The translations under genes and the position numbers were made by a program. This document shows positions 1 to 64,000 of a stretch of DNA of 64,000 bases, piece by piece. The notes below the pieces were generated by a model. That model was not told where the DNA came from and searched no databases. It saw nothing but the letters and a program-made list of their open reading frames with translations. Position 1 is the stretch's first letter. Each line of letters starts with the position of its first letter. Origin of the DNA: Tubulanus polymorphus (lineage: Eukaryota > Animalia > Nemertea); NCBI RefSeq assembly GCF_964204645.1, contig NC_134028.1, positions 14,081,653 through 14,145,652 of the forward strand, written 5' to 3'.

Positions 1-235
1 GATTATTTAAATTCAAAATATCGTGGAACTGCTCATGAAGATTGCAATTTACAAGCTAAGAAAGTCAATTTCGTACCAATATTATTTCAAAATTTATCAG
101 GCTATTATACCCATCTATTTACAAAACAATTATCAGGAAAATTGGGCGCAATTAATCAAGAAATAGAAGAATATAATGCTATGAATGAAGCAAATGTAAG
201 AAAATATGATTTTAAACTATTAGCTTAGACATCTG
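1..235 (+). pseudogene. Polinton pPolB fragment (EndoVII-like/exonuclease region), interrupted by Harbinger
   Basis: Frame 1 reads DYLNSKYRGTAHEDCNLQAKKVNFVPILFQNLSGY, matching DHLNGKFRGAAHENCNLQAKKINFVPVIFHNLSGY in the pPolB copy at 27111; ends at ..ACATCTG (KTSE motif). Confidence 0.9.
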
Positions 236-452
236 GGGCCGGTTGTTCAAAGGTTGTTTAATTTTAACCAGTCGTTAAGACTAACGACTGGTTAAAATCC
301 CTAACGAGTCGTTACTTAAACACTCGTTTAAAGACTGTTTAGATCGGTTGCTCAAAGACTGTTTAAGCCTTTGGTTGACTAACGAGTCGTTATCTTTTTT
401 TTAACTAGTAGTTAAGTCCTAAACAGTGTTTAGCCTCATTTTCAAAATCAAA

Positions 453-1638
453 ATGGCTGCAAACATGGAATCTGTGTCAGTTAAACCTGCTCAACAAAAC
501 ATTAGAAATAAAAGAAAAACTAACTTCAGTGTAAAAGAAATCGATCTGTTAACTAGCCTAGTGAGAGAAAACTACGATTTATTGACCAGCAGCTTCACTA
601 ACAGTGTTACAAATCGGAAAAAACATGATAAGTGGGTGGAGATAAGTAAGTCGGTGAGTTCTCTTGGAATTTGTGAGAGGACACCTGCTGCTGTAAAGGA
701 AAAGTGGCGGCAGCTTTGTGTAACTGCCAAGGCCACAGTAGGAGGCTATCAGCGGGAGAGTCGGAAAACTGGAGGAGGACCTGCACCTACTCAGCCAGCA
801 CCAGTTATCAACGAGATTATTGCCATCCAAGAAGAGCGAGGGAATCCATCCTTTTTTGGAATAGAAGGTGGTGTGGAAACTACCTTTTTGAGCGATTTAA
901 CAACTATTGGTGAGTTAATCTATCGTGTATCATTTTATTCAAATACTATTAAAAGGGCTTTTTATGATTTTTGGGTCTGATTTGGTAACATATTTTCAAT
1001 CGTCTGCTTTTGTTTTGGTTTCTAGCCAACGACCTTCAGACCGGCTTCTAGTGACTGTGATTTAGTTCGCACATAGGCCTATAAGAGCTAATTAAAGCCC
1101 TCTGGACTTACTGATTATTTAAATGCTTACCTTTACATACTTTCTCATTGTCTGATATGAAAATCAATGCTAGATTCCGGCCATTATAACTGTTAACTTA
1201 GGCAACATGACAGTCATGTACAGCAAAGTTCAAGAAGAACCTAAAACTACTAGTGGAGGGTGTACCTAAATTGCGGTTACGGATTTGGAATTTGGCTCGG
1301 TCCAATTCAATTCTATGTCAATCAGCTTTTTATTACCTCATCTTACTCAGTGGGTTGATTTCTCATTTTCAGATGCTTATGAATTACAATCGCTGATTGA
1401 CAACATTCGGAACCAAAGCCGAAAGTTACAGAGGAGCAAGAGAAGCTGACACCTACGCTGCCGGAGTCAGTAGTAGCAAAACTGCCAAAACGGAGGAAGT
1501 TTACCACTGATGACCGATTGCAGCTTCAGTGCGAGTTGCTGGTTGTCCAGAAAGAAGTGGCAGAACTCCAAAAACAAAAATTACTTCTGGAAATTAGAAG
1601 AAGAATTTAAAGATTCCGTTTCATGTTTATAATTATCC
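453..1638 (+). CDS. Harbinger Myb/SANT-like DNA-binding protein, spliced
   Basis: RKTNFSVKEIDLL..W..I..V..RT...VKEKW..L..KTGGGP motif; GT donor at 910; a later exon after TTTTCAG (~1373) encodes a coiled-coil end LQLQCELLVVQKEVAELQKQKL; internal exon structure uncertain. Confidence 0.8.
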
Positions 1639-1704
1639 AATACAACGTATGATTTAATGTTTTTTTCAATTTTATTAAAGATTGTTCCCATGATTAGATT
1701 GATT

Positions 1705-2858
1705 TTAGTCATTGAAATGCCTGGCCGCAAATCTGGCTCTGAATGCCACGCTATCAAAATTTGGTGGTGCAAAGACGTCACCAAACTCCATTTCGTCGAC
1801 GACATCTGCGGGCTCTGGTTCATTCAACTGTATAGCTATGTTGTGTAGTATGGCACAGCACAAAACGATCTTACAGACACGTCCGGGTGTCATTCTTATT
1901 TCTCTGTGTAGAATGTGCGTTTAAAGATTCCAAAAGCCCTTTCTATGATGCTTCTGGTACTTTTATGAGAGCCGTTGTACCTTCTCTCTGCCCTTGAGTA
2001 CGCATGTAAAAACGGAGTAAGCAGAAACCTCCGGCACGCATATCCACTATCTCCCAAAATGATGCCATCATATTCTGGATGTGCTTCCAAATATCTAGGA
2101 AAGAAAAAATCAGCCATCCCTAAATCAAGTTGTGAGTTATAGATGGTGAATGGTTCTAAGCTTCAATAAGAAAATATTCCAATGATTGATAGCAATTCTC
2201 AGTCAAATGGACTTTTTCTTAGATTTCGACTCATGGGAAAATATTTTCCTTCTGGTTTTTCCAATAACGTAACACTTTAGAATATGCAAGAATTGATCTC
2301 TGTGAAAAGGTTATTTTTATAGTTCATGAATTACAGAAACAAGGGAGGGCGAACACATAGTTCAAGTGAGACGGAGACATTCATACCTGCTGATTGGAGA
2401 TGATCGGAATATATGACTATCATGAGTCGATCCAGGCCATTTTGCAATGATGTTGGTAAATCTTGCTGGAAAGAAGAAAACAGCGTGATCAATAGGCCTA
2501 CTAATAGACATTATTTACGTATAATGACTGAGGGTTAAGTTTGACACAAACATAAGTAGGGTATGCTTCATGATGGTAGACCTATCTTGGGATTCGAACC
2601 AGTATTGAAGCGGGGAAGATTATGGACTGTATAGTAGCGCCTTCTACTGTAATGCTAAGACTGAGATAAAACTGTCGCTTGCTGCATCTAGTCGCAAGTA
2701 CCCGGAAATATATAAATTATGGGAGAAACAAAACATTAACTGGGAATAATATTTTACCTTTGTGATCACATATTGCCTGAACATTGATGCTATGAAAGCT
2801 CTTTCTGTTGACGAAAGCTGGCTCATTTTCTGTTGGAGCCTGAATGCGAATGTGCGTA
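1705..2858 (-). pseudogene. Harbinger (HARBI1-like, DDE_Tnp_4) transposase, three exons, 5' part missing
   Basis: Exons 2858-2758 ([33 protein letters not shown]), 2465-2387 ([19 protein letters not shown]) and 2094-1705 ([22 protein letters not shown]) joined by phase-compatible GT-AG introns; frameshift near 1915. Confidence 0.92.
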
Positions 2859-3047
2859 AGTAATGGGGATAATAGGCTTTCAGATCAAAGGTCGAAGGGT
2901 CGAGCTCGTAAAAAAATGAAAATAACAATAATTTACAGTTGAATTAGTCGCGCACACTCCTAATTCAACTGTAAATTATTGTTATTTTCATTTTTTACTC
3001 ACTCGCCCATTCAACCTTTAACCTGAAAGCCTATTATCCCTATTACT
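2859..3047. repeat. Terminal palindrome (hairpin) of Polinton TIR
   Basis: AGTAATGGGGATAATAGGCTTTCAG..CAGTTGAATTAG / CTAATTCAACTG..CTGAAAGCCTATTATCCCTATTACT. Confidence 0.92.
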
Positions 3048-3278
3048 CTTAAAATATTCATGTAAATGAATTACATTTAAATTGACAGATTATTCAATAT
3101 AAAAGTGTAAGCTCTTATAGAATAGATATATAGATATATTTACAACATTATTTCAATATTCATATTTGTATGAGTTAGATTTTTAAACATTAAAAGTGTT
3201 AGTAAAGTGTGATTGAAATAATGCATAATATAAATCCTTGAACTTCTAAAATCAATTTAAAAAAAATATGTATAATAA

Positions 3279-3932
3279 ATGGAACCAGAACAACCACAAA
3301 CTATCAATATAACAAATAACGCTGGTGTTATAAACATATACTACAAGAAGTGTTCTAAATGTGAATTAGATAAATTAGCTATAACAGAATTTAATAAGCG
3401 TAAGATTAGCAAAGATGGTTTTCAATATTGCTGTAAAACTTGTACTAAACTATATACCAAACAATACAGAGAAGATAATAAGGAAGCTTATAATGATTAT
3501 ATGACAGAATATATGAGAGAAAGATATCAAACAGATCTTAATTTTAGATTAAAACAATGTTTAAGATCTAGATTAACACAATTATTCAACAAAGAAACAC
3601 ATTCAGAAACACTATCTAATTTATTGGGTTGTACAGATGAATTTTTCATATCATGGATAATATATCAATTCGATTATAGAATGAATATAGATAATTATGG
3701 TGAATACTTTCATATTGATCATGTGTTGCCGATTTCTAAATTTAACATGAATGATGAATACAATAACAAACTTATTTGGAGTTGGAAAAATTTAAGACCT
3801 TTAGAAAAGAAGGAAAACATAATTAAATCTAATAAACTAGATATACAGTTATATTTAGACCAACTGGATAAAGCAAGGACATTTGTTGAATTATGGAACT
3901 CAACACATAATGAAAAATACGTTGAAGCTTAA
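3279..3932 (+). CDS. HNH-type endonuclease with N-terminal CxxC zinc module
   Basis: KKCSKC..CCKTC, then HIDHVLP..NLRPL..EN..KSN; last codons replaced by an insertion at 3928. Confidence 0.75.
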   Translation: MEPEQPQTINITNNAGVINIYYKKCSKCELDKLAITEFNKRKISKDGFQYCCKTCTKLYTKQYREDNKEAYNDYMTEYMRERYQTDLNFRLKQCLRSRLTQLFNKETHSETLSNLLGCTDEFFISWIIYQFDYRMNIDNYGEYFHIDHVLPISKFNMNDEYNNKLIWSWKNLRPLEKKENIIKSNKLDIQLYLDQLDKARTFVELWNSTHNEKYVEA

Positions 3933-4751
3933 ACGCTTAGAAAACCGGTTACTCTCGATCTATGTCAAACCGCCTATATGTAATTGTATTAGGTTGTTTA
4001 CAAAAACATCTGTCGCACGTTATATTCAGTTGAATGGGGTGTATCTCATTTGAATATTGATCGAATGTGCTATTTCAGTTGAAAAGGGTTAATCAATTAT
4101 ATTACAAAGGAACATCTGTTGCACAGACAGTGTTTAGCTAGTGAATAACTGGCAGTTATAAACGCGCAGCACATAAGCATAGGAACGTATAGGATATTCT
4201 CTCTATGAACACAATTTTAGGAGTTTAAAGTTATAAATGTAAGTACTGTTTTTGTTGTTATTAAGCGCCGGGAAACGTTAAACATGTAAAACTTATCCTG
4301 GTAAGATGCGCCACAAATGGCTATGTTTAAGTGCTGTAATTAATATTTTACAACTACAACTTCAAGTTAGTTTTATTCTACGCTAGATATTTATCTTTTA
4401 GATAACAAAATGAAGACCATTGAATCAAGAAAGTGAAGATAGATGGATGTGGAATCAGAAATAATGGATATTTCAACTCATGAGACTGTAGCCGTTTAGC
4501 CATACTGTATAGGCTTCCAATGCATTACGTTTGTCGGAATTTCAATTGCGTCATTCAGCTGTTGTTAATGTCACACACAGTGACAGATGTTGTATTATAC
4601 TTTATTGATTCCTGCATTCCACGCATACCTTACCGCTCGGCTGCCGAGCGGCTTGGAATGTGGAAATCGATAATGATTGTAGAATGAAATATATGTGTTT
4701 ATGAAATAGTATTTCCACCAGTCGTTTCTTTGAATTTATTTTCAGTTTAAG
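3928..4751. mobile_element. Non-autonomous insertion with CTTAAAC..GTTTAAG ends and a subterminal GC hairpin (possibly Crypton-like)
   Basis: Removing it restores the frame VEGFIIKNPK, matching VEEFDIKDPK in the copy at ~56960-56990; hairpin CCGCTCGGCTGCCGAGCGG at ~4633-4651. Confidence 0.6.
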
Positions 4752-5075
4752 GATTTATTATCAAGAATCCGAAATGACTTATCTGGACAGTTATAATTAC
4801 TGTTCCTATAGATAAACAATAGTAGTGAGATAATCTAAATCCTAATTTAAATAAAAAGTATTTAAAAAACAATAACTTCAACTAGCTAGTGAATTCTATT
4901 ATATTTTTAATACTTTCTTTTCAAAAGAGAATACTTTATATTTTGAATAGATTCAAATAGAAATTCTTTAAATTCAAATAGCTAGTATCAGTAGTCAATA
5001 CTAGAATTCTTTAACTTTAACTATCTAGTATCAGAATACTTATAATATTTTTCTTATTAAATTTCTCTAATATAA

Positions 5076-5677
5076 ATGTCAAAGAAATCGAGTAAGAATA
5101 GTATTGATATTGAAAAAACATTAGATGGTTTGGGCTAAGTGATAATAAGGATCCAGTTGTTTCTAATTCTATTCAAGTTAATAACAATATTGATTATGAA
5201 TACTACTTATATTATAAGCACCATCTAGAATTATTAATTGCTAGTGGTAAATGTAATCAGTTTATTGGGAAAATAAAAACTTTTCAAAAATTAGATGCTA
5301 TGAAACCAGAAAAAGTAATAAAATATTTTAAGATTTATGAAGAGGCAAGATTGGCCCGAATAAATGATTCTATTTCAGATGGTATTGTCAAATGTTATTC
5401 TAAGTTATGTAACCAGTTAATACCAATTGATGATGAAAATAAATTATATAGTGATTTGAAAAATGACTACTTAGTTATGACTGAATTACAAAAATGGGTT
5501 GGATATGCTTCATTTCAATTAGGATCGGTTATGACATTAATTTCTACTGGCGTCAAAACATTTTCGAATATCAAGCCTATGGAATATAAATCAGGTAAGA
5601 ACGAAACAGATGTACTACAACCAAACGTCGAAACAGAAAATGAATCAGAACAAAAATTAACTAAAATAAATGAGTGA
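5076..5677 (+). pseudogene. Conserved Polinton ORF (~200 aa, MSKKS..), premature stop
   Basis: Homologous to 50803-51138 and 57420-57771; in-frame TAA at ~5137. Confidence 0.75.
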
Positions 5678-6021
5678 TGGAGTTAAGAAAAAGGCTAGAT
5701 CAGAGAAACAAATTAAATGGGCAAGAGAATTAGGTAAAAGATCTTAAGAATTAAAAAAAGCTAAGAAAAAGAAATTAACTGATATAAATGAATCACCTGA
5801 TATTGATTCAAATAATAATCCATCTGATTCTTCTAATGCTGGAAGTAATTATAAATTATATATTACAATTGGATTAGTAACAGTTATTATATTATCCGGT
5901 GTAATATATAAATCAAAATTCAAATCTGATGATAAAGATGATTCCAATGATAATAAACCTATCATACCAGAAAATAAGTCAAATCATAAAGCCATTGAAA
6001 CTAAATCTAAATTATTATTAA
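5670..6021 (+). pseudogene. Small basic single-TM Polinton ORF (MSDGV..)
   Basis: Homolog of 50415-50783; in-frame stop near 5745. Confidence 0.7.
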
Positions 6022-6035
6022 TGGATTAAAATAAG

Positions 6036-7100
6036 ATGAAAAAAGATATATATTTAAGAGAGTTATATTATAACCCAGAAAGTGAAGTATCATATTCTAA
6101 CGTTACAGAATTATGGGGTTAAAATTAAATCTGATAAGGAAAATGGCAATATAAAATATAGTGAATTGAAATCATGGTTACAAAATCAACCAACATATCA
6201 AATCCACAAGAAAATGGATAAAACTTATTTAACAAGAAAAGTTATGGTTTCATATATCGATCAACAATGGCAAGCTGATTTAATTGACATGAAGAACTTA
6301 TATTAAATGTTAGAGACATATTCAGTAGATACGCATGGTCAATTCCAATCAAAAATAAAACTGGTATAGAAGTTACTAATGCTTTTAAAAATATATTCAA
6401 AGAAGCTATTCCAGATAAGATACAATTTGATGAAGGTAAGGAATTTTATAATAAACATTTCAAAAAATTATTATCTGACAGCGATGTAGAATATTTTTCA
6501 ACACATTCAGATAAAAAAGCATCTATTATAGAAAGGTTTAATAAAACATTGAAATCTAGAATGTGGAAATATTTTACTGCTAATGGAACATATAAATATA
6601 TCGATGTATTAGATGATTTAGTGAAAGGTTATAATAATTATAAACATAGTTCTATAAATATGAAACCTATACAAGCTAGAAAAGAAGATCATTCGGAAAT
6701 AGTTTGGAATTATTTATATGGAGCATTTGTTACACATAATTTCGGCGAACCTAAATTTAAAATAGGACAACACGTTAGAATATCTAAATATAGAAAAACC
6801 TTTTATAAAGGTTATACCCCAAATTTTACAGAAGAAATATTCAAGATTAAAAAGATAATATTAACTAAACCTTTTGTTTATAAATTAGAAGATCTAAAAG
6901 ATGAAGAAATATTAGGTTATTTTTATGAACAAGAATTATCACTTGTACCAAACCCAGATGAAGTAGAATACAAAATAGAAAAAGTATTGAAAACAAAAAC
7001 TCTTAAAGGAAAAAAGTATTCTTTGGTGAAATATAAAGGATACGATGATAAATTTAATGAATGGATTTTATCTAGTAAAATTAAAAGAATAAATGAATAA
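6036..7100 (+). pseudogene. Retroviral-like (rve) integrase with C-terminal chromodomain, frameshifted
   Basis: WQADLIDM, IQFDEGKEF and IERFNKTLK DDE motifs; chromo-like YKIEKVLK..VKYKGYDDKFNEWI. Confidence 0.92.
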
Positions 7101-7704
7101 AGATTTATTTATATTTGAACCGCATAATATGTTAGTTACTGGAGTAACCAATTGTGGTAAAACACATTTCATATTAGATTTGTTAGAAACTATTTATAAG
7201 AATCATTTTGATAATATAATATTATTCTGTCCTACTTATGAAATGAATAAAACATATAATAGAGATATAGTTAAGATGAAAAAGTTTATTATATTAGATC
7301 CTAAAACAGTAAAAGAAAATTTAGATAATTGTATAAAAAAAGCAACTGATACTTATAAAGGATCAAATACATTATTCATTATAGGTGATTGCGCAAATTT
7401 ACATGATTCAAAAGTTAGAGAAAGTGAGTTATGTTATCTAGCTTTCTCTGGGAGACATTTTGGGATAACAACATGGGTTTTAAATCAAAAATATAATTCA
7501 ATTGTTAAAGACCTTAGGGAGAATATAAGATTTCTAGTTTTATTTTATAACAAAGATGAAAAATCTATGCAACAATCATTGGAAGAAAATCAAATTATAC
7601 CTACTGAATTACATGATGAATATATGAATAAATTGAAGAATAATAAAGGTTCAAAATTATTCCTGAGATTACAATTTCCCTATGAATATAAATTTATAAA
7701 ATAA
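7093..7704 (+). CDS. A32/FtsK-like DNA packaging ATPase (Walker B altered to IGD)
   Basis: Walker A GVTNCGKT, SGRHFG, NQKY; other copies have IIDD. Confidence 0.9.
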   Translation: MNKDLFIFEPHNMLVTGVTNCGKTHFILDLLETIYKNHFDNIILFCPTYEMNKTYNRDIVKMKKFIILDPKTVKENLDNCIKKATDTYKGSNTLFIIGDCANLHDSKVRESELCYLAFSGRHFGITTWVLNQKYNSIVKDLRENIRFLVLFYNKDEKSMQQSLEENQIIPTELHDEYMNKLKNNKGSKLFLRLQFPYEYKFIK

Positions 7705-7714
7705 CTATTTTTAT

Positions 7715-8075
7715 ACCTATGTATTAGATACCCTAAAACCTGATACCCCATTAGATACCCTAATACCTGATACCCTATTAGATACCTTAAATACTTAAAA
7801 CCCCCTTTTTTAAAATAAATATTATTTATACAATTTTCAACCAATTTATTTTTTTTTCAACTAATATATGAATAAGTTTGAAAATAATAAAGGTTATTTA
7901 TTATTACTGAGGTTTCAATATAAATTTAAAAAAGAAATATAATTTAAGGTATTTTCAAATAATATGTATTAGATATGTATTAGATATGTATTAGATACCC
8001 TATTAGATACCTTAAATACTTAAAACCCCTTTTTTATTTACTATTATTTTATACAATTTTCAACTAATATTATTA
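7715..8075. repeat. Central intergenic repeat array (TATTAGATAC units plus a ~70 bp direct duplication)
   Basis: Repeated TATTAGATAC/GATACCC; block CCCTATTAGATACCTTAAATACTTAAAACCCC occurs twice. Confidence 0.8.
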
Positions 8076-8171
8076 TTTGAGTTAAATATAATTAATATCT
8101 TAATCACTTTCACTATCAGACCCCCCTAACAATTTATTCAAATTCTCTACCAAATTTTCTTCTTCAAATTC

Positions 8172-8795
8172 TCATCTCTTATTTTTATACTTATTTTTCA
8201 CCTTTTTTACCGCATCATCAATAGTTGTTTCATTGTTATGCTTATTCATCCAATCAAATTTATCATTATTTTCTACTTTATGTTTCATCGAATCTTTATT
8301 AGTGTTTGCTCCTAATATTTCATTAGCATCGGTTAGATCTAATTCATCTTTATTAGGTGTTGCTAATAATAAATCTTCACATATTTTTTCACCATTTACT
8401 TTTTGATTTGAAACAAACTTTGTAACATATCTAAATGGGTGTTCTATAAATTCTTTTAAACCAACACTATCTATAACATTATTTATATGTACCCTTGTAT
8501 TCATATGTTTATTCCAATTTGATGTAGCGTTTGAAAATTCACTTTTACAATATCCACAATAATTTCCTTTTTCACTAACATTTAATATTATTTCATTATT
8601 AGATGTAGTAGGTATTACATTATTAGATGTAGTAGGTATTACATTATTAGATGTAGAAGGTATTACATTATTAGATGTAGAAGGTATTACATTATTAGAT
8701 GTAGAAGGTATTACATTCTTATCAATTACATTACTTAAATTATCAACAACACCACTTTTATTATTATCGATTTCTATTAGTTTAGTTTTATAAAT
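8172..8795 (-). pseudogene. Variable zinc-finger protein, 5' truncated
   Basis: NNVIP(S/T)TS repeats, then YCGYCKSEF..WNKHMNTRVH in frame with ORF 8172-8504. Confidence 0.7.
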
Positions 8796-8796
8796 T

Positions 8797-9057
8797 TTAA
8801 AATTTTTTAATCAAATATCTTCCAACATTATCAACAACATAATTATTATTATTACCGATTACTTTTATATCGGCAGATAAATAAATACTATTTGGAACGT
8901 AAAAAGTATTTTGTGTTAATCGAGGAATTCTAACATATAAAGTTTCATCGGGATTAATATTAGAAGGGTTTTGAGTAATTATATGATGTGATCTTTCTGC
9001 TTTAATAGCATTAGATATTCTATGATTCTTAGAAGCATTGATATAACTCCCACTCAT
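8797..9057 (-). pseudogene. Major capsid protein, 5' fragment
   Basis: Matches the N-terminus of 34987; fused by deletion to the zinc-finger gene. Confidence 0.8.
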
Positions 9058-9102
9058 TTATTTAACAAAAAAAATTAATTATTTATTTTTTATCATTTTT
9101 AC

Positions 9103-10338
9103 TTACCCAAAAATAATAGCACATACAACTGTAATTAGAAATAAAATAATACGTTCAGCAGCAAAGTTAAAAATGTTTCCTGCAGATTTCAATATAAAAC
9201 CAACAATTGATGCAATAATTCCTGGTAATGCTGCAGCAGATTTTTTAGATAGTTCCCATAAATATTTTGCTAATTTCTTTAAACCATCTTTAACTTTATC
9301 TTGTATAGAATTATTATCATTCGGGGGTTTATCTGGTTTATTGGGAGTAGGAGTAGATTTTAAAGCATTTGATATTGCTAAACCAATTGTTGTAAATAAC
9401 ATAGTTACAGCTGTTAGAATTGAAAGAATTGTTATTCCTTCTAATTTAAACAATAATTTTATTCTATCTTTCAATGATATTTCATAATCTGGTTTTATCA
9501 ACAAATCTTTAAAAATAACTTTTAATTTTTTAATATGGTTAAGATCATATGATTTTAATAATGTATCTCTTTCTTTTTCCTGTAATTCTTTGTTATATTT
9601 TAAATCATCTATTTCTTTTTCTAAAGCTAACTTTCTGCTTTCATAATCAGCTTCCTCGATTAATTGAAGATCTCTATTTAATTCTAATTGTTTTAATTCT
9701 TCATTTGCATTAGTTAATTCTTTTTCTAACATGGTTATTTTAGAAAATCTCATCTTAATATTAGCAATTTCACCAGCTGATTCTTGCATACCTTTAATTT
9801 CTCTACGTGCTTGTTCAGGAAATGCTTCTAATTCATTATCAGTTAAATCAAGTAATCCTTTTTCTAATAGATGTTGTATTTGATTTGTTCCAATACTATT
9901 CATCTCTTCTTCTGAATCTCTTAATCTATCAATTTGTTTTTCTAATACTAATTGTAATTGACTTGAATCATTATCAATTTGTTGAATATCTCTTCTCGAT
10001 GTTTCGGGTGTTGAAGATCTTAATTCATCTAATCGATCTCTATGATCTTCCATTTCTGGATCAACATCATTAGGATTTAAATTAGGATTTTTAAATGGTG
10101 AATATTTGTTAATATCAATTTTAGGAGTTGGTTCTTCTTCATTTATTCTATCGATTGCATTCCATATAATTCTGAGAAATTCTCTACCACCTTTTGAACG
10201 TTCCATTGTTGATAATGCTCGCATTCCAGGTTCAAAAATATTTTCTTGACCCATTCTAGATAATTGAATTGATACAGTATTCCTATTTAATTCAAGATTA
10301 TAATACCATGAATCATTTTTAAATTCTAAATTATTCAT
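9103..10338 (-). pseudogene. Coiled-coil membrane protein (variant B), 5' truncated
   Basis: Coiled coil, TM GITILSILTAVTMLFTTIGLAI, Pro-rich linker, ALPGIIASIVGFIL; homolog of 40152-41888. Confidence 0.75.
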
Positions 10339-10354
10339 GAAAAATGGTCATCTT

Positions 10355-13300
10355 TTAAAATTTAATTTCTTCAATAAACATTTCATGATCTTCAGATCTT
10401 AAACATCTCATCTTATGTTTTCTAACTTCTTCATTGAATATACAATTGATGTAATCTTTGAAATGAATATTCTTTTCTACTACACTTTTGGTTATTCCTT
10501 TTAACTTTTTAGCTTCATGTTCTTTCGTTTTATATGAATACATTTTAGATCTAATACCAATGAATTCAATCGATTCTTCGCCACCTAATTCATCCTTAAA
10601 CTTCCCTGGAACTTTTTTATTATCATTGCTAAACAATTCATGATCTTTAGGATAGTTACTGAAATCAAAATGATGTTTTAATGTTTTTAAATCATCAGTT
10701 ATGTTATCAGTTTTTATCTTTAATATGTAACTGTCGGTATCAAAATATAATATTTCTATATGTTTTTCTCCAAAAAGTGGTTGTAATACATTATAATAGA
10801 ATTCATACATTAGTAATTTTGATAATTCTAAAACTGAAGCACCAACATAGATTGGTTTATTAAATTTCATTGATGTTCTTCTCATCTTAACTGCAGCTAA
10901 ATTTTCGTCAAATATTCTCTTACCAATGAACTTAGGATATGATTGTAAATGTCTAATTCTTTTACCATTACTGACTAACTCAATATCATTTCTATTTCTA
11001 ATATTTTCACAAGTCTTACCATAGAATGCATTGTTCATTAACTTGAAGAAATCTTTCTCGAAATCAGTTTTAGCTTCAGTTCTCTGTTAGGTGTTAAAAT
11101 CTATATATTTTTCTAACCACTTAGATTGGCTGAATGAAATATATCTATGTACTTTTTTTATGATCATTCCTTGATTCAAATAAAACTTTAACATTCTGTA
11201 ATGTACTACATAATTATATTTATCTTCTTGAGTTACCATTAACTTTTCTGTATGAATATGATTTTCGGGTTTAATTCTTTTTTGATAATTTGATAATTCT
11301 TCATGTGTTACAGTTTTATGTTCGGGACAGTAAGCTAGATTTCTAGATTTAAATTTTTGATCTTCAGGATATTCTAAATCTACAACAAAGAAGTAACCAG
11401 TATCTGAATCATCTGCAATATCTAGAATTCTTTTCTTCCAATCAAATTTATCATTATTTTCATTCTGTAAAACTTCAGTTAATTCAAATACTCCATAAGG
11501 TTGTGGTTCCATCATTGCCCAACCATACAAATTATTTGCATCTATATATAATAACTTATATCCAGGGTTATCATTTACATAGAAATATCTATCACCTAAT
11601 ACACCTGAAACTCCTCCTCTTATAGATTTTTCAAATAATAGTAATTGATCTATATTTGTTAACAAATCCATTTTTATATCTGTAAATTTTAATCCACAAT
11701 CCCATGTTAAACCTGGTGATGAATAACAATGACAAGGATCAATTTTTACATATTTTAGGTTTACATCTCTAAACCTTTCGAATATATCAAGTAATAATAA
11801 TGCATCAGATTTTAAATATAAATCTACTAATTGTCCATGATTTGTTATTTTAAAATGATTCCAAATATTCAAAGTTCTATTATATACTTCATCTTTAACA
11901 TATTCATTTTTTAATTCATCATAGAATTGTTCTTTGAATAATTCAGTTATATTGAAATCATTATGCGATTTATAAAATGAATATGGTATTGCGCCTTTAT
12001 ATCTCATTAATTGAAAAACATCATTATTTGGGTAGTGTTGTTTTAATATCTTTAATTCATCATCAACTAATGATTTTGATAAGTTATCTAATGAACTACT
12101 AAAAAATCTACATGAATCTATAAATCTTAGACACCCAAATTGGAATGATATATAATTCTCAGATGTTTTAGCTAACATTTTAAATTTATAAGTTTGTATT
12201 TTATCTTTTGATCTATTTGAATTTAATCTTTCTATTTCATTAATGATTTCTACTATTTAATGGCATAACTGTTTGATGAATAAATGAGCATCATACCCTG
12301 ATAAAATATGAAATATTACTGGAACAAAGTTAATTTTCTTAGCTTGTAAGTTACAATTCTCATGCGCTGCGCCTCTAAACTTTCCATTCAAATGATCATG
12401 GTCTCTTACTTTTTTATCTTTAAAATTAAATAGTTTTTCACAATAAAAACATTTATCAGCAAACTCAAATTTTTCTTTATCTTCTTCTGTCATAATTATT
12501 TCTTTATTTGTATCTAATAGTTTACTAAATTTGATTTCATATTCAATTAATAAGTCACAAAAATGATTGATAACATTTTCATTTCTGTAATTATAATATT
12601 CACTTTCAATTAGTTCTGGATAATCAGATTTTATATATAACTCGAAAGCTGCAGCTGATTGATGAATCTTTTTAATTGTATTTGTTATTAGGGGATCTGA
12701 ATAGTCAATTACATCATTTTCATTAGAATTTAATTTCTTTCTATTATAATATATTTCTTTTCTATCTTGATCAGTTAATTCTTTATTGAGAGATTCAAAA
12801 TCTCCATATATTACAAATGGTACTTTATTCTTGTAATCATATTTTTTGAATTCTAATACTTTATCCTTTTCATTTGGTAAAACTTTTTTACAATAATCAT
12901 GGTTATCACATAATTGTTTATGATTTAATAATGCGCTTTCAGTTCTGAATTTAGTTATACATTTTCTACATGGATATATTTTATTATCAAAATCATTTTC
13001 TGATTTGAAAAATAAATCAATTATTTTAATCCATATATAATGATTCTCATAATATAGTATATCTATAACATCATTTGAATCGTAATCTTCTGATAAATAC
13101 AAATGTTCTAATGTATAATGCTTTATGTTTTTACCTTTTGTTTTTGGCATTTTGACTAAACACATCTATCTTTATATTATTATCTCTTTCTATTTTTGGG
13201 ATATTTTTAATTCTAACAGGATAATTGTCTACCTTATAATTATTTTCAAATGGTTTATAATTTGATACTCTACAAATATTATCAGTTGCAGGATGTAAGC

Positions 13301-14243
13301 AACTAATTATTGACCATAGAAAGCATTTATCATCAGAATTTTGTACATTTATAACAGCATTAGTTTTAAATGGTAATTTGATATAACTTGACCTATTTAT
13401 ATTATCATCTTTATAATATGCTAAATTATTTTCATCTATTGGTTTTGATTTAGTTAACGTATTATATTTTGTGTTATTAACATGTGAAGTCATAAATATT
13501 ATTTCATCAAAAATTAAACCAGACCCTTCAAAATATTTCTCTTCGATTTTACTATTTATTTCATTATAACATTTATCTAATTTATCATCTATATGTTGTT
13601 TTGAAATAATATGTTGTGAGTGGGAATTTATATTATATATTAGTTTATCTTCAGATTTTATAAATTCAACTTTAGATGATATACTAATTTTAGGGTATTC
13701 AACATCAGTAATTATTCTTATACTATTTTTCATATTTTCTAAATGTTTTTTATTTTCTTCTAATATTTTTCCTTTATGAAATTTAAACTCGATAGCTGCT
13801 GGACCAATATCACTTTTAAATGCTTCGGTTATCTCTATTTCTTTTTTATTATCTAATGAATTAATATAATTTCTAACATCTTCCATGTATGGTATTTTAT
13901 TATTTAATTTATTTTTTATTCTTTTAATTGCCTTCTGTTTCTTATCATTATCTTTGTCAAAATAATCTTCACCTAAAATATCATTATTCATATTTCTAAT
14001 ATGACTATTAGTTTTTAAATGTTCTTTATAATATCTTTTATCACTGAATGATTGATTACATGTATCACATTTATATATTTCTTTTTCAATATTTAATTAA
14101 TCTAATTTAGTTTCTAATATATCATCTTTATATTTTAACTTTAATCTATTTGCTAAATGTGTTCTAGTTTTATTGTGTCTTGCTTTTTGGGATTTATCTA
14201 TATTGATTTTACATGTTGGACAGTAGTACTAATTTGCTTCCAT
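10355..14243 (-). pseudogene. Protein-primed family B DNA polymerase, fragmented
   Basis: YIDANNLYGWAM, KLMNNAFYGK and YFDTDS motifs; vOTU-like NSDDKCFLW..HY; EndoVII-like DHDHLNGKFRG; several stops and frameshifts. Confidence 0.95.
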
Positions 14244-14284
14244 TTTAATACTAAATTTTTTATTAAAATTGGTTTTCAAATAAT

Positions 14285-14910
14285 GCGTATTAGATACGTA
14301 TTAGCTGCGTGTCTTTAATGTCTTTAGTAGTATTTTTGGTACTTTTAGTACATAAAGAATAAATATTTATTTTATTAGCACTGAATAAAATTATTTTCAA
14401 AACTACTAAACTACTAAAGACAATAGAGACATAACAAACACATAGATTTATCATTACCGAATCAAATATATATAATAAATCTGTGAGATAAATAAATCTA
14501 TGATATTCATTACTGAATCTAATATATATGATAAATCTATTGGTGTTTGCAGTGTCTTTATTGTGTTTAGTCATTTTAGTACATAAAGAATATATCTTTA
14601 TTTTATTAGTACTTAGAAAAATAAATATATAAATAATTTTTATATGTGATAAATCTATGATATTTATCATTATTGAAACAGTAATATATAATAAATCTGT
14701 GTGATGAATAAATATTATTTTTGAAACAGTAATATATAAAATCCATCAGATGAATAAATATAATTATTGAAACGGTAATATATATATTTATATCTTTATC
14801 TCTTCAGTAGTTTAGTAGTTCTATTTTATTTTTGAAACTACTTATAATATAAAGATTTATTCTTTGTGTACTATAAGTACTAAAACTACTAAAGGCAATA
14901 AAGAATAAAG
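14285..14910. repeat. Central intergenic region bounded by ~55 bp inverted repeats, with internal direct repeats
   Basis: CTTTAGTAG..TAGTACATAAAGAATAAAT (~14320-14365) versus ATTTATTCTTTGTGTACTA..CTACTAAAG (~14855-14895); repeated TTGAAACAGTAATATA and ATAAATCT. Confidence 0.7.
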
Positions 14911-14939
14911 ACATAGAGGGTATTATATTCATATTTTAA

Positions 14940-16085
14940 ATTACTTTTCTGATTCTAATTCTAACCACAAATTGTGCCGTGCATCTCTTAATTCTTGTAA
15001 TTTTCTATTGCCTTCAACTTCACCTAATAGTTTAGTATGATAACCATCATCAGCCTTCAAACCTTTAGCATACAATTCATAAGTTAAATAAATATATTTA
15101 TTTAATTGATTTTCACTTATATTTTTATATTTATTTTTTGCATCATTTCTTATTTCATTTATAACATTTTGTGAAAAATCTTCAAAACTGTATTATTGAA
15201 TTATTTCATCAAAGTTATCGATTTTATCATCATTAGCAGCAACTTTTTTCAATTCTGTTAAAAAATCTGTATTTTCAAATTGTATGAAATAATGTATACC
15301 CGAATAATCACCTGAAAATGTTTTTATATCTGTCCAATTAGTTTTTAGATCTGATAATACTTCTTTTGGATTATTTCTTACATAACCGATAAAAATTGAT
15401 CTATATAATTTCCTATGATTATTATTTTCGATATCAAAAATTACAGTTGGTACTCTATAAAGGCGTTTTGAATCAATAGCTTTTATTGTATGTTCAATCG
15501 AATTATCATGTTTAATTTTATCTTTAGGTAATACAACAACATTACACTTTTCAAATATATTTCTTTCTACATTATCTAAATGTATTTGAGTTAATTTATG
15601 CTTTGAAAAATTACTACGACTTATATATTTATCACATTCTTCACAATATTTATCATTGTTATTATCTTCTTCAGTATTACAATTATCAATTTCACTATTA
15701 TTATTCAATTCATTTATAGTCTTATTCTTATTTTTCTTATGCTTGAGTGAATTAAGATAAGTTGCCCAATTCTTATAACTTTTATACTGTTTACATACGT
15801 CACAATATTTTTCATTTGTCTTTTTTGTTTTGATATCAGGTTCAATCTTATCATCATTCGATGGAGAAGGCATAATATTATCTTCTATTTTAGATTCAAT
15901 ATTATCTTCTATTTTAGGTTCAATATTATTATCTATTTTTGTTTCAATATTATTATCTATTTTACTTATTCTATATTTGAAATGATTAAAGTATTCTCCA
16001 AGATACTTACTATATTCATCATAAGGTATTATATAATATATATCATTTCACTTGGACATTGTATTTCATATATTCCTCCTTCCAT
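14940..16085 (-). pseudogene. Variable C2H2 zinc-finger protein
   Basis: MEGGIYEIQ start at 16085; YCDVCKQY..HK and YCEECDKYISRSNFSKHKLTQIH fingers; frameshifted. Confidence 0.72.
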
Positions 16086-16117
16086 TGATTATTAATTTTT
16101 TTATTAAAATTAAAATT

Positions 16118-17151
16118 TTAATACATAACACTACTCAATTGAGAATTCATGATATTTAATTGCGCGTCAGAAATAATATAAATGTGCATTTTGAAATGTT
16201 TGATTCCTTACTTCTTTTTTATGAATAATTGTATCCCATCTTTAGTGTTCTGTAATTTTTTCCCAGAACCATGTAATGAATTATCCTCTGTTGTTCTAAA
16301 ATCTAACCATAATGCGTATTTATTGCCGGTATACTAACCAATTTGATTAATATTACAATTTTCAGATGATTTTACTTTTTCATTCATAAAATGTTTTCTA
16401 ATTTCTGGCCACTGATCTATCATTCTCATTCCTAGACAGAATATTCTATTTGCTATACCTTCGATAGTTATTTCTACTTTTGTTATTTTTATGATTATAA
16501 TAATTATCAACATTTATTGCACCATTAGAATATGTTGCCATTGTGAAAAATATTAATATACCTTTAATAGATCTTCTAGGGAAGTTAATATTCTCATTAA
16601 TTATTTCATCATTTGCATTAATAGTTACAGTTTTAAATTTATCAATATAATCATATAAAAATGAAAATCCCTGATTGTATTGAGTTTGAATTATGCTAGC
16701 AATATTTTCATCAGTTACTGTATCATATTCTAAACATTTATTCGATAATTTATAATTTATTTTGGTTTTCTGATTGGATGCCTTGAAATATCATATTATT
16801 TCTATTTTCTTTTGTTAACCATAAATCTTTATAATGCGTAAAAAAATTATAATCATCTAATGAGAAAACTGTTTCTGGTCCAATCTTTATAGTTAATTTT
16901 TTAATCAAATTTCTTCCAACATAATCAACAACATAATTATTATTATTACCAGTTACTTTTATATCAGCTGATAAATAAATACTATTTGGAATATAAAAAG
17001 TATTTTGTGTTAATCTTGGGATTTTAACAGATAAAGTTTCATCAGGATTAATATTAGAAGGATTATGGGTAATTATATGATGAGATCTTTCTGCTTTAAT
17101 AGCATTAGATATTCTAGAATTCTTAGAAGGATTTATGTAACTCCCACTCAT
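16118..17151 (-). pseudogene. Major capsid protein with internal deletion
   Basis: Homologous to 34987-36235; deletion near 16745. Confidence 0.85.
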
Positions 17152-17167
17152 TTATTTAAGAAAAAAA

Positions 17168-18606
17168 ATTACTTATTTATTTTGATCATATTCACTAACC
17201 GAAAAATAATAGCACTTACAACTGTAATTAAAAATAAGACAATATGTTCAGCATCAAAGTTAGTAATGTTTCCTGCAGATTTCAATATAAAACCAACAAT
17301 TGATGCAATAACTCCTGGTAAAGCTGCAGCAGTATTTTTAGATAGTTCCCATAGCTATTTTGCTAATTTCTTTAAATCATCCTTAACTTTATCTTGTATA
17401 GAATTATTACTCGGAGGTTTATCCGGTTTATTGGGAGTAGGTGGAGATTTTAAAGCATTTGATATTGCTAAACCTATTGTCGTAAATACCATAGTTACAG
17501 CTGTTAGAATTGAAAGAATTGTTATACCTTCTAGTTTAAATAATAATTTTATTCTATCTTTTAATGATATTTCAGAATTTGGTTTCATCAACAAATCTTT
17601 AAAGATAACTTTTAATCTATCAATATTATAATCGTATGATTTGAATAATAATTTAATTTCTTCTTTTTGTAATTCTATGTTATATTCTAAATCATCAATT
17701 TCTTTTTCTAAATATGCATTTCTTTTTTTAAATTCAATTTCTTCAATAACTTTATTATCTCTATCTAATTTTAATTGTTCTATTTCTTTAATTTTATCAG
17801 TTCTATCTTTTTCCAAAGTTCTAATTTTAAAATTTCTTATACTTTTATCATGCGCAAATTTATCAGATGCAAGTCTTATACTAATAATTTCTCTAATTGC
17901 TTTATCAGAAAATATATTTTAATTTTCTTATTCTTGATCTGTTGCATCAAGTAACCCATTTGGTAAAAAATTTTCAATTGGAACTTTATTTGATTTAAGT
18001 TTACCAGAAGTTGTTTTTGTTTCTAAATTATTATCAATTGTTTCAAATAAGTCATTAATTCTTTGTTTAAATACTCTTTTATTTTGATTTATTTCTTCTC
18101 GTGTAACATTTTCTATTTCATTACTATTACTTATTCTTTCAATTCTAGATGGTTCTAAATTACTCAACGTTGACTCTGCTAATATTTTGTTGTTTTTTTT
18201 TATAAGAGATGTCAATATAATAATCATCTTTCAAATGATAATAATATTCACCATCTAAAGATTTTTATTTTTGTACTAAAAGTCTAGCACCTCTATCATT
18301 GATATTATATCCAGATCTTTCAAATATATGTTTGAAATTATAAATATATTCATTATATTCGAAATTTTGTTTTAATAAATCTGGATTTTCATTTTCAGGA
18401 TTTATTCTCGATCTAGTTCTTCTATCAAATCCATCTGTTGATGGGCCTTTAGAACCACTATCTGCTAAATTAGAACTATATGCTGTTTCGTCATCATTAT
18501 CAATATTAGTTTCAGCATCATTATCATTATAATCATCATCAATATACCCATCATTATTATTTCCCATTTCTCCCATTTCATTATCTTCTCCACCTTCTAC
18601 TTCCAT
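17168..18606 (-). pseudogene. Coiled-coil membrane protein (variant A), fragmented
   Basis: ORFs 18265, 17928 and 17355 align with 33486. Confidence 0.8.
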
Positions 18607-18622
18607 TTATATCTTATAAAAA

Positions 18623-19922
18623 TTAAAATTTAGAATATAATATTCCTCCGATTACAATTCCTATACAAGTTATAGCTTATTTAATATTTTCATGGGATTT
18701 ATTATCATTATCAGTTTTAATTATATCATGTTGAATATTATCAGTTTTTCTATGTTCTGTAGTATTGTAATCTTTTATTTTAGAATCATTATCCAATTTA
18801 ATATTCTTAGTTTTAGTTTCAGTTGATTGAATATGTTTTTTAATTTTTTCACCTTCCATTAGTTTTGGAGCAGTAATAATCTTTTTATTTATATCATTCA
18901 ATCCAAACTTATTATTTATTGTTGCAGTCTTAATTAGATTATTATAACAAATTATATTTCCCATCTTTAAAACTAAATCATTAGAAATAATTAATAAATT
19001 GGGTCATATACAATAATTTAATCTAATATGTGATTTACCTAAATAATTTTGGTACCTAACTATGTTTTCTGGAATCGATGTATTTTTATCATTATGAATG
19101 GAATCTTCAAGTAATACTTTGAATTGTTTCTGCGCATCGAATGAAGTGTTATCATTTCCAACTATTGGTGATCTTGTTTCAACTTGCGCACCTAAAATAC
19201 ATATCAAATAAGTTCTAATAGATTGATTTATTCTTTGTATACCTGATTTTGTAAAACCTTCACTATTTTCTAAAATGAAATTAATCCAACCATTATTATT
19301 ATCAATTTTATAATTATGATAAGCTCCAATTCTATGCATATAATCAATTCTTTTTATTTCATACTGTCCACCAACACCTTGCAATTTACCATGCGCTCTA
19401 AAATCGGAATTATTATTTATATTAAATTCATTACATATTTTATAAAACTTAGATAGATTAATATTATTATCCAATTCTTTAAAATATTTAGATCTGGGCA
19501 AAGGACATTCTAATTCATTTAATATTATTCTGATTTGAAAATACGTGTGAAATCTAAATATTGTGTGAATTAATTTTAAATCAGAATTCAAATTTTATCT
19601 AAGTTATTTAAATGATTATTCCAACTTATACCACAACCAGTTGTTGCACAATAAACAGCAAAATTTAATCGATTCTGCCAATATTTCATATTAGATTTTA
19701 CTTTATATATATATGATATTCATCTCGAGTAAAAGTAACTTCATATGTATTAAATATATTTTCCATTTTAGAAATAAAAAACTGTGTTTCAGTAACATAA
19801 ATTTCTAAATTAGTTAATGAATTTAAACCTAAATTTTTATATGTAATATTTCTATTAAAATCTATTGCAGGAATATTATATTTAATTGATTTATTATATT
19901 GGAAAGCTTTTGGAAACCCCAT
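18623..19922 (-). pseudogene. Conserved ~440 aa Polinton protein with C-terminal TM, fragmented
   Basis: FRFHTYFQIRIIL and YLICILGAQVETRS motifs shared with 41905 and 43104. Confidence 0.8.
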
Positions 19923-19939
19923 TTATATAATTAAAAAAA

Positions 19940-20373
19940 TAATAATTTGCTAATTCTTTTAATAACTTATCATGTTCTTCAACTGTTATATTACCATTTA
20001 AACTTATTATATAATTTAATGTATTTTTTTATTTATTTATTTCTTTTATATTAGTTTTAGTTTTTTCTTTATTACTTTTTATATTTGATTTTGAACTAAT
20101 ACCAGTTAAAACACTTGATGATAATCCTAGCACGCCAATTGATATAGCTAAAGGTGTTAATGGACTGAATATTGCTAGAAATGTTGTTACAAAACTAATT
20201 GTAACTGAGCCACTGATAATAAAATAATAGATAATTTTACTTTTTAAATATTTTTTCTTTTTTATCTTTAAGGCATTTTCAAATTCTAATATTTGTTTTT
20301 CCAAATATAATTTTAATTTAGTTTCATTTATATCATGAGGAATAATATTAACACCACCAACTTTATCATCCAT
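19940..20373 (-). pseudogene. Two-TM small protein, premature stop
   Basis: Homolog of 44317-44751. Confidence 0.75.
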
Positions 20374-20392
20374 TTATTTAGAAAAGAAATTA

Positions 20393-20816
20393 CTAATTAG
20401 TAAATTTATATGCTACAAATGTAACAATAACTGTTCCACCTAAAATCCATATTATTTCATATTTCTGTTGTTCTTTACTTGGGGTATAATAATCTGATAA
20501 TTTAGGTTTCTATAGATGTAATTTTTCTTAATTTGTTGCTGCGTTATATAAACTCATTGCATCATCAACTGATTGAAAATCTCTATGTGAAATCTTCTGA
20601 TCATATAATTCTTTGTTAATATAATCCATATAGTTTTGCCTCTTTTCTCTATATTCTTCTGCTGATTTATTATATTTCTCTAATTCTAAGTTATTTCTTT
20701 TTTGTTCTGATAATGAATCCCATTTTTATCAATATGCTTGAATAAATAACACCACCTGTAAATGCTAAAGCGTTAACAATTGCCGATCCTATAATAGTTA
20801 TAATTGCAGATGCCAT
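20393..20816 (-). pseudogene. MASAII.. membrane protein, frameshifted
   Basis: Homolog of 31196-31618. Confidence 0.75.
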
Positions 20817-20840
20817 TTATTTAGCAAAAAAATTGTACAT

Positions 20841-21062
20841 TTATATAGGAGGAATATATTTTTGTTTTTCCAAATAATCAATTGTTAAATTAGATAAAGT
20901 AACTGCTAACGTTAATTTTAAAATATCATTTATATCAAATCTATCAACATTAACACTTCCCATTTTAAATACTTCTTTTAATACCATTGAATAACCAACA
21001 GTTCCAACTGATAGTAAGGCACCATTATATAATCCAGTTATTATCCACTTATTATCACTCAT
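20841..21062 (-). CDS. 73 aa hydrophobic protein
   Basis: Three near-identical intact copies (20841, 30950, 45213). Confidence 0.8.
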   Translation of the reverse strand: MSDNKWIITGLYNGALLSVGTVGYSMVLKEVFKMGSVNVDRFDINDILKLTLAVTLSNLTIDYLEKQKYIPPI

Positions 21063-21394
21063 TTATTTATCAAAAAATTACTTTCTTCAAAATATTTAGT
21101 TATCTTAGTTATAATTATTTCAACATTTAAAGTATTATTAGTTTTATGATTATCATATATTTTGGATAATGTGTTTTTAATATCATCGATAATTCCATCT
21201 TCATTTAGTTCAAAATATTCTAAAGGCGTTTTGATTAAATCAATTACTTTTTCTATATTATAATTTTCTTTATTAATAATTGATGCATTGTTACTTTTAA
21301 TATCAGTAATTATATCATTAAGTTTAATTCTCATTTCTCTACCATGTTTAAAATCAAACCCAAAACATATACTCGGTCCAATAGCTATATTCAT
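21059..21394 (-). CDS. 111 aa hypothetical Polinton protein
   Basis: Homolog of 30593 and 45435. Confidence 0.75.
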   Translation of the reverse strand: MNIAIGPSICFGFDFKHGREMRIKLNDIITDIKSNNASIINKENYNIEKVIDLIKTPLEYFELNEDGIIDDIKNTLSKIYDNHKTNNTLNVEIIITKITKYFEESNFLINK

Positions 21395-21411
21395 TTATAT
21401 ATCAAAAAAAA

Positions 21412-22169
21412 TTACTCTTTACATCTTATAACAAATTCATAATTTACAGGTAAATTATTTATATCAATTAAATATCCATTATGATTTCTAATTTCTAATC
21501 TAAAATTATTAAATTTAGGAATGCATGGTTTGAAATCACACTCAGATAACTTATAATTTATCTGCGTTCCAAATTCTTTAACATTCTTCAATGGTGAAAT
21601 GTTTAATAAACCAGAATTACAACTTATATCTTTAGTTGCTTCGAATGTTTTTGTAGGATCAATTAAATTGCAATAAATATAAAAATGCGTGTAAGGTATA
21701 AAGTTTGGTGTAGCATCAATATTTGTAAAAGATCTATCTGGAGGAATTCCTAACAGTTTAGCTATAGGTTTTTTACCATAAATCTATTTGTTTCAATATT
21801 AGACAACCTTATCTTTATTTTGTCAGAACTCTCACTTTATAAAAATCTAATATTAACCCCGGAATTACTACCTGACTTGTGCCAGGCTTTTCTATTAATT
21901 TCTTGTGCCAATGTATCTAAATTATATAACCCTGGTTTTAAATATATAGAGGCCCATTCATTTTTATTTTCATCAAAAATTAAAAAGGCTCTATGTTCAA
22001 TAGTTTTATTCGATATATTGTAAAATGAGTTACATACATTTACATTTACTAATTTTAAATCTACACGATTCTTACATTCTCTTTCTAATTGTACTAGTAA
22101 ATTATGTGATTTATAAAGTGTAAGTCTTCTAGAATCAACAAATATTCTATATTCTTTTAATTCTACCAT
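21412..22169 (-). pseudogene. Minor capsid (penton) protein, frameshifted
   Basis: Homolog of 29821 and 45808. Confidence 0.75.
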
Positions 22170-22186
22170 TTATTTTATATATTTTC

Positions 22187-22467
22187 TTATTCGAAATCTA
22201 TGTCATGGTGCCCTTTTTCATTCTTGCCCTTATATCTGAAATAAAAATCACCTGAACATAATTCTTCTAAATCTTCACTTGATAATCTATGAAATCTATC
22301 TGGTAAATATGTTCTGAATTTATATGTATTTCCTTTTAATCCGTCATATTCTAAGTGGATAACTAATTTACTACCATATCTATTAGTAACTGTATCAATA
22401 TTTGTAATTAGATATTTCTTATGAATTGTTAATTCCGTTAACCTTTTGAATTTATAATCTACTGATT
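22187..22467 (-). pseudogene. Small OB-fold-like ORF, 5' truncated
   Basis: Homolog of 46584-46937. Confidence 0.7.
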
Positions 22468-22604
22468 GTTGTTCTAGATTAAAGGTTGAGGGGGCGAGTG
22501 AGTAAAAAATGAAAAATAAATTCGAGTGTGCGAGAATTTATTTTTCATTTTTTATGAAATCGACCTCTCGACCTTTGATCTAGAACAACTAAACCCATAT
22601 TACT
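22468..22604. repeat. Terminal palindrome of Polinton TIR (inner arm partly deleted)
   Basis: GTTGTTCTAGATTAAAGGT..AAATTCGAGTGTGCGAGAATTT..ACCTTTGATCTAGAACAAC..ATTACT. Confidence 0.88.
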
Positions 22605-22619
22605 CCTATAGCTCTTATA

Positions 22620-25050
22620 CGAGAACAAACCGGACATCCACCTTCATCGTTTAATACTAAAAGTAATAAAGCCCGCATTGAATTTGAAAATAGGAATTTG
22701 TTTCTGTCGCGGTTACTCGTGCAAGTTTACAAAATATCAGATTGGAACATCTCTAACCCGTTAATTCAAGTCTATACAATAGGTGGAATACCACATATAC
22801 TTACTCAGTCTAAACACTTATACTGCTGGTCTATCACAGTCGATGTTCTGCAGTACATTGTCTTCAACTGGACTAGTGATCTCGTCTCGTCACCAGGTGA
22901 CTTTGGTGTATATAAACAGGAAGGTTTACGTATTGTGAGAACTGATATTTTACTCAGTTTTAACCATCTTAAACCTCTGAGTGTAAAATCAGACGGATTT
23001 CTCGTGATTCTGTGCCTTTTAACGACATCGGATTTTGTAAGATCGAATTTGAAAATAGAATTTGATGTGCAATCGATGACAATATCAGACGTCTACGTCA
23101 ACAAGCCAAGTATATGGGTTGTGAATCAAATTTGTATGAAATAATTGTTTTGATGATCTATGATTTTGATGAATATAATGCAGAGTGAAACAATCGAGAA
23201 ATGCAATGTTTCGAACTTCAGACAATATAACAGCGCAATTTTTAAAATCAAAATACTTATAATGATGGACAGAAGAAGGACGGTTATAGTGTAAACTACT
23301 AACTTATTATCAACATCGTTATGTATTTCAGGCAGCGTAAAATGTGAAATCATTGAACTCTCACAATATGTTCCAGCTCAATTTTTGAATCAAAATGATA
23401 TTGATGCACCGAAGAAGTTCAGTTTAAATGAAACGACTAACTTATTATCAACATGTTATGTATTTCAAGCAGCGAAAGTTGTGGAAATATTAAACTCTCT
23501 TGTTTTAAGTTTAAGGCATTTTACTTGTCGTTTTGCCGTCCGTAAGCGATTCTCTTATATTTCGGAATGATGTAGGCGCGATGTCATTACCAGCTATTTT
23601 TTCAGGTTGTAAGGAGTTTGAAATTCTAAACGTACAATGCTGTAATCAATTCTCTTACATTTTAGAATTCGAATGACGTGACAACAATTACAGCTGCTGC
23701 AATATTCCCGAGATTAAAGAATACATTGTATCGTGTAACTACATTACATTTAAAAACTGGAAAGTGAACATCTATGAATCACAGCAGTTGAAACTAACAG
23801 TGCTATCAGAAAACTGTGATCGAGCTGGTTTTTATATATTTGACGGTAGTAATTTCACAGCTAGACGCTATGGTCCGTATTGTCCTGGTTCATACTACGG
23901 TCGATCTGTCGTCAGCCTGATTACATCAGGTGAACCGGTTACTGTAGTAACATACGCTTATTACTATAACAATCAGTTAACAGTTGGTAGCTCATCTCTT
24001 ATATTTGCTCCTACTGATTGTGATGGTTATGTTCTACCGGAAGAAAAACGTCAGATCAATATGACGTCACACTGTCTCGTGATTACACCTGAAAATCGAC
24101 GCCTTCGTTTGAAAAATATTCACATATTATCAGAACACGAATATCAAACTGATAAATGTTTTCTCGGGATTTCATCGCGATGTGATCAGTCTCTGAGTTT
24201 GAGTATTAATCATTTTCTTAATAACAGTTCCGTATTAAACCACTGTAGATTTCACAGGTAATGAGTTTGGATTCTGGCAGGAACCACTAATAGTTAAACT
24301 ACGCCGTAAATGTCTAGGAGTGAAAAAATCCGATAGTTCTGGATTTCTTGGATCCCGTCTCCCAGTTACCACTAAAGATAAATGTGGACTCGTGCAGTCG
24401 CCGAACTACCCTGGTTGGGCAGGACGTAGATCAAAATCTATTTCCTAAAAATTTGAAAACCAACCAATTATATTTCAATATTACAGATTTATTGTCAAAT
24501 TCATTGGATCAGTTTCATGCAAACTACATGCATGATACAAACAACATGCATGAGAATGATCCGATCATTTTGATACAATCAATCAATTACGAACCCTTTC
24601 TTAATGGAAAACATTCCAAAACCATTGAAACCAAACATGAAACTAAAATATGTGATAATAACGCGGTTCGTGGACTTATATTTCATAGTTTAACAGATAA
24701 TACTCTGCATTTTGTAGTAATGAATGGTATACCCATCTTTCAAATACAATACACTTTACACGAGTTGTTACCGATTAAAGATTTCGATGATTTCTACTGT
24801 AAGGATTTCTAGATTCTGGAATTTCCTGTATCAAATTCATCAGAGATGAACGTCTGAATTGGGAGAACGCTGAAATATACTGTAGACAGAAGTACGCTGC
24901 ACATCTACTGAGTATCATTTCAGAACAGGAAATGATTTCATCAAAAGAATATTCGCTACAGAACTTCTCCGAATGGCGTACTCATTGAAAGCGCTCATAA
25001 TGATGATTGGATCGAAATGGAAGGTAATACTAATGTATTCAAAAATTAAT
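22620..25050 (+). pseudogene. Decayed, apparently intronless cysteine-containing extracellular-type gene (CUB-like segments)
   Basis: Consecutive + strand ORFs 22698, 23764 and 24348; NCDRAGFYIFDG..YGPYCPG and CWSITV resemble CUB strands; higher GC than the Polinton DNA. Confidence 0.4.
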
Positions 25051-25152
25051 TAGAAAAGAAAGAATTTTAAAGAAATAATATATTTAATTTTCTTCACGAA
25101 ACAGAATGATGGTTATTACACGTGGACTGGCGGTAAACCATTGAGCTACACA

Positions 25153-25305
25153 AGTAATAGGGAATAAGTTGTTTCATACCAAAGGTTGAAAGGGGCGAGT
25201 GAGTAAAAAATAAAAAATAAATTCTCGCAAACTCGAATTTATTTTTTATTTTTTACTCACTCGCCCCTTCAACCTTTGATATGAAACAACTTATTCCCTA
25301 TTACT
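25153..25305. repeat. Terminal palindrome, near-perfect, 153 bp
   Basis: AGTAATAGGGAATAAGTTGTTTCATA..AAATT-CTCGCAAACTCG-AATTT..TATGAAACAACTTATTCCCTATTACT. Confidence 0.95.
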
Positions 25306-25384
25306 CTTAAAATATTCATATATATGAATAAAATATGAATGAATAACTTCTAAAATCAATTTCAATAAAAAATTTAGTATTAAA

Positions 25385-28300
25385 ATGGAAGCAAATAAGT
25401 ACTACTGCCCAACATGTAATATCAATATAGACAAATCCCAAAAAGCTAGACACAATAAAACTAAAACACATTTAGAGAATAAATTGAAATTAGAATATGA
25501 AGATGATATATTAGAAACTAAATTAGATGAATTAAAGAATGAAAAAGAAACATACAAATGTGATACATGTAATCAATCATTCAGTGATAAAAGATATTAT
25601 AAAGAACATTTAAAATCTAAAAGTCATATTAGAAATATCAATAATGATATTTTAGGTGAAGAATATTTTGATAATGATAATGATAAGAAACAGAAGACAA
25701 TTAAAAGCATAAAAAATAAATTAAACAATAAAAGACCATACATGGAAGATGTAAGAAATTATATTAATTCATCAGATAATAAAAAAGATATAGAGATAAC
25801 CGAAGCATTTAAAAGTGATATTGGTCCAGCAGCTATCGAGTTTAAATTTCATAAAGGAGAAACATTAGAAGAAAATAAAAAACATTTAGAAAATATGAAA
25901 AATATTATAAAAATAATTACTGATGTTGAATATCCTAAAATAAGTATTTCATCAAAAGTTAAATTCATAAAATCTAAAGATAAACCAATATATAATATAA
26001 ATTCTCATTCACAACAGATTATATCTAAACAACATATAGATGATAAATTAGATAAATGTTATAATGAAGTAAAAACTAAAATAGAAGAGAAATATTTTGA
26101 AGGATCTGTTTTAATATTTGATGAAATAATATTTATGACTTTAAATGTTTATAACACAAAATAAGTTAACTAAATCAAAACCAATTGAAGAAAATAATGT
26201 ATCATATTATAAAGAACCAGATATTGAAGCATCGAGTTATATTAAACTACCATTTAAAACTAATGCTGTAATAAATGTACAAAATGAAGATGATATATGT
26301 TTTCTATGGGCTATAATAAGTTGTTTACATTCAACAGAAGATATTACACATAGTTTTAGATTAACTCATTATAAACCATTTGAAAATAATTATAAGATAG
26401 ATAATTATCCTGTTAGAATTAAAAATATCCCAAAAATAGAAAGAGATAATAATATAAAGATAAACGTATTTGATTTAATCAAATTACCAAGTACAAAAGG
26501 TAACAACATAAAACATTATACATTAGAACCTTTATATCTATCAAAAGATTATGACTCAAATGATGTTATAGATATATTATATTATGAAAATCATTATATG
26601 TGGATTAAAAGAATTGATTTATTCTTTAAATCAGAAAATGATTTTGATAATAAAATATATCTATGTAGAAAATGTTTACATAAATTCAGAACTGAAAGTG
26701 CATTATTAAATCATAAACAATTATGTGAAAATCATGATTATTGTAAATTAGTTTTACCAAATGAAAAGGATAAAATATTAGAATTCAAAAAATATGATTA
26801 CAAAAATAAAGTACCATTTGTAATATATGGAGATTTTGAATCATTAAATAAAGAACTAACTGATCAAGATAGAAAAGAAATGTAATATAAAAGAAAGAAA
26901 TTAAATTCTAATGAAAATGATTATTCTGAAGAACCACCAAAAACAAATACTATTAAAAAGATTCATCAATCAGCTGCTGCTTTCGGGTTATATATTAAAT
27001 CTGATTATCCAGAACTAATTGAAAGTGAATATTACGATTATAGAAATGAAAATGTTATCAATCATTTTTGTGACTTATTAATTGAATATGAAATAAGATT
27101 TAGTAAATTATTGAATACAAATATAGAAATTATAATGACAGAAGAAGATAAAGAAGAATTTGCGTTTGCAGATAAATGTTATTATTGTGAAAAGATATTT
27201 AATTATAAAGATAATAAAGTAAGAGACCATGATCATTTGAACGGAAAGTTTAGAGGCGCTGCACATGAGAATTGTAACTTACAAGCTAAGAAAATTAACT
27301 TTGTACCAGTTATATTTCATAATCTATCAGGATATGATGCACATTTATTCATCAAACAGTTATGTCATAAAATAGAAGAAATTAATAATGAAATAGAAAG
27401 ATTAAATTCAAATAGATCAAAAGATAAAATACCAACTTATAAATTTAGAATGTTAGTTAAAACTTCTGAGAATTATATATCATTCCAATTTGGTTGCCTA
27501 AGATTTATAGATTCATATAGATTTTTAAATAGTTCATTAGATAACTTATCAAAATCATTAGTTGATGATGAATTAAAGATATTAAAACAACACTACCCAA
27601 ATAATGATGATTTTCAATTAATGAGATATAAAGGCGCAATTCTATATTCTTTCTATAAAAATCGTAATGATTTTAACATAACTGAATTATTAAAAGAACA
27701 ATTTTATGATGAATTAAAAAATGAATATGTTAAAGATGAAGTATATAATAGATAATTGAATATTTGGAATCATTTCAATATAGAAAATCATGGGCAATTA
27801 GTAGATATATATTTAAAATCAGATGTATTATTATTAACCGATATATTCGAAAGGTTTAGAGATGTAAACCTAAAATATTTTAATATTGATCCTTGTCATT
27901 GTTATTCATCACCAGGATTAACATGGGATTGTGGATTAAAATTTACAGATATAAAAATGGATTTGTTAACAAATATAGATCAATTACTATTATTTGAAAA
28001 ATCTATAAGAGGAGGAGTTGCAGGTGTATTAGGGGATAGATATTTCAATGTAAATGATAACCCTGGATATAAGTTATTATATATAGATGCAAATAATTTG
28101 TATGGTTGGGCAATGATGGAACCACAACCTTATGGAGTATTTGAAATAAGTGAAGTTTTACAGAATGAAAATAATGATAAATTTGATTGGAAGAAAAGAA
28201 TTCTAGATATTGCAGATGATTCAGATACTGGTTACTTCTTTGTTGTAGATTTAGAATATCCTGAAGATAAAAAATTTAAATCTAGAAATCTAGCATACTG

Positions 28301-29420
28301 TCCCGAACATAAAACTGTAACTCATGAAGAATTATCAAATTAACAAAAAAGAATTAAACCCGAAAATCATATTCATACAGAAAAGTTAATGGTAACTCAA
28401 GAAGATAAATATAATTATGTAGTACATTACAGAATGTTAAAGTTTTATCTAAAACAAGGAATGATTCTAAATAAAGTACATAGATATATTTCATTCAGTC
28501 AATCTAAGTGGTTAGAAAAATATATAGATTTTAACACCAAACAGAGAACTAAAGCTAAAACTGATTTCGAAAAAGATTTCTTCAACTTAATGAATAATGC
28601 ATTCTATGGAAAAACTTGTGAAAATATTAGAAATAGAAATGATATTGAGTTAGTTAGTAATGGTAAAAGGATAAGGCATTTACAATCATATCCTAAGTTC
28701 ATTGGTAACAGAATATTTGATGAAAATTTAGCTGCAGTTAAGATGAGAAGAACATCAATGAAATTTAATAAACCAATCTATGTTGGCGCTTCAGTTTTAG
28801 AATTATCAAAATTACTAATGTATGAATTCTATTATAATGTATTACAACCACTTTTTGGAGAAAAGCATATAGAAATATTATATCTTGATACTGACAGTTA
28901 CATATTAAAGATAAAAACTGATAACATAACAGATGATTTAAAAACATTAAAACATCATTTTGATTTCAGTAATTATCCTAAAGATCATGAATTGTTTAGC
29001 AATGATAATAAAAAAGTTCCAGGGAAGTTTAAGGATGAATTAGGCGGTGAAGAAATGATAGAGTTCATAGGTATTAGATCTAAAATGTATTCATATAAAA
29101 CTAAAGAACATGAAGCTAAAAAGTTAAAAGGAATAACCAAAAGTGTAGTAGAAAAGAATATTCATTTCAAAGATTACATCAATTGTATATTCAATGAAGG
29201 AGTTAGAAAACATAAGATGAGATGTTTAAGATCTGAAGATCATGAAATGTTTATTGAAGAAATTGAAAAGATAAGTCTAAACCCATTTGATGATAAAAGA
29301 TATATTTTAGATGATGGAATTCATACAGTTGCTTATGGTTGCAATTTAGATGAATACTTAAAATTTAAAAGAGAAGAAACAAAAGAGAATGAGATAATGA
29401 AAAGAATTCTATTGTGTTAA
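25385..29420 (+). pseudogene. Full-length pPolB with a few stops/frameshifts (ZnF, vOTU-like, EndoVII-like, exonuclease, polymerase)
   Basis: ORFs 25385, 26145, 27111, 27756 and 28389 are collinear; YGDFES, FHNLSGYD, FIDSYRF, YLKSDV, DANNLYG, NNAFYGK, YLDTDS. Confidence 0.95.
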
Positions 29421-29449
29421 TCAAATTTTGATAAAAATATGTATTATAA

Positions 29450-29803
29450 ATGGAGAGTAAACAAACACACAGTGAGAAAAACAAATTATTTCTAGATAGA
29501 ATAAAAGATACTTCAAATGTCAAATCAGTAGATTATAAATTTAAGAAGTTAACAGAATAAACAATCCATAAGAAATATCTAATTGCAAACATTGTTACAG
29601 TTACTAACAAATATGGAGATAAATTAGTTATACACTTAGAATATGAAGGATTAAAAGGAAATACATATAAATTCAGAACATATTTACCAGATAGATTTCA
29701 TTGATTATCAAGTGAAGATTTAGAAGAATTATGTTCTGGTGATTTCTATTTCGTATACAAAGGTAAGAATGAAAAAGGGCATCATGAAATAGATTTCGAA
29801 TAA
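29450..29803 (+). pseudogene. Small OB-fold-like ORF with one stop
   Basis: Homolog of 46584; TAA at ~29558. Confidence 0.7.
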
Positions 29804-29820
29804 GAAAATATGTAAAATAA

Positions 29821-30576
29821 ATGGCGGAATTAAAAGCATACAGAATATTTGTTGATTCAAGAAAACTTACAAATTATAAATCACATAATTTACTAGTACA
29901 ATTAGATAGAGAATTCAAGAATTGTGTAGATTTAAAATTAGTAAATATAAGTTTATGTAATTCTTTTTATAATATATCGGATACAACTTTTGAACACAGA
30001 GGGTTTATGATTTATATGAGAAATAAAGATAATTGGTTTCATATATTTTTAAAACCAGGATTATATAATTTAGAATCATTAGCGCAGGAAATTCATAGAA
30101 GAGCTCGGTTGAAAATCGGGTGCACTTCTGTATTTGAAATTAAATTTAATAAAATTGATAGTACTAATAAAATAAGAATAAAGATATCTAATGAACAACA
30201 TAAATTTATGGTAAACAAACCACTGGCTAAAATGTTAGGAATTAAACCGCTTACAGTTACTGGAAACGCAGAAGGCAGCTCAAATATAATACCTTTTACA
30301 CACTTTTATATTTATTGCAATTTAATCGAGCCTACAAAAACTTTCGAAGCAACTAAAGAAACAATTTGTAGTTCTAGTATACTTAATATTTTACCGCTAA
30401 AAAATGTTAAACAATTTGGAACTCAAATAAATTATAATTTAACAGAATGTGATTTTAAACCTTGCATTCCTAAATTTAATAATTTTAAATTAGAAATAAG
30501 AAATCATAATGGATATCTAATTGATTTGAATAACTTTCCTGTGATATATGAATTAGTTATAAGATGTAGAGAGTAA
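29821..30576 (+). CDS. Minor capsid (penton, single jelly-roll) protein
   Basis: IFVDSR start; FYIYCNLIE..ILNILP..LEIRNHNGYLIDLNNFPVIYEL is typical of Polinton/virophage pentons. Confidence 0.75.
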   Translation: MAELKAYRIFVDSRKLTNYKSHNLLVQLDREFKNCVDLKLVNISLCNSFYNISDTTFEHRGFMIYMRNKDNWFHIFLKPGLYNLESLAQEIHRRARLKIGCTSVFEIKFNKIDSTNKIRIKISNEQHKFMVNKPLAKMLGIKPLTVTGNAEGSSNIIPFTHFYIYCNLIEPTKTFEATKETICSSSILNILPLKNVKQFGTQINYNLTECDFKPCIPKFNNFKLEIRNHNGYLIDLNNFPVIYELVIRCRE

Positions 30577-30595
30577 TTTTTTCATTATATAAATG
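30577..30595 (+). promoter_or_regulatory. T6-N7-TAAATG motif (poxvirus late-promoter-like), representative copy
   Basis: TTTTTT CATTATA TAAATG; same spacing before 30950, 31196, 31639, 32091, 33486 and 34987. Confidence 0.65.
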
Positions 30596-30949
30596 AATAT
30601 AACTGTTGGACCGAGTATATGTTTTGGGTTTGATTTTAAACATGAGAAAGAAATGAAATTTAACATTAATGATGTAATTACACGTATTAAAAATGTTGCA
30701 TTTTCTAATGAAACAACATTTGAGTATGAAACAACAATAGATAAAGAAACTTTAAATGTAGAAAAGATTACTAATTTAATTAGAGAATCTTTAAGATTTT
30801 ATGAATTAGATGAAGATTTTATCATCGATGATATTAAAAAAATAATAATTGAAATATATACAAATGAAATTAGTAATGAAATAAATGTTGAATTAATCAT
30901 CACTAAGTTAACTAAATATTTTGAAGATAGTAATTTTTTTGATAAATAA
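30593..30949 (+). CDS. 118 aa acidic hypothetical protein
   Basis: Intact ORF, three copies. Confidence 0.78.
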   Translation: MNITVGPSICFGFDFKHEKEMKFNINDVITRIKNVAFSNETTFEYETTIDKETLNVEKITNLIRESLRFYELDEDFIIDDIKKIIIEIYTNEISNEINVELIITKLTKYFEDSNFFDK

Positions 30950-31171
30950 ATGAGTGGTAATAAGTGGATAATAACTGGATCATATAATGGAGCATTATTA
31001 TCAGTTGGAACTGTTGGTTATTCAATGGTATTAAAAAAAGTATTTAAAATGGGAAGTGTTAATGTTGATAGATTTGATGTAAATGATATTTTAAAATTAA
31101 CGTTAGCAGTTACTTTATCTAATTTAACTATTGATTATTTGGAAAAACTAAAATATATTCCTCCCATATAA
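30950..31171 (+). CDS. 73 aa hydrophobic protein
   Basis: Intact; abuts the upstream stop (TAA ATG). Confidence 0.8.
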   Translation: MSGNKWIITGSYNGALLSVGTVGYSMVLKKVFKMGSVNVDRFDVNDILKLTLAVTLSNLTIDYLEKLKYIPPI

Positions 31172-31195
31172 ATGCATAATTTTTTTACTAAATAA

Positions 31196-31618
31196 ATGGC
31201 TTCTGCAATTATAACTATTATAGGATCGGCAATTGTTAACGCTTTAGCATTTACTGGTGGCGGTTATTTATTTAAACATATTGATAAAAATAGTTCATTA
31301 GGAGAACAAAGAAGACATAACTTAGCATTAGAGAAATATAATAAAGCAGCAGAAGAATATAGAGAAAAGAGGCAAAACTATATGGATTATATTAACAAGG
31401 AATTATATGATCAGAAGATTTCACATAGAGATTTTCAATCAGTTGATGATGCAATGAGTTTATATAACGCGGTAACCAATAAAGAAAAATTACATCTATA
31501 CAAACCTAAATTATCAGATTATTATACCCCAAGTAACGAACAACAGAAATATGAAATAATATGGATCTTAGGCGGAACTGTTATTGTTATATTTGTAGCA
31601 TATAGATTTACTAATTAG
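31196..31618 (+). CDS. 140 aa protein with hydrophobic N-terminus and C-terminal TM (putative virion membrane protein)
   Basis: MASAIITIIGSAIVNALAFTGGGYLF..IIWILGGTVIVIFVAY. Confidence 0.78.
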   Translation: MASAIITIIGSAIVNALAFTGGGYLFKHIDKNSSLGEQRRHNLALEKYNKAAEEYREKRQNYMDYINKELYDQKISHRDFQSVDDAMSLYNAVTNKEKLHLYKPKLSDYYTPSNEQQKYEIIWILGGTVIVIFVAYRFTN

Positions 31619-31638
31619 TAATTTTTTTTGCTAAATAA

Positions 31639-32074
31639 ATGGAAGATAAAGTTGATAATATTGATATTATTCCTCATGATATCAGTAAAACTAAATTAAA
31701 AACATATTTAGAAAAAAAAAATTTTAGAATTTGAATGTGACTTAAAGATAAAAAAGAAAAAATATTTAAAAAGTAAAATTATATATTATCTTATTATCAG
31801 TGGTTCGGTTACAATTAGTTCTGTAATAACATTTCTAGCAATATTCAGTCCATTAACACCTTTAGCTATATCAATTGGTGTATTAGGATTAAGTTCAAGT
31901 GTTTTAACTGGTATAAGTTCAAAATTGAATATAAAAAGTAATAAAGAAAAAATTAAAACTAATATAAAAGAAATTAATAAATTGAAGAATACACTAGATT
32001 ATATCATAAGTTTAAATGGTCATATAACAGTTGAAGAACAAGATAAATTATTAAAAGAATTAATAAATTATTAA
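31639..32074 (+). pseudogene. Two-TM small protein, frameshift in an A-run
   Basis: Homolog of 44317; long A-run at ~31712. Confidence 0.75.
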
Positions 32075-32090
32075 TTTTTTAATTATATAA

Positions 32091-33469
32091 ATGGTAGATA
32101 GTTTTCCAAAAGCTTTCCAATATAATAAATCAATTAAATATAATATTCCAGCAATAGATTTTAATAAAGATATTACATATAGAAATGAAGTTTTAGATTC
32201 ATTAACTAATTTAGAAATTTATGTTACTGAAACTAATAATTCTAATGCAAAGATGGAAAGTATATTTCATGTATATTTAATTGATTTTAAAAAATTGAAA
32301 GATGAAAAACGATGGTTATTAAAATTGGCAGAACCAATTAAATTTTGCTGTTTATTGTGCAACAACAGGATGTGGAATTAGTTGGAATGATCATTTGAAT
32401 AATTCTAAATATAAATTAATTCAAAGTTTATTTAGATTTCATACATACTTTCAAATCAGAATAATATTAAATGAATTAGAGTGTGCTTTACCAGGATCTA
32501 GGTATTTTAAAGAATTAGATAATAATATTAATTTATCAAAGTTTTATAAAATTTGTAATGAATTTAATATAGATATAAATAATTCTGATTTTAGAACAAA
32601 AATTGGAACAATAAGATCACTTCCTTGCCCTAAAAAGATTGCAGAATATTGTGCACTTCCCATACCATCTAATAGTTTGTATAATATCTATAGTAATAAA
32701 TTAGGTTATGGTAAAATAGAAACTAAGGATTTAGAAAAAAATTTTAAATTTCAATAAATTACCGACATTTTATGATAATTTAAAACAAGAAAACAATAAT
32801 GGTTGGGTTTATTTCATTTTAGAAAATAATGAAGGTTTTACAAAATCAGGTATACAAAGAATAAATCAATCTATTAGAACTTATTTGATATGTATTTTAG
32901 GTGCGCAAGTTGAAACAAGATCCCCAATAATTGGAAATTTAAATACCTCATTTGATACACAGAAACAATTCAAAGTATTATTTGAAGATTCTATTCATAA
33001 TGATAAAAATAGATCGATTCCAGAAAACATTGTAAGATATCAAAATTATTTAGATAAATCACATATTAGATTAAATTATTGTATAGGCCCTAATCTATTT
33101 ATTATTTCTAATGATTTAGTATTAAAGATAGGAAACATAATTGGTTACAATAATCTAATTAAAACTGCAACAATAAATAATTCATTTGGATTGAATGATA
33201 TAAATAAAAAGATTATTTCTGCTCCAAAATTAATGGAAGGCGAAAAAAATAAAAAACATATTTAATCAACAGAAACTAAAACTAAGAATATTAAATTAAA
33301 TGATGATTCTAAAATAAAAGATTATAATACATCAGAAAATATAAAAACTGATGATATTCAACACGATATAATTAAACTAAATGATGATAATAAATCCCAT
33401 GAAAATACTAAATTAGCTATAACTTGTATAGGAATTGTAATCGGAGGAATATTATATTTTAAATTTTAA
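32091..33469 (+). pseudogene. Conserved ~440 aa protein, fragmented
   Basis: ORFs 32091, 32395 and 32885 are collinear with 43104/41905. Confidence 0.8.
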
Positions 33470-33485
33470 TTTTTTTATTATGTAA

Positions 33486-34968
33486 ATGGATGTAGAAGGT
33501 GGAGAAGATTATGAAATGGACGGCATGGGAAATAATAATGACGGATATATTGATGATGATTATAATGATGCAGAAACAAGTTTTAATGATGGTTATGAAT
33601 CAGCATATAATTCTAATTTAGCAGATAGTGGTTCTAAAGGCCAATCAACAGATGAATATATTAGAGGAGCTAAATCGAGAATAGATATTGAAAATGAAGA
33701 TCCAGAATTATTAAAGAAAAATTTAGAATATAATGAATATATTTATAATTTCAAACCTATATTTGAAAAATCTGGATATAATATAAATGATAGAGGCGCT
33801 AGACTTTTAGTACAAGACTTAAAGTTTTTAGATGGTGAATATTATTATCGTTTGAAAGATGATTATTATATTGATATCTCTTATAAAAAACAAAACAAAA
33901 TATTAGCAGAATCAACTTTGCTTAATTTAAAACCAGATATAATTAAAAGAATAAGAAATAGTAATGAACCAGAAGATGTAACACAAGAAGAAATTATTAA
34001 AAATGAAAGAGTATTTAAACAAAGAATGAATGAATTATTTGAAACAATCGATAATAATTTAGAACCAGAAACAACTTCTGAACAGAATATAACTTCCAAA
34101 ACTAGTAGACCTAATTCAAGAGAAGTTCAAACTGAAAAACTTTTACCGAAGGGATTACTTGATGCAACAGATCAACAATTAGAAGATTTAGATATATTTT
34201 CTGATAAAGCAATTAGAGAGATTATTAGTATAAGACTTGCATCTGATAAAATTATGCATGATAAAAGTATAAGAGATTTTAAAATTAGAACTTTAGAAAA
34301 AGAATTAACTGATAAAAATAAAGAAATAGAACAATTAAAGTCTGATCTTGATCGTAAAGCAATTGATGAAATTGAATTTAAAAAAAGAAATGCGTATTTA
34401 AAAAAAGAAAAAGATGATTTAGAATATAACATAGAATTACAAAAAGAAGAAATTAAATTATTATTAAAATCATATGATTATAATATTGATAGATTAAAAG
34501 ATGTTTTTAAAAGATATCTAATAAAACCAAATTCTAAAATATCATTGAAAGATAGAATAAAATTATTATTTAAGTTTGAAGGAATAACAATTCTTTCAAT
34601 TCTAACGGCGGTAACTATGTTATTTACAACAATTGGTTTAGCAATATCAAATGCTTTAAAATCTACTCCTACTCCCAATAAACCGGATAAACCCCCGAAT
34701 GATAATAATTCTATACAAGATAAAGTTAAGGATGGTTTAAAGAAATTAGCAAAATATTTATGGGAACTATGAAAGAAATCTGCTGCAGCATTGCCAGGAG
34801 TTGTTGCATCAATTGTTGGTTTTATATTGAAATCTGCAGGAAACATTATTAACTTTGCTGCTGAACATATTATTTTATTTTTAATTACAGTTGTAAGTGC
34901 TATTATTTTTGGTTTAGTAAACATGATATCAAAAAATATCAAGTAAACATGATCAAAAATAAATAATT
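33486..34968 (+). pseudogene. Acidic/coiled-coil membrane protein (variant A), one stop at 34770
   Basis: 428 aa ORF, then TGA where other copies have Ser; reading continues ALPGVVASIVGFIL. Confidence 0.8.
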
Positions 34969-34986
34969 AATTTTTTTGTTAAATAA

Positions 34987-36235
34987 ATGAGCGGGAGTTA
35001 TATCAATCCTTCTAAGAATCATAGAATATCTAATGCTATTAAAGCAGAAAGATCACATCATATAATTACTCATAACCCTTCTAACATTAATCCTGATGAA
35101 ACTTTATATGTTAGAATTCCTCGATTAACACAAAATACTTTTTATGTTCCAAATAGTATTTATTTATCAGCCGATATAAAAGTAATCGGTAATAATAATA
35201 ATTATGTTGTCGATAATGTTGGAAGAAATTTGATTAAAAAATTAACAATAAAGATTGGTCCAGAAACAGTTTTCTCATTAGATGATTATAATTTATTTAT
35301 GCATTATAAAGATTTATGGTTAACTAAAGAAAATGGAAATAATATGATATTTCAAGGCATCCAATCAGAAAACCAAAATAAATTAAGATCTGAAGCTAAT
35401 AATGCAGTAGTAACTAATGCTACAGATAATTTGATAAAAAAGATTTATGGAAGCAAATATAAAATTCCATTAGACTTTGAATTGATAAATAACAATGCAC
35501 CTTCATATAAATACGCAATTCAAGAAGATGTTATATTCGAAATAACATTTGCTCCTGTAAATGAAATTGTAATATCTAGCGTTAATAAAGATATGAGTTA
35601 TAAATCATCGAATATATGTTTAGAATATGACACAGTAACTGATGAAAATATTTCAAGTATAATTCAAACTCAATACAATCAAGGATTTTCATTATTATAT
35701 GATTATATTGATAAATTTAAAACTGTAACTATTAATGCAAATGATGAAATAATTAATGAGAATATTAACTTCCCAAGAAGATCTATTAAAGTTATATTAA
35801 TATTTTTTACCATTGCAACATATACTAATGGTGCAATAAATGTTGATAATTATTATAATCCTGAAATAACAAAAGTAGAAATAACTATCGAAGGAATAGC
35901 AAATAAAATATTTTGTCAAGGAATGAGAATGATTGATCAATGGCCAGAAATTAGAAAACATTTTATGAATGAAAAAGTAAAATCATTTGAAAATTGTAAT
36001 ATTAATCAAATTGATTATTATACCGGTAATAAATATGCATTATGGTTAGATTTTAGAACAACAGAGGATAATTCATTACATGGTTCTGGAAAAAAAACTA
36101 CAAAACACTAAAGATGGAATACAATTATTCATGACAAAGAATAAAGGAATCAAAAATTTTAAAATGCACATTTATATTATATCTGACGCGCAATTAAATA
36201 TTGTAAATTCTCAATTAAATAGTGTTATGTATTAA
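34987..36235 (+). pseudogene. Major capsid protein (putative double jelly-roll), frameshift near the 3' end
   Basis: ~415 codons, beta-rich; THNPSNINPDETLYVRIP, YKIPLDF, NINFPRRSIK, LWLDFRT; position in the structural module. Confidence 0.8.
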
Positions 36236-36267
36236 AATTTTAACTTTAATAAAAATTTATATAATAA

Positions 36268-36582
36268 ATGGAAGGAGGTAAAGTATATAAACATATTCCA
36301 TACATCGATACACATGAAAATAATGATGGCTTATATTATGTAATACCTTGTAATATAGCTTTGATATTTGATCCTTTTTTCAAAATTTATAAAACTAAAC
36401 TAATAGAAATCGATAATAATAAAAGTGAAGTTGTTGATAATTTAAGTAATGTAATTGATAATAATGTAATACCTTCTACATCTAATAATGTTTTACCTTC
36501 TACATCAAATAATGTTTTACCTCCTACATCAAATAATGTTTTACCTTCTACATCAAATAATGAAATATTTGATCCTATTTTC
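36268..36582 (+). pseudogene. Zinc-finger gene 5' part with NNV(I/L)PSTS 24-bp repeats
   Basis: Matches the N-terminus of 59275-60201; breaks into integrase sequence. Confidence 0.75.
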
Positions 36583-36752
36583 AAGAATTATCACTTGTAC
36601 CAAATCCAGAGGAAATAGAATACAAAATAGAAAAAGTATTGAAAACAAAAACTCTTAAAGGAAAAAAGTATTCTTTGGTGAAATATAAAGGATACGATGA
36701 TAAATTTAATGAATGGATTTTATCTAGTAAAATTAAAAGAATAAATGAATAA
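36583..36752 (+). pseudogene. Integrase chromodomain fragment
   Basis: QELSLVPNPEEIEYKIEKVLKTK..FNEWILSSK. Confidence 0.85.
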
Positions 36753-37427
36753 AGATTTATTCATATTTGAACCGCATAATATGTTAATAACTGGAGTAAC
36801 CAATTGTGGTAAAACACATTTCATATTAGATTTGTTAGAAACTGTTTATAAGAATCATTTTGATAATATAATATTATTTTGTCCTACTTATGAAATGAAT
36901 AAAGATATAATAGAGATATAGTTAAGATGAAAAAGTTTATTATACTAGATCCTAAAACAGTAAAAGAAAATTTAGATAATTGTATAAAAATAGCAATTGA
37001 TACTTATAAAGGATCAAATACATTATTCATTATAGATGATTGCACTAATTTACATGATTCAAAAGTGAGAGAAAGCGAGTTATGTTATCTAGCTTTCTCT
37101 GGGAGACATTTTGGGATAACAACATGGGTTTTAAATCAAAAATATGATTCAATTGTTAAAGACTTTAGGGAGAATATAAGATTTCTAGTTTTATTTTATA
37201 ACAAAGATAGAAAATCTATGCAACAATCATTGGAAGAAAATCAAATTATACCTACTGAATTACATGATGAATATATGAATAAATTAAAGAATAATAAAGG
37301 TTCAAAATTATTACTGAGACTACGATTTCCCTATGAATATAAATTTATAAAAAAACTATTTATAATTTGGAATATTATAGAAACTAATTTATATTTCTAT
37401 GTACTAGACGTACGAGTAAGAAAGTAA
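36745..37427 (+). pseudogene. Packaging ATPase, frameshifted
   Basis: GVTNCGKT at ~36793; frameshift near 36905. Confidence 0.88.
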
Positions 37428-37495
37428 GATTCTTACCTTTTTACTTTCTTGGCAAGAATCTTGGATTCTTACGTACGTCTAGTCCATAGAAATAT
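37391..37495. repeat. Central palindrome
   Basis: ATATTTCTATGTACTAGACGTACG .. CGTACGTCTAGTCCATAGAAATAT. Confidence 0.9.
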
Positions 37496-37547
37496 GAATT
37501 ATTAAATGAAATATATAATGATGAATAAATTATATATTAAAACTATG

Positions 37548-37600
37548 TTTATAATTTATGTTTATAATTTATGTTTATAATTTATGTTTATAATTTATAT
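37548..37600. repeat. 13-bp tandem repeat (TTTATAATTTATG), about 4 copies
   Basis: Read directly from the sequence. Confidence 0.85.
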
Positions 37601-37699
37601 TTCTTGGTAAGGATTCTTGGGTTCTTACTTTCTTACTCATACGTCTAGTGCATAGATATATAAATATTTTTATAGATATATAAATAGTTTTATAATAAT

Positions 37700-38852
37700 T
37701 ATTCTAATTTTGTTTCTAATACATTTATAAAATCATCTTTGTTTATATCAAATTCATCAGAAGTCTTTGGCATATTTATTAATTCTATTTCATCCTTCAT
37801 TCTACGTTCATCATCACTTAATCCAGCTTTTATTCTTAATTATTCAAAGTAATCATTAGAATTATCACCATCAAAATCAAATTCAAAATCATTTATTTAA
37901 TTGAATAAATCTAGGTATCCATTATACGCTAATTTATATATTTGGTCAGGATTATCTTCTGCATAAGCTAATAATTTATCAAATAACAACTTAAAGAATA
38001 TATGATATTGTTTAGTTTCAGGATTAAGATATTTGATATATTTCTTTAATATTTTTCTTTGGTTCATCTAACAATGGTAACATACCCACTTTTTTATAAA
38101 CATTAATTAGATTTAATTAATTTTGATTTATAATGAGTAATTTTATCAACAGGATCAATTTCTTTATTACAGTAATCACATATTAATTCTTTTTCATTTT
38201 CTATGTGCCCCTTAGATTTTTAATGTTTAGAAAAATTACTTTTAGAAATATCTAAATTACAAATGTTACAATGTTTTTTAGAATCATCCATTATTTCATT
38301 ATCTGTTATATCATTATCATTAGTTTCAATTGGGTTAACATTATTTATTACATTATCTGTTATATTATCTATGGTATCATTAGTTTCAATTGGGTTAACA
38401 TTATCTTTTATATTACTAACTGATATATTATTATCATTATTATTCTTTTCTTTTTCTATATGTTTCTTTGATTTCTTATGTGATACCCAATTTTTATATG
38501 ATATATATTTCTTACATACATCACAATATTTTGGATTATAATAATCTTTTTTTGATTCAATATCATATGTAGAGGGTATATTATAAGATGTAGATGCTGT
38601 TACATCTTCTATTTTAGATTCAATATTATTACTATCTTCTATTTTAGTTTCAATATCATCTTCTATTTTATATTCAATATCATTCTTATCTTCTATTTTA
38701 GTTTCAATATTATCTTTTATTTTACTTATTCTATATTTGAATTGATTATAGTAATCTCCAAAATACTTAATGTATTCATCATAAGGTAATATATAATATA
38801 TATCTGTTATCATTTCACTTGGAGTTTGTATTTCATATATTCCACCTTCCAT
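37700..38852 (-). pseudogene. Variable zinc-finger protein and downstream ~88 aa region, decayed
   Basis: YCDVCKKY..SHKKSKKH and HCNICNLDISKSNFSKH; 3' part homologous to 59022-59500. Confidence 0.75.
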
Positions 38853-38885
38853 TTATATAATATATTTTTATTAAAGTTAAAATTT

Positions 38886-40131
38886 TGATACATAACACTA
38901 TTTAATTGAGAATCTACAATATTTAATTGCGCGTCAGATATAATATAAATGTGCATTTTGAAATTTAGACTTCCTTTTTTCTTTGTCATGAATAATTGTA
39001 TTCCATCTTTAGTGTTTTGTAATTTTTTCCAGAACCATGTAATGAATTATCCTCTGTTGTTCTAAAATCTAACCATTATGCATATTTATGGCCGGTATAA
39101 TAATCAATTTGATTAATGTTACAATTTTCAGATGATTTGACTTTTTCATTCATAAAATGTTTTCTAATTTCTGGCCATTGATCTATCATTCTCATTCCTT
39201 GACAAAATATTTTATTTGCTATTCCTTCGATAGTTATTTCTACTTTTGTTATTTCAGGATTATAATACTTATCAACCTGTATTGCACCATTAGAATATGT
39301 TGCAATTGTGAAAAATATTAATATACCTTTAATAGATCTTCCTGGGAAGTTAATATTCTCATTAATAATTTCATCACTTGCATTAATAGTTACAGTTTTA
39401 AATTGATCAATATAATCATATAATAATGAAAATCCTTGATTGTATTGAGTTTGAATTATACTTGCAATATTTTCATCAGTTACTGTATCATATTCTAAAC
39501 ATATATTCGATAATTTATAACTCATATCTTTAACTACATTTGATAATACAATTTCATTAACAGGAGCAAATGTTATTTCGAATATAATATCTTCTTGAAT
39601 TGCGTATTTATATAAAGGTGCATTATTATTTATCAATTGAAAGTCTAATGGAATTTTATATTTGCTTCCATAAACCTTTTTAATCAAATTATCTGCGGTA
39701 CGAGTTACTATTGCGTCATTAGCTCCTGATCTTAATTTATTATGGTTTTCTGATTGGATGCCTTGAAATATCATATTGTTTCTGTTTTCTTTAGTTAACC
39801 ATAAATCTTTATATTGCATAAATAAATTATAATCATCTAATGAGAAAACTGTTTCTGGACCAATCTTTATAGTTAATTTTTTAATCAAATATCTCCCAAC
39901 ATTATCGACAACATAATTATTATCATGACCAGTAACTTTTATATCGGCTGATGAATAAATACTATTTGGAACATAAAAAGTATTTTGTGTTAATCGAGGA
40001 ATTCTAACATATAAAGTTTCATCGGGATTAATATTTGAAGGGTTATGAGTAATTATATGATGTGATCTTTCTGCTTTAATAGCAGTAGATATTCTAGAAA
40101 TCTTAGAAGGACTTATATAACTCCCACTCAT
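38886..40131 (-). pseudogene. Major capsid protein, one in-frame stop
   Basis: 351 aa ORF, then TAA replacing Leu. Confidence 0.82.
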
Positions 40132-40151
40132 TTATTTAACAAAAAAATTAA

Positions 40152-41888
40152 TTATTTATTTTTAATCATATTCACTAGCCCAAAAATAATAGCACTTACA
40201 ACTGTTATTAAAAATAGAATAATATGTTCAGCAGCAAAGTTAAGAATATTCCCAGCAGATTTCAATATAAAACCAACAATTGATGCAATAATTCCTGGCA
40301 ATGCTGTAGCAGATTTTTTAGATAGTTCCCATAAATATTTTGCTAATTTCTTTAAACCATCCTTAACTTTATCTTGTATAGAATTATTATCTGGGGGTTT
40401 ACACGGTTTATTAGGATTTGGTGTAGATTTTAATGAATTTGATATTGCTAAACCAATTGTTGTAAATAACATAGTTACAGCTGTTAGAATTGAAAGAATT
40501 GTTATTCCTTCTAACTTAAATAATAATTTCATTCTATCTTTCAATGATATTTTAGAATCTGATTTTATTATTAAATCTTTAAAAATAACTTTTAATTTTT
40601 TATTATGATTAAGATCATATGATAATAATAATGTATCTCTTTCTTCTTTCTGTAATTCTATATTATATTTTAAATCATCTATTTGTTTTTCTAAAGCTAA
40701 CTTTCTGCTTTCATAATCAGCTTCCTCGATTAATTGAAGATTTTTATCTAATTTTAATTGTTCTTATTTTTCATTTGCAATAGCTAATTCTTTTTCTAAC
40801 ATGGTTATTTTAGAAAATCTCATACTAATATTAGCATTTACATCGGCTGATTCTTGTATACCTTTAATTTCTCTACGTGTTTGTTCAGGAAATGCTTCTA
40901 ATTCTTCATCAGTTAATTTAAGTAATCCTTTTTCTAGTAAAGATTGTATTCGATTTATTCCAGTTTCAGTACCGGGCGTATCTAAAACACTAATCATATC
41001 TTCTTCAAATGAATTCATTGTATCCAGTAAGTTATCTAAACGTTTTCCTAATTGTAATTGACTTGAATCATTATCAATTGGTTGAGTGTCTCTTCTCGAT
41101 GTTTCTGGTGTTGAAGATCTTAATTTATCTAATCGATTTGCAAAATCCTCATCAGTTTCTGGATCAACAAAAGTAGGATTTGGATTTGGATTTTTAAATG
41201 GTGAATATTTGTTTATATCAATATTAGGAATTGGTTCTTCTTCATTTATTCTATCGATTGCATTCCATATAATTCTGAGAAATTCTCTACCACCTTTTGA
41301 ACGTTCAATTGAAGATCCTTTACGCATTTCAGGATGGTACAGATCTTTTTGTCCCATTTTAGATAATTGAATTGATACAGTTTCGTTATTTAAATCAACT
41401 TTAACAAACCATGAATCATTTTTAAATTCTAAATTATTCATGAAAAATGGATCATCTTCTCTAATTTGTTCTGAAATCTCTTCTGGTTCAATGTTATATG
41501 TTACATTTTTTGGTAATAATTCTTCAATAACTGTATTTGTTACACTATGTTTTATGTATAATAATTGTTTTTTCAATTCAGGGTTTTTTGTTCTTTCTAA
41601 TCTATTAATTAACTCTTTTCTTTTTGGTCTAGTTGTAATTATTATCTCATCGTGGGTTCTTAAATGATCTATTATTTTTTCACTTGTTTCAGTATCATCT
41701 TTAAATTCATCATAATCATATAATATAGGCCCACTAGAATCATCTTCACCTAAATTAGAATTATATGCTGATTCATTACCATCATTAAAACTTGTTTCAT
41801 CAAAATTAGGTTGTGGTTCATCAGGTATAAATCCTTCATTATTATTTCCAATGCCACCCAATGGAATATCTTTTCCACCTTCTGCCAT
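40152..41888 (-). pseudogene. Acidic/coiled-coil membrane protein (variant B), one stop
   Basis: ORFs 40764 and 40152 are in frame and match 9103. Confidence 0.8.
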
Positions 41889-41904
41889 TTACATAGTTTA
41901 GAAA

Positions 41905-44300
41905 TTAAAATTTAAAATATAATATTCCTCCGATTACAATTTCTATACAAGTTATAGCTAATTTAGTATTTTCATGGGATTTATTATCATCATTTAGTTT
42001 AATTATATCATGTTGAATAATATCAGTTTTTATATCTTCTGATGTATTGTAATCTTTTATTTTGGAATAATTATTTAATTTAATATTCTTAGTTTTAGTT
42101 TCTGTTGATTGAATGTGTTTTTTATTTTTTTCACCTTCCATTAATTTTGGAGCAGTAATAATCTTTTTATTTATATCATTCAATCCAAATGAATTATTTA
42201 TTGTTGCAGTTTTAATTAGATTATTATAACCAATTATATTTCCCATCTTTAATACTAAATCATTAGAAATAATTAATAGATTAGGGCCTATACAATAATT
42301 TAATCTAATATGTGATTTATCTAAATAATTTTGATATCTTATAATGTTTTCTGGAATCGATCTATTTTTATCATTATGTATGGAATCTTCAAATAAAACT
42401 TTAAATTGTTTTTGTGTATCGAATGATGTATTTAAATTTCCAATTATTGGGGATCTTGTTTCAACTTGCGCACCTAAAATACATATCAAATAAGTTCTAA
42501 TAGATCGATTTATTCTTTGTATTCCAGCTTTAGTAAAACCTTCATTATTTTCTAAAATGAAATAAACCCAACCATTATTGTTTTCTTGTTTTAAATGATC
42601 ATAAAATTTCGGTAATTTATTGAAGTTTAATGTTTCTAAATCCTTAGTTTCTATTTTACCATAACCTAATTTATTATTATAGATATTATAAAAACTATTG
42701 GATGGTATGGGAAGTGCACAATATTCTGCAATCTTTTTAGGGCAAGGAAGTGATCTTATTGTTCCAATTTTTGTTCTAAAATCAGAATTATTTATATCTA
42801 TATTAAATTCATTACAAATTTTATAAAACTTTGATAAATTAATATTATTATCTAATTCTTTAAAATACCTAGATCCTGGTAAAGCGCACTCTAATTCATT
42901 TAATATTATTCTGATTTGAAAGTATGTATGAAATCTAAATAAACTTTGAATTAATTTATATTTAGAATTATTCAAATGATCATTCCAACTAATTCCACAA
43001 CCTGTTGTTGCACAATAAACAGCAACATTTAATTGGTTCTGCCAATACTTCATATTAGATTTTAATAACCATTGTTTTTCATCTTTCAATTTTTTAAAAT
43101 TAATTAAATATACATGAAATATATTTTCAATCTTTGCAATCCTTCCATTAATTTTGGAGCAGTAATAATCTTTTTATTTATATCATTCAATCCAAATGAA
43201 TTATTTATTGTTGCAGTTTTAATTAGATTATTATAACCAATTATATTTCCCATCTTTAATACTAAATCATTAGAAATAATTAATAGATTAGGGCCTATAC
43301 AATAATTTAATCTAATATGTGATTTATCTAAATAATTTTGATATCGTATAATGTTTTCTGGAATCGATCTATTTTTATCATTATGTATGGAATCTTCAAA
43401 TAAAACTTTAAATTGTTTTTGTGTATCGAATGATGTATTTAAATTTCCAATTATTGGGGATCTTGTTTCAACTTGCGCACCTAAAATACATATCAAATAA
43501 GTTCTAATAGATTGATTTATTCTTTGTATTCCAGCCTTAGTAAAACCTTCATTATTTTCTAAAATGAAATAAACCCAACCATTATTGTTTTCTTGTTTTA
43601 AATGATCATAAAATTTCGGTAATTTATTGAAGTTTAATGTTTCTAAATCCTTAGTTTCTATTTTACCATAACCTAATTTATTATTATAGATATTATAAAA
43701 ACTATTGGATGGTATGGGAAGTGTACAATATTCTGCAATCTTTTTAGGGCAAGGAAGTGATCTTATTGTTCCAATTTTTGTTCTAAAGTCAGAATTATTT
43801 ATATCTATATTAAATTCATTACAAATTTTATAAAACTTTGATAAATTAATATTATTATCTAATTCTTTAAAATACCTAGATCCTGGTAAAGCGCACTCTA
43901 ATTCATTTAATATTATTCTGATTTGAAAGTATGTATGAAATCTAAATAAACTTTGAATTAATTTATATTTAGAATTATTCAAATGATCATTCCAACTAAT
44001 TCCACAACCTGTTGTTGCACAATAAACAGCAAAATTTAATTGGTTCTGCCAATACTTCATATTAGATTTTAATAACCATTGTTTTTCTTCTTTCAATTTT
44101 TTAAAATTAATTAAATATACATGAAATATATTTTCAATCTTTGCATTAAAATTATTAGTTTCAGTAACATAAATTTCTAAATTAGTTAATGAATCTAAAA
44201 CTTCATTTCTATATGTAATATCTTTATTAAAATCTATTGCTGGAATATTATATTTAATTGATTTATTATATTGGAAAGCTTTTGGAAAACTATCTGCCAT
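41905..44300 (-). pseudogene. Conserved ~440 aa protein with ~1 kb internal tandem duplication
   Basis: ORFs 41905 and 43104 are nearly identical; units start at 42134 and 43141. Confidence 0.85.
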
Positions 44301-44316
44301 TTATATAATTAAAAAA

Positions 44317-44751
44317 TTAATAATTAACTAATTCTTTTAATAATTTATCTTGTTCTTCAACTGTTATATGGCCATTTAAACTTATTATATAATCTAGTGT
44401 GTTCTTTAATTTATTAATTTCTTTTATATTAGTTTTAATTTTTTCTTTATTACTTTTTATATTTAATTTTGAACTTATACCAGTTAAAACACTTGAACTT
44501 AATCCTAATACGCCAATTGATATAGCTAAAGGTGTTAATGGACTGAATATTGCTAGAAATGTTATTACAGAACTAATTGTAACTGAACCACTTATAATCA
44601 AATAATATATAATTTTAGATTTTAAATATTTTTTCTTTTTTATCTTTAAGTCACTTTCAAATTCTAATATTTGTTTTTCTAAATATATTTTCAATTTAGT
44701 TTTACTGATATCATGAGGAATAATATCAATATTATCAACTTTATCTTCCAT
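44317..44751 (-). CDS. 144 aa two-TM protein with flanking coiled coils
   Basis: Intact; IIYYLIISGSVTISSVITFLAIF..LAISIGVLGLSSSVL. Confidence 0.8.
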   Translation of the reverse strand: MEDKVDNIDIIPHDISKTKLKIYLEKQILEFESDLKIKKKKYLKSKIIYYLIISGSVTISSVITFLAIFSPLTPLAISIGVLGLSSSVLTGISSKLNIKSNKEKIKTNIKEINKLKNTLDYIISLNGHITVEEQDKLLKELVNY

Positions 44752-44770
44752 TTATTTAGAAAAAAAATTA

Positions 44771-45188
44771 CTAATTAGTAAACTTATACGCTACAAATAT
44801 AACAATAACAGTTCCACCTAAAATCCATATTATTTCATATTTCTGTTGTTCTTTACTTGGGGTATAATAATCTGATAATTTAGGTTTGTATAGATGTAAT
44901 TTTTCTTTATTGGTTACCGCGTTATATAAACTCATTGCATCATCGACTGATTGAAAATCTCTATGTGAAATCTTCTGATCATATAATTCCTTGTTAATCC
45001 ATATACTTTTGCCTCTTTTCTCTATATTCTTCTGCTGCTTTATTATATTTCTCTAATGCTAAATTATGTCTTCTTCGTTCTCCTAATGAACCATTTTTAT
45101 CAATATGCTTAAATAAATAACCACCGCCTGTAAATGCTAAAGCGTTAACAATTGCCGATCCTATAATAGTTATAATTGCAGAAGCCAT
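44771..45188 (-). pseudogene. MASAII.. membrane protein, frameshifted
   Basis: Small deletion near 44996. Confidence 0.78.
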
Positions 45189-45212
45189 TTATTTAGCAAA
45201 AAAATTATGCAT

Positions 45213-45434
45213 TTATATGGGAGGAATATATTTTTGTTTTTCCAAATAATCAATTGTTAAATTAGATAATGTAACTGCTAATGTTAATTTTAAAATATCA
45301 TTTATATCAAATCTATCAACATTAACACTTCCCATTCTAAATACTTTTTTTAATACCATTGAATAACCAACAGTTCCAACTGATAGTAATGCTCCATTAT
45401 ATAATCCGGTTATTATCCACTTATTATCAATCAT
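45213..45434 (-). CDS. 73 aa hydrophobic protein
   Basis: Intact copy. Confidence 0.8.
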   Translation of the reverse strand: MIDNKWIITGLYNGALLSVGTVGYSMVLKKVFRMGSVNVDRFDINDILKLTLAVTLSNLTIDYLEKQKYIPPI

Positions 45435-45791
45435 TTATTTATCAAAAAAATTACTATCTTCAAAATATTTAGTTATCTTAGTGATGATTAATTCAACATT
45501 TATTTCATTACTAGTTTCATTTGTATATATTTCAATTATTATTTTTTTAATATCATCGATGATAAAATCTTCATCTAATTCATAAAATCTTAAAGATTCT
45601 CTAATTAAATTAGTAATCTTTTCTACATCTAAAGTTTCTTTATCTATTGTTGTTTCATACTCAAATGTTGTTTCATTAGAAAATGTGATATTTTCGATAT
45701 GTGTAATTACGTCATTAATGTTAAATTTCATTTCTTTCTCATGTTTAAAATCAAACCCAAAACGTATACTCGGCCCAACAGTTATATTCAT
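45435..45791 (-). CDS. 118 aa hypothetical protein
   Basis: Intact copy. Confidence 0.78.
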   Translation of the reverse strand: MNITVGPSIRFGFDFKHEKEMKFNINDVITHIENITFSNETTFEYETTIDKETLDVEKITNLIRESLRFYELDEDFIIDDIKKIIIEIYTNETSNEINVELIITKITKYFEDSNFFDK

Positions 45792-45807
45792 TTATATAGT
45801 GAAAAAA

Positions 45808-46566
45808 TTACTCTTTACATCTTATAACTAATTCATAAATTACAGGAAAGTTATTCAAATCAATTAAATATCCATTATGATTTCTTATTTCTAATTTAAA
45901 ATTATTGAATTTAGGAATGCATGGTTTGAAATCACATTCAGCTAAATTATAATTTATTTGCGTTCCAAATTGTTTAACATTTTTCAGCGGTAAAATATTT
46001 AATATACTAGAATTACAAATTGTATCTTTAGTTGCTTCGAAAGTTTTTGTAGGCTCGATTAAATTGCAATAAATATAAAAGTGTGTAAAAGGTATTATAT
46101 TTGTATAAGTATCAATATTTGAATAATGTCTATCTGGAAGAATTCCAAACAGTTTAGCTAAAGGTTTTCTTACTAGAAATCTATGTTGTTCATTAGTTAA
46201 CTTTATTCTTATTTTATTCGAACTATCATTTTTGATAAATTTAATTTCAAATCGAGCAGCTGCTGAGCCCATTTTTAAACGAGCTCTTTTATTAATTTCT
46301 TGCGCTAATGTTTCTAAATAATATAATCCTGGTTTTAGATAAAGATGAAACCATTTATTCAAAATTCTATCATAAATTTTAAAAGCTAAATGATCAAGAC
46401 TTTTATTCGATATATTATGAAAAGAATTACATAAACTTATATTAACTAATTTTAAATCAACACAATTCTTAAATTCTCTATCTAATTGAACTAGTAAATT
46501 ATGAGATTTATAATTTGTAAGTTTTCTTGAATCAACAAATATTCTGTATTCTTTTAATTCCACCAT
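45808..46566 (-). CDS. Minor capsid (penton) protein
   Basis: Intact homolog of 29821 with a divergent middle. Confidence 0.75.
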   Translation of the reverse strand: MVELKEYRIFVDSRKLTNYKSHNLLVQLDREFKNCVDLKLVNISLCNSFHNISNKSLDHLAFKIYDRILNKWFHLYLKPGLYYLETLAQEINKRARLKMGSAAARFEIKFIKNDSSNKIRIKLTNEQHRFLVRKPLAKLFGILPDRHYSNIDTYTNIIPFTHFYIYCNLIEPTKTFEATKDTICNSSILNILPLKNVKQFGTQINYNLAECDFKPCIPKFNNFKLEIRNHNGYLIDLNNFPVIYELVIRCKE

Positions 46567-46583
46567 TTATTTTACATATTTTC

Positions 46584-46937
46584 TCATTCGAAATCTATTT
46601 CATGGTGCCCTTTTTCATTCTTACCCTTATATATGAAATAGAAATCACCAGAACATAATTCTTCTAGATCTTCACTTGATAATCTATGAAATCTATCCGG
46701 TAAATATGTTCTGAATTTATGTGTATTTCCTTTGAATCCTTCATATTCTAAGTGTATAACTAATTTATCTCCATATTTGTTAGTAACTCTATCAATATTT
46801 GTAATTAGATATTTCTTATGGATTATTAATTCTTTTAACTTCTTAAATTTATAATCTACTGATTTGACATTTGAAGTATCTTTTATTCTATCTAGAAATG
46901 ATTTGTTGTTCTCACTGTGTGTTTGTTTACTCTCCAT
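46584..46937 (-). CDS. 117 aa protein, possibly OB-fold ssDNA-binding
   Basis: FKKLKEL..KYLI..VTNKYGDKLVIHL..YLPDRF..FIYKG; lies next to pPolB; fold is inferred. Confidence 0.6.
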   Translation of the reverse strand: MESKQTHSENNKSFLDRIKDTSNVKSVDYKFKKLKELIIHKKYLITNIDRVTNKYGDKLVIHLEYEGFKGNTHKFRTYLPDRFHRLSSEDLEELCSGDFYFIYKGKNEKGHHEIDFE

Positions 46938-46966
46938 TTATAATACATATTTTTATTAAAATTTGA

Positions 46967-49840
46967 TTAACACGTTAGAATTCTTTTCATTATCTCGTTC
47001 TCTTTTGATTCTTCTCTTTTAAATTTTAACTATTCATCTAAATTACACCCATAAGCAACTGTATGAATTCCATCATCTAAAATATATCTTTTATCATCAA
47101 ATGGGTTTAGACTTATCTTTTCAATTTCTTCAATAAACATTTCATGATCTTCAGATCTTAAAAATCTCATCTTATGTTTTCTAACTTCTTCATTGAATAT
47201 ACAATTGATGTAATCTTTGAAATGAATATTCTACTACACTTTTAGTTATTCCTTTTAACTTTTTAGCTTCATGTTCTTTAGTTTTATATGAATACATCTT
47301 AGATCTAATACCAATGAATTCAATCATTTCTTCACCGCCTAATTCATCTTTGAATTTACCAGGAACTAAACAATTCATGATTTTTAGGATAATTACTGAA
47401 ATCAAAATGATGTTTTAATGTTTTTAAATCATCAGTTATGTTATCAGTTTTTATCTTTAAAATGTAAGAATCGGTATCAAAATATAATATTTTTATATGT
47501 TTTTCTCCAAAAAGTGGTTGTAATACATTATAATAGAATTCATACATTAGTAATTTTGATAATTCTAAAACTGATGCTCCAACATAGATTGGTTTATTAA
47601 ATTTCATTGATGTTCTTCTCATTTTAACTGCGGCTAAATTTTCATCAAATATTCTGTTACCTAAAAACTTAGGATATGATTGTAAATGTCTAATTCTTTT
47701 ACCATTACTAACTAACTCAATATCATTTCTATTTCTAATATTTTCACAAGTCTTACCATAGAATGCATTATTCATTAACTTGAAGAAATCTTTTTCGAAA
47801 TCAGTTTTAGCTTCAGTTCTCTGTTTGGTGTTAAAATCTATATATTTTTCTAACCACTTAGATTGACTGAATGAAATATATCTATGTACTTTTTTTAGGA
47901 CCATTCCTTGTTTTAGATAAAACTTCAACATTCTATAATGTACTACATAATTATATTTATCTTCTTGAGTTACCATTAACTTTTCTGTATGAATATGATT
48001 TTCGGGTTTAATTCTTTTTTGATAATTTGATAATTCTTCATGAGTTACAGTTTTATGTTCGGGACAGTAAGCTAGATTTCTAGATTTAAATTTTTTATCT
48101 TCAGGATATTCTAAATCTACAACAAAGAAGTAACCAGTATCTGAATCATCTGCAATATCTAGAATTCTTTTCTTCCAATCAAATTTATCATTATTTTCAT
48201 TCTGTAAAACTTCAGTTAATTCATATACTCCATAAGGTTGTGGTTCCTGCAGCTGATTGATGAATCTTTTTAATAGTGTTTGTTTTTGGTGGTTCATCTG
48301 AAAAATCATTTTCATTAGAATTTAATTTCTTTCTTTTATAATATATTTCTTTTCTTTCTTGATCAGTTAATTCTTTATTTAATGATTCAAAATCTCCATA
48401 TATTACAAATGGTACTTTATTTTTGTAATCATATTTTTTGAATTCTAATATTTTATCCTTTTCATTTGGTAAAACTAATTTACAATAATCATGATTTTCA
48501 CATAATTGTTTATGATTTAATAATGCACTTTCATTACTGAATCTATGTAAACATTTTCTACATAGGTATATTTTATTATCAAAATCATTTTCTGATTTAA
48601 AAAATAAATCAATTCTTTTAATCCACATATAATGATTCTCATAATAAAATATATCTATAACATCGTTTGAATCATAATCTTTTGGTAGGTATAAAGGTTC
48701 TAATGTATAATGTTTTATGTTGTTACCTTTTGTATTTGGTAATTTGATTAAATCAAATACATTTATCTTTATATTATTATCTCTTTCTATTTTTGGGATG
48801 TTTTTAATTCTAACGAGATACTTATCTATCTTATAATTATTTTGAAGTGGTTTATAATGAGTTAATCTACAAATATTATGAGTTGCAGGATGTAAACAAC
48901 TTATTATAGCCCATAGAAAACATTTATCATCAGAATTTTGTACATTTATTACAGCATTAGTTTTAAATGGTAGTTTAATATAACTTGATGCTTCAATATC
49001 TGGTTCTTTATAATATGATATATTATTTTCATCTATTGGTTTTGATTTAGTTAACTTATTATATTTTGTGTTATAAACATGTAAAGTCATAAATATTATT
49101 TCATCAAATATTAAACCAGATCCTTCAAAATATTTCTCTTCTATTTTAGTTTTTACTTCGTTATAACATTTATCTAATTTATCATCTATATGTTGTTTTG
49201 AAATAATATGTTGTGAATGAGAATTTATATTATATATTGGTTTATCTTCAGATTTTATGAATTTAACTTTAGAAGATATACTTATTTTAGGATATTCAAC
49301 ATCAGTAATTATTTTTATAATATTTTTCATATTTTCTAAATGTTTTTTATTTTCTTCTAATGTTTTTCCTTTATGAAATTTAAACTCGATAACTGCTGGG
49401 CCAATATCACTTTTAAATCCTTCGGTTATCTCTATATCTTTTTTATTATCTAATGAATTAATATAATTTCTTACATCTTCCATGTATGGTCTTTTATTGT
49501 TTAATTTATTTTTTATGCTTTTAATTGTCTTCTGTTTCTTATCATTATCTTTATCAAAATAATCTTCACCTAAAATATCATTATTCTTATTTCTAATATG
49601 ACTTTTAGATTTTGAATGTTCATTATAATATCTTTTATCACTGAATGATTGATTACATGTATCACATTTGTATGTTTCTTTTTCATTCTTTAATTCATCT
49701 AATTTAGTTTCTAATATATCATCTTTATATTCTAGTTTCAATTTATCCTCTAAATGTGTTTTAGTTTTATTGTGTCTTGCTTTTTGGGATTTATCTATAT
49801 TGATTTTACATGTTGGGCAGTAGTACTTATTTGCTTCCAT
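46967..49840 (-). pseudogene. pPolB with ~1.1 kb internal deletion
   Basis: HQSAA joined directly to EPQPYG at ~48248; EndoVII-like region, most of the exonuclease and motif A lost. Confidence 0.93.
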
Positions 49841-49919
49841 TTTAATACAAAATTTTTCATTAAAATTGATTTTAGAAGTTATTCATTTATATTTTATTCA
49901 TATATATGAATATTTTAAG

Positions 49920-49972
49920 AGTAATTGGGAATATCTTGTTTCAGGTTAAAGGTTGAATGGTCGAGTTCATTA
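49920..49972. repeat. Inner arm of terminal palindrome
   Basis: AGTAATTGGGAATATCTTGTTTCAGGTTAAAGGTTGAATGGTCGAG, about 80 bp upstream of the pPolB ATG as in copy C. Confidence 0.8.
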
Positions 49973-50071
49973 ATAACAAATATCAAAAGTAATTTAAAAC
50001 TATAATATATTTTCATAACCGTGTGTATTTCAGTTGAATATTATTATTATTTGAATATATTTGATTATATG

Positions 50072-50161
50072 AATGTGTGTATTGTAAATAAATCAATTGG
50101 TCGCGGAGCGGAGCGGCAGCGAAGTGGAGCGACCAATTGATTTATTTACAATACACACATT
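50072..50161. repeat. Perfect 33-bp inverted repeat with GC-rich loop
   Basis: AATGTGTGTATTGTAAATAAATCAATTGGTCGC / GCGACCAATTGATTTATTTACAATACACACATT. Confidence 0.92.
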
Positions 50162-50189
50162 ACACACAATTAATTTATTTACCGATATG

Positions 50190-50403
50190 TGTAACCATAA
50201 CTTTTCTTGTTAAATAATTTGTATCCATTTTCTAATGGATTTGATATGTTGGTTGATTTTGTAACCATAATTTTAACTCACTATATTTTATATTTTCTTT
50301 ATCAGATTTAATTTTATCCCATAATTCTGTAACACTAGAATATGATACTTCACTCTCTGGGTTATAATATAAATCTCTTAAATATTGTTTCTTTTTTCAT
50401 CTT
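50190..50403 (-). pseudogene. Integrase 5' fragment
   Basis: Reverse complement matches 6036-6250. Confidence 0.82.
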
Positions 50404-50414
50404 ATTTTAATCCA

Positions 50415-50783
50415 TTAATAATAATTTAGATTTAGTTTCAATGACTTTATGATTTGACTTATTTCTGATATGATTTGACTAAGTTTCCGATTATCATTGG
50501 AATCATCTTTATCATCAGATTTGAATTTTGATTTATATATTACACCGGATAATATAATAACTGTTACTAATCCAATTGTAATATATAATTTATAATTACT
50601 TCCAGCATTAGAAGAATTAGATGGATTATTATTTGAATCAATATCAGATAGAGTCTGCGATTCATTTATATCAGTTAATTTCTTTTTCTTAGCTTTTTTT
50701 AATTCTGCAGATCTTTTACCTAATTCTCTTGCCCATTTAATTTGTTTCTCGGATCTAACCTTTTTCTCAACGCCATCACTCAT
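50415..50783 (-). CDS. Small basic single-TM protein
   Basis: RSEKQIKWARELGK..LYITIGLVTVIILSGVIY. Confidence 0.72.
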   Translation of the reverse strand: MSDGVEKKVRSEKQIKWARELGKRSAELKKAKKKKLTDINESQTLSDIDSNNNPSNSSNAGSNYKLYITIGLVTVIILSGVIYKSKFKSDDKDDSNDNRKLSQIISEISQIIKSLKLNLNYY

Positions 50784-50802
50784 TATTTTTTCTCATTTAT
50801 TT

Positions 50803-51138
50803 TTATAACTTTGAATAACATTTGACAATACCATCTGAAATAGAATCATTTATTCGGGCTAATCTTGCCTCTTCATAAATCTTAAAATATTTTATTACTT
50901 TATCTGGTTTCATAGAGTCTAGTTCTTGAAAAGTAATGATTCTATTTAAAAACTCCTTAGTTTTTCCACCGGCAATCAATAGTTCTAGATGATGCTTACA
51001 ATATAAATAGTATTCATAATCTATATTACAATTAACTTGAGCACAATTAGTTACAACTGTATCTTTATTATCACTTATACCCAAATCATCTAATGTCTTT
51101 TCAATATCAATACTATTCTTATTAGATTTCTTTGACAT
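50803..51138 (-). pseudogene. MSKKS.. ORF, 3' deleted
   Basis: Homolog of 5076-5677. Confidence 0.75.
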
Positions 51139-52000
51139 TTATATTAGAGAAAAAAAGCAAAAAAAAATATTATAAGTATTCTTCAAATGATACTAGTATC
51201 TCTTTGGGTTAATACTAGTTAGTTAAAGGTAAAGAATTTTAGTATTAGTTATTGTTTTTTTTTAGTATTTTTTAATTGTGATATAAAGTATTCTTTTTTG
51301 AAAAGAAAATATTAAAAATATAATAGAATTCACTAGCTAGTTGAAGTTATTGTTTTTTCAATATTTTTTATTTAAAATCTATTATTCTTCAACCACTCAA
51401 TAAAGATTCAACATATTGTTCATTATTTGGATCATTGTTCCATAATTCGATGAATTTCTTTGCTTTATCTAATTGATCCAAATATAACTGTAAATCTAGT
51501 TTATTAGATTTGCTTTGATTTTCTTTCTTTTCTAAAGGTCTTAAATTTTTCCAGTTCCATATTAGCTTCTTATTATAATCATCATTCATGTCAAATTTAG
51601 AAATCGGCAACACATGATCAATATGGTAATAATCCCCATAATTATCTATATTCATTTTATCATCGAATTGATATATTATCCATGATTTGAAAAATTCATT
51701 TGAACAGCAGATAGTGTTTCTGAATGTGTTTCTTTGTTGAATATTTGCGTTAATCTAGATCTTAAGCATTGTTTCAATCTAAAATTAAGATCTGTTTGAT
51801 ATCTTTCTCTCATATATTCTGTCATATAATCATTATAAGCTTCTCTATTATCTTCTCGATATTGTTTGGTATATAGTTTAAAACAAGTTTTACAGCAATA
51901 TTGAAAATCATCTTTGCTAATCTTACGCTTACTAAATTCTGTTAAAGCTAATTTATCTAATTCACATTTAGAACACTTCTTGTAATATATATTTATAACA

Positions 52001-55000
52001 CACGAAGGTACAGAGCCGCAACTTTCAGCGACCTTGACACCAAACACGTGAACTATCTAGGTGCGCGAATGTTGTTATGACGTCATAATACTCTAAATAA
52101 ACAACACCGCGCGGTCTCGCGATACGCGCGTGGAAGGATCTAAAATCTATTCTGCGATGTATTTTAAATAATATTTATAAAAGAATCCATTTAAAGACTA
52201 TAAATAACATATAAAACATAAAATTGATTGAAAGCAACATCGCTGGAAGATAAGTTTTAAAAATTTGATTGGTGTCAATCATCAATTACCGCTAGTCAAA
52301 ATGGCGGCCGTCATGATAAACAAGACGGAGAATTTTCTTTAACTGACTGGATCTGGTATAAAATGTAGTATTTCACATCACAAATGGCCCAAGTCCGTTT
52401 AAAAGAATAACTGTACCGCACTCAAGGCACCAAGGTTGGAATATGGCTTTGGATCATGATAAAATAGTGCGCTACGACCGATAAAATATCAGCTGTCGGT
52501 ACTCGGTCATGCCATGTGGTACAGGCCTACTACTACTCTTCTGTCGCATCGATCGAATCGGAACCTGATTCCCGAAGCAGCCAAGGTCCTAACGAGAAGA
52601 ATAAACGAAACAAATGTAAGTGTCCTGCTCTCAATTCTACGGTGTCTAATTATCTTCAAGTGTCTACTCCATCCACACTTTAATGTAGTCTACAAAAACA
52701 TGGACAAGCAATACTTTAGTAGATTAGGTTCTCGTCAAACAATCTACTGGGGGTTGAGTGTACGTGTAGGTAGTGTACTCACTGCTACTTATCTTATTTT
52801 TAGGAAACATTTTTGACAGACCACCTATCTACTAGTGTCGAATGATTTTTCCATGGACCCGAAAAGTAGGCCTAGGCCTCTTAGAGTCGTAAGACGGTAG
52901 GCTATTCATGTCATTTATTTACATAACTATGAAGTCTTGAAATAAATTTCCACATGCAATTTTTTTTATTTCAAAGGCAATGTTTTTTTTCAGAGAGTTC
53001 AGCCTGTTACAGGAACCCGAACAATGCTAATTTAGAGGTCAACTTGTGACTAGATAAGCCAGGTTTACAGGATTGGAGATGATAAAAAGTGAATAGTCCT
53101 CACTGACTGAATGGTAAATACATCATCTGTAGTCATCGCTGCTGTATTGAATCATTTAACTTTCAGCAATCAATTGATTTTTTTGTTTGCTTTTATTCAT
53201 CTTTAGGTGATGCAGATATCAAGTACAAGGGCATGAAGTTGAATCTTTAAACTGGGGATTGTCAAGATTTTACTTGTTTCCATCTTTTCACTTTGATGTT
53301 TGAATAAATCTAAACATATAAAAGAGCTTTTTCTTATGCGTATTCTTGAAGTCGTGAATTCCTATTCATTCCTACTAACAGAAGAAAATAAGAGAAGCTT
53401 CGTCTACACTTTCATCTTATACCGAGGTTATGCGTCTACACTAAGCTCGAAACACGGGTTGAATGCAAAAAGCCAGGTTTTTGAAAAAAGAGTTATATAA
53501 CCTATTGAGAATTGAACCTATGTTCACGAAAAACTCTACAGGGCCCAGTTTCACGAAAAAGTTTAAGCCTAAAACGGTTAAGTTTGAATCGTTGTCCTCA
53601 TTCAAAACATGAAGTACCCAATAGCAATTACACCAAAAATTTGAGTTTAACTTTTTTGTGAAACTGAGACCAGATGTGGATTCAGTTACTGGAGCTAAAT
53701 TAAGTGTAGATGCAGCCCTGCAAACGCTGGGTTTATATGAACCCGCATACTTTGAAACCCGGGTTCAACGAGCTGTAGACGTGGTAATATATATCGCAGT
53801 CAGAAAAAGAAGCAAATTGAAAGTACATCAATCTTTTATTTCCAACCTAAAACAATGAGACAGAAGGTTTGAATGCAACAAGCCATTTGAGCAATTGCGG
53901 TTACTAATTTGTAAAATGTATTGATATGATATGGAAGGCCAACTGCTGAATTCCATGGGTACCATCAGAACCAAATGCACGCTACTTGCCATCTACCTGA
54001 AATAAACAAATGTCAATATTATGTTTTAAACAAATAAATATGAAAAAAATGCAAATTTCTGTATGATACAACTTACATTTGAATGGGAAAAATCGGTTAT
54101 AAAATATCTGCTATGTCTGACAAATAACTGACGAATCCTATAAAACAAAAAATATATTATCTTTAAAATAAAATTAACAATTCAAAGATTTTTGGCAATC
54201 TTCCAATACAATATACATAGGTCCCTAGTAGGCCTACGCTAAACACTAACTGAGCCAGACAACCTGATATCCTTTCAAACAAAACTGAATTCGACATTAG
54301 ATGTGAGATGCGTGAAAATGAGCCATAGGCTGGTTTTCCACGAGAAACAGATCAATCAAATTTATTTCCCTTTAGCCGTTTCCACAACAAGGGTGCGGCA
54401 CTGTTGGACAGGACAGACACACATTTTCGAGTCTGTATTAATCAATTGTTTACTGTGAGAGCGCAGTAATTAGTCAGAATTTTCAGGGAAATCCCCTACA
54501 AAAATGGCCCCACCACCCGAAGACCTGCACACAAATTTCTGTGTCAGAGCCAAAATTGAGGTAACGCCTGCGCTTTTACGCCTTTCTCGTGGAAAATCCT
54601 AGTTTAGGCATATTACGCAACGAATTCAATATTTCCTTATGCCAAATGATTATTCTCATAACAGTCCTTCATTTCAGGATTCAATAAGTCTCAGTATGTG
54701 TTTTATAGACTGTGGCACTAGTCCAATTACAATAATTTTCGAATTTGGTCCGCAGTTTACGATTAGGCCTAACTTGATGACGCAAATTCTAAGTCAACTC
54801 GTAATAGGGAGTACACATTCTATATATCAAAATTGACAGGAGAACAAGATCTAATTACGTATGTTTTCAGATTTCGAATGAACCCAATTATATTCGGGTA
54901 AAAGTCATCAAAATTAATAAGGTAAAAACGCTAGCTCATAAAATTAGTTTTTGAAGTAGTACGAGAAACTGGGAATATCTCACTTATTTCCAATGCCATA

Positions 55001-55436
55001 TAGACATATAAGGTATCATTCGATTCGTTTTTAGATGGGTTTTAATACTATAGGGTATTTGGATGACTGAACTGTCTATTCTACCTTAAATTCTTCCAAA
55101 ACTTTGAGATTTCGGAGGTCCAAAACCGGCAAAATGACAAAGTTACTTCCTGGTTTTCAGCGCCGCCCTGGGAAATTAATATGGCGAAAGTTGAGAAAAC
55201 TGGAACATAGCTAAACGCTAAAACACGTATAATTTCGTTTTAGATATGTTTCGGCTCGAATCCCAAATAGTTAATACCTTAAAACGTGACATTAGTCCGG
55301 GTGCCGTTCCGTATTCATTCAACACGCGCGCTCAACCGCGAAGCTATTTTTAGCGCAACAATCAATTTAACCAATAGAGACGCGCTACGTCATAACGTTC
55401 GACATGGTCGCATTTGCCTTTACTCGTACCGTCGTG
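52001..55436. mobile_element. Non-autonomous DNA transposon with CAC..GTG termini and 4-bp TSD (CMC/Chapaev-like)
   Basis: AACA-CACGAAGGTAC ... GTACCGTCGTG-AACA; the uninterrupted gene at 3279 has a single AACA at this site. Confidence 0.8.
53542..53670. mobile_element. Harbinger-type MITE
   Basis: CAG-GGCCCAGTTTCACGAAAAAGTT ... AACTTTTTTGTGAAACTGAGAC-CAG. Confidence 0.7.
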
Positions 55437-55529
55437 AACACCAGCAGTGTTATTTGTAATGTTGATAATTTGTGGTTGTTCTGGTTCCATTTATTATACA
55501 TATTTTTTACTAAATTGGTTAATATTTTA

Positions 55530-56870
55530 GAATCCTCTTCCATTTCTTCGACCAACGTCATCCTTTTTCATTCCTCACTGCTTTTGATAAGTTGTTTCGA
55601 TTCCTTGATATCTAAATAATACCACTGGGCAAAACCGCTCTTATAGGAGCGTTTTTGCTTAATGCGCATGCGTTAATCATAATTATATATTCATTCTGTA
55701 AATTCTGTAAAATAGAAACAACACATGCGTTACATGCGTCACATGCATCACATGCGGCCATTGATGTCCGGTTTTGCTTAATGCACATGTGTTAATCATA
55801 ATAGAAACAACCGACATGAAATATCTAAATAATACCACTGGGCAAACCGCTCTTATAGGAGCGTTTTTGCTTAATGCGCATGCGTTAATCATAATTATAT
55901 ATTCATTCTGTAAATTCTGTAAAATAGAAACAACTGAACATAAAAAATTCAAACGCATGTGCACTAGGCAAAACCGCTCTTATAGGAGCGTTTTTGATCA
56001 ATGCGCATGCGCTAATCCTAATTATATATTCATTCTGTAAAATAGAAACAACTGAACATAGAAAATTCAAACGCATGTGCACTAGGCTAAACCACTCTTA
56101 TAGGAGCGTTTTTGATCAATGCGCATGCGTTAATCATAATTGTATATTCATTCTGAATAGAAACGACCGAACATAAAAATTCACCAAACAGATTTACACA
56201 ATACATTATAGAAGTTGGTCAGTCGTTTCTTTCAATACATCATTTGATTTCTATAAATACAATTTATAATAACAAACATTTTTTCAATTGCTGGTAAATA
56301 TTTAACTACATCAACAAATGTTAAACTTAATCATTGGAGTCTTAATGTTTTGGAATTCTTATATAGTTTCTTCATCGATCTTTTGGCGATTCTATTGGTT
56401 TGATATCCATTGCTGTTGATTCCTCAGTCAGAAAGAGTATCTTGAGTTTCTCTCTCACTTCTTGATGCGTATGGCGTTTTATTAATCTAAAAGATATTAG
56501 CGGCAACTCTAGCCATCTAAAAGATATACTAAATACACTTAAATATATCTAAAGGTTTCATATTTAATAGCCCTAATAACTACAAAAAACAGTACTTACA
56601 TTTAGATTTAGAATTGTAAACTATAAACTCCTAATTTCGTTTCGAGAGATAGAATATCCTGAGCACAATGTTACAGCGTCTGTTCATTTCTTGCCACGTC
56701 ATCTGGTTCCGGTTCTAGAGTGTTCTCTGCACGTTTGTTATAATGAGTCATATGTCTCGGCGTCATAGTAACAGCTGTAACAGCTGTGAATTTATAGATT
56801 TATTCCATAGCTCTTTACATAGAATGTATATAGGCTCAAATAGAATCATGTTCTAGTATAAACAGCTATG
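55530..56870 (-). mobile_element. Non-Polinton insertion related to 3928-4751 (boundaries approximate)
   Basis: Reverse complement of ~56575-56660 matches ~4190-4262 (AGGATATTCT..TTAGGAGTTTA..AAATGTAAGTACTGTTTTT). Confidence 0.5.
55612..56180. repeat. Minisatellite, four ~120 bp units each with a small hairpin
   Basis: AAACCGCTCTTATAGGAGCGTTTTTG..AATGCGCATGCGTTAATC..TAGAAACAAC repeated. Confidence 0.9.
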
Positions 56871-56943
56871 CATTTTTTTAAATATATTTTATTTGAATTC
56901 TATTTGATATCTCACTACTTTTGTTTATCTATTAGGAGCAGTA

Positions 56944-57185
56944 ATTATAACTGTCCAGATTTCGGATCCTTGATATCAAATTCCTCAACGTATTGTTCAT
57001 TATTTGGATCATTATTCCATAATTCAATAAATTTCTTTGCCTTTGTTAACTGTTCTGAATATAACTGTAAATATTCTAGTTTCAATTTATTCTCTAAATG
57101 TGTTTTAGTTTTATTGTGTCTTGCTTTTTTAGGATTTATCTATATTGATATTACATGTTGGACAGTAGTACTTATTTGCTTCCAT
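56944..57185 (-). pseudogene. Chimera of pPolB N-terminus and HNH C-terminus
   Basis: MEANKYYCPTC..HLENKLKLEY then LQLYSEQLTKAKKFIELWNNDP; one internal stop. Confidence 0.8.
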
Positions 57186-57289
57186 TTTAATACTAAATTT
57201 TTTATTAAAATTGATTTTAGAAGTTATTCATTTACATTTTATTCATATATATTATGAATAAATATTTTAATAATCAGTAATATTTTAAG

Positions 57290-57414
57290 AGTAATAGGGA
57301 ATAAGTTGTTTCATATCAAAGGTTGAAGGGGCGAGTAAGTAAAAAATAAAGAATATAAAATTCGAGTTTGCGAGAATTTATTTTTTATTTTTTATGAGCT
57401 CGACCCTTCCAACC
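57290..57414. repeat. Terminal palindrome, outer arm truncated
   Basis: AGTAATAGGGAATAAG..AATTCGAGTTTGCGAGAATTT..ATGAGCTCGACCCTTCCAACC. Confidence 0.88.
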
Positions 57415-57419
57415 AAAAT

Positions 57420-57853
57420 TGAAAATAATATTCAAGTTAATAACAATAAAGATTATGAATACTACTTATATTGTAAACACCATCTTGAATTACTAATTGC
57501 TAGCGGGAAATCTTAACAATTTTTGACTAAGACTATTACTTTTCAAGAACCAGATGCTATGAAACCAGATAAAGTAATAAAATATTTTAAGATTTATGAA
57601 GAAGCTAGATTAGCTAGAATAAATGATTCTATTTCAGATGTTATTGTCAAATGTTATTCTAAGTTATGTAACCAGTTAATACCAATTGATGATGAAAATA
57701 AATTATATAGTGATTTGAAAAATGACTATTTAGTTATGACTGAATTACAAAAATGGGTTGGTTATGCTTAAAGGAAAAAAGTATTCTTTGGTGAAATATA
57801 AAGGATACGATGATAAATTTAATGAATGGATTTTATCTAGTAAAATTAAATGA
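57420..57853 (+). pseudogene. MSKKS.. ORF fragment fused to integrase 3' end
   Basis: QKWVGYA joined to (L)KGKKYSLVKYKG at ~57768. Confidence 0.8.
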
Positions 57854-57857
57854 ATAA

Positions 57858-58478
57858 ATGAATAAAGATTTATTTATATTTGAACCGCATAATATGTTAG
57901 TTACTGGAGTAACCAACTGTGGTAAAACACATTTCATATTAGATTTGTTAGAAACTATTTATAAGAATCATTTTGATAATATAATATTATTCTGTCCTAC
58001 TTATGAAATGAATAAAACATATAATAGAGATATAGTTAAGATAAAAAAGTTTATTATATTAGATCCTAAAACAGTAAAAGAAAATTTAGATAATTGTATT
58101 AAAATAGCAATTGATACTTATAAAGGATTAAATACATTATTCATTATAGATGATTGCGCTAATTTACATGATTCAAAAGTGAGAGAAAGTGAGTTATGTT
58201 ATTTAGCTTTCTCTGGGAGACATTTTGGGATAACAACATGGGTTTTAAATCAAAAATATAATTCAATTGTTAAAGACTTTAGGGAGAATATAAGATTTCT
58301 AGTTTTATTCTACAATAAAGATAGAAAATTTATGCAACAATCATTGGAAAAAAATCAAATTATACCTACTGAATTACATGATGAATATATGAATAAATTA
58401 AAGAATAATGAAGGTTCAAAATTATTACTGAGATTACAATTTCCCTATGAATATAAATTTATAAAATTAAATTCATAA
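57858..58478 (+). CDS. A32/FtsK-like packaging ATPase, intact
   Basis: GVTNCGKT, LFIIDD, SGRHFG. Confidence 0.92.
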   Translation: MNKDLFIFEPHNMLVTGVTNCGKTHFILDLLETIYKNHFDNIILFCPTYEMNKTYNRDIVKIKKFIILDPKTVKENLDNCIKIAIDTYKGLNTLFIIDDCANLHDSKVRESELCYLAFSGRHFGITTWVLNQKYNSIVKDFRENIRFLVLFYNKDRKFMQQSLEKNQIIPTELHDEYMNKLKNNEGSKLLLRLQFPYEYKFIKLNS

Positions 58479-58494
58479 TTTGGAATATTATAGA

Positions 58495-58677
58495 AACTAA
58501 TTTATATTTCTATATACTAGACGTACGTAAGAATCCAAGATTCTTGCTAAGAAAGTAAGAATTCTTGGATTCTTACTCGTACGTCTAGTATATTGATATA
58601 TAAATTATTAAATGAAATATATAATAATGAATAAATTATATATTAAAACTATGTTTATAATTTATGTTTACACAGGG

Positions 58678-58744
<67 letters not shown>

Positions 58745-58895
58745 AAATTTAGAATAATTTAGAATAATTATTCTAATTAATTCTAATTAATAATTATTCT
58801 GAAACTGTTTATATATCTATGTACTAGACGTGTGAGTAAGAATTCTTACCAAGATTCTTACGTACGTCTAGTATATAGATATATAAATTAGTTTT
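58495..58895. repeat. Two central palindromes separated by a (TA)n tract
   Basis: TACTAGACGT..ACGTCTAGTA at ~58515-58590 and ~58822-58873; (TA)~30 at 58682-58740. Confidence 0.9.
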
Positions 58896-59021
58896 ATAAT
58901 AATTATTCTAAATAAAATATATAAAAATGAATAAATTATATGTTTTCTCTTAATGAAAATAAAAATAGATAATATTATAACTATTTCTATACTTAGATTA
59001 ATAATTTATGTTTTATAATAA

Positions 59022-59288
59022 TTATTCTAATTTTGTTTCTAATACATTTATAAAATCATCTCTGTTTATATCTAATTCATCAAAAGTCTTAGGTAGATTT
59101 ATTAATTTTAATTGAGCCATCTTAACATAATAATTAGTAGGTATATTAGCTTTTTCTCTTAATTTTTCTAAGTATTCATCAAAATCATCATAATCAAAAT
59201 CAAAATGATATCCAAAATTATTTATCAGATAACTGAAATCTATTTTTCTAAAATATAATAATTTATATATTTGTTCAGGATTCTGCAT
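59022..59288 (-). CDS. 88 aa hypothetical ORF (possibly the frameshifted C-terminus of the zinc-finger protein)
   Basis: Homologous region at 37700-37960. Confidence 0.55.
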   Translation of the reverse strand: MQNPEQIYKLLYFRKIDFSYLINNFGYHFDFDYDDFDEYLEKLREKANIPTNYYVKMAQLKLINLPKTFDELDINRDDFINVLETKLE

Positions 59289-60201
59289 AAGCTAATAATT
59301 TATCAAATAACAACTTATAGAATATATAATATTGGTTAGTTTTAGGATGAAAATATTTGATATATTTATTTGGGTTATTTAACAATGGTATCATACTCAC
59401 CATTTTATAAACATTAATTAGATGTAACTTTGATTTATAATGAGTATTTTCATCAACAGGTTCAATTTTTTTATTACAATATTGACACGTTTTATTTCTT
59501 TCTATTTCTTCTAATTTCTTTTCATGTTCTTCTAACTTCCTTTCATTTTCGATATGCGCTTGAGATTTTTTATGTTTAGAAAAATTACTTTTAGAAATAT
59601 CTAAATTACAAATGTTACAATGTTTTTTAAAATCATCAATTGTTTCATTATCATTAGTTTCAATTGTATCAACATTATCTGTTATATTATCTATATTATC
59701 ATTTGTTTCAATTGTATTAACATTATCTATGATATTATCTATTATATTATTATCAGATATATTATTATCGTTATTATTCTTTTCTTTGTCTATATGTTTA
59801 TTTGATTTCTTATGTGATGCCCAATTTTTATATGATATATATTTCTTACATACATCACAATATTTTTCATTTGTCTTTTTGGTTTTGATATCAGGTTCAA
59901 TCTTATCATTATTAGATGTAGAAGGTATTACATTATTAGATGTAGAAGGTATTACATTATTAGATGTAGAAGGTATTACATTATTAGATGTAGAAGGTAT
60001 TGCATTATTATCAATTACATTACTTAAATTATCAACAACACCACTTTTATTATTATCGATTTCTATTAGTTTAGTTTTATAAATTTTGAAAATAGGATCA
60101 AATATCAAAGCTATATTACAAGGTATTACATAATATAAACCATCATTATTTTCATGTATATCGATGTATGGAATATGTTTATATACTTTACCTCCTTCCA
60201 T
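59275..60201 (-). CDS. Variable multi-C2H2 zinc-finger protein with NNVIPSTS repeats
   Basis: Three CxxC..H..H fingers; low-complexity Asn/Asp linkers. Confidence 0.8.
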   Translation of the reverse strand: MEGGKVYKHIPYIDIHENNDGLYYVIPCNIALIFDPIFKIYKTKLIEIDNNKSGVVDNLSNVIDNNAIPSTSNNVIPSTSNNVIPSTSNNVIPSTSNNDKIEPDIKTKKTNEKYCDVCKKYISYKNWASHKKSNKHIDKEKNNNDNNISDNNIIDNIIDNVNTIETNDNIDNITDNVDTIETNDNETIDDFKKHCNICNLDISKSNFSKHKKSQAHIENERKLEEHEKKLEEIERNKTCQYCNKKIEPVDENTHYKSKLHLINVYKMVSMIPLLNNPNKYIKYFHPKTNQYYIFYKLLFDKLLAYAES

Positions 60202-60233
60202 TTATTATATAAATTTTTATTAAAGTTAAAATT

Positions 60234-61135
60234 CTAATACATAACACTATTTAATTGAGAATTTACAATATTTAATTGCGCGTCAGATATAATATAAATA
60301 TGCATTTTAAAATTTTTGATTCCTTTATTCTTTGTCATGAATAATTGTATTCCATCTTTAGTGTTCTGTAGTTTTTTTCCAGAACCATGTAATGAATTAT
60401 CCTCTGTTGTTCTAAAATTTAACCATAATGCATATTTATTACCGGTATAATAATCAATTTGATTAATATTACAATTTTCAGATGATTTTACTTTTTCATT
60501 CATAAAATGTTTTCTAATTTCTGGCCACTGATCTATCATTCTCATTCCTTGACAAAATATTTTATTTGCTATTCCTTCGATAGTTATTTCTACTTTTGTT
60601 ATTTCAGGATTATAATAATTATCAACATATATTCCGCCATTAGTATATGTTGCAATTGTAAAAAATATTAATATACCTTTAATGGATCTTCTTGGGAAGT
60701 TAATATTCTCATTAATAATTTCATCATTTTTTAAATTTATCAATATAATCATATAATAATGAAAATCCTTGATTGTATTTAGTTTGAATTATACTGGAAA
60801 TATTTTCATCAGTTACTGTATCATATTCTAAACATATATTCGATAATTTATAACTCATATCTTTATTAACGCTAGATATTACAATTTCATTAACAGGAGC
60901 AAATGTTATCTCAAATATAACGTCTTCTTGAATTGCGTATTTATATAAAGGTGCATTATTATTTATCAATTCAAAGTCTAATGGAATTTTATATTTGCTT
61001 CCATATATACTTTTTATCAATTTATCTATAGCATTAGTTAATATTGCATTATGTGCTTTTGATCTTAATTTATTTTGGTTTTCTGATTGGATTCCTTGAA
61101 ACATCATATTATTTCTATTTACTTTAGTTAACCAT
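60234..61135 (-). pseudogene. Major capsid protein, 5' truncated and frameshifted
   Basis: ORFs 60724 and 60234. Confidence 0.85.
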
Positions 61136-61142
61136 AAGTAAA

Positions 61143-61428
61143 TATACTACAAATGTCAAATCTGTAGATTATAAATTCAAAAAGTTAACAGAATTAACAT
61201 TGGATAAGAAATATTTAATTACAAATTTTGAAACAATTACTAATAGATATGGTAATAAATTAGTTATTCACTTAGAATATGAAGGATTAAAAGGAAACAA
61301 ATATAAATTCAAACATATTCACCAGATAGATTTCATAGATTATCTAGTGAAGATATTGAAGAAGTGTGTTCTGGTGATTTCTATTTCATATACAAAGAAT
61401 GAAAAAGAATGTCATATAGATTTCGAAC
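61143..61428 (+). pseudogene. OB-like ORF fragment
   Basis: NVKSVDYKFKKLTEL..TNRYGNKLVIHLEY. Confidence 0.75.
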
Positions 61429-61466
61429 AATATAAAATCAATTTTAATAAAAAATTTGATATTCAA

Positions 61467-63314
61467 ATGGAAGCAAATAAGAAGTACTACTGTCCAACAT
61501 GTAAAATCAATATAGATAAATCTCAAAAAGCAAGACATAATAAAACTAAATCTCACTTAGAGAATAATTTGAAATTAGAATATAATAATGATATATTAGA
61601 AACTAAATTAGAAGAATTAAAGAATGAAAAAGAAATATATAAATGTGATACATATAATCAATCATTCAGTAACAAAAGATATTATAAAGAACATTTAAAA
61701 TCTAAAAATCATATTAGAAATATTAATAATGATATTTTAGGTGAAGATTATTTTGATACAGATATTAATAAGAAACAAAGCATAATTAAAAGAATAAAAG
61801 ATACATTAAACAATAAAAGACCATACATGGAAGATGTTAGAAATTATATTAATCCATTATATGATAAAAAAGATATTGAAATAACCGAAGCATTTAAAAG
61901 TGATATTGGACCAGCTGCTATTGAATTTAAATTTTATAAAGGCAAAACATTAGAAGAAAATAAAAAACATTTAGAAGATATGAAAAATATTATAACAATA
62001 ATTACAGACGTAGAATATCCTAAAATTAGTATATCTGATAAATTTACATTTATAAAATGGGAAGATAAACCAATATATGTTATAAATTCTCTTTCACAAC
62101 AATTATTTCAAAACAACATATAGATGATAAATAAAATAAATGTTATAATGAAGTAAAAAACAAAATAGAAGAGAAATATTTTGAAGGATTTGGTTTAATA
62201 TTTGATGAAATAATATGTATGACGTAATATGTGTACAATACAAAATATAATAAATTAACTAAATCAAAACCAATTGATCATATTATAAAGATGGTAATAT
62301 AAACGCATCAAGTTATATCAAATTGCCATTTAAAACTAATGCTGTTATAAATGTACAAAATGAAGATAATAAATGTTTTTTTTGTGGTCAATAATTAGTT
62401 GCTTACATCCAACAGAAGATATTACACATAGTTTTAGATTAACAAATTATATACCATTTGAAAATAATAATAGTAATAATAGTTATAATAATAAGATAGA
62501 CAGTTATCCGGTAAGAATTAAAAATATTCCAAAAATGGAAAGAGATAATAATCTAAAAATAAATGTATTTGATTAAATCAAATTACCAAAAATAAAATGT
62601 AATATTATTAAACATTATACATTAGAACCTTTGTATTTATCAAAAGATTATGATTCAAATGGTGTTATAGATATATTATATCATGAGAATCATTATATGT
62701 GGATAAAACAAATTGATTTATTTTTTAAATCAGAAAATGATTATACTCGTAAAATATATGTATGTAGAAAACGTATAACTAAATTCAGTAATGAAAGTGC
62801 ATTATTAAATCATAAACAATTATGTGATAATCATGATTATTATAAATTAATTTTACCAAATGAAAAAGATAAAATATTAGAATTCAAAAAATATGATTAC
62901 AAGAATAAAGTACCATTTGTAATATATGGAGATTTTGAATCATTAGATAAAGAATTAACTGATCAAGATAGAAAAGAAATATATTATAAAAGAAAGAAAT
63001 TAAATTCTAATGACAGTGATTTTTCAGACCCGCCAAAAACAAACACTATAAAAAAATTCATTAAATTGCTGCAGCTTTTGGATTATATACACAATCTGAT
63101 TATCCAGAACTAATTAAAAGTGAATATTATTATTATAGAAATGAAAATGTTGCAGATATATGTTATTATTGTAATCAAGTATTCTAGTCATCTGATAAAA
63201 AAGTAAGAGATCATGATCATTTGAATGGTTAATTTAGAGGTGTAGCAAATGAGAATTGTAACTTACAAGCTAAGAAAAACAATCTTGTTCCAGTTATATT
63301 TCATAATTTATCAG
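61467..63314 (+). pseudogene. pPolB 5' half, heavily decayed
   Basis: MEANKKYYCPTC through FHNLSG; many frameshifts. Confidence 0.9.
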
Positions 63315-63468
63315 GGTAGCCGACATTTCATGCTTGGTATGTTTTATTGTTTCTTTATGCAGGTTTGGACCAGTTCCTTTCGGTATTTAGTTTTCCTTAT
63401 AGGTGGCGTTTTCATCGCTAAACCCTGGTTGTCAGATGATCAGTGACCGCCATGTTTGAGAGACCAAT

Positions 63469-64000
63469 TGTAAAGAAATGAATTGTTGATAATTTGTTTA
63501 TTCCTCGCGGTGTGTATCACGTCTGAGGAAACATGTGTTGAAGTATAGAGAGCGTATACGCTGTGTATGAACTTCGAGTTCGTTGAAATTGTTCGTCTAG
63601 ATTCTCAATTATTTGCCGTTTATTGTTATCGTCGAAATTGAAAAAAATGACATCCGATGGTTTATCGAAATTCGTCTGGAATGTGAGTTATTTGGGCGTC
63701 AGTTCATCGTCTGGTTACAACTCAAGGTTGAAGGATTACGGTAATAATTATACATGTGCATGCGTGCATGATATAATAGCTAGCTAGCTTTACGGTTGTG
63801 TGTGTAAGGGTAAGCTGATCTCACAGTGAGAGCTTATGACTTTAGTTTAGTTGGTGAATGGTGAATATTTCCGGGAGAGAGACTCTGATATTTTCATTTC
63901 TGTTTATTTATTTGACAATCTGTGCTTTTCCTGTGCTTGTGCTCGTATTATAATAATATTCTGTGCTTATTGTGGTGTGTAGTAGAGTCACCTGGTGTCA
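63469..64000 (+). mobile_element. Possible LTR of a Gypsy-type retrotransposon with the start of its primer-binding site
   Basis: Window ends ..GAGTCA-CC-TGGTGTCA (CA end followed by a TGG PBS-like motif); LTR start is a guess. Confidence 0.3.

Follow-up and report, generated by a model that had tools for sequence, protein, structure and literature searches.

Terminal fold-back palindromes in Polintons of the nemertean Tubulanus polymorphus and their possible role in protein-primed replication

The Polintons in a 64-kb stretch of the Tubulanus polymorphus genome (64,000 nucleotides of contig NC_134028.1, here called the window) end in long palindromes that begin at AGTAAT and fold back on themselves when modelled as single-stranded DNA. 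This terminal hairpin is a real and conserved feature, in which a palindrome, a position at the true end of the element, a fixed motif spacing, arms that match each other in diverged families, and one dominant orientation are combined. Regarding its role, the reading preferred here, to which a probability of roughly one half is given, is that protein priming has been kept and that the fold-back serves as a local duplex origin, as a preliminary description of this DNA had suggested, and also as a template for end repair.

The window is a scrambled cluster of Polinton copies in both orientations, which are 80–97% alike, and searches with Pfam and PHROGs identify in it pPolB, an integrase with a chromodomain, an A32 ATPase, a capsid protein, and an HNH/endonuclease VII (EndoVII)-like open reading frame (ORF). 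According to the marker map, one end of the element runs from the HNH gene through an uncharacterised ORF and the integrase to the ATPase, and the other from pPolB through a small gene and DUF5901 to the capsid module. Both gene arms meet at AT-rich palindromic DNA, a convergence visible in three copies, and a weak match to PF16903 (double jelly-roll capsid) is likewise present in three Polinton copies. The genes are placed as follows.

3279..3932, forward strand: HNH/endonuclease VII-like ORF adjoining hairpin h1 (phrog_1035, E 2e-17)
6288..7100, forward strand: retroviral-type integrase with chromodomain (PF00665, E 2e-4, and PF00385, both below the curated cut-off)
7111..7704, forward strand: A32-type packaging ATPase (PF04665, E 7e-12, above the cut-off)
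25385..29420, forward strand: pPolB of copy C, with a frameshift near 26160 and three in-frame stops
29453..29800, forward strand: small gene adjoining pPolB, broken here, possibly a phi29-type single-stranded-DNA-binding protein (a lead only)
34987..36111, forward strand: major capsid protein of copy C (weak PF16903 match, below the cut-off)

Among the 58 ORFs with a length of 120 aa or more, 53 were compared with Pfam, and none of these matched an adenovirus-like maturation protease; the Polinton copies are broken. Single window proteins had no relatives in viral_contigs, and P0005 had none among phage records.

Five hairpins, two of them complete, lie among these copies.

2859..3047, forward strand: h1, complete 189-nt terminal palindrome of the HNH/integrase-side end, with mismatches clustered over the tandem motif
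22468..22604, reverse strand: h2, outer end intact, with a shortened inner arm fused to the small gene after pPolB
25153..25305, forward strand: h3, complete 153-nt terminal palindrome of the pPolB-side end, outer arm almost identical to the inner
49920..49987, reverse strand: h5, inner arm only, a further hairpin subfamily
57290..57414, reverse strand: h4, inner arm and loop intact, outer arm truncated and joined to internal element DNA

The preliminary description had reported homologous palindromes at four of these sites and a half at 49920, and all five were located where it had put them. Self-complementarity reaches 92% over 154 columns in h3 and 85% over 190 in h1. Folding as single-stranded DNA, also supposed at that time, gave −72.3 kcal/mol for h3 (z −23.5) and −67.8 kcal/mol for h1 (z −21.0), none of 200 shuffled sequences being as stable in either case, and in a scan of 1,277 segments of 150 nt over the 64 kb (mean −8.8, standard deviation 4.9) the h3 segment was the most stable and h2 the second. 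Three of the five copies (h2, h4, and h5) are broken inside the hairpin, which indicates its fragility; about 16 nt of the inner arm are missing from h2 and about 31 nt of the outer arm from h4. The fusion point of h2 lies at about codon 32 of the small gene, and the undeleted form is seen behind 22467 in 473 reads; because this gene normally follows pPolB, h2 represents an internal deletion with loss of pPolB, so that of its earlier description as a terminus the outer end stands and the inner side does not. The upper-stem type of h5 is found on both arms in reads (369 behind 2916 and 529 before 3001, compared by eye). An interpretation of h5 as one hairpin of about 390 nt with its tip at 50072–50161 was rejected, since 49920–50320 does not fold in this way. 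The segment 50072–50161 is a 90-nt palindrome with a G-rich loop (−35.9 kcal/mol), which lies upstream of the integrase position, has no second copy in the window, and may be a separate intergenic feature.

In h1, h2, and h3 the outer arm begins exactly at AGTAAT, as had been noticed before. Beside h1 lies a Harbinger element with a Myb/SANT ORF at 423–980 and an intron-bearing transposase.

1705..2858, reverse strand: Harbinger transposase exons (DDE_Tnp_4 profile positions 4–47, 41–67, 68–131, and 132–158)

A transposase exon is cut at 2858|2859, and the DDE_Tnp_4 match starts at profile position 4 with the first residue past the junction. Raw reads of run X4 (another sample, from a study distinct from runs X1–X3; about 12 in 100 of the run were read) were aligned with 2810–3110, where their depth rises from 86 to 2,410 across 2859 and 1,471 of them carry loose letters before 2859 with an agreement of 0.34, that is, many unrelated flanks. 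The cut exon had already been taken as the mark of the true end, and these data agree: the h1 outer boundary (stem base, AGTAAT) is the true Polinton end. At the other two hairpins the host repeat breaks off exactly at the hairpin boundary, continuing otherwise behind 25152 beside h3 in 813 reads and being cut at 22604|22605 beside h2 in 565 reads. The 6-mers outside h1, h2, and h3 differ from each other, as expected for separate insertions, and a pairing of h1 and h2 as two ends of one element was rejected on the basis of this difference.

Relatives were obtained in a metagenome search, where at least five loci (L001–L005) are among the matches listed and three reach far enough upstream. L004 possesses its own hairpin of 257 nt (z −13.9), which starts with AGTAAT, ends with ATTACT, and borders on host-like DNA at its outer side, the contig of L002 starts inside a hairpin which ends in ATTACT, and the pPolB genes of these two loci are about 80% identical in DNA. 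The more distant L005 has an intact pPolB ORF of 1,336 aa and keeps the end motif without a fold-back (z −0.07; one end on one contig), so that not every member of the clade needs the hairpin. The preliminary description had named intact TSD-flanked elements without the palindrome as evidence against its proposal; L005 partly corresponds to this, with its intact pPolB ORF and end motif. In L001, L002, and L004 the HNH gene follows pPolB internally, and thus it marks an end only in the Polinton family of the window. No terminal hairpin of this kind with at least 40 columns was found in 24 distant loci from a broad pPolB alignment, with a TIR-like pair only in L008, L028, and L029, and since recognisable ends are rare in these loci the scan is uninformative on the range of the hairpin.

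The claim that both the pPolB and the HNH ends carry the hairpin was supported by gene order and read junctions, on which it depends because no window copy has both hairpins complete. The hairpin of h3 is followed by a short common segment.

25306..25331, forward strand: remainder of the TIR, about 26 bp common to both ends before divergence

At 25331, 559 reads switch from h3 to a continuation of the h1 type, while in h1 528 X4 reads change to the pPolB-side form at 3082 and 297 keep the h1 form past 3106. Both end types thus consist of the hairpin and about 26 bp and then diverge, which gives a TIR of about 180–225 bp, 153–189 of it fold-back, and the 5′-AG beginning of a Polinton TIR is present at both. 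The hairpin unit also resembles a mini-element with AGT…ACT ends, and the X4 depth of the outer arm exceeds that of the inner arm by about a third at its peak (about 3,300 versus about 2,500), as could be expected from an independent MITE with Polinton-like ends that merely sits at Polinton ends. However, the inner side of all five window hairpins adjoins Polinton DNA, the X4 depth at the inner boundary falls only from 2,463 to 2,122, compared with 1,471 loose reads at the outer end, no loose-end row behind 3047 is found among the six X4 rows listed (best 12 of 225 rows overall; smallest X4 row 297 reads), and L004 and L002 show the same hairpin placement. The worry that the palindrome might occur mainly away from Polinton DNA was not borne out, and the MITE explanation is largely refuted and highly improbable; solo hairpins are at most a minority, and a minority of under about 300 reads is compatible with the listed rows. 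Some Polinton ends may lack the inner arm: the outer-arm depth is the higher one, and 686 X4 reads depart from the outer arm at 2915, for which the six listed loose-end rows contain no mirror. Together with L005, these reads suggest that for part of the clade the hairpin may be dispensable.

Each hairpin end is an imperfect palindrome of 150–260 nt, the arms being two inverted copies of a motif of about 50 nt. This motif has AGTAA at its tip and, after a variable spacer, a pair of GGKYGA hexamers, the first of which begins 31 nt from the tip in all eight window arm matches, in the outer arm of L004, and in L005, and 32 nt from it in L002. With at most one mismatch the motif occurs six times in the window against 0.00 expected by chance, a looser tandem-hexamer pattern finds eight arms there, and the degenerate motif had no exact match in viral_contigs and genome_contigs.

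Over the first 31 nt the two arms have 28 bases in common in h1, 30 in h3, and 26 in L004, and the outer arms of different families share 21 of these 31 bases. When h1, h3, and L004 are compared in pairs, the 31 columns contain 8, 7, and 8 double-sided changes, a count which comes from three hairpins only and is uncorrected for kinship. The upper stems vary in length and sequence yet remain paired, further upper-stem types being visible in reads, and the upper stem of h1 exceeds that of h3 by sequence present on both arms, a difference that requires one arm to have served as template for the other. Mismatches in the hexamer region cluster in h1 and L004, the motif still differs between the arms in h1, h2, and h4, and the outer arm of h3 is almost wholly converted to the inner type. 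The matched arms and the conversion in h3 indicate that one arm has been copied from the other at least occasionally, and such copying would imply a fold-back intermediate. This might have happened without any benefit, if one snap-back accident duplicated the end and intramolecular repair has since kept the arms alike; fold-back repair alone would yield matched arms and symmetric indels, L005 lacks the hairpin, and breakage in three of the five window copies points the same way. A tolerated by-product is nevertheless quite unlikely, considering that the hairpin is present in at least three families here as well as in L004 and L002, that the arm-specific motif differences persist, and that neutrality should lead to the loss of long palindromes, which are unstable.

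The pPolB of copy C contains C2H2 fingers, a domain like a terminal protein (TP), a vOTU protease domain, an EndoVII insert, and a DTDS motif, and PF03175 (family B polymerase) is above the cut-off on one pPolB piece. Intact relatives of 1,319–1,365 aa are 60–68% identical, the named ones belonging to insects and a coral, and these names, like the introns of the Harbinger transposase, make an animal host probable. For structure prediction the following segment was used.

48224..49840, reverse strand: pPolB N-terminus of copy D, open over 539 codons

These 539 codons were modelled with 44 sequences (mean pLDDT 81, pTM 0.41). In the model residues 136–256 form a strand-strand-helix-strand-strand-helix-loop-strand arrangement, with the Gly-flanked Ser241 in the loop between the second helix and the last strand, and the same topology is described for PRD1-like TPs in the accessible part of the pPolB domain paper (10.1101/2024.03.18.585575). 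Ser241 is kept in 42 of the 44 sequences (the other two have gaps), the vOTU Cys307 in all 44, and His403 in 43. Most top Foldseek matches in the PDB are Y-family polymerases, over about 110–130 columns and with E values of 0.01–0.05, which is above 0.001; the same paper, in the part available, links the TP fold to the LF/PAD domain of these polymerases (10.1101/2024.03.18.585575). Against BFVD the matches are adintovirus, MELD virus, densovirus-labelled, and mavirus proteins, the best being a Drosophila-associated adintovirus 2 protein (E 1e-16). According to the model pPolB keeps predicted terminal-protein and vOTU protease domains, and by this retention the hairpin would not have replaced the terminal protein.

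In the preferred reading, that of protein priming with a fold-back origin, the 3′ end of a displaced single strand would fold back and pair with the inner copy of the motif, and the folded end would offer a local double-stranded origin to the predicted terminal-protein/pPolB complex, with the inner arm as template for repair of the tip. The fold, which presumably forms in vivo, would take the place of a 15–20-kb panhandle as the second-strand origin, proofreading and fold-back copying would keep the arms alike, and binding at the inner copy may be weakened by the mismatches over the motif. Self-priming from the folded 3′-OH would then be an occasional side reaction, leading to inverted dimers that need a resolving nuclease. 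A precedent for the combination of a terminal protein with fold-back repair is described for Streptomyces telomeres in the accessible text of PMC5449611. Against this reading stand the intact pPolB of L005 without a fold-back, the 686 reads that leave at 2915, the consideration that a paired 3′-OH with template beyond it should be extended unless blocked, and the observation in protists, as far as the available part of the 2026 preprint goes, that palindromes occur mostly with elements other than those with pPolB (10.64898/2026.07.28.741278).

In h1, h3, and L004 folding sets the 3′-OH exactly at the inner boundary, paired and with template beyond, as the preliminary description had envisaged, so that extension is possible. 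From this it had derived a hybrid mode of replication. In such a mode the terminal protein would start only the first strand, the folded 3′ end would routinely prime the second, and an element nuclease, for which the HNH/EndoVII ORF or the EndoVII domain of pPolB are candidates, would resolve the closed or dimeric product with one orientation kept. The exact placement of the 3′-OH and the two encoded EndoVII-like nuclease domains (the ORF and the insert in pPolB) speak in its favour, and the mismatches over the motif recall the asymmetric origins of parvoviruses. The same idea is proposed for protist virophages and PLVs in the accessible part of 10.64898/2026.07.28.741278. If it were true, these elements would connect, as a living intermediate, linear replicons that use protein priming with parvoviruses and poxvirus-like giant viruses, whose genomes are hairpin-ended.

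Symmetric resolution as in AAV gives equal flip and flop ends. In the window, however, the loop orientation is identical in all four copies that keep the loop, and positions 2893 and 3013, which tell the outer from the inner arm in the first hexamer, are absent from the best 40 of 87 variant rows with a lowest share of about 15%, a bound on flop which concerns integrated copies only, assumes rows ranked by share, and would be escaped by asymmetric resolution. At position 3006 (second hexamer, inner arm) the outer-type base is present in 987 of 2,323 reads, as in h5, and may reflect subfamily variation or past conversion. Seven of the eight listed raw-read joint rows hold the loop, all in one orientation; they are not independent evidence against flip-flop, because placement follows the arm type. 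Strand-switch joints inside the hairpin occur in small numbers (8–14 reads each). The 1,471 X4 outer flanks have no common sequence, unlike the inverted inner DNA outside the hairpin that would be the signature of a self-primed dimer. No HUH (Rep/NS1) nickase was found in 53 ORFs against Pfam or in 10 ORFs against PHROGs, the EndoVII domain (PF02945) is common in related pPolBs and consequently not specific to hairpin ends, and the data concern integrated copies only. As for the inverted concatemers expected earlier, the large inverted pair of the window, copies C and D, was rejected as a snap-back dimer, its centre at 36582–36584 being 11 kb from any hairpin and its halves 88–94% alike. The lack of a 50:50 flip-flop and of hairpin-centred dimers disfavours routine rolling-hairpin replication, and parvovirus-style self-priming of Polinton ends is possible but not supported. 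With the predicted TP and vOTU domains kept, one arm orientation dominant, and the bulk of the flanks not inverted element DNA, the hybrid mode as the routine one was not supported and is considered rather unlikely.

Alternatively, the hairpin could have no part in priming and act as a signal in excision, integration, packaging, or the protection of the end, a mark by which the integrase, a packaging protein, or a structure-specific nuclease recognises the end on single-stranded or cruciform DNA. The foot of the stem and the terminus lie at exactly the same nucleotide, and the structure is retained while the sequence of the upper stem and loop changes. A parallel is known from vaccinia virus, where the maturation of virions, but not the synthesis of DNA, depends on the mismatches in the hairpin according to the available part of PMC8956199. 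The duplicated unit, however, looks like an origin with fixed spacing. In addition, rve integrases act on duplex ends, where the fold would not form, and a pure signal function appears fairly improbable in comparison with a fold-back origin under protein priming.

With Polintons/Mavericks of the adintovirus type the elements share pPolB with TP and vOTU, the rve integrase, the A32 ATPase, the capsid gene, and the AG ends, whereas, in contrast to the panhandle model, the TIR here is almost wholly a fold-back palindrome. To our knowledge the start of Polinton replication and the exit from the chromosome are still only modelled. Both are given as proposed in the accessible parts of 10.64898/2026.07.28.741278 and 10.1101/2024.03.18.585575. 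Neither hairpin nor palindrome is used as a word in the adintovirus paper (PMC8502044), hairpin is likewise absent from the pPolB domain paper (10.1101/2024.03.18.585575), and no account of long fold-back TIRs in an animal pPolB Polinton was found in the open literature, a scope outside which lie the 2006–2007 Polinton/Maverick papers, Repbase, and supplements.

The closest likeness is reported in the available part of the 2026 preprint, where palindromes are present in the TIRs of Halocafeteria virophages and of PLV subtype 4 (10.64898/2026.07.28.741278). These are also integrating preplasmiviricots with palindromes inside the TIRs beside the TSD, and hairpin priming is proposed for them; their palindromes are 52 nt long (subtype 5) and are found mostly with replication genes other than pPolB (10.64898/2026.07.28.741278). 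Here, in contrast, the palindromes are 137–257 nt long, pPolB keeps a predicted TP, the arms duplicate the end motif, and the orientation was tested in reads. In Streptomyces telomeres TP priming is likewise combined with terminal palindromes which fold as single-stranded DNA, and truncated tips undergo fold-back repair, but there are several short palindromes, an internal origin, and Tap/Tpg proteins, and no homology is claimed (PMC5449611, in part). Casposons are also self-synthesising, some with pPolB and some with internal palindromes in the TIRs, but they are prokaryotic, use a Cas1 integrase, and have TIRs with a median of 56 nt (PMC4046053, in part). Telomeres of poxviruses are AT-rich, incompletely paired hairpins with conserved mismatches (PMC8956199, in part), but there the closed end is the loop, whereas the host-joined end here is the stem base, which argues against a closed telomere of the poxvirus type. 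The elements of the window are double-stranded DNA with an integrase and their own polymerase, in which no HUH/Rep was found in the ORFs scanned and no 50:50 flip-flop was seen, and in this they differ from parvoviruses and AAV. Otherwise the terminal hairpins of the latter are similar in length, with a 3′-OH paired at the boundary with unique DNA and a mismatch bubble.

Terminal palindromes are extended by these findings from protist virophages and PLVs to an element with predicted protein-priming domains, a combination which speaks against a simple replacement of the terminal protein by a hairpin. The ends offer a short defined substrate, with a conserved motif of about 50 nt, a natural inverted copy whose mismatches are fixed, and a relative that naturally lacks this copy, and oligonucleotides allow the comparison of protein priming with self-priming.

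Several minor observations concern the same region. The 121-aa small gene is always beside pPolB (29453–29800, 46587–46934, 22190–22462, and 61146–61313; L004:571–936); its nearest Atlas cluster with a family is that of a phi29-type single-stranded-DNA-binding protein (PF17427 on 44% of members, score 0.82), and as a lead only such a protein would fit strand displacement. In the copy at 61140–63151 this gene stands before pPolB, as in L002–L004 and unlike copies C and D, and two Polinton gene orders therefore coexist in one genome. The AT-rich palindromes or repeats at the convergence of the gene arms lie at 37345–37710, 58486–58991, and 14312–14904 and are possibly transcription terminators. 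Positions 22605–25152, between h2 and h3, are mostly multi-copy repeat with ORFs that match no Pfam family. The summed contig depth of pPolB (25342–26600) relative to the host repeat (23732–24214), contig depth not being copy number, is 17.9 in X1, 1.0 in X4, 1.2 in X2, and 0.6 in X3, and the excess in X1 could be due either to library bias or to free Polinton DNA in the sample. A fragment of a more distant pPolB, with 70–73% DNA identity to the other window copies, occupies positions 1–235, and imperfect tandem repeats of about 120–210 bp at 55575–56183 lie beside a fragment that matches the start of the HNH gene (55437–55520).

Follow-up and report, generated by a model that had tools for sequence, protein, structure and literature searches.

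Poxvirus late promoter-like motifs at the gene starts of a Polinton/Maverick clade represented in the genome of Tubulanus polymorphus

Introduction

Animal Polintons could be expressed as autonomous viruses, as transposons or as helper-dependent parasites, and the locus analyzed here bears on this question. It lies in a stretch of 64,000 nucleotides of the Tubulanus polymorphus genome (the window), which contains nested and decayed Polinton/Maverick copies. A first-pass annotation had described a T-run and TAAATG in front of seven consecutive genes of the structural module and proposed a cytoplasmic poxvirus-like helper as the source of their transcription. The start sites were analyzed in the window and in metagenomic relatives of the element.

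Results and Discussion

Identity and organization of the element

The hallmark set shared with Polintons/Mavericks (Polintoviricetes; "adintoviruses", PMC8502044), namely a protein-primed DNA polymerase B (pPolB), an rve integrase with chromodomain, an A32-type packaging ATPase and a double-jelly-roll capsid protein, was found in the window, as were AGT-starting termini and many insertions. For pPolB, the DNA_pol_B_2 match was weak and restricted to one fragment; the protein could be aligned by tblastn over most of its length to the pPolB of L062 (Pfam E-value 6e-19). The integrase at 6036-7094 matches residues 1-361 in pieces, and the rve and chromo domains were identified in the relatives L001 and L003. 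The ATPase matches Pox_A32 (E-value 7e-12). The predicted structure of the major capsid protein (MCP) of the relative P0001 (pLDDT 85) has the double-jelly-roll fold, and Foldseek matched it to the MCPs of an iridovirus (E-value 6e-16) and of mavirus (E-value 1e-10).

In contrast to Polintons/Mavericks, the element has pox-type start sites on nearly all clade genes and no detected adenain protease. No Pfam match to an adenain-type maturation protease was obtained in 130 scanned clade and outgroup proteins; it is either absent or unrecognised. The 251-aa gene, with a weak match to DUF5901 only (E-value 1e-4), may encode a penton-like protein. The ~117-aa product is a probable OB-fold SSB, to judge from weak OB-fold/SSB signals (model pLDDT 51, Z up to 4.6). 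An atlas search with the 442-aa protein gave no match, and no relatives were found for the capsid protein and ATPase in IMG/VR or for P0047 in GTDB. A deoxynucleoside kinase (dNK) is encoded by two members of the clade. A Myb/SANT protein flanks the element.

The copies, termini and junctions are as follows:

2859..14300, internally deleted copy, plus-strand genes (HNH, 206-aa, 130-aa, integrase, ATPase) converging on minus-strand genes (Zn-finger, MCP, 485-aa, pPolB pieces)
2859..3047, element terminus at the HNH/integrase/ATPase arm, 189-bp palindrome (z -21.0)
15193..22604, minus strand, incomplete structural arm with the terminal palindrome 22468-22604 at its end
25153..25305, element terminus, 153-bp near-perfect palindrome starting with AGTAAT (z -23.5)
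36576-36752, 3' chromodomain end of the integrase, ahead of the A32 ATPase
37650..52050, minus strand, rearranged copy with the same putative promoter sites (45791, 45434, 45188, 44751, 44300, 41888, 40131, 38852 and others)
58505..58890, pair of long hairpins (z -14.2 and -10.9) at the meeting point of the ATPase and Zn-finger arms, candidate terminators

AGTAAT termini are common to 2859, 25153 and 22604 and form a terminal inverted repeat. At position 2859, 1106 reads depart from the reference into dissimilar flanks, which indicates that the element sits at many insertion sites. A comparison by eye of the flanks of the seen termini, in copies that are nested and rearranged, gave no matching 6-bp target site duplication. 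All window copies are broken or rearranged and thus not active elements, and reads matching the element mostly do so at 90-99% identity. Since the window copies are mutually ~79-99% identical, they are not independent, and the evidential weight rests on the metagenome relatives. A general rule of hairpins at gene ends was rejected: z-values below -7 were found in 5 of 14 convergent ends, every one at the central junction, and folding is weak in one copy of the window (z -2.5 and -1.6).

A conserved start-site motif in the window

The plus-strand genes and sites between 25367 and 37427 are as follows:

25367..25387, plus strand, A-tract and TAAA-ATG site of pPolB
25385..29420, plus strand, pPolB, broken into several pieces and including zinc-finger and endonuclease-VII-like regions
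29432..29452, plus strand, A-tract and TAAATG of the ~117-aa gene (broken in this copy)
29803..29823, plus strand, A-tract and TAAATG of the 251-aa gene (29821-30576)
30575..30595, plus strand, promoter-like site (T-tract and TAAATG) of the 118-aa gene (30593-30949)
30932..30952, plus strand, T-tract and TAAATG of a 73-aa hydrophobic gene (30950-31171); the TAA doubles as the stop of the upstream ORF
31178..31198, plus strand, T-tract and TAAATG of a 140-aa hydrophobic gene (31196-31618)
31621..31641, plus strand, T-tract and TAAATG of a 144-aa two-helix gene (weakly SLATT-like, broken in this copy)
32073..32093, plus strand, T-tract and TAAATG of a ~440-aa conserved gene (32091-~33460, broken in this copy)
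33468..33488, plus strand, T-tract and TAAATG of a ~485-aa coiled-coil/membrane gene (33486-~34940, premature stop)
34969..34989, plus strand, T-tract and TAAATG of the major capsid gene
34987..36235, plus strand, double-jelly-roll major capsid gene, broken near the 3' end (ORF stop at 36111)
36250..36270, plus strand, A-tract and TAAATG of a truncated zinc-finger gene (to ~36584)
36727..37427, plus strand, A32 packaging ATPase (broken) with A-tract and TAAATG site

All seven plus-strand strings of T-run and TAAATG reported by the first-pass annotation were found at the coordinates given there, and its minus-strand recurrences at 9057, 17151, 40131, 44300 and 45791 are present in the sequence. 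Over the whole window, TTTTTTN{5,9}TAAATG has 26 matches, corresponding to 20 distinct sites after merging of overlapping registers, all 20 of which coincide with gene starts. The shuffle expectation is 1.74 matches (sd 1.52, maximum 7), and none of 100 dinucleotide shuffles reached 26, which bears out the earlier observation.

The motif is present in the structural module, to which it had been assigned, but it is element-wide: TAAATG is found at 38 of the 44 curated starts of the window. Of the six that deviate, five belong to pPolB copies (TAAAATG in four, the fifth being decayed) and one to a copy of the 130-aa gene; the integrase start, which is displaced from its own TAAAAT, lies outside the 44. 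Likewise, the fixed distance holds for a single base rather than for the T-run. A T was found 12 nt before the ATG in all 44 curated starts, and at −9 before TAAAT in 32/32 gene starts of the window compared to 58/136 other TAAATG. This fixed T belongs to an A(n)T(m) tract, of which the T-run is one variant; most replication and packaging genes have the A-rich variant. Capsid and membrane genes tend to have T-rich cores, with the MCP start mostly of the T class, and DNA and packaging genes tend to have A-rich ones. In head-to-head gene pairs, one A(n)T(m) tract lies between two initiators with ATG-to-ATG gaps of 19-30 nt, and TAAATG is kept in 11 of 12 divergent starts.

Similarity to poxvirus promoters

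The layout matches published post-replicative poxvirus promoters, as had been suggested for the T-run and TAAATG. In the vaccinia late promoter, as described in excerpts of PMC11980589 and PMC5294985, TAAATG overlaps the start codon and a conserved T lies ~10 nt upstream, with a spacer of 5-7 bp; TAAAT is also conserved in a fish poxvirus, according to an excerpt of PMC4542343. As in vaccinia and other chordopoxviruses, the element has TAAAT(G) over the start codon and a T-rich core with a conserved T ~9-10 nt upstream and a 5-7 nt spacer. The T at −9 is within one base of the "10th nucleotide" in the excerpted review, whose counting origin may differ. In contrast to poxviruses, these promoters, which are predicted from sequence, are located on an integrating element without RNA polymerase (RNAP).

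The bias between T-rich and A-rich cores may weakly reflect a late/intermediate split. However, the A-rich variant does not correspond to the vaccinia intermediate promoter, which has an A-rich block 15-19 nt upstream and no conserved T, whereas the A block of the element lies at ~10-17 nt and the T is kept. The vaccinia capsid homologue D13 is intermediate while the MCP of the element is mostly T-class, which, like the spacing of the A-rich cores, counts against a poxvirus-type reading.

No report of a pox-type promoter in Polintons was found in the open-access literature, where PMC11296320 was covered by its main text. The main text of the adintovirus paper does not contain the word "promoter" (PMC8502044). 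Poxvirus-associated Polinton-like viruses (PLVs) are already known from insects (PMC11296320). These entomopoxvirus-associated PLVs, which like the present element are Polinton-like, were proposed to be poxvirus hyperparasites (Barth et al., 2024); by description their source was occlusion bodies, a cysteine protease is encoded by every one of them, and an integrase could not be detected in two (PMC11296320). The main text of that study gives no matches for "promoter", "TAAAT" or "transcription".

Restriction of the motif to one capsid clade

In 16 clade metagenome loci, TAAATG was identified at the start of 55 of 65 ORFs (100 aa or more), compared to 95 of 2322 other ATGs. A T at −9 is present in 55/61 clade starts and 26/89 other TAAATG. 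Among outgroup Polintons, TAAATG was found at 1/67 starts in AT-rich sisters and 4/290 in GC-rich ones, and among other large DNA viruses at 34/800. Clade members with a GC content of 36-44% retain the motif.

The clade list was defined by a capsid identity of at least 52% after the MCP upstream sequences had been seen; the tree later agreed. In this midpoint-rooted FastTree phylogeny, calculated without the partial capsids of L021 and L069 and without sequences of Lavidaviridae/Virophaviricetes and of the entomopoxvirus-associated PLV lineages, one clade of 22 rows was recovered (SH-like 98). TAAATG occurs in 14 of its 15 DNA-backed rows and in none of the 53 DNA-backed rows outside. These sequence comparisons support a start motif that is specific to one capsid clade rather than an AT artefact. 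The intact relatives L001-L004 carry it on nearly every gene across ~50% capsid divergence, which argues for continuing selection.

Sister Polintons have the same core gene set without the motif, and some show a TATATA-like element just before the ATG. The sister locus L049 encodes a VLTF3-like protein (E-value 3.6e-5, below the gathering score). Short ATG-proximal signals are therefore perhaps a wider habit with another cause, which counts against a poxvirus-type helper as their explanation.

Origin of the transcription machinery

Pfam and PDB sequence searches with clade genes gave no match to an RNA polymerase, a capping enzyme, a TBP or a VLTF, and PDB sequence searches with four protein families without assignment gave no pox transcription protein. 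As far as such searches detect, the clade appears to have no transcription apparatus of its own, although several unassigned proteins could hide a transcription factor. The lack of an RNAP gene noted in the first-pass annotation thus extends from the window copies to the 16 clade loci, most of them partial.

Since nearly all genes carry a poxvirus late signal and no own RNA polymerase is found, reliance on a helper is likely. By analogy, transcription of the genes probably takes place in the cytoplasm, with a poxvirus-type RNA polymerase that a co-infecting helper virus provides. The suggested poxvirus-like helper agrees with the promoter layout, but it was not found itself: 14 exact IMG/VR matches to one motif form gave at best 2 of 5 starts with TAAATG, and among the 80 matches listed for dNK-bearing viral loci none was dominated by TAAATG (best 2 of 6). 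The need for a nuclear step for integration, which a cytoplasmic helper leaves unexplained, also counts against this reading.

Two other sources of transcription appear unlikely. In the first, a poxvirus-related polymerase would be supplied by another small element or by unsampled full-length clade members, as in yeast, where pGKL1 has no RNAP and uses that of pGKL2; these elements are not known to have a capsid or an integrase. The long hairpins at the convergence point of the element fit this model, but no RNAP gene was found in the window copies or in the mostly partial clade loci, and the core of the element matches vaccinia late promoters, unlike the different upstream element of pGKL promoters. 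The cytoplasmic linear pGKL1/2 resemble the element in a TAAAN-type initiator and pox-related transcription logic, with 5' poly(A) leaders, stem-loop terminators and a pox-related RNAP described in excerpts of PMC6211774. That RNAP is their own, in contrast to the element.

In the second, similarly improbable case, host RNA polymerase II would act in the nucleus, guided by an element-encoded TBP- or VLTF-like factor, and the poxvirus likeness would be convergent. The element integrates in the nucleus, the sister locus L049 has its VLTF3-like gene, and 22 of 47 starts are TATAAATG, with a TATA box inside. However, a TATA box at the ATG sets transcription to start 25-30 nt downstream, which would fall inside the ORF, yet the N-terminus of the capsid protein is conserved (G4 nearly invariant). 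The narrow spacing of the divergent genes (19-30 nt) and the lack of a TBP, TFIIB or VLTF match in clade proteins also argue against it.

It is very unlikely that the promoters are relics of an ancestral helper-dependent stage and that the copies here spread or decayed without a helper; the state of the window copies and the 90-99% read identities would fit, but the motif retention in the intact relatives does not. Least probable of all is an RNA-level signal (upstream poly(A) site or terminator, trans-splice acceptor, or stop-restart coupling): AATAAA lies within 15/47 starts, many tracts of the window set in at the stop codon of the preceding gene, and at 30950 and 45434 this stop is the TAA itself, but this last arrangement occurs in only 1/39 tandem pairs, AG no more than 12 nt from the ATG in 7/47 and T-runs after 3/16 convergent ends, and the motif persists in the closely spaced head-to-head pairs, where no upstream gene has to end, which disfavours poly(A), terminator and stop-restart roles. 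AATAAA at gene ends (clade 4/14 compared to 3.5 expected, outgroup 3/84 compared to 3.8) is not discriminating, since the outgroup is equally unenriched.

Proposed life cycle and implications

Under the preferred reading of a poxvirus-type helper, and judging from vaccinia biology, post-replicative factors of the helper would bind the A/T tract, and transcription would begin inside the AAA, where slippage of the polymerase would add a 5' poly(A) leader, so that the mRNAs would need no encoded 5'-UTR. The element would copy itself with its own pPolB, be packaged in its own capsid inside the cytoplasmic factory of the helper and re-enter a chromosome via its own integrase, as mavirus does with CroV. 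A precedent for promoter sharing is EMALE04/CroV, where, in excerpts of PMC10945749, a small DNA virus that is likewise integrated and encodes pPolB and an rve integrase has a promoter pointing to a cytoplasmic helper. The CroV motif is TCTA, compared to TAAATG here, and the capsid of the element groups by sequence with Polinton-type relatives, in contrast to mavirus.

More tentatively, this integrating animal Polinton clade might represent germline-borne "poxvirus virophages" that would be activated, in a two-step A-core/T-core programme, by the late transcription apparatus of an as yet undiscovered poxvirus-type virus infecting (marine) invertebrates. Sister clades might be tuned to other helpers (TATATA-type), and the start motifs might serve as a helper barcode and possibly as part of an inherited antiviral defence. 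The 25-bp promoter is predicted to be active only if a poxvirus-type polymerase is present, and to yield 5' poly(A) leaders. If the proposal is true, poxvirus relatives would be predicted in hosts where searches found none, and the mavirus-type life cycle of an integrated virophage would extend to an animal Polinton clade.

Gene content of the element

The element in the window is a Polinton/Maverick. The window holds at least four copies of this single element, nested, decayed and in part rearranged; they are about 79–99% identical, and every copy is broken. Its genes were mapped using intact natural relatives as queries.

Element genes identified
Enzymes: pPolB; rve-chromodomain integrase; A32 ATPase
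Other: HNH-type gene; zinc-finger gene; capsid; four small/hydrophobic genes; two larger conserved genes

One gene is a probable, weakly assigned SSB, and one is inferred to be a probable penton. A double-jelly-roll fold was predicted for the capsid of a relative (pLDDT 85), with iridovirus MCP as a Foldseek match (E 6e-16).

Further features were observed in the window:
1–235, second Polinton-like pPolB fragment
453–2117, flanking repeat of the host that contains a Myb/SANT gene and, on the opposite strand, a transposase-like remnant, presumably PIF/Harbinger-like
42119–44145, tandem duplication of about 1 kb (98.7% identical) within a 442-aa gene

Start-site motif in the window

The seven T-run and TAAATG strings on which the first-pass annotation had based a structural-module promoter were all present at their positions. 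The pattern TTTTTTN{5,9}TAAATG was matched 26 times at 20 distinct sites compared to 1.74 in shuffles (0 of 100 reached 26); every one of these sites is a gene start. The motif is therefore real but spread wider than the structural module, since TAAATG was found at 38 of 44 curated starts. A T located 12 nucleotides before the ATG was present in all 44. The pPolB copies start at TAAAATG instead of TAAATG. The integrase is a recurring exception, with its ATG a few bases downstream of TAAAAT/TAAAT and not inside it.

Displaced integrase starts
Window 6020–6040
Window 50385–50410
Metagenome locus L004, 4981
Metagenome locus L005, 1642

Restriction of the motif to one capsid clade

Since the copies in the window are not independent, metagenome loci were fetched for the motif count (the 80 best of 250 loci encoding the capsid). 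Clade loci were defined by a capsid at least 52% identical to the capsid protein P0001, resulting in 16 loci. Here, TAAATG starts 55 of 65 ORFs, compared to 95 of 2,322 other ATGs. In 16 equally AT-rich outgroup loci it starts 1 of 67 ORFs and in 48 GC-richer ones 4 of 290, so that the enrichment persists when AT content is matched. The motif is retained in clade members of 36–44% GC. In a FastTree capsid tree, one 22-row clade (SH-like 98) carries TAAATG in 14 of its 15 DNA-backed rows, whereas it occurs in none of the 53 DNA-backed rows outside. The core genes are common to clade and outgroup, thus the change sits in the start sites and not in the gene set. In 80 other large-DNA-virus loci, taken from the matches listed, the count is 34 of 800, so that TAAATG starts are not a general trait of AT-rich viruses.

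The clade consensus upstream of TAAAT consists of an A at −15 (77%), a T at −9 (90%) and an A-then-T run between them. The T at −9 was found in 55 of 61 clade starts compared to 26 of 89 other TAAATG sites, and an A(n)T(m) tract of at least 6 in 44 of 61 and 12 of 89, respectively. The T-run described initially is the T-rich end of this A(n)T(m) range. T-rich cores are commoner among capsid/membrane genes (29 of 44) than among DNA/packaging genes (6 of 21; p about 0.007), with gene categories chosen after the data were seen and loci related to each other. In five divergent pairs the ATG-to-ATG distance is 19–30 nt; each gene has its own TAAATG and the central tract is shared.

Comparison with known promoters

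The vaccinia late promoter is described as a TAAAT that overlaps the start codon and mostly continues with G; the 10th nucleotide upstream is a conserved T surrounded by weaker Ts (PMC11980589, 2025 review), and the spacer measures 5–7 bp (PMC5294985). The intermediate promoter is given as TAAA with an A/T block 15–19 nt upstream and without the conserved T (PMC11980589). The poxvirus-late architecture proposed in the first-pass annotation applies to the T-rich form, which fits the late definition, but the A-rich form misses the published intermediate spacing. Salmon gill poxvirus retains TAAAT, where slippage produces the poly(A) leader (PMC4542343). No report of a TAAATG-type promoter motif in Polintons was found in the open-access literature searched. 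Polinton-like viruses were reported together with entomopoxviruses in a study whose main text makes no mention of promoters (PMC11296320).

An RNA-level signal (poly(A) site, trans-splice acceptor or stop-restart) fails as an explanation, including the two alternatives raised in the first-pass annotation, polyadenylation and trans-splicing. Divergent starts have no gene ending upstream of them, and 11 of 12 keep TAAATG. Of 47 starts, only 15 include AATAAA and 7 have an AG close to the ATG. In 39 tandem pairs, the TAA doubles as the stop codon of the preceding gene just once. At convergent ends AATAAA is unenriched in clade (4/14 vs. 3.5) and outgroup (3/84 vs. 3.8) alike, so this test does not discriminate. 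A Pol II TATA box is also disfavored, since at the TAAATG position it would place the transcription start inside the ORF, yet the capsid N-terminus is conserved.

Termini, hairpins and insertion sites

The element termini start with AGTAAT and form palindromes of 150–190 bp (z −21, −23.5).

Near-perfect terminal palindromes in the window (terminal AGTAAT pairs with internal ATTACT)
2859–3047
22468–22604
25153–25305
about 57290–57414

Speculatively, protein-primed replication could use them as a fold-back origin, or excision could proceed through a cruciform. The outgroup contig L058 likewise opens with a palindrome (1–206), hence such palindromes are not confined to the TAAATG clade. A different 90-bp palindrome lies where integrase meets pPolB (50072–50161).

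Long hairpins were found where two gene arms converge (window 58505–58890 and metagenome loci L002–L004), and could stop read-through as candidate terminators.

Hairpins directly downstream of the packaging ATPase
Window 58505–58890
L001 9082–9359
L002 3090–3200
L004 3150–3280
L016 1932–2004
L025 2166–2202

Their position is kept though the sequence differs, and they occur 3′ of the ATPase in outgroup loci too.

In an independent WGS run, 1,106 reads diverge from the reference at 2859 and continue into flanks of dissimilar sequence, showing that the element family is inserted at many sites. Reads of one marine metagenome match 26 of 30 bins of the window, and the outgroup capsid P0080 is bivalve-named, which suggests an invertebrate host, probably a marine one. 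Capsids of the P0047 cluster fall inside the TAAATG clade and are listed in databases as Bartonella sp. hypothetical proteins on contigs of 0.5–1.6 kb; they probably stem from animal DNA contaminating those assemblies and hint that the clade has a terrestrial host.

Proposed transcription by a helper

No RNAP, capping enzyme, TBP or VLTF was detected in the clade genes by Pfam and PDB sequence searches, in agreement with the earlier observation of a missing RNA polymerase. For mavirus-like elements, helper specificity was predicted from promoter sharing (PMC10945749). In the TAAATG clade, the polymerase and late factors of a co-infecting virus of poxvirus type would read the TAAATG sites in the cytoplasm. 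Transcription would start in the AAA of TAAATG with addition of a poly(A) leader, and the element would replicate by its own pPolB and package itself in the cytoplasm.

Two clade Polintons encode a deoxynucleoside kinase, which suits cytoplasmic replication but proves nothing:
L001 10340–10981 (−)
L007 2895–3377 (−)

Several observations count against helper-supplied transcription, among them the broken state of all window copies. Sister clades carry a different ATG-proximal element, a TATATA-like candidate no more than about 10 nt from the ATG in place of TAAATG (L049, L053, L055, L066, L076, L077, L078). It resembles the late initiator of asfarviruses; TATATA is described for late genes of African swine fever virus (PMC5294985). 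Furthermore, the sister Polinton L049 has a VLTF3-like gene (5082–5576, +; Pox_VLTF3 E 3.6e-5, just below the gathering score), whose protein was matched by tblastn neither in the window nor in the remaining 79 loci.

The cytoplasmic poxvirus-like helper proposed initially is backed by the start-site layout, which matches late promoters, but no helper with TAAATG-dominated starts was found among 14 IMG/VR motif matches or the 80 dNK-bearing viral loci listed. The antiviral defence suggested in the first-pass annotation finds no support in these results. On balance, helper-supplied pox-type transcription is somewhat favored for this Polinton. Motif, spacing, clade restriction, back-to-back use and integration are established for the TAAATG clade, which is a Polinton lineage with start sites of the poxvirus late type that are real, clade-wide and mechanistically pointed.
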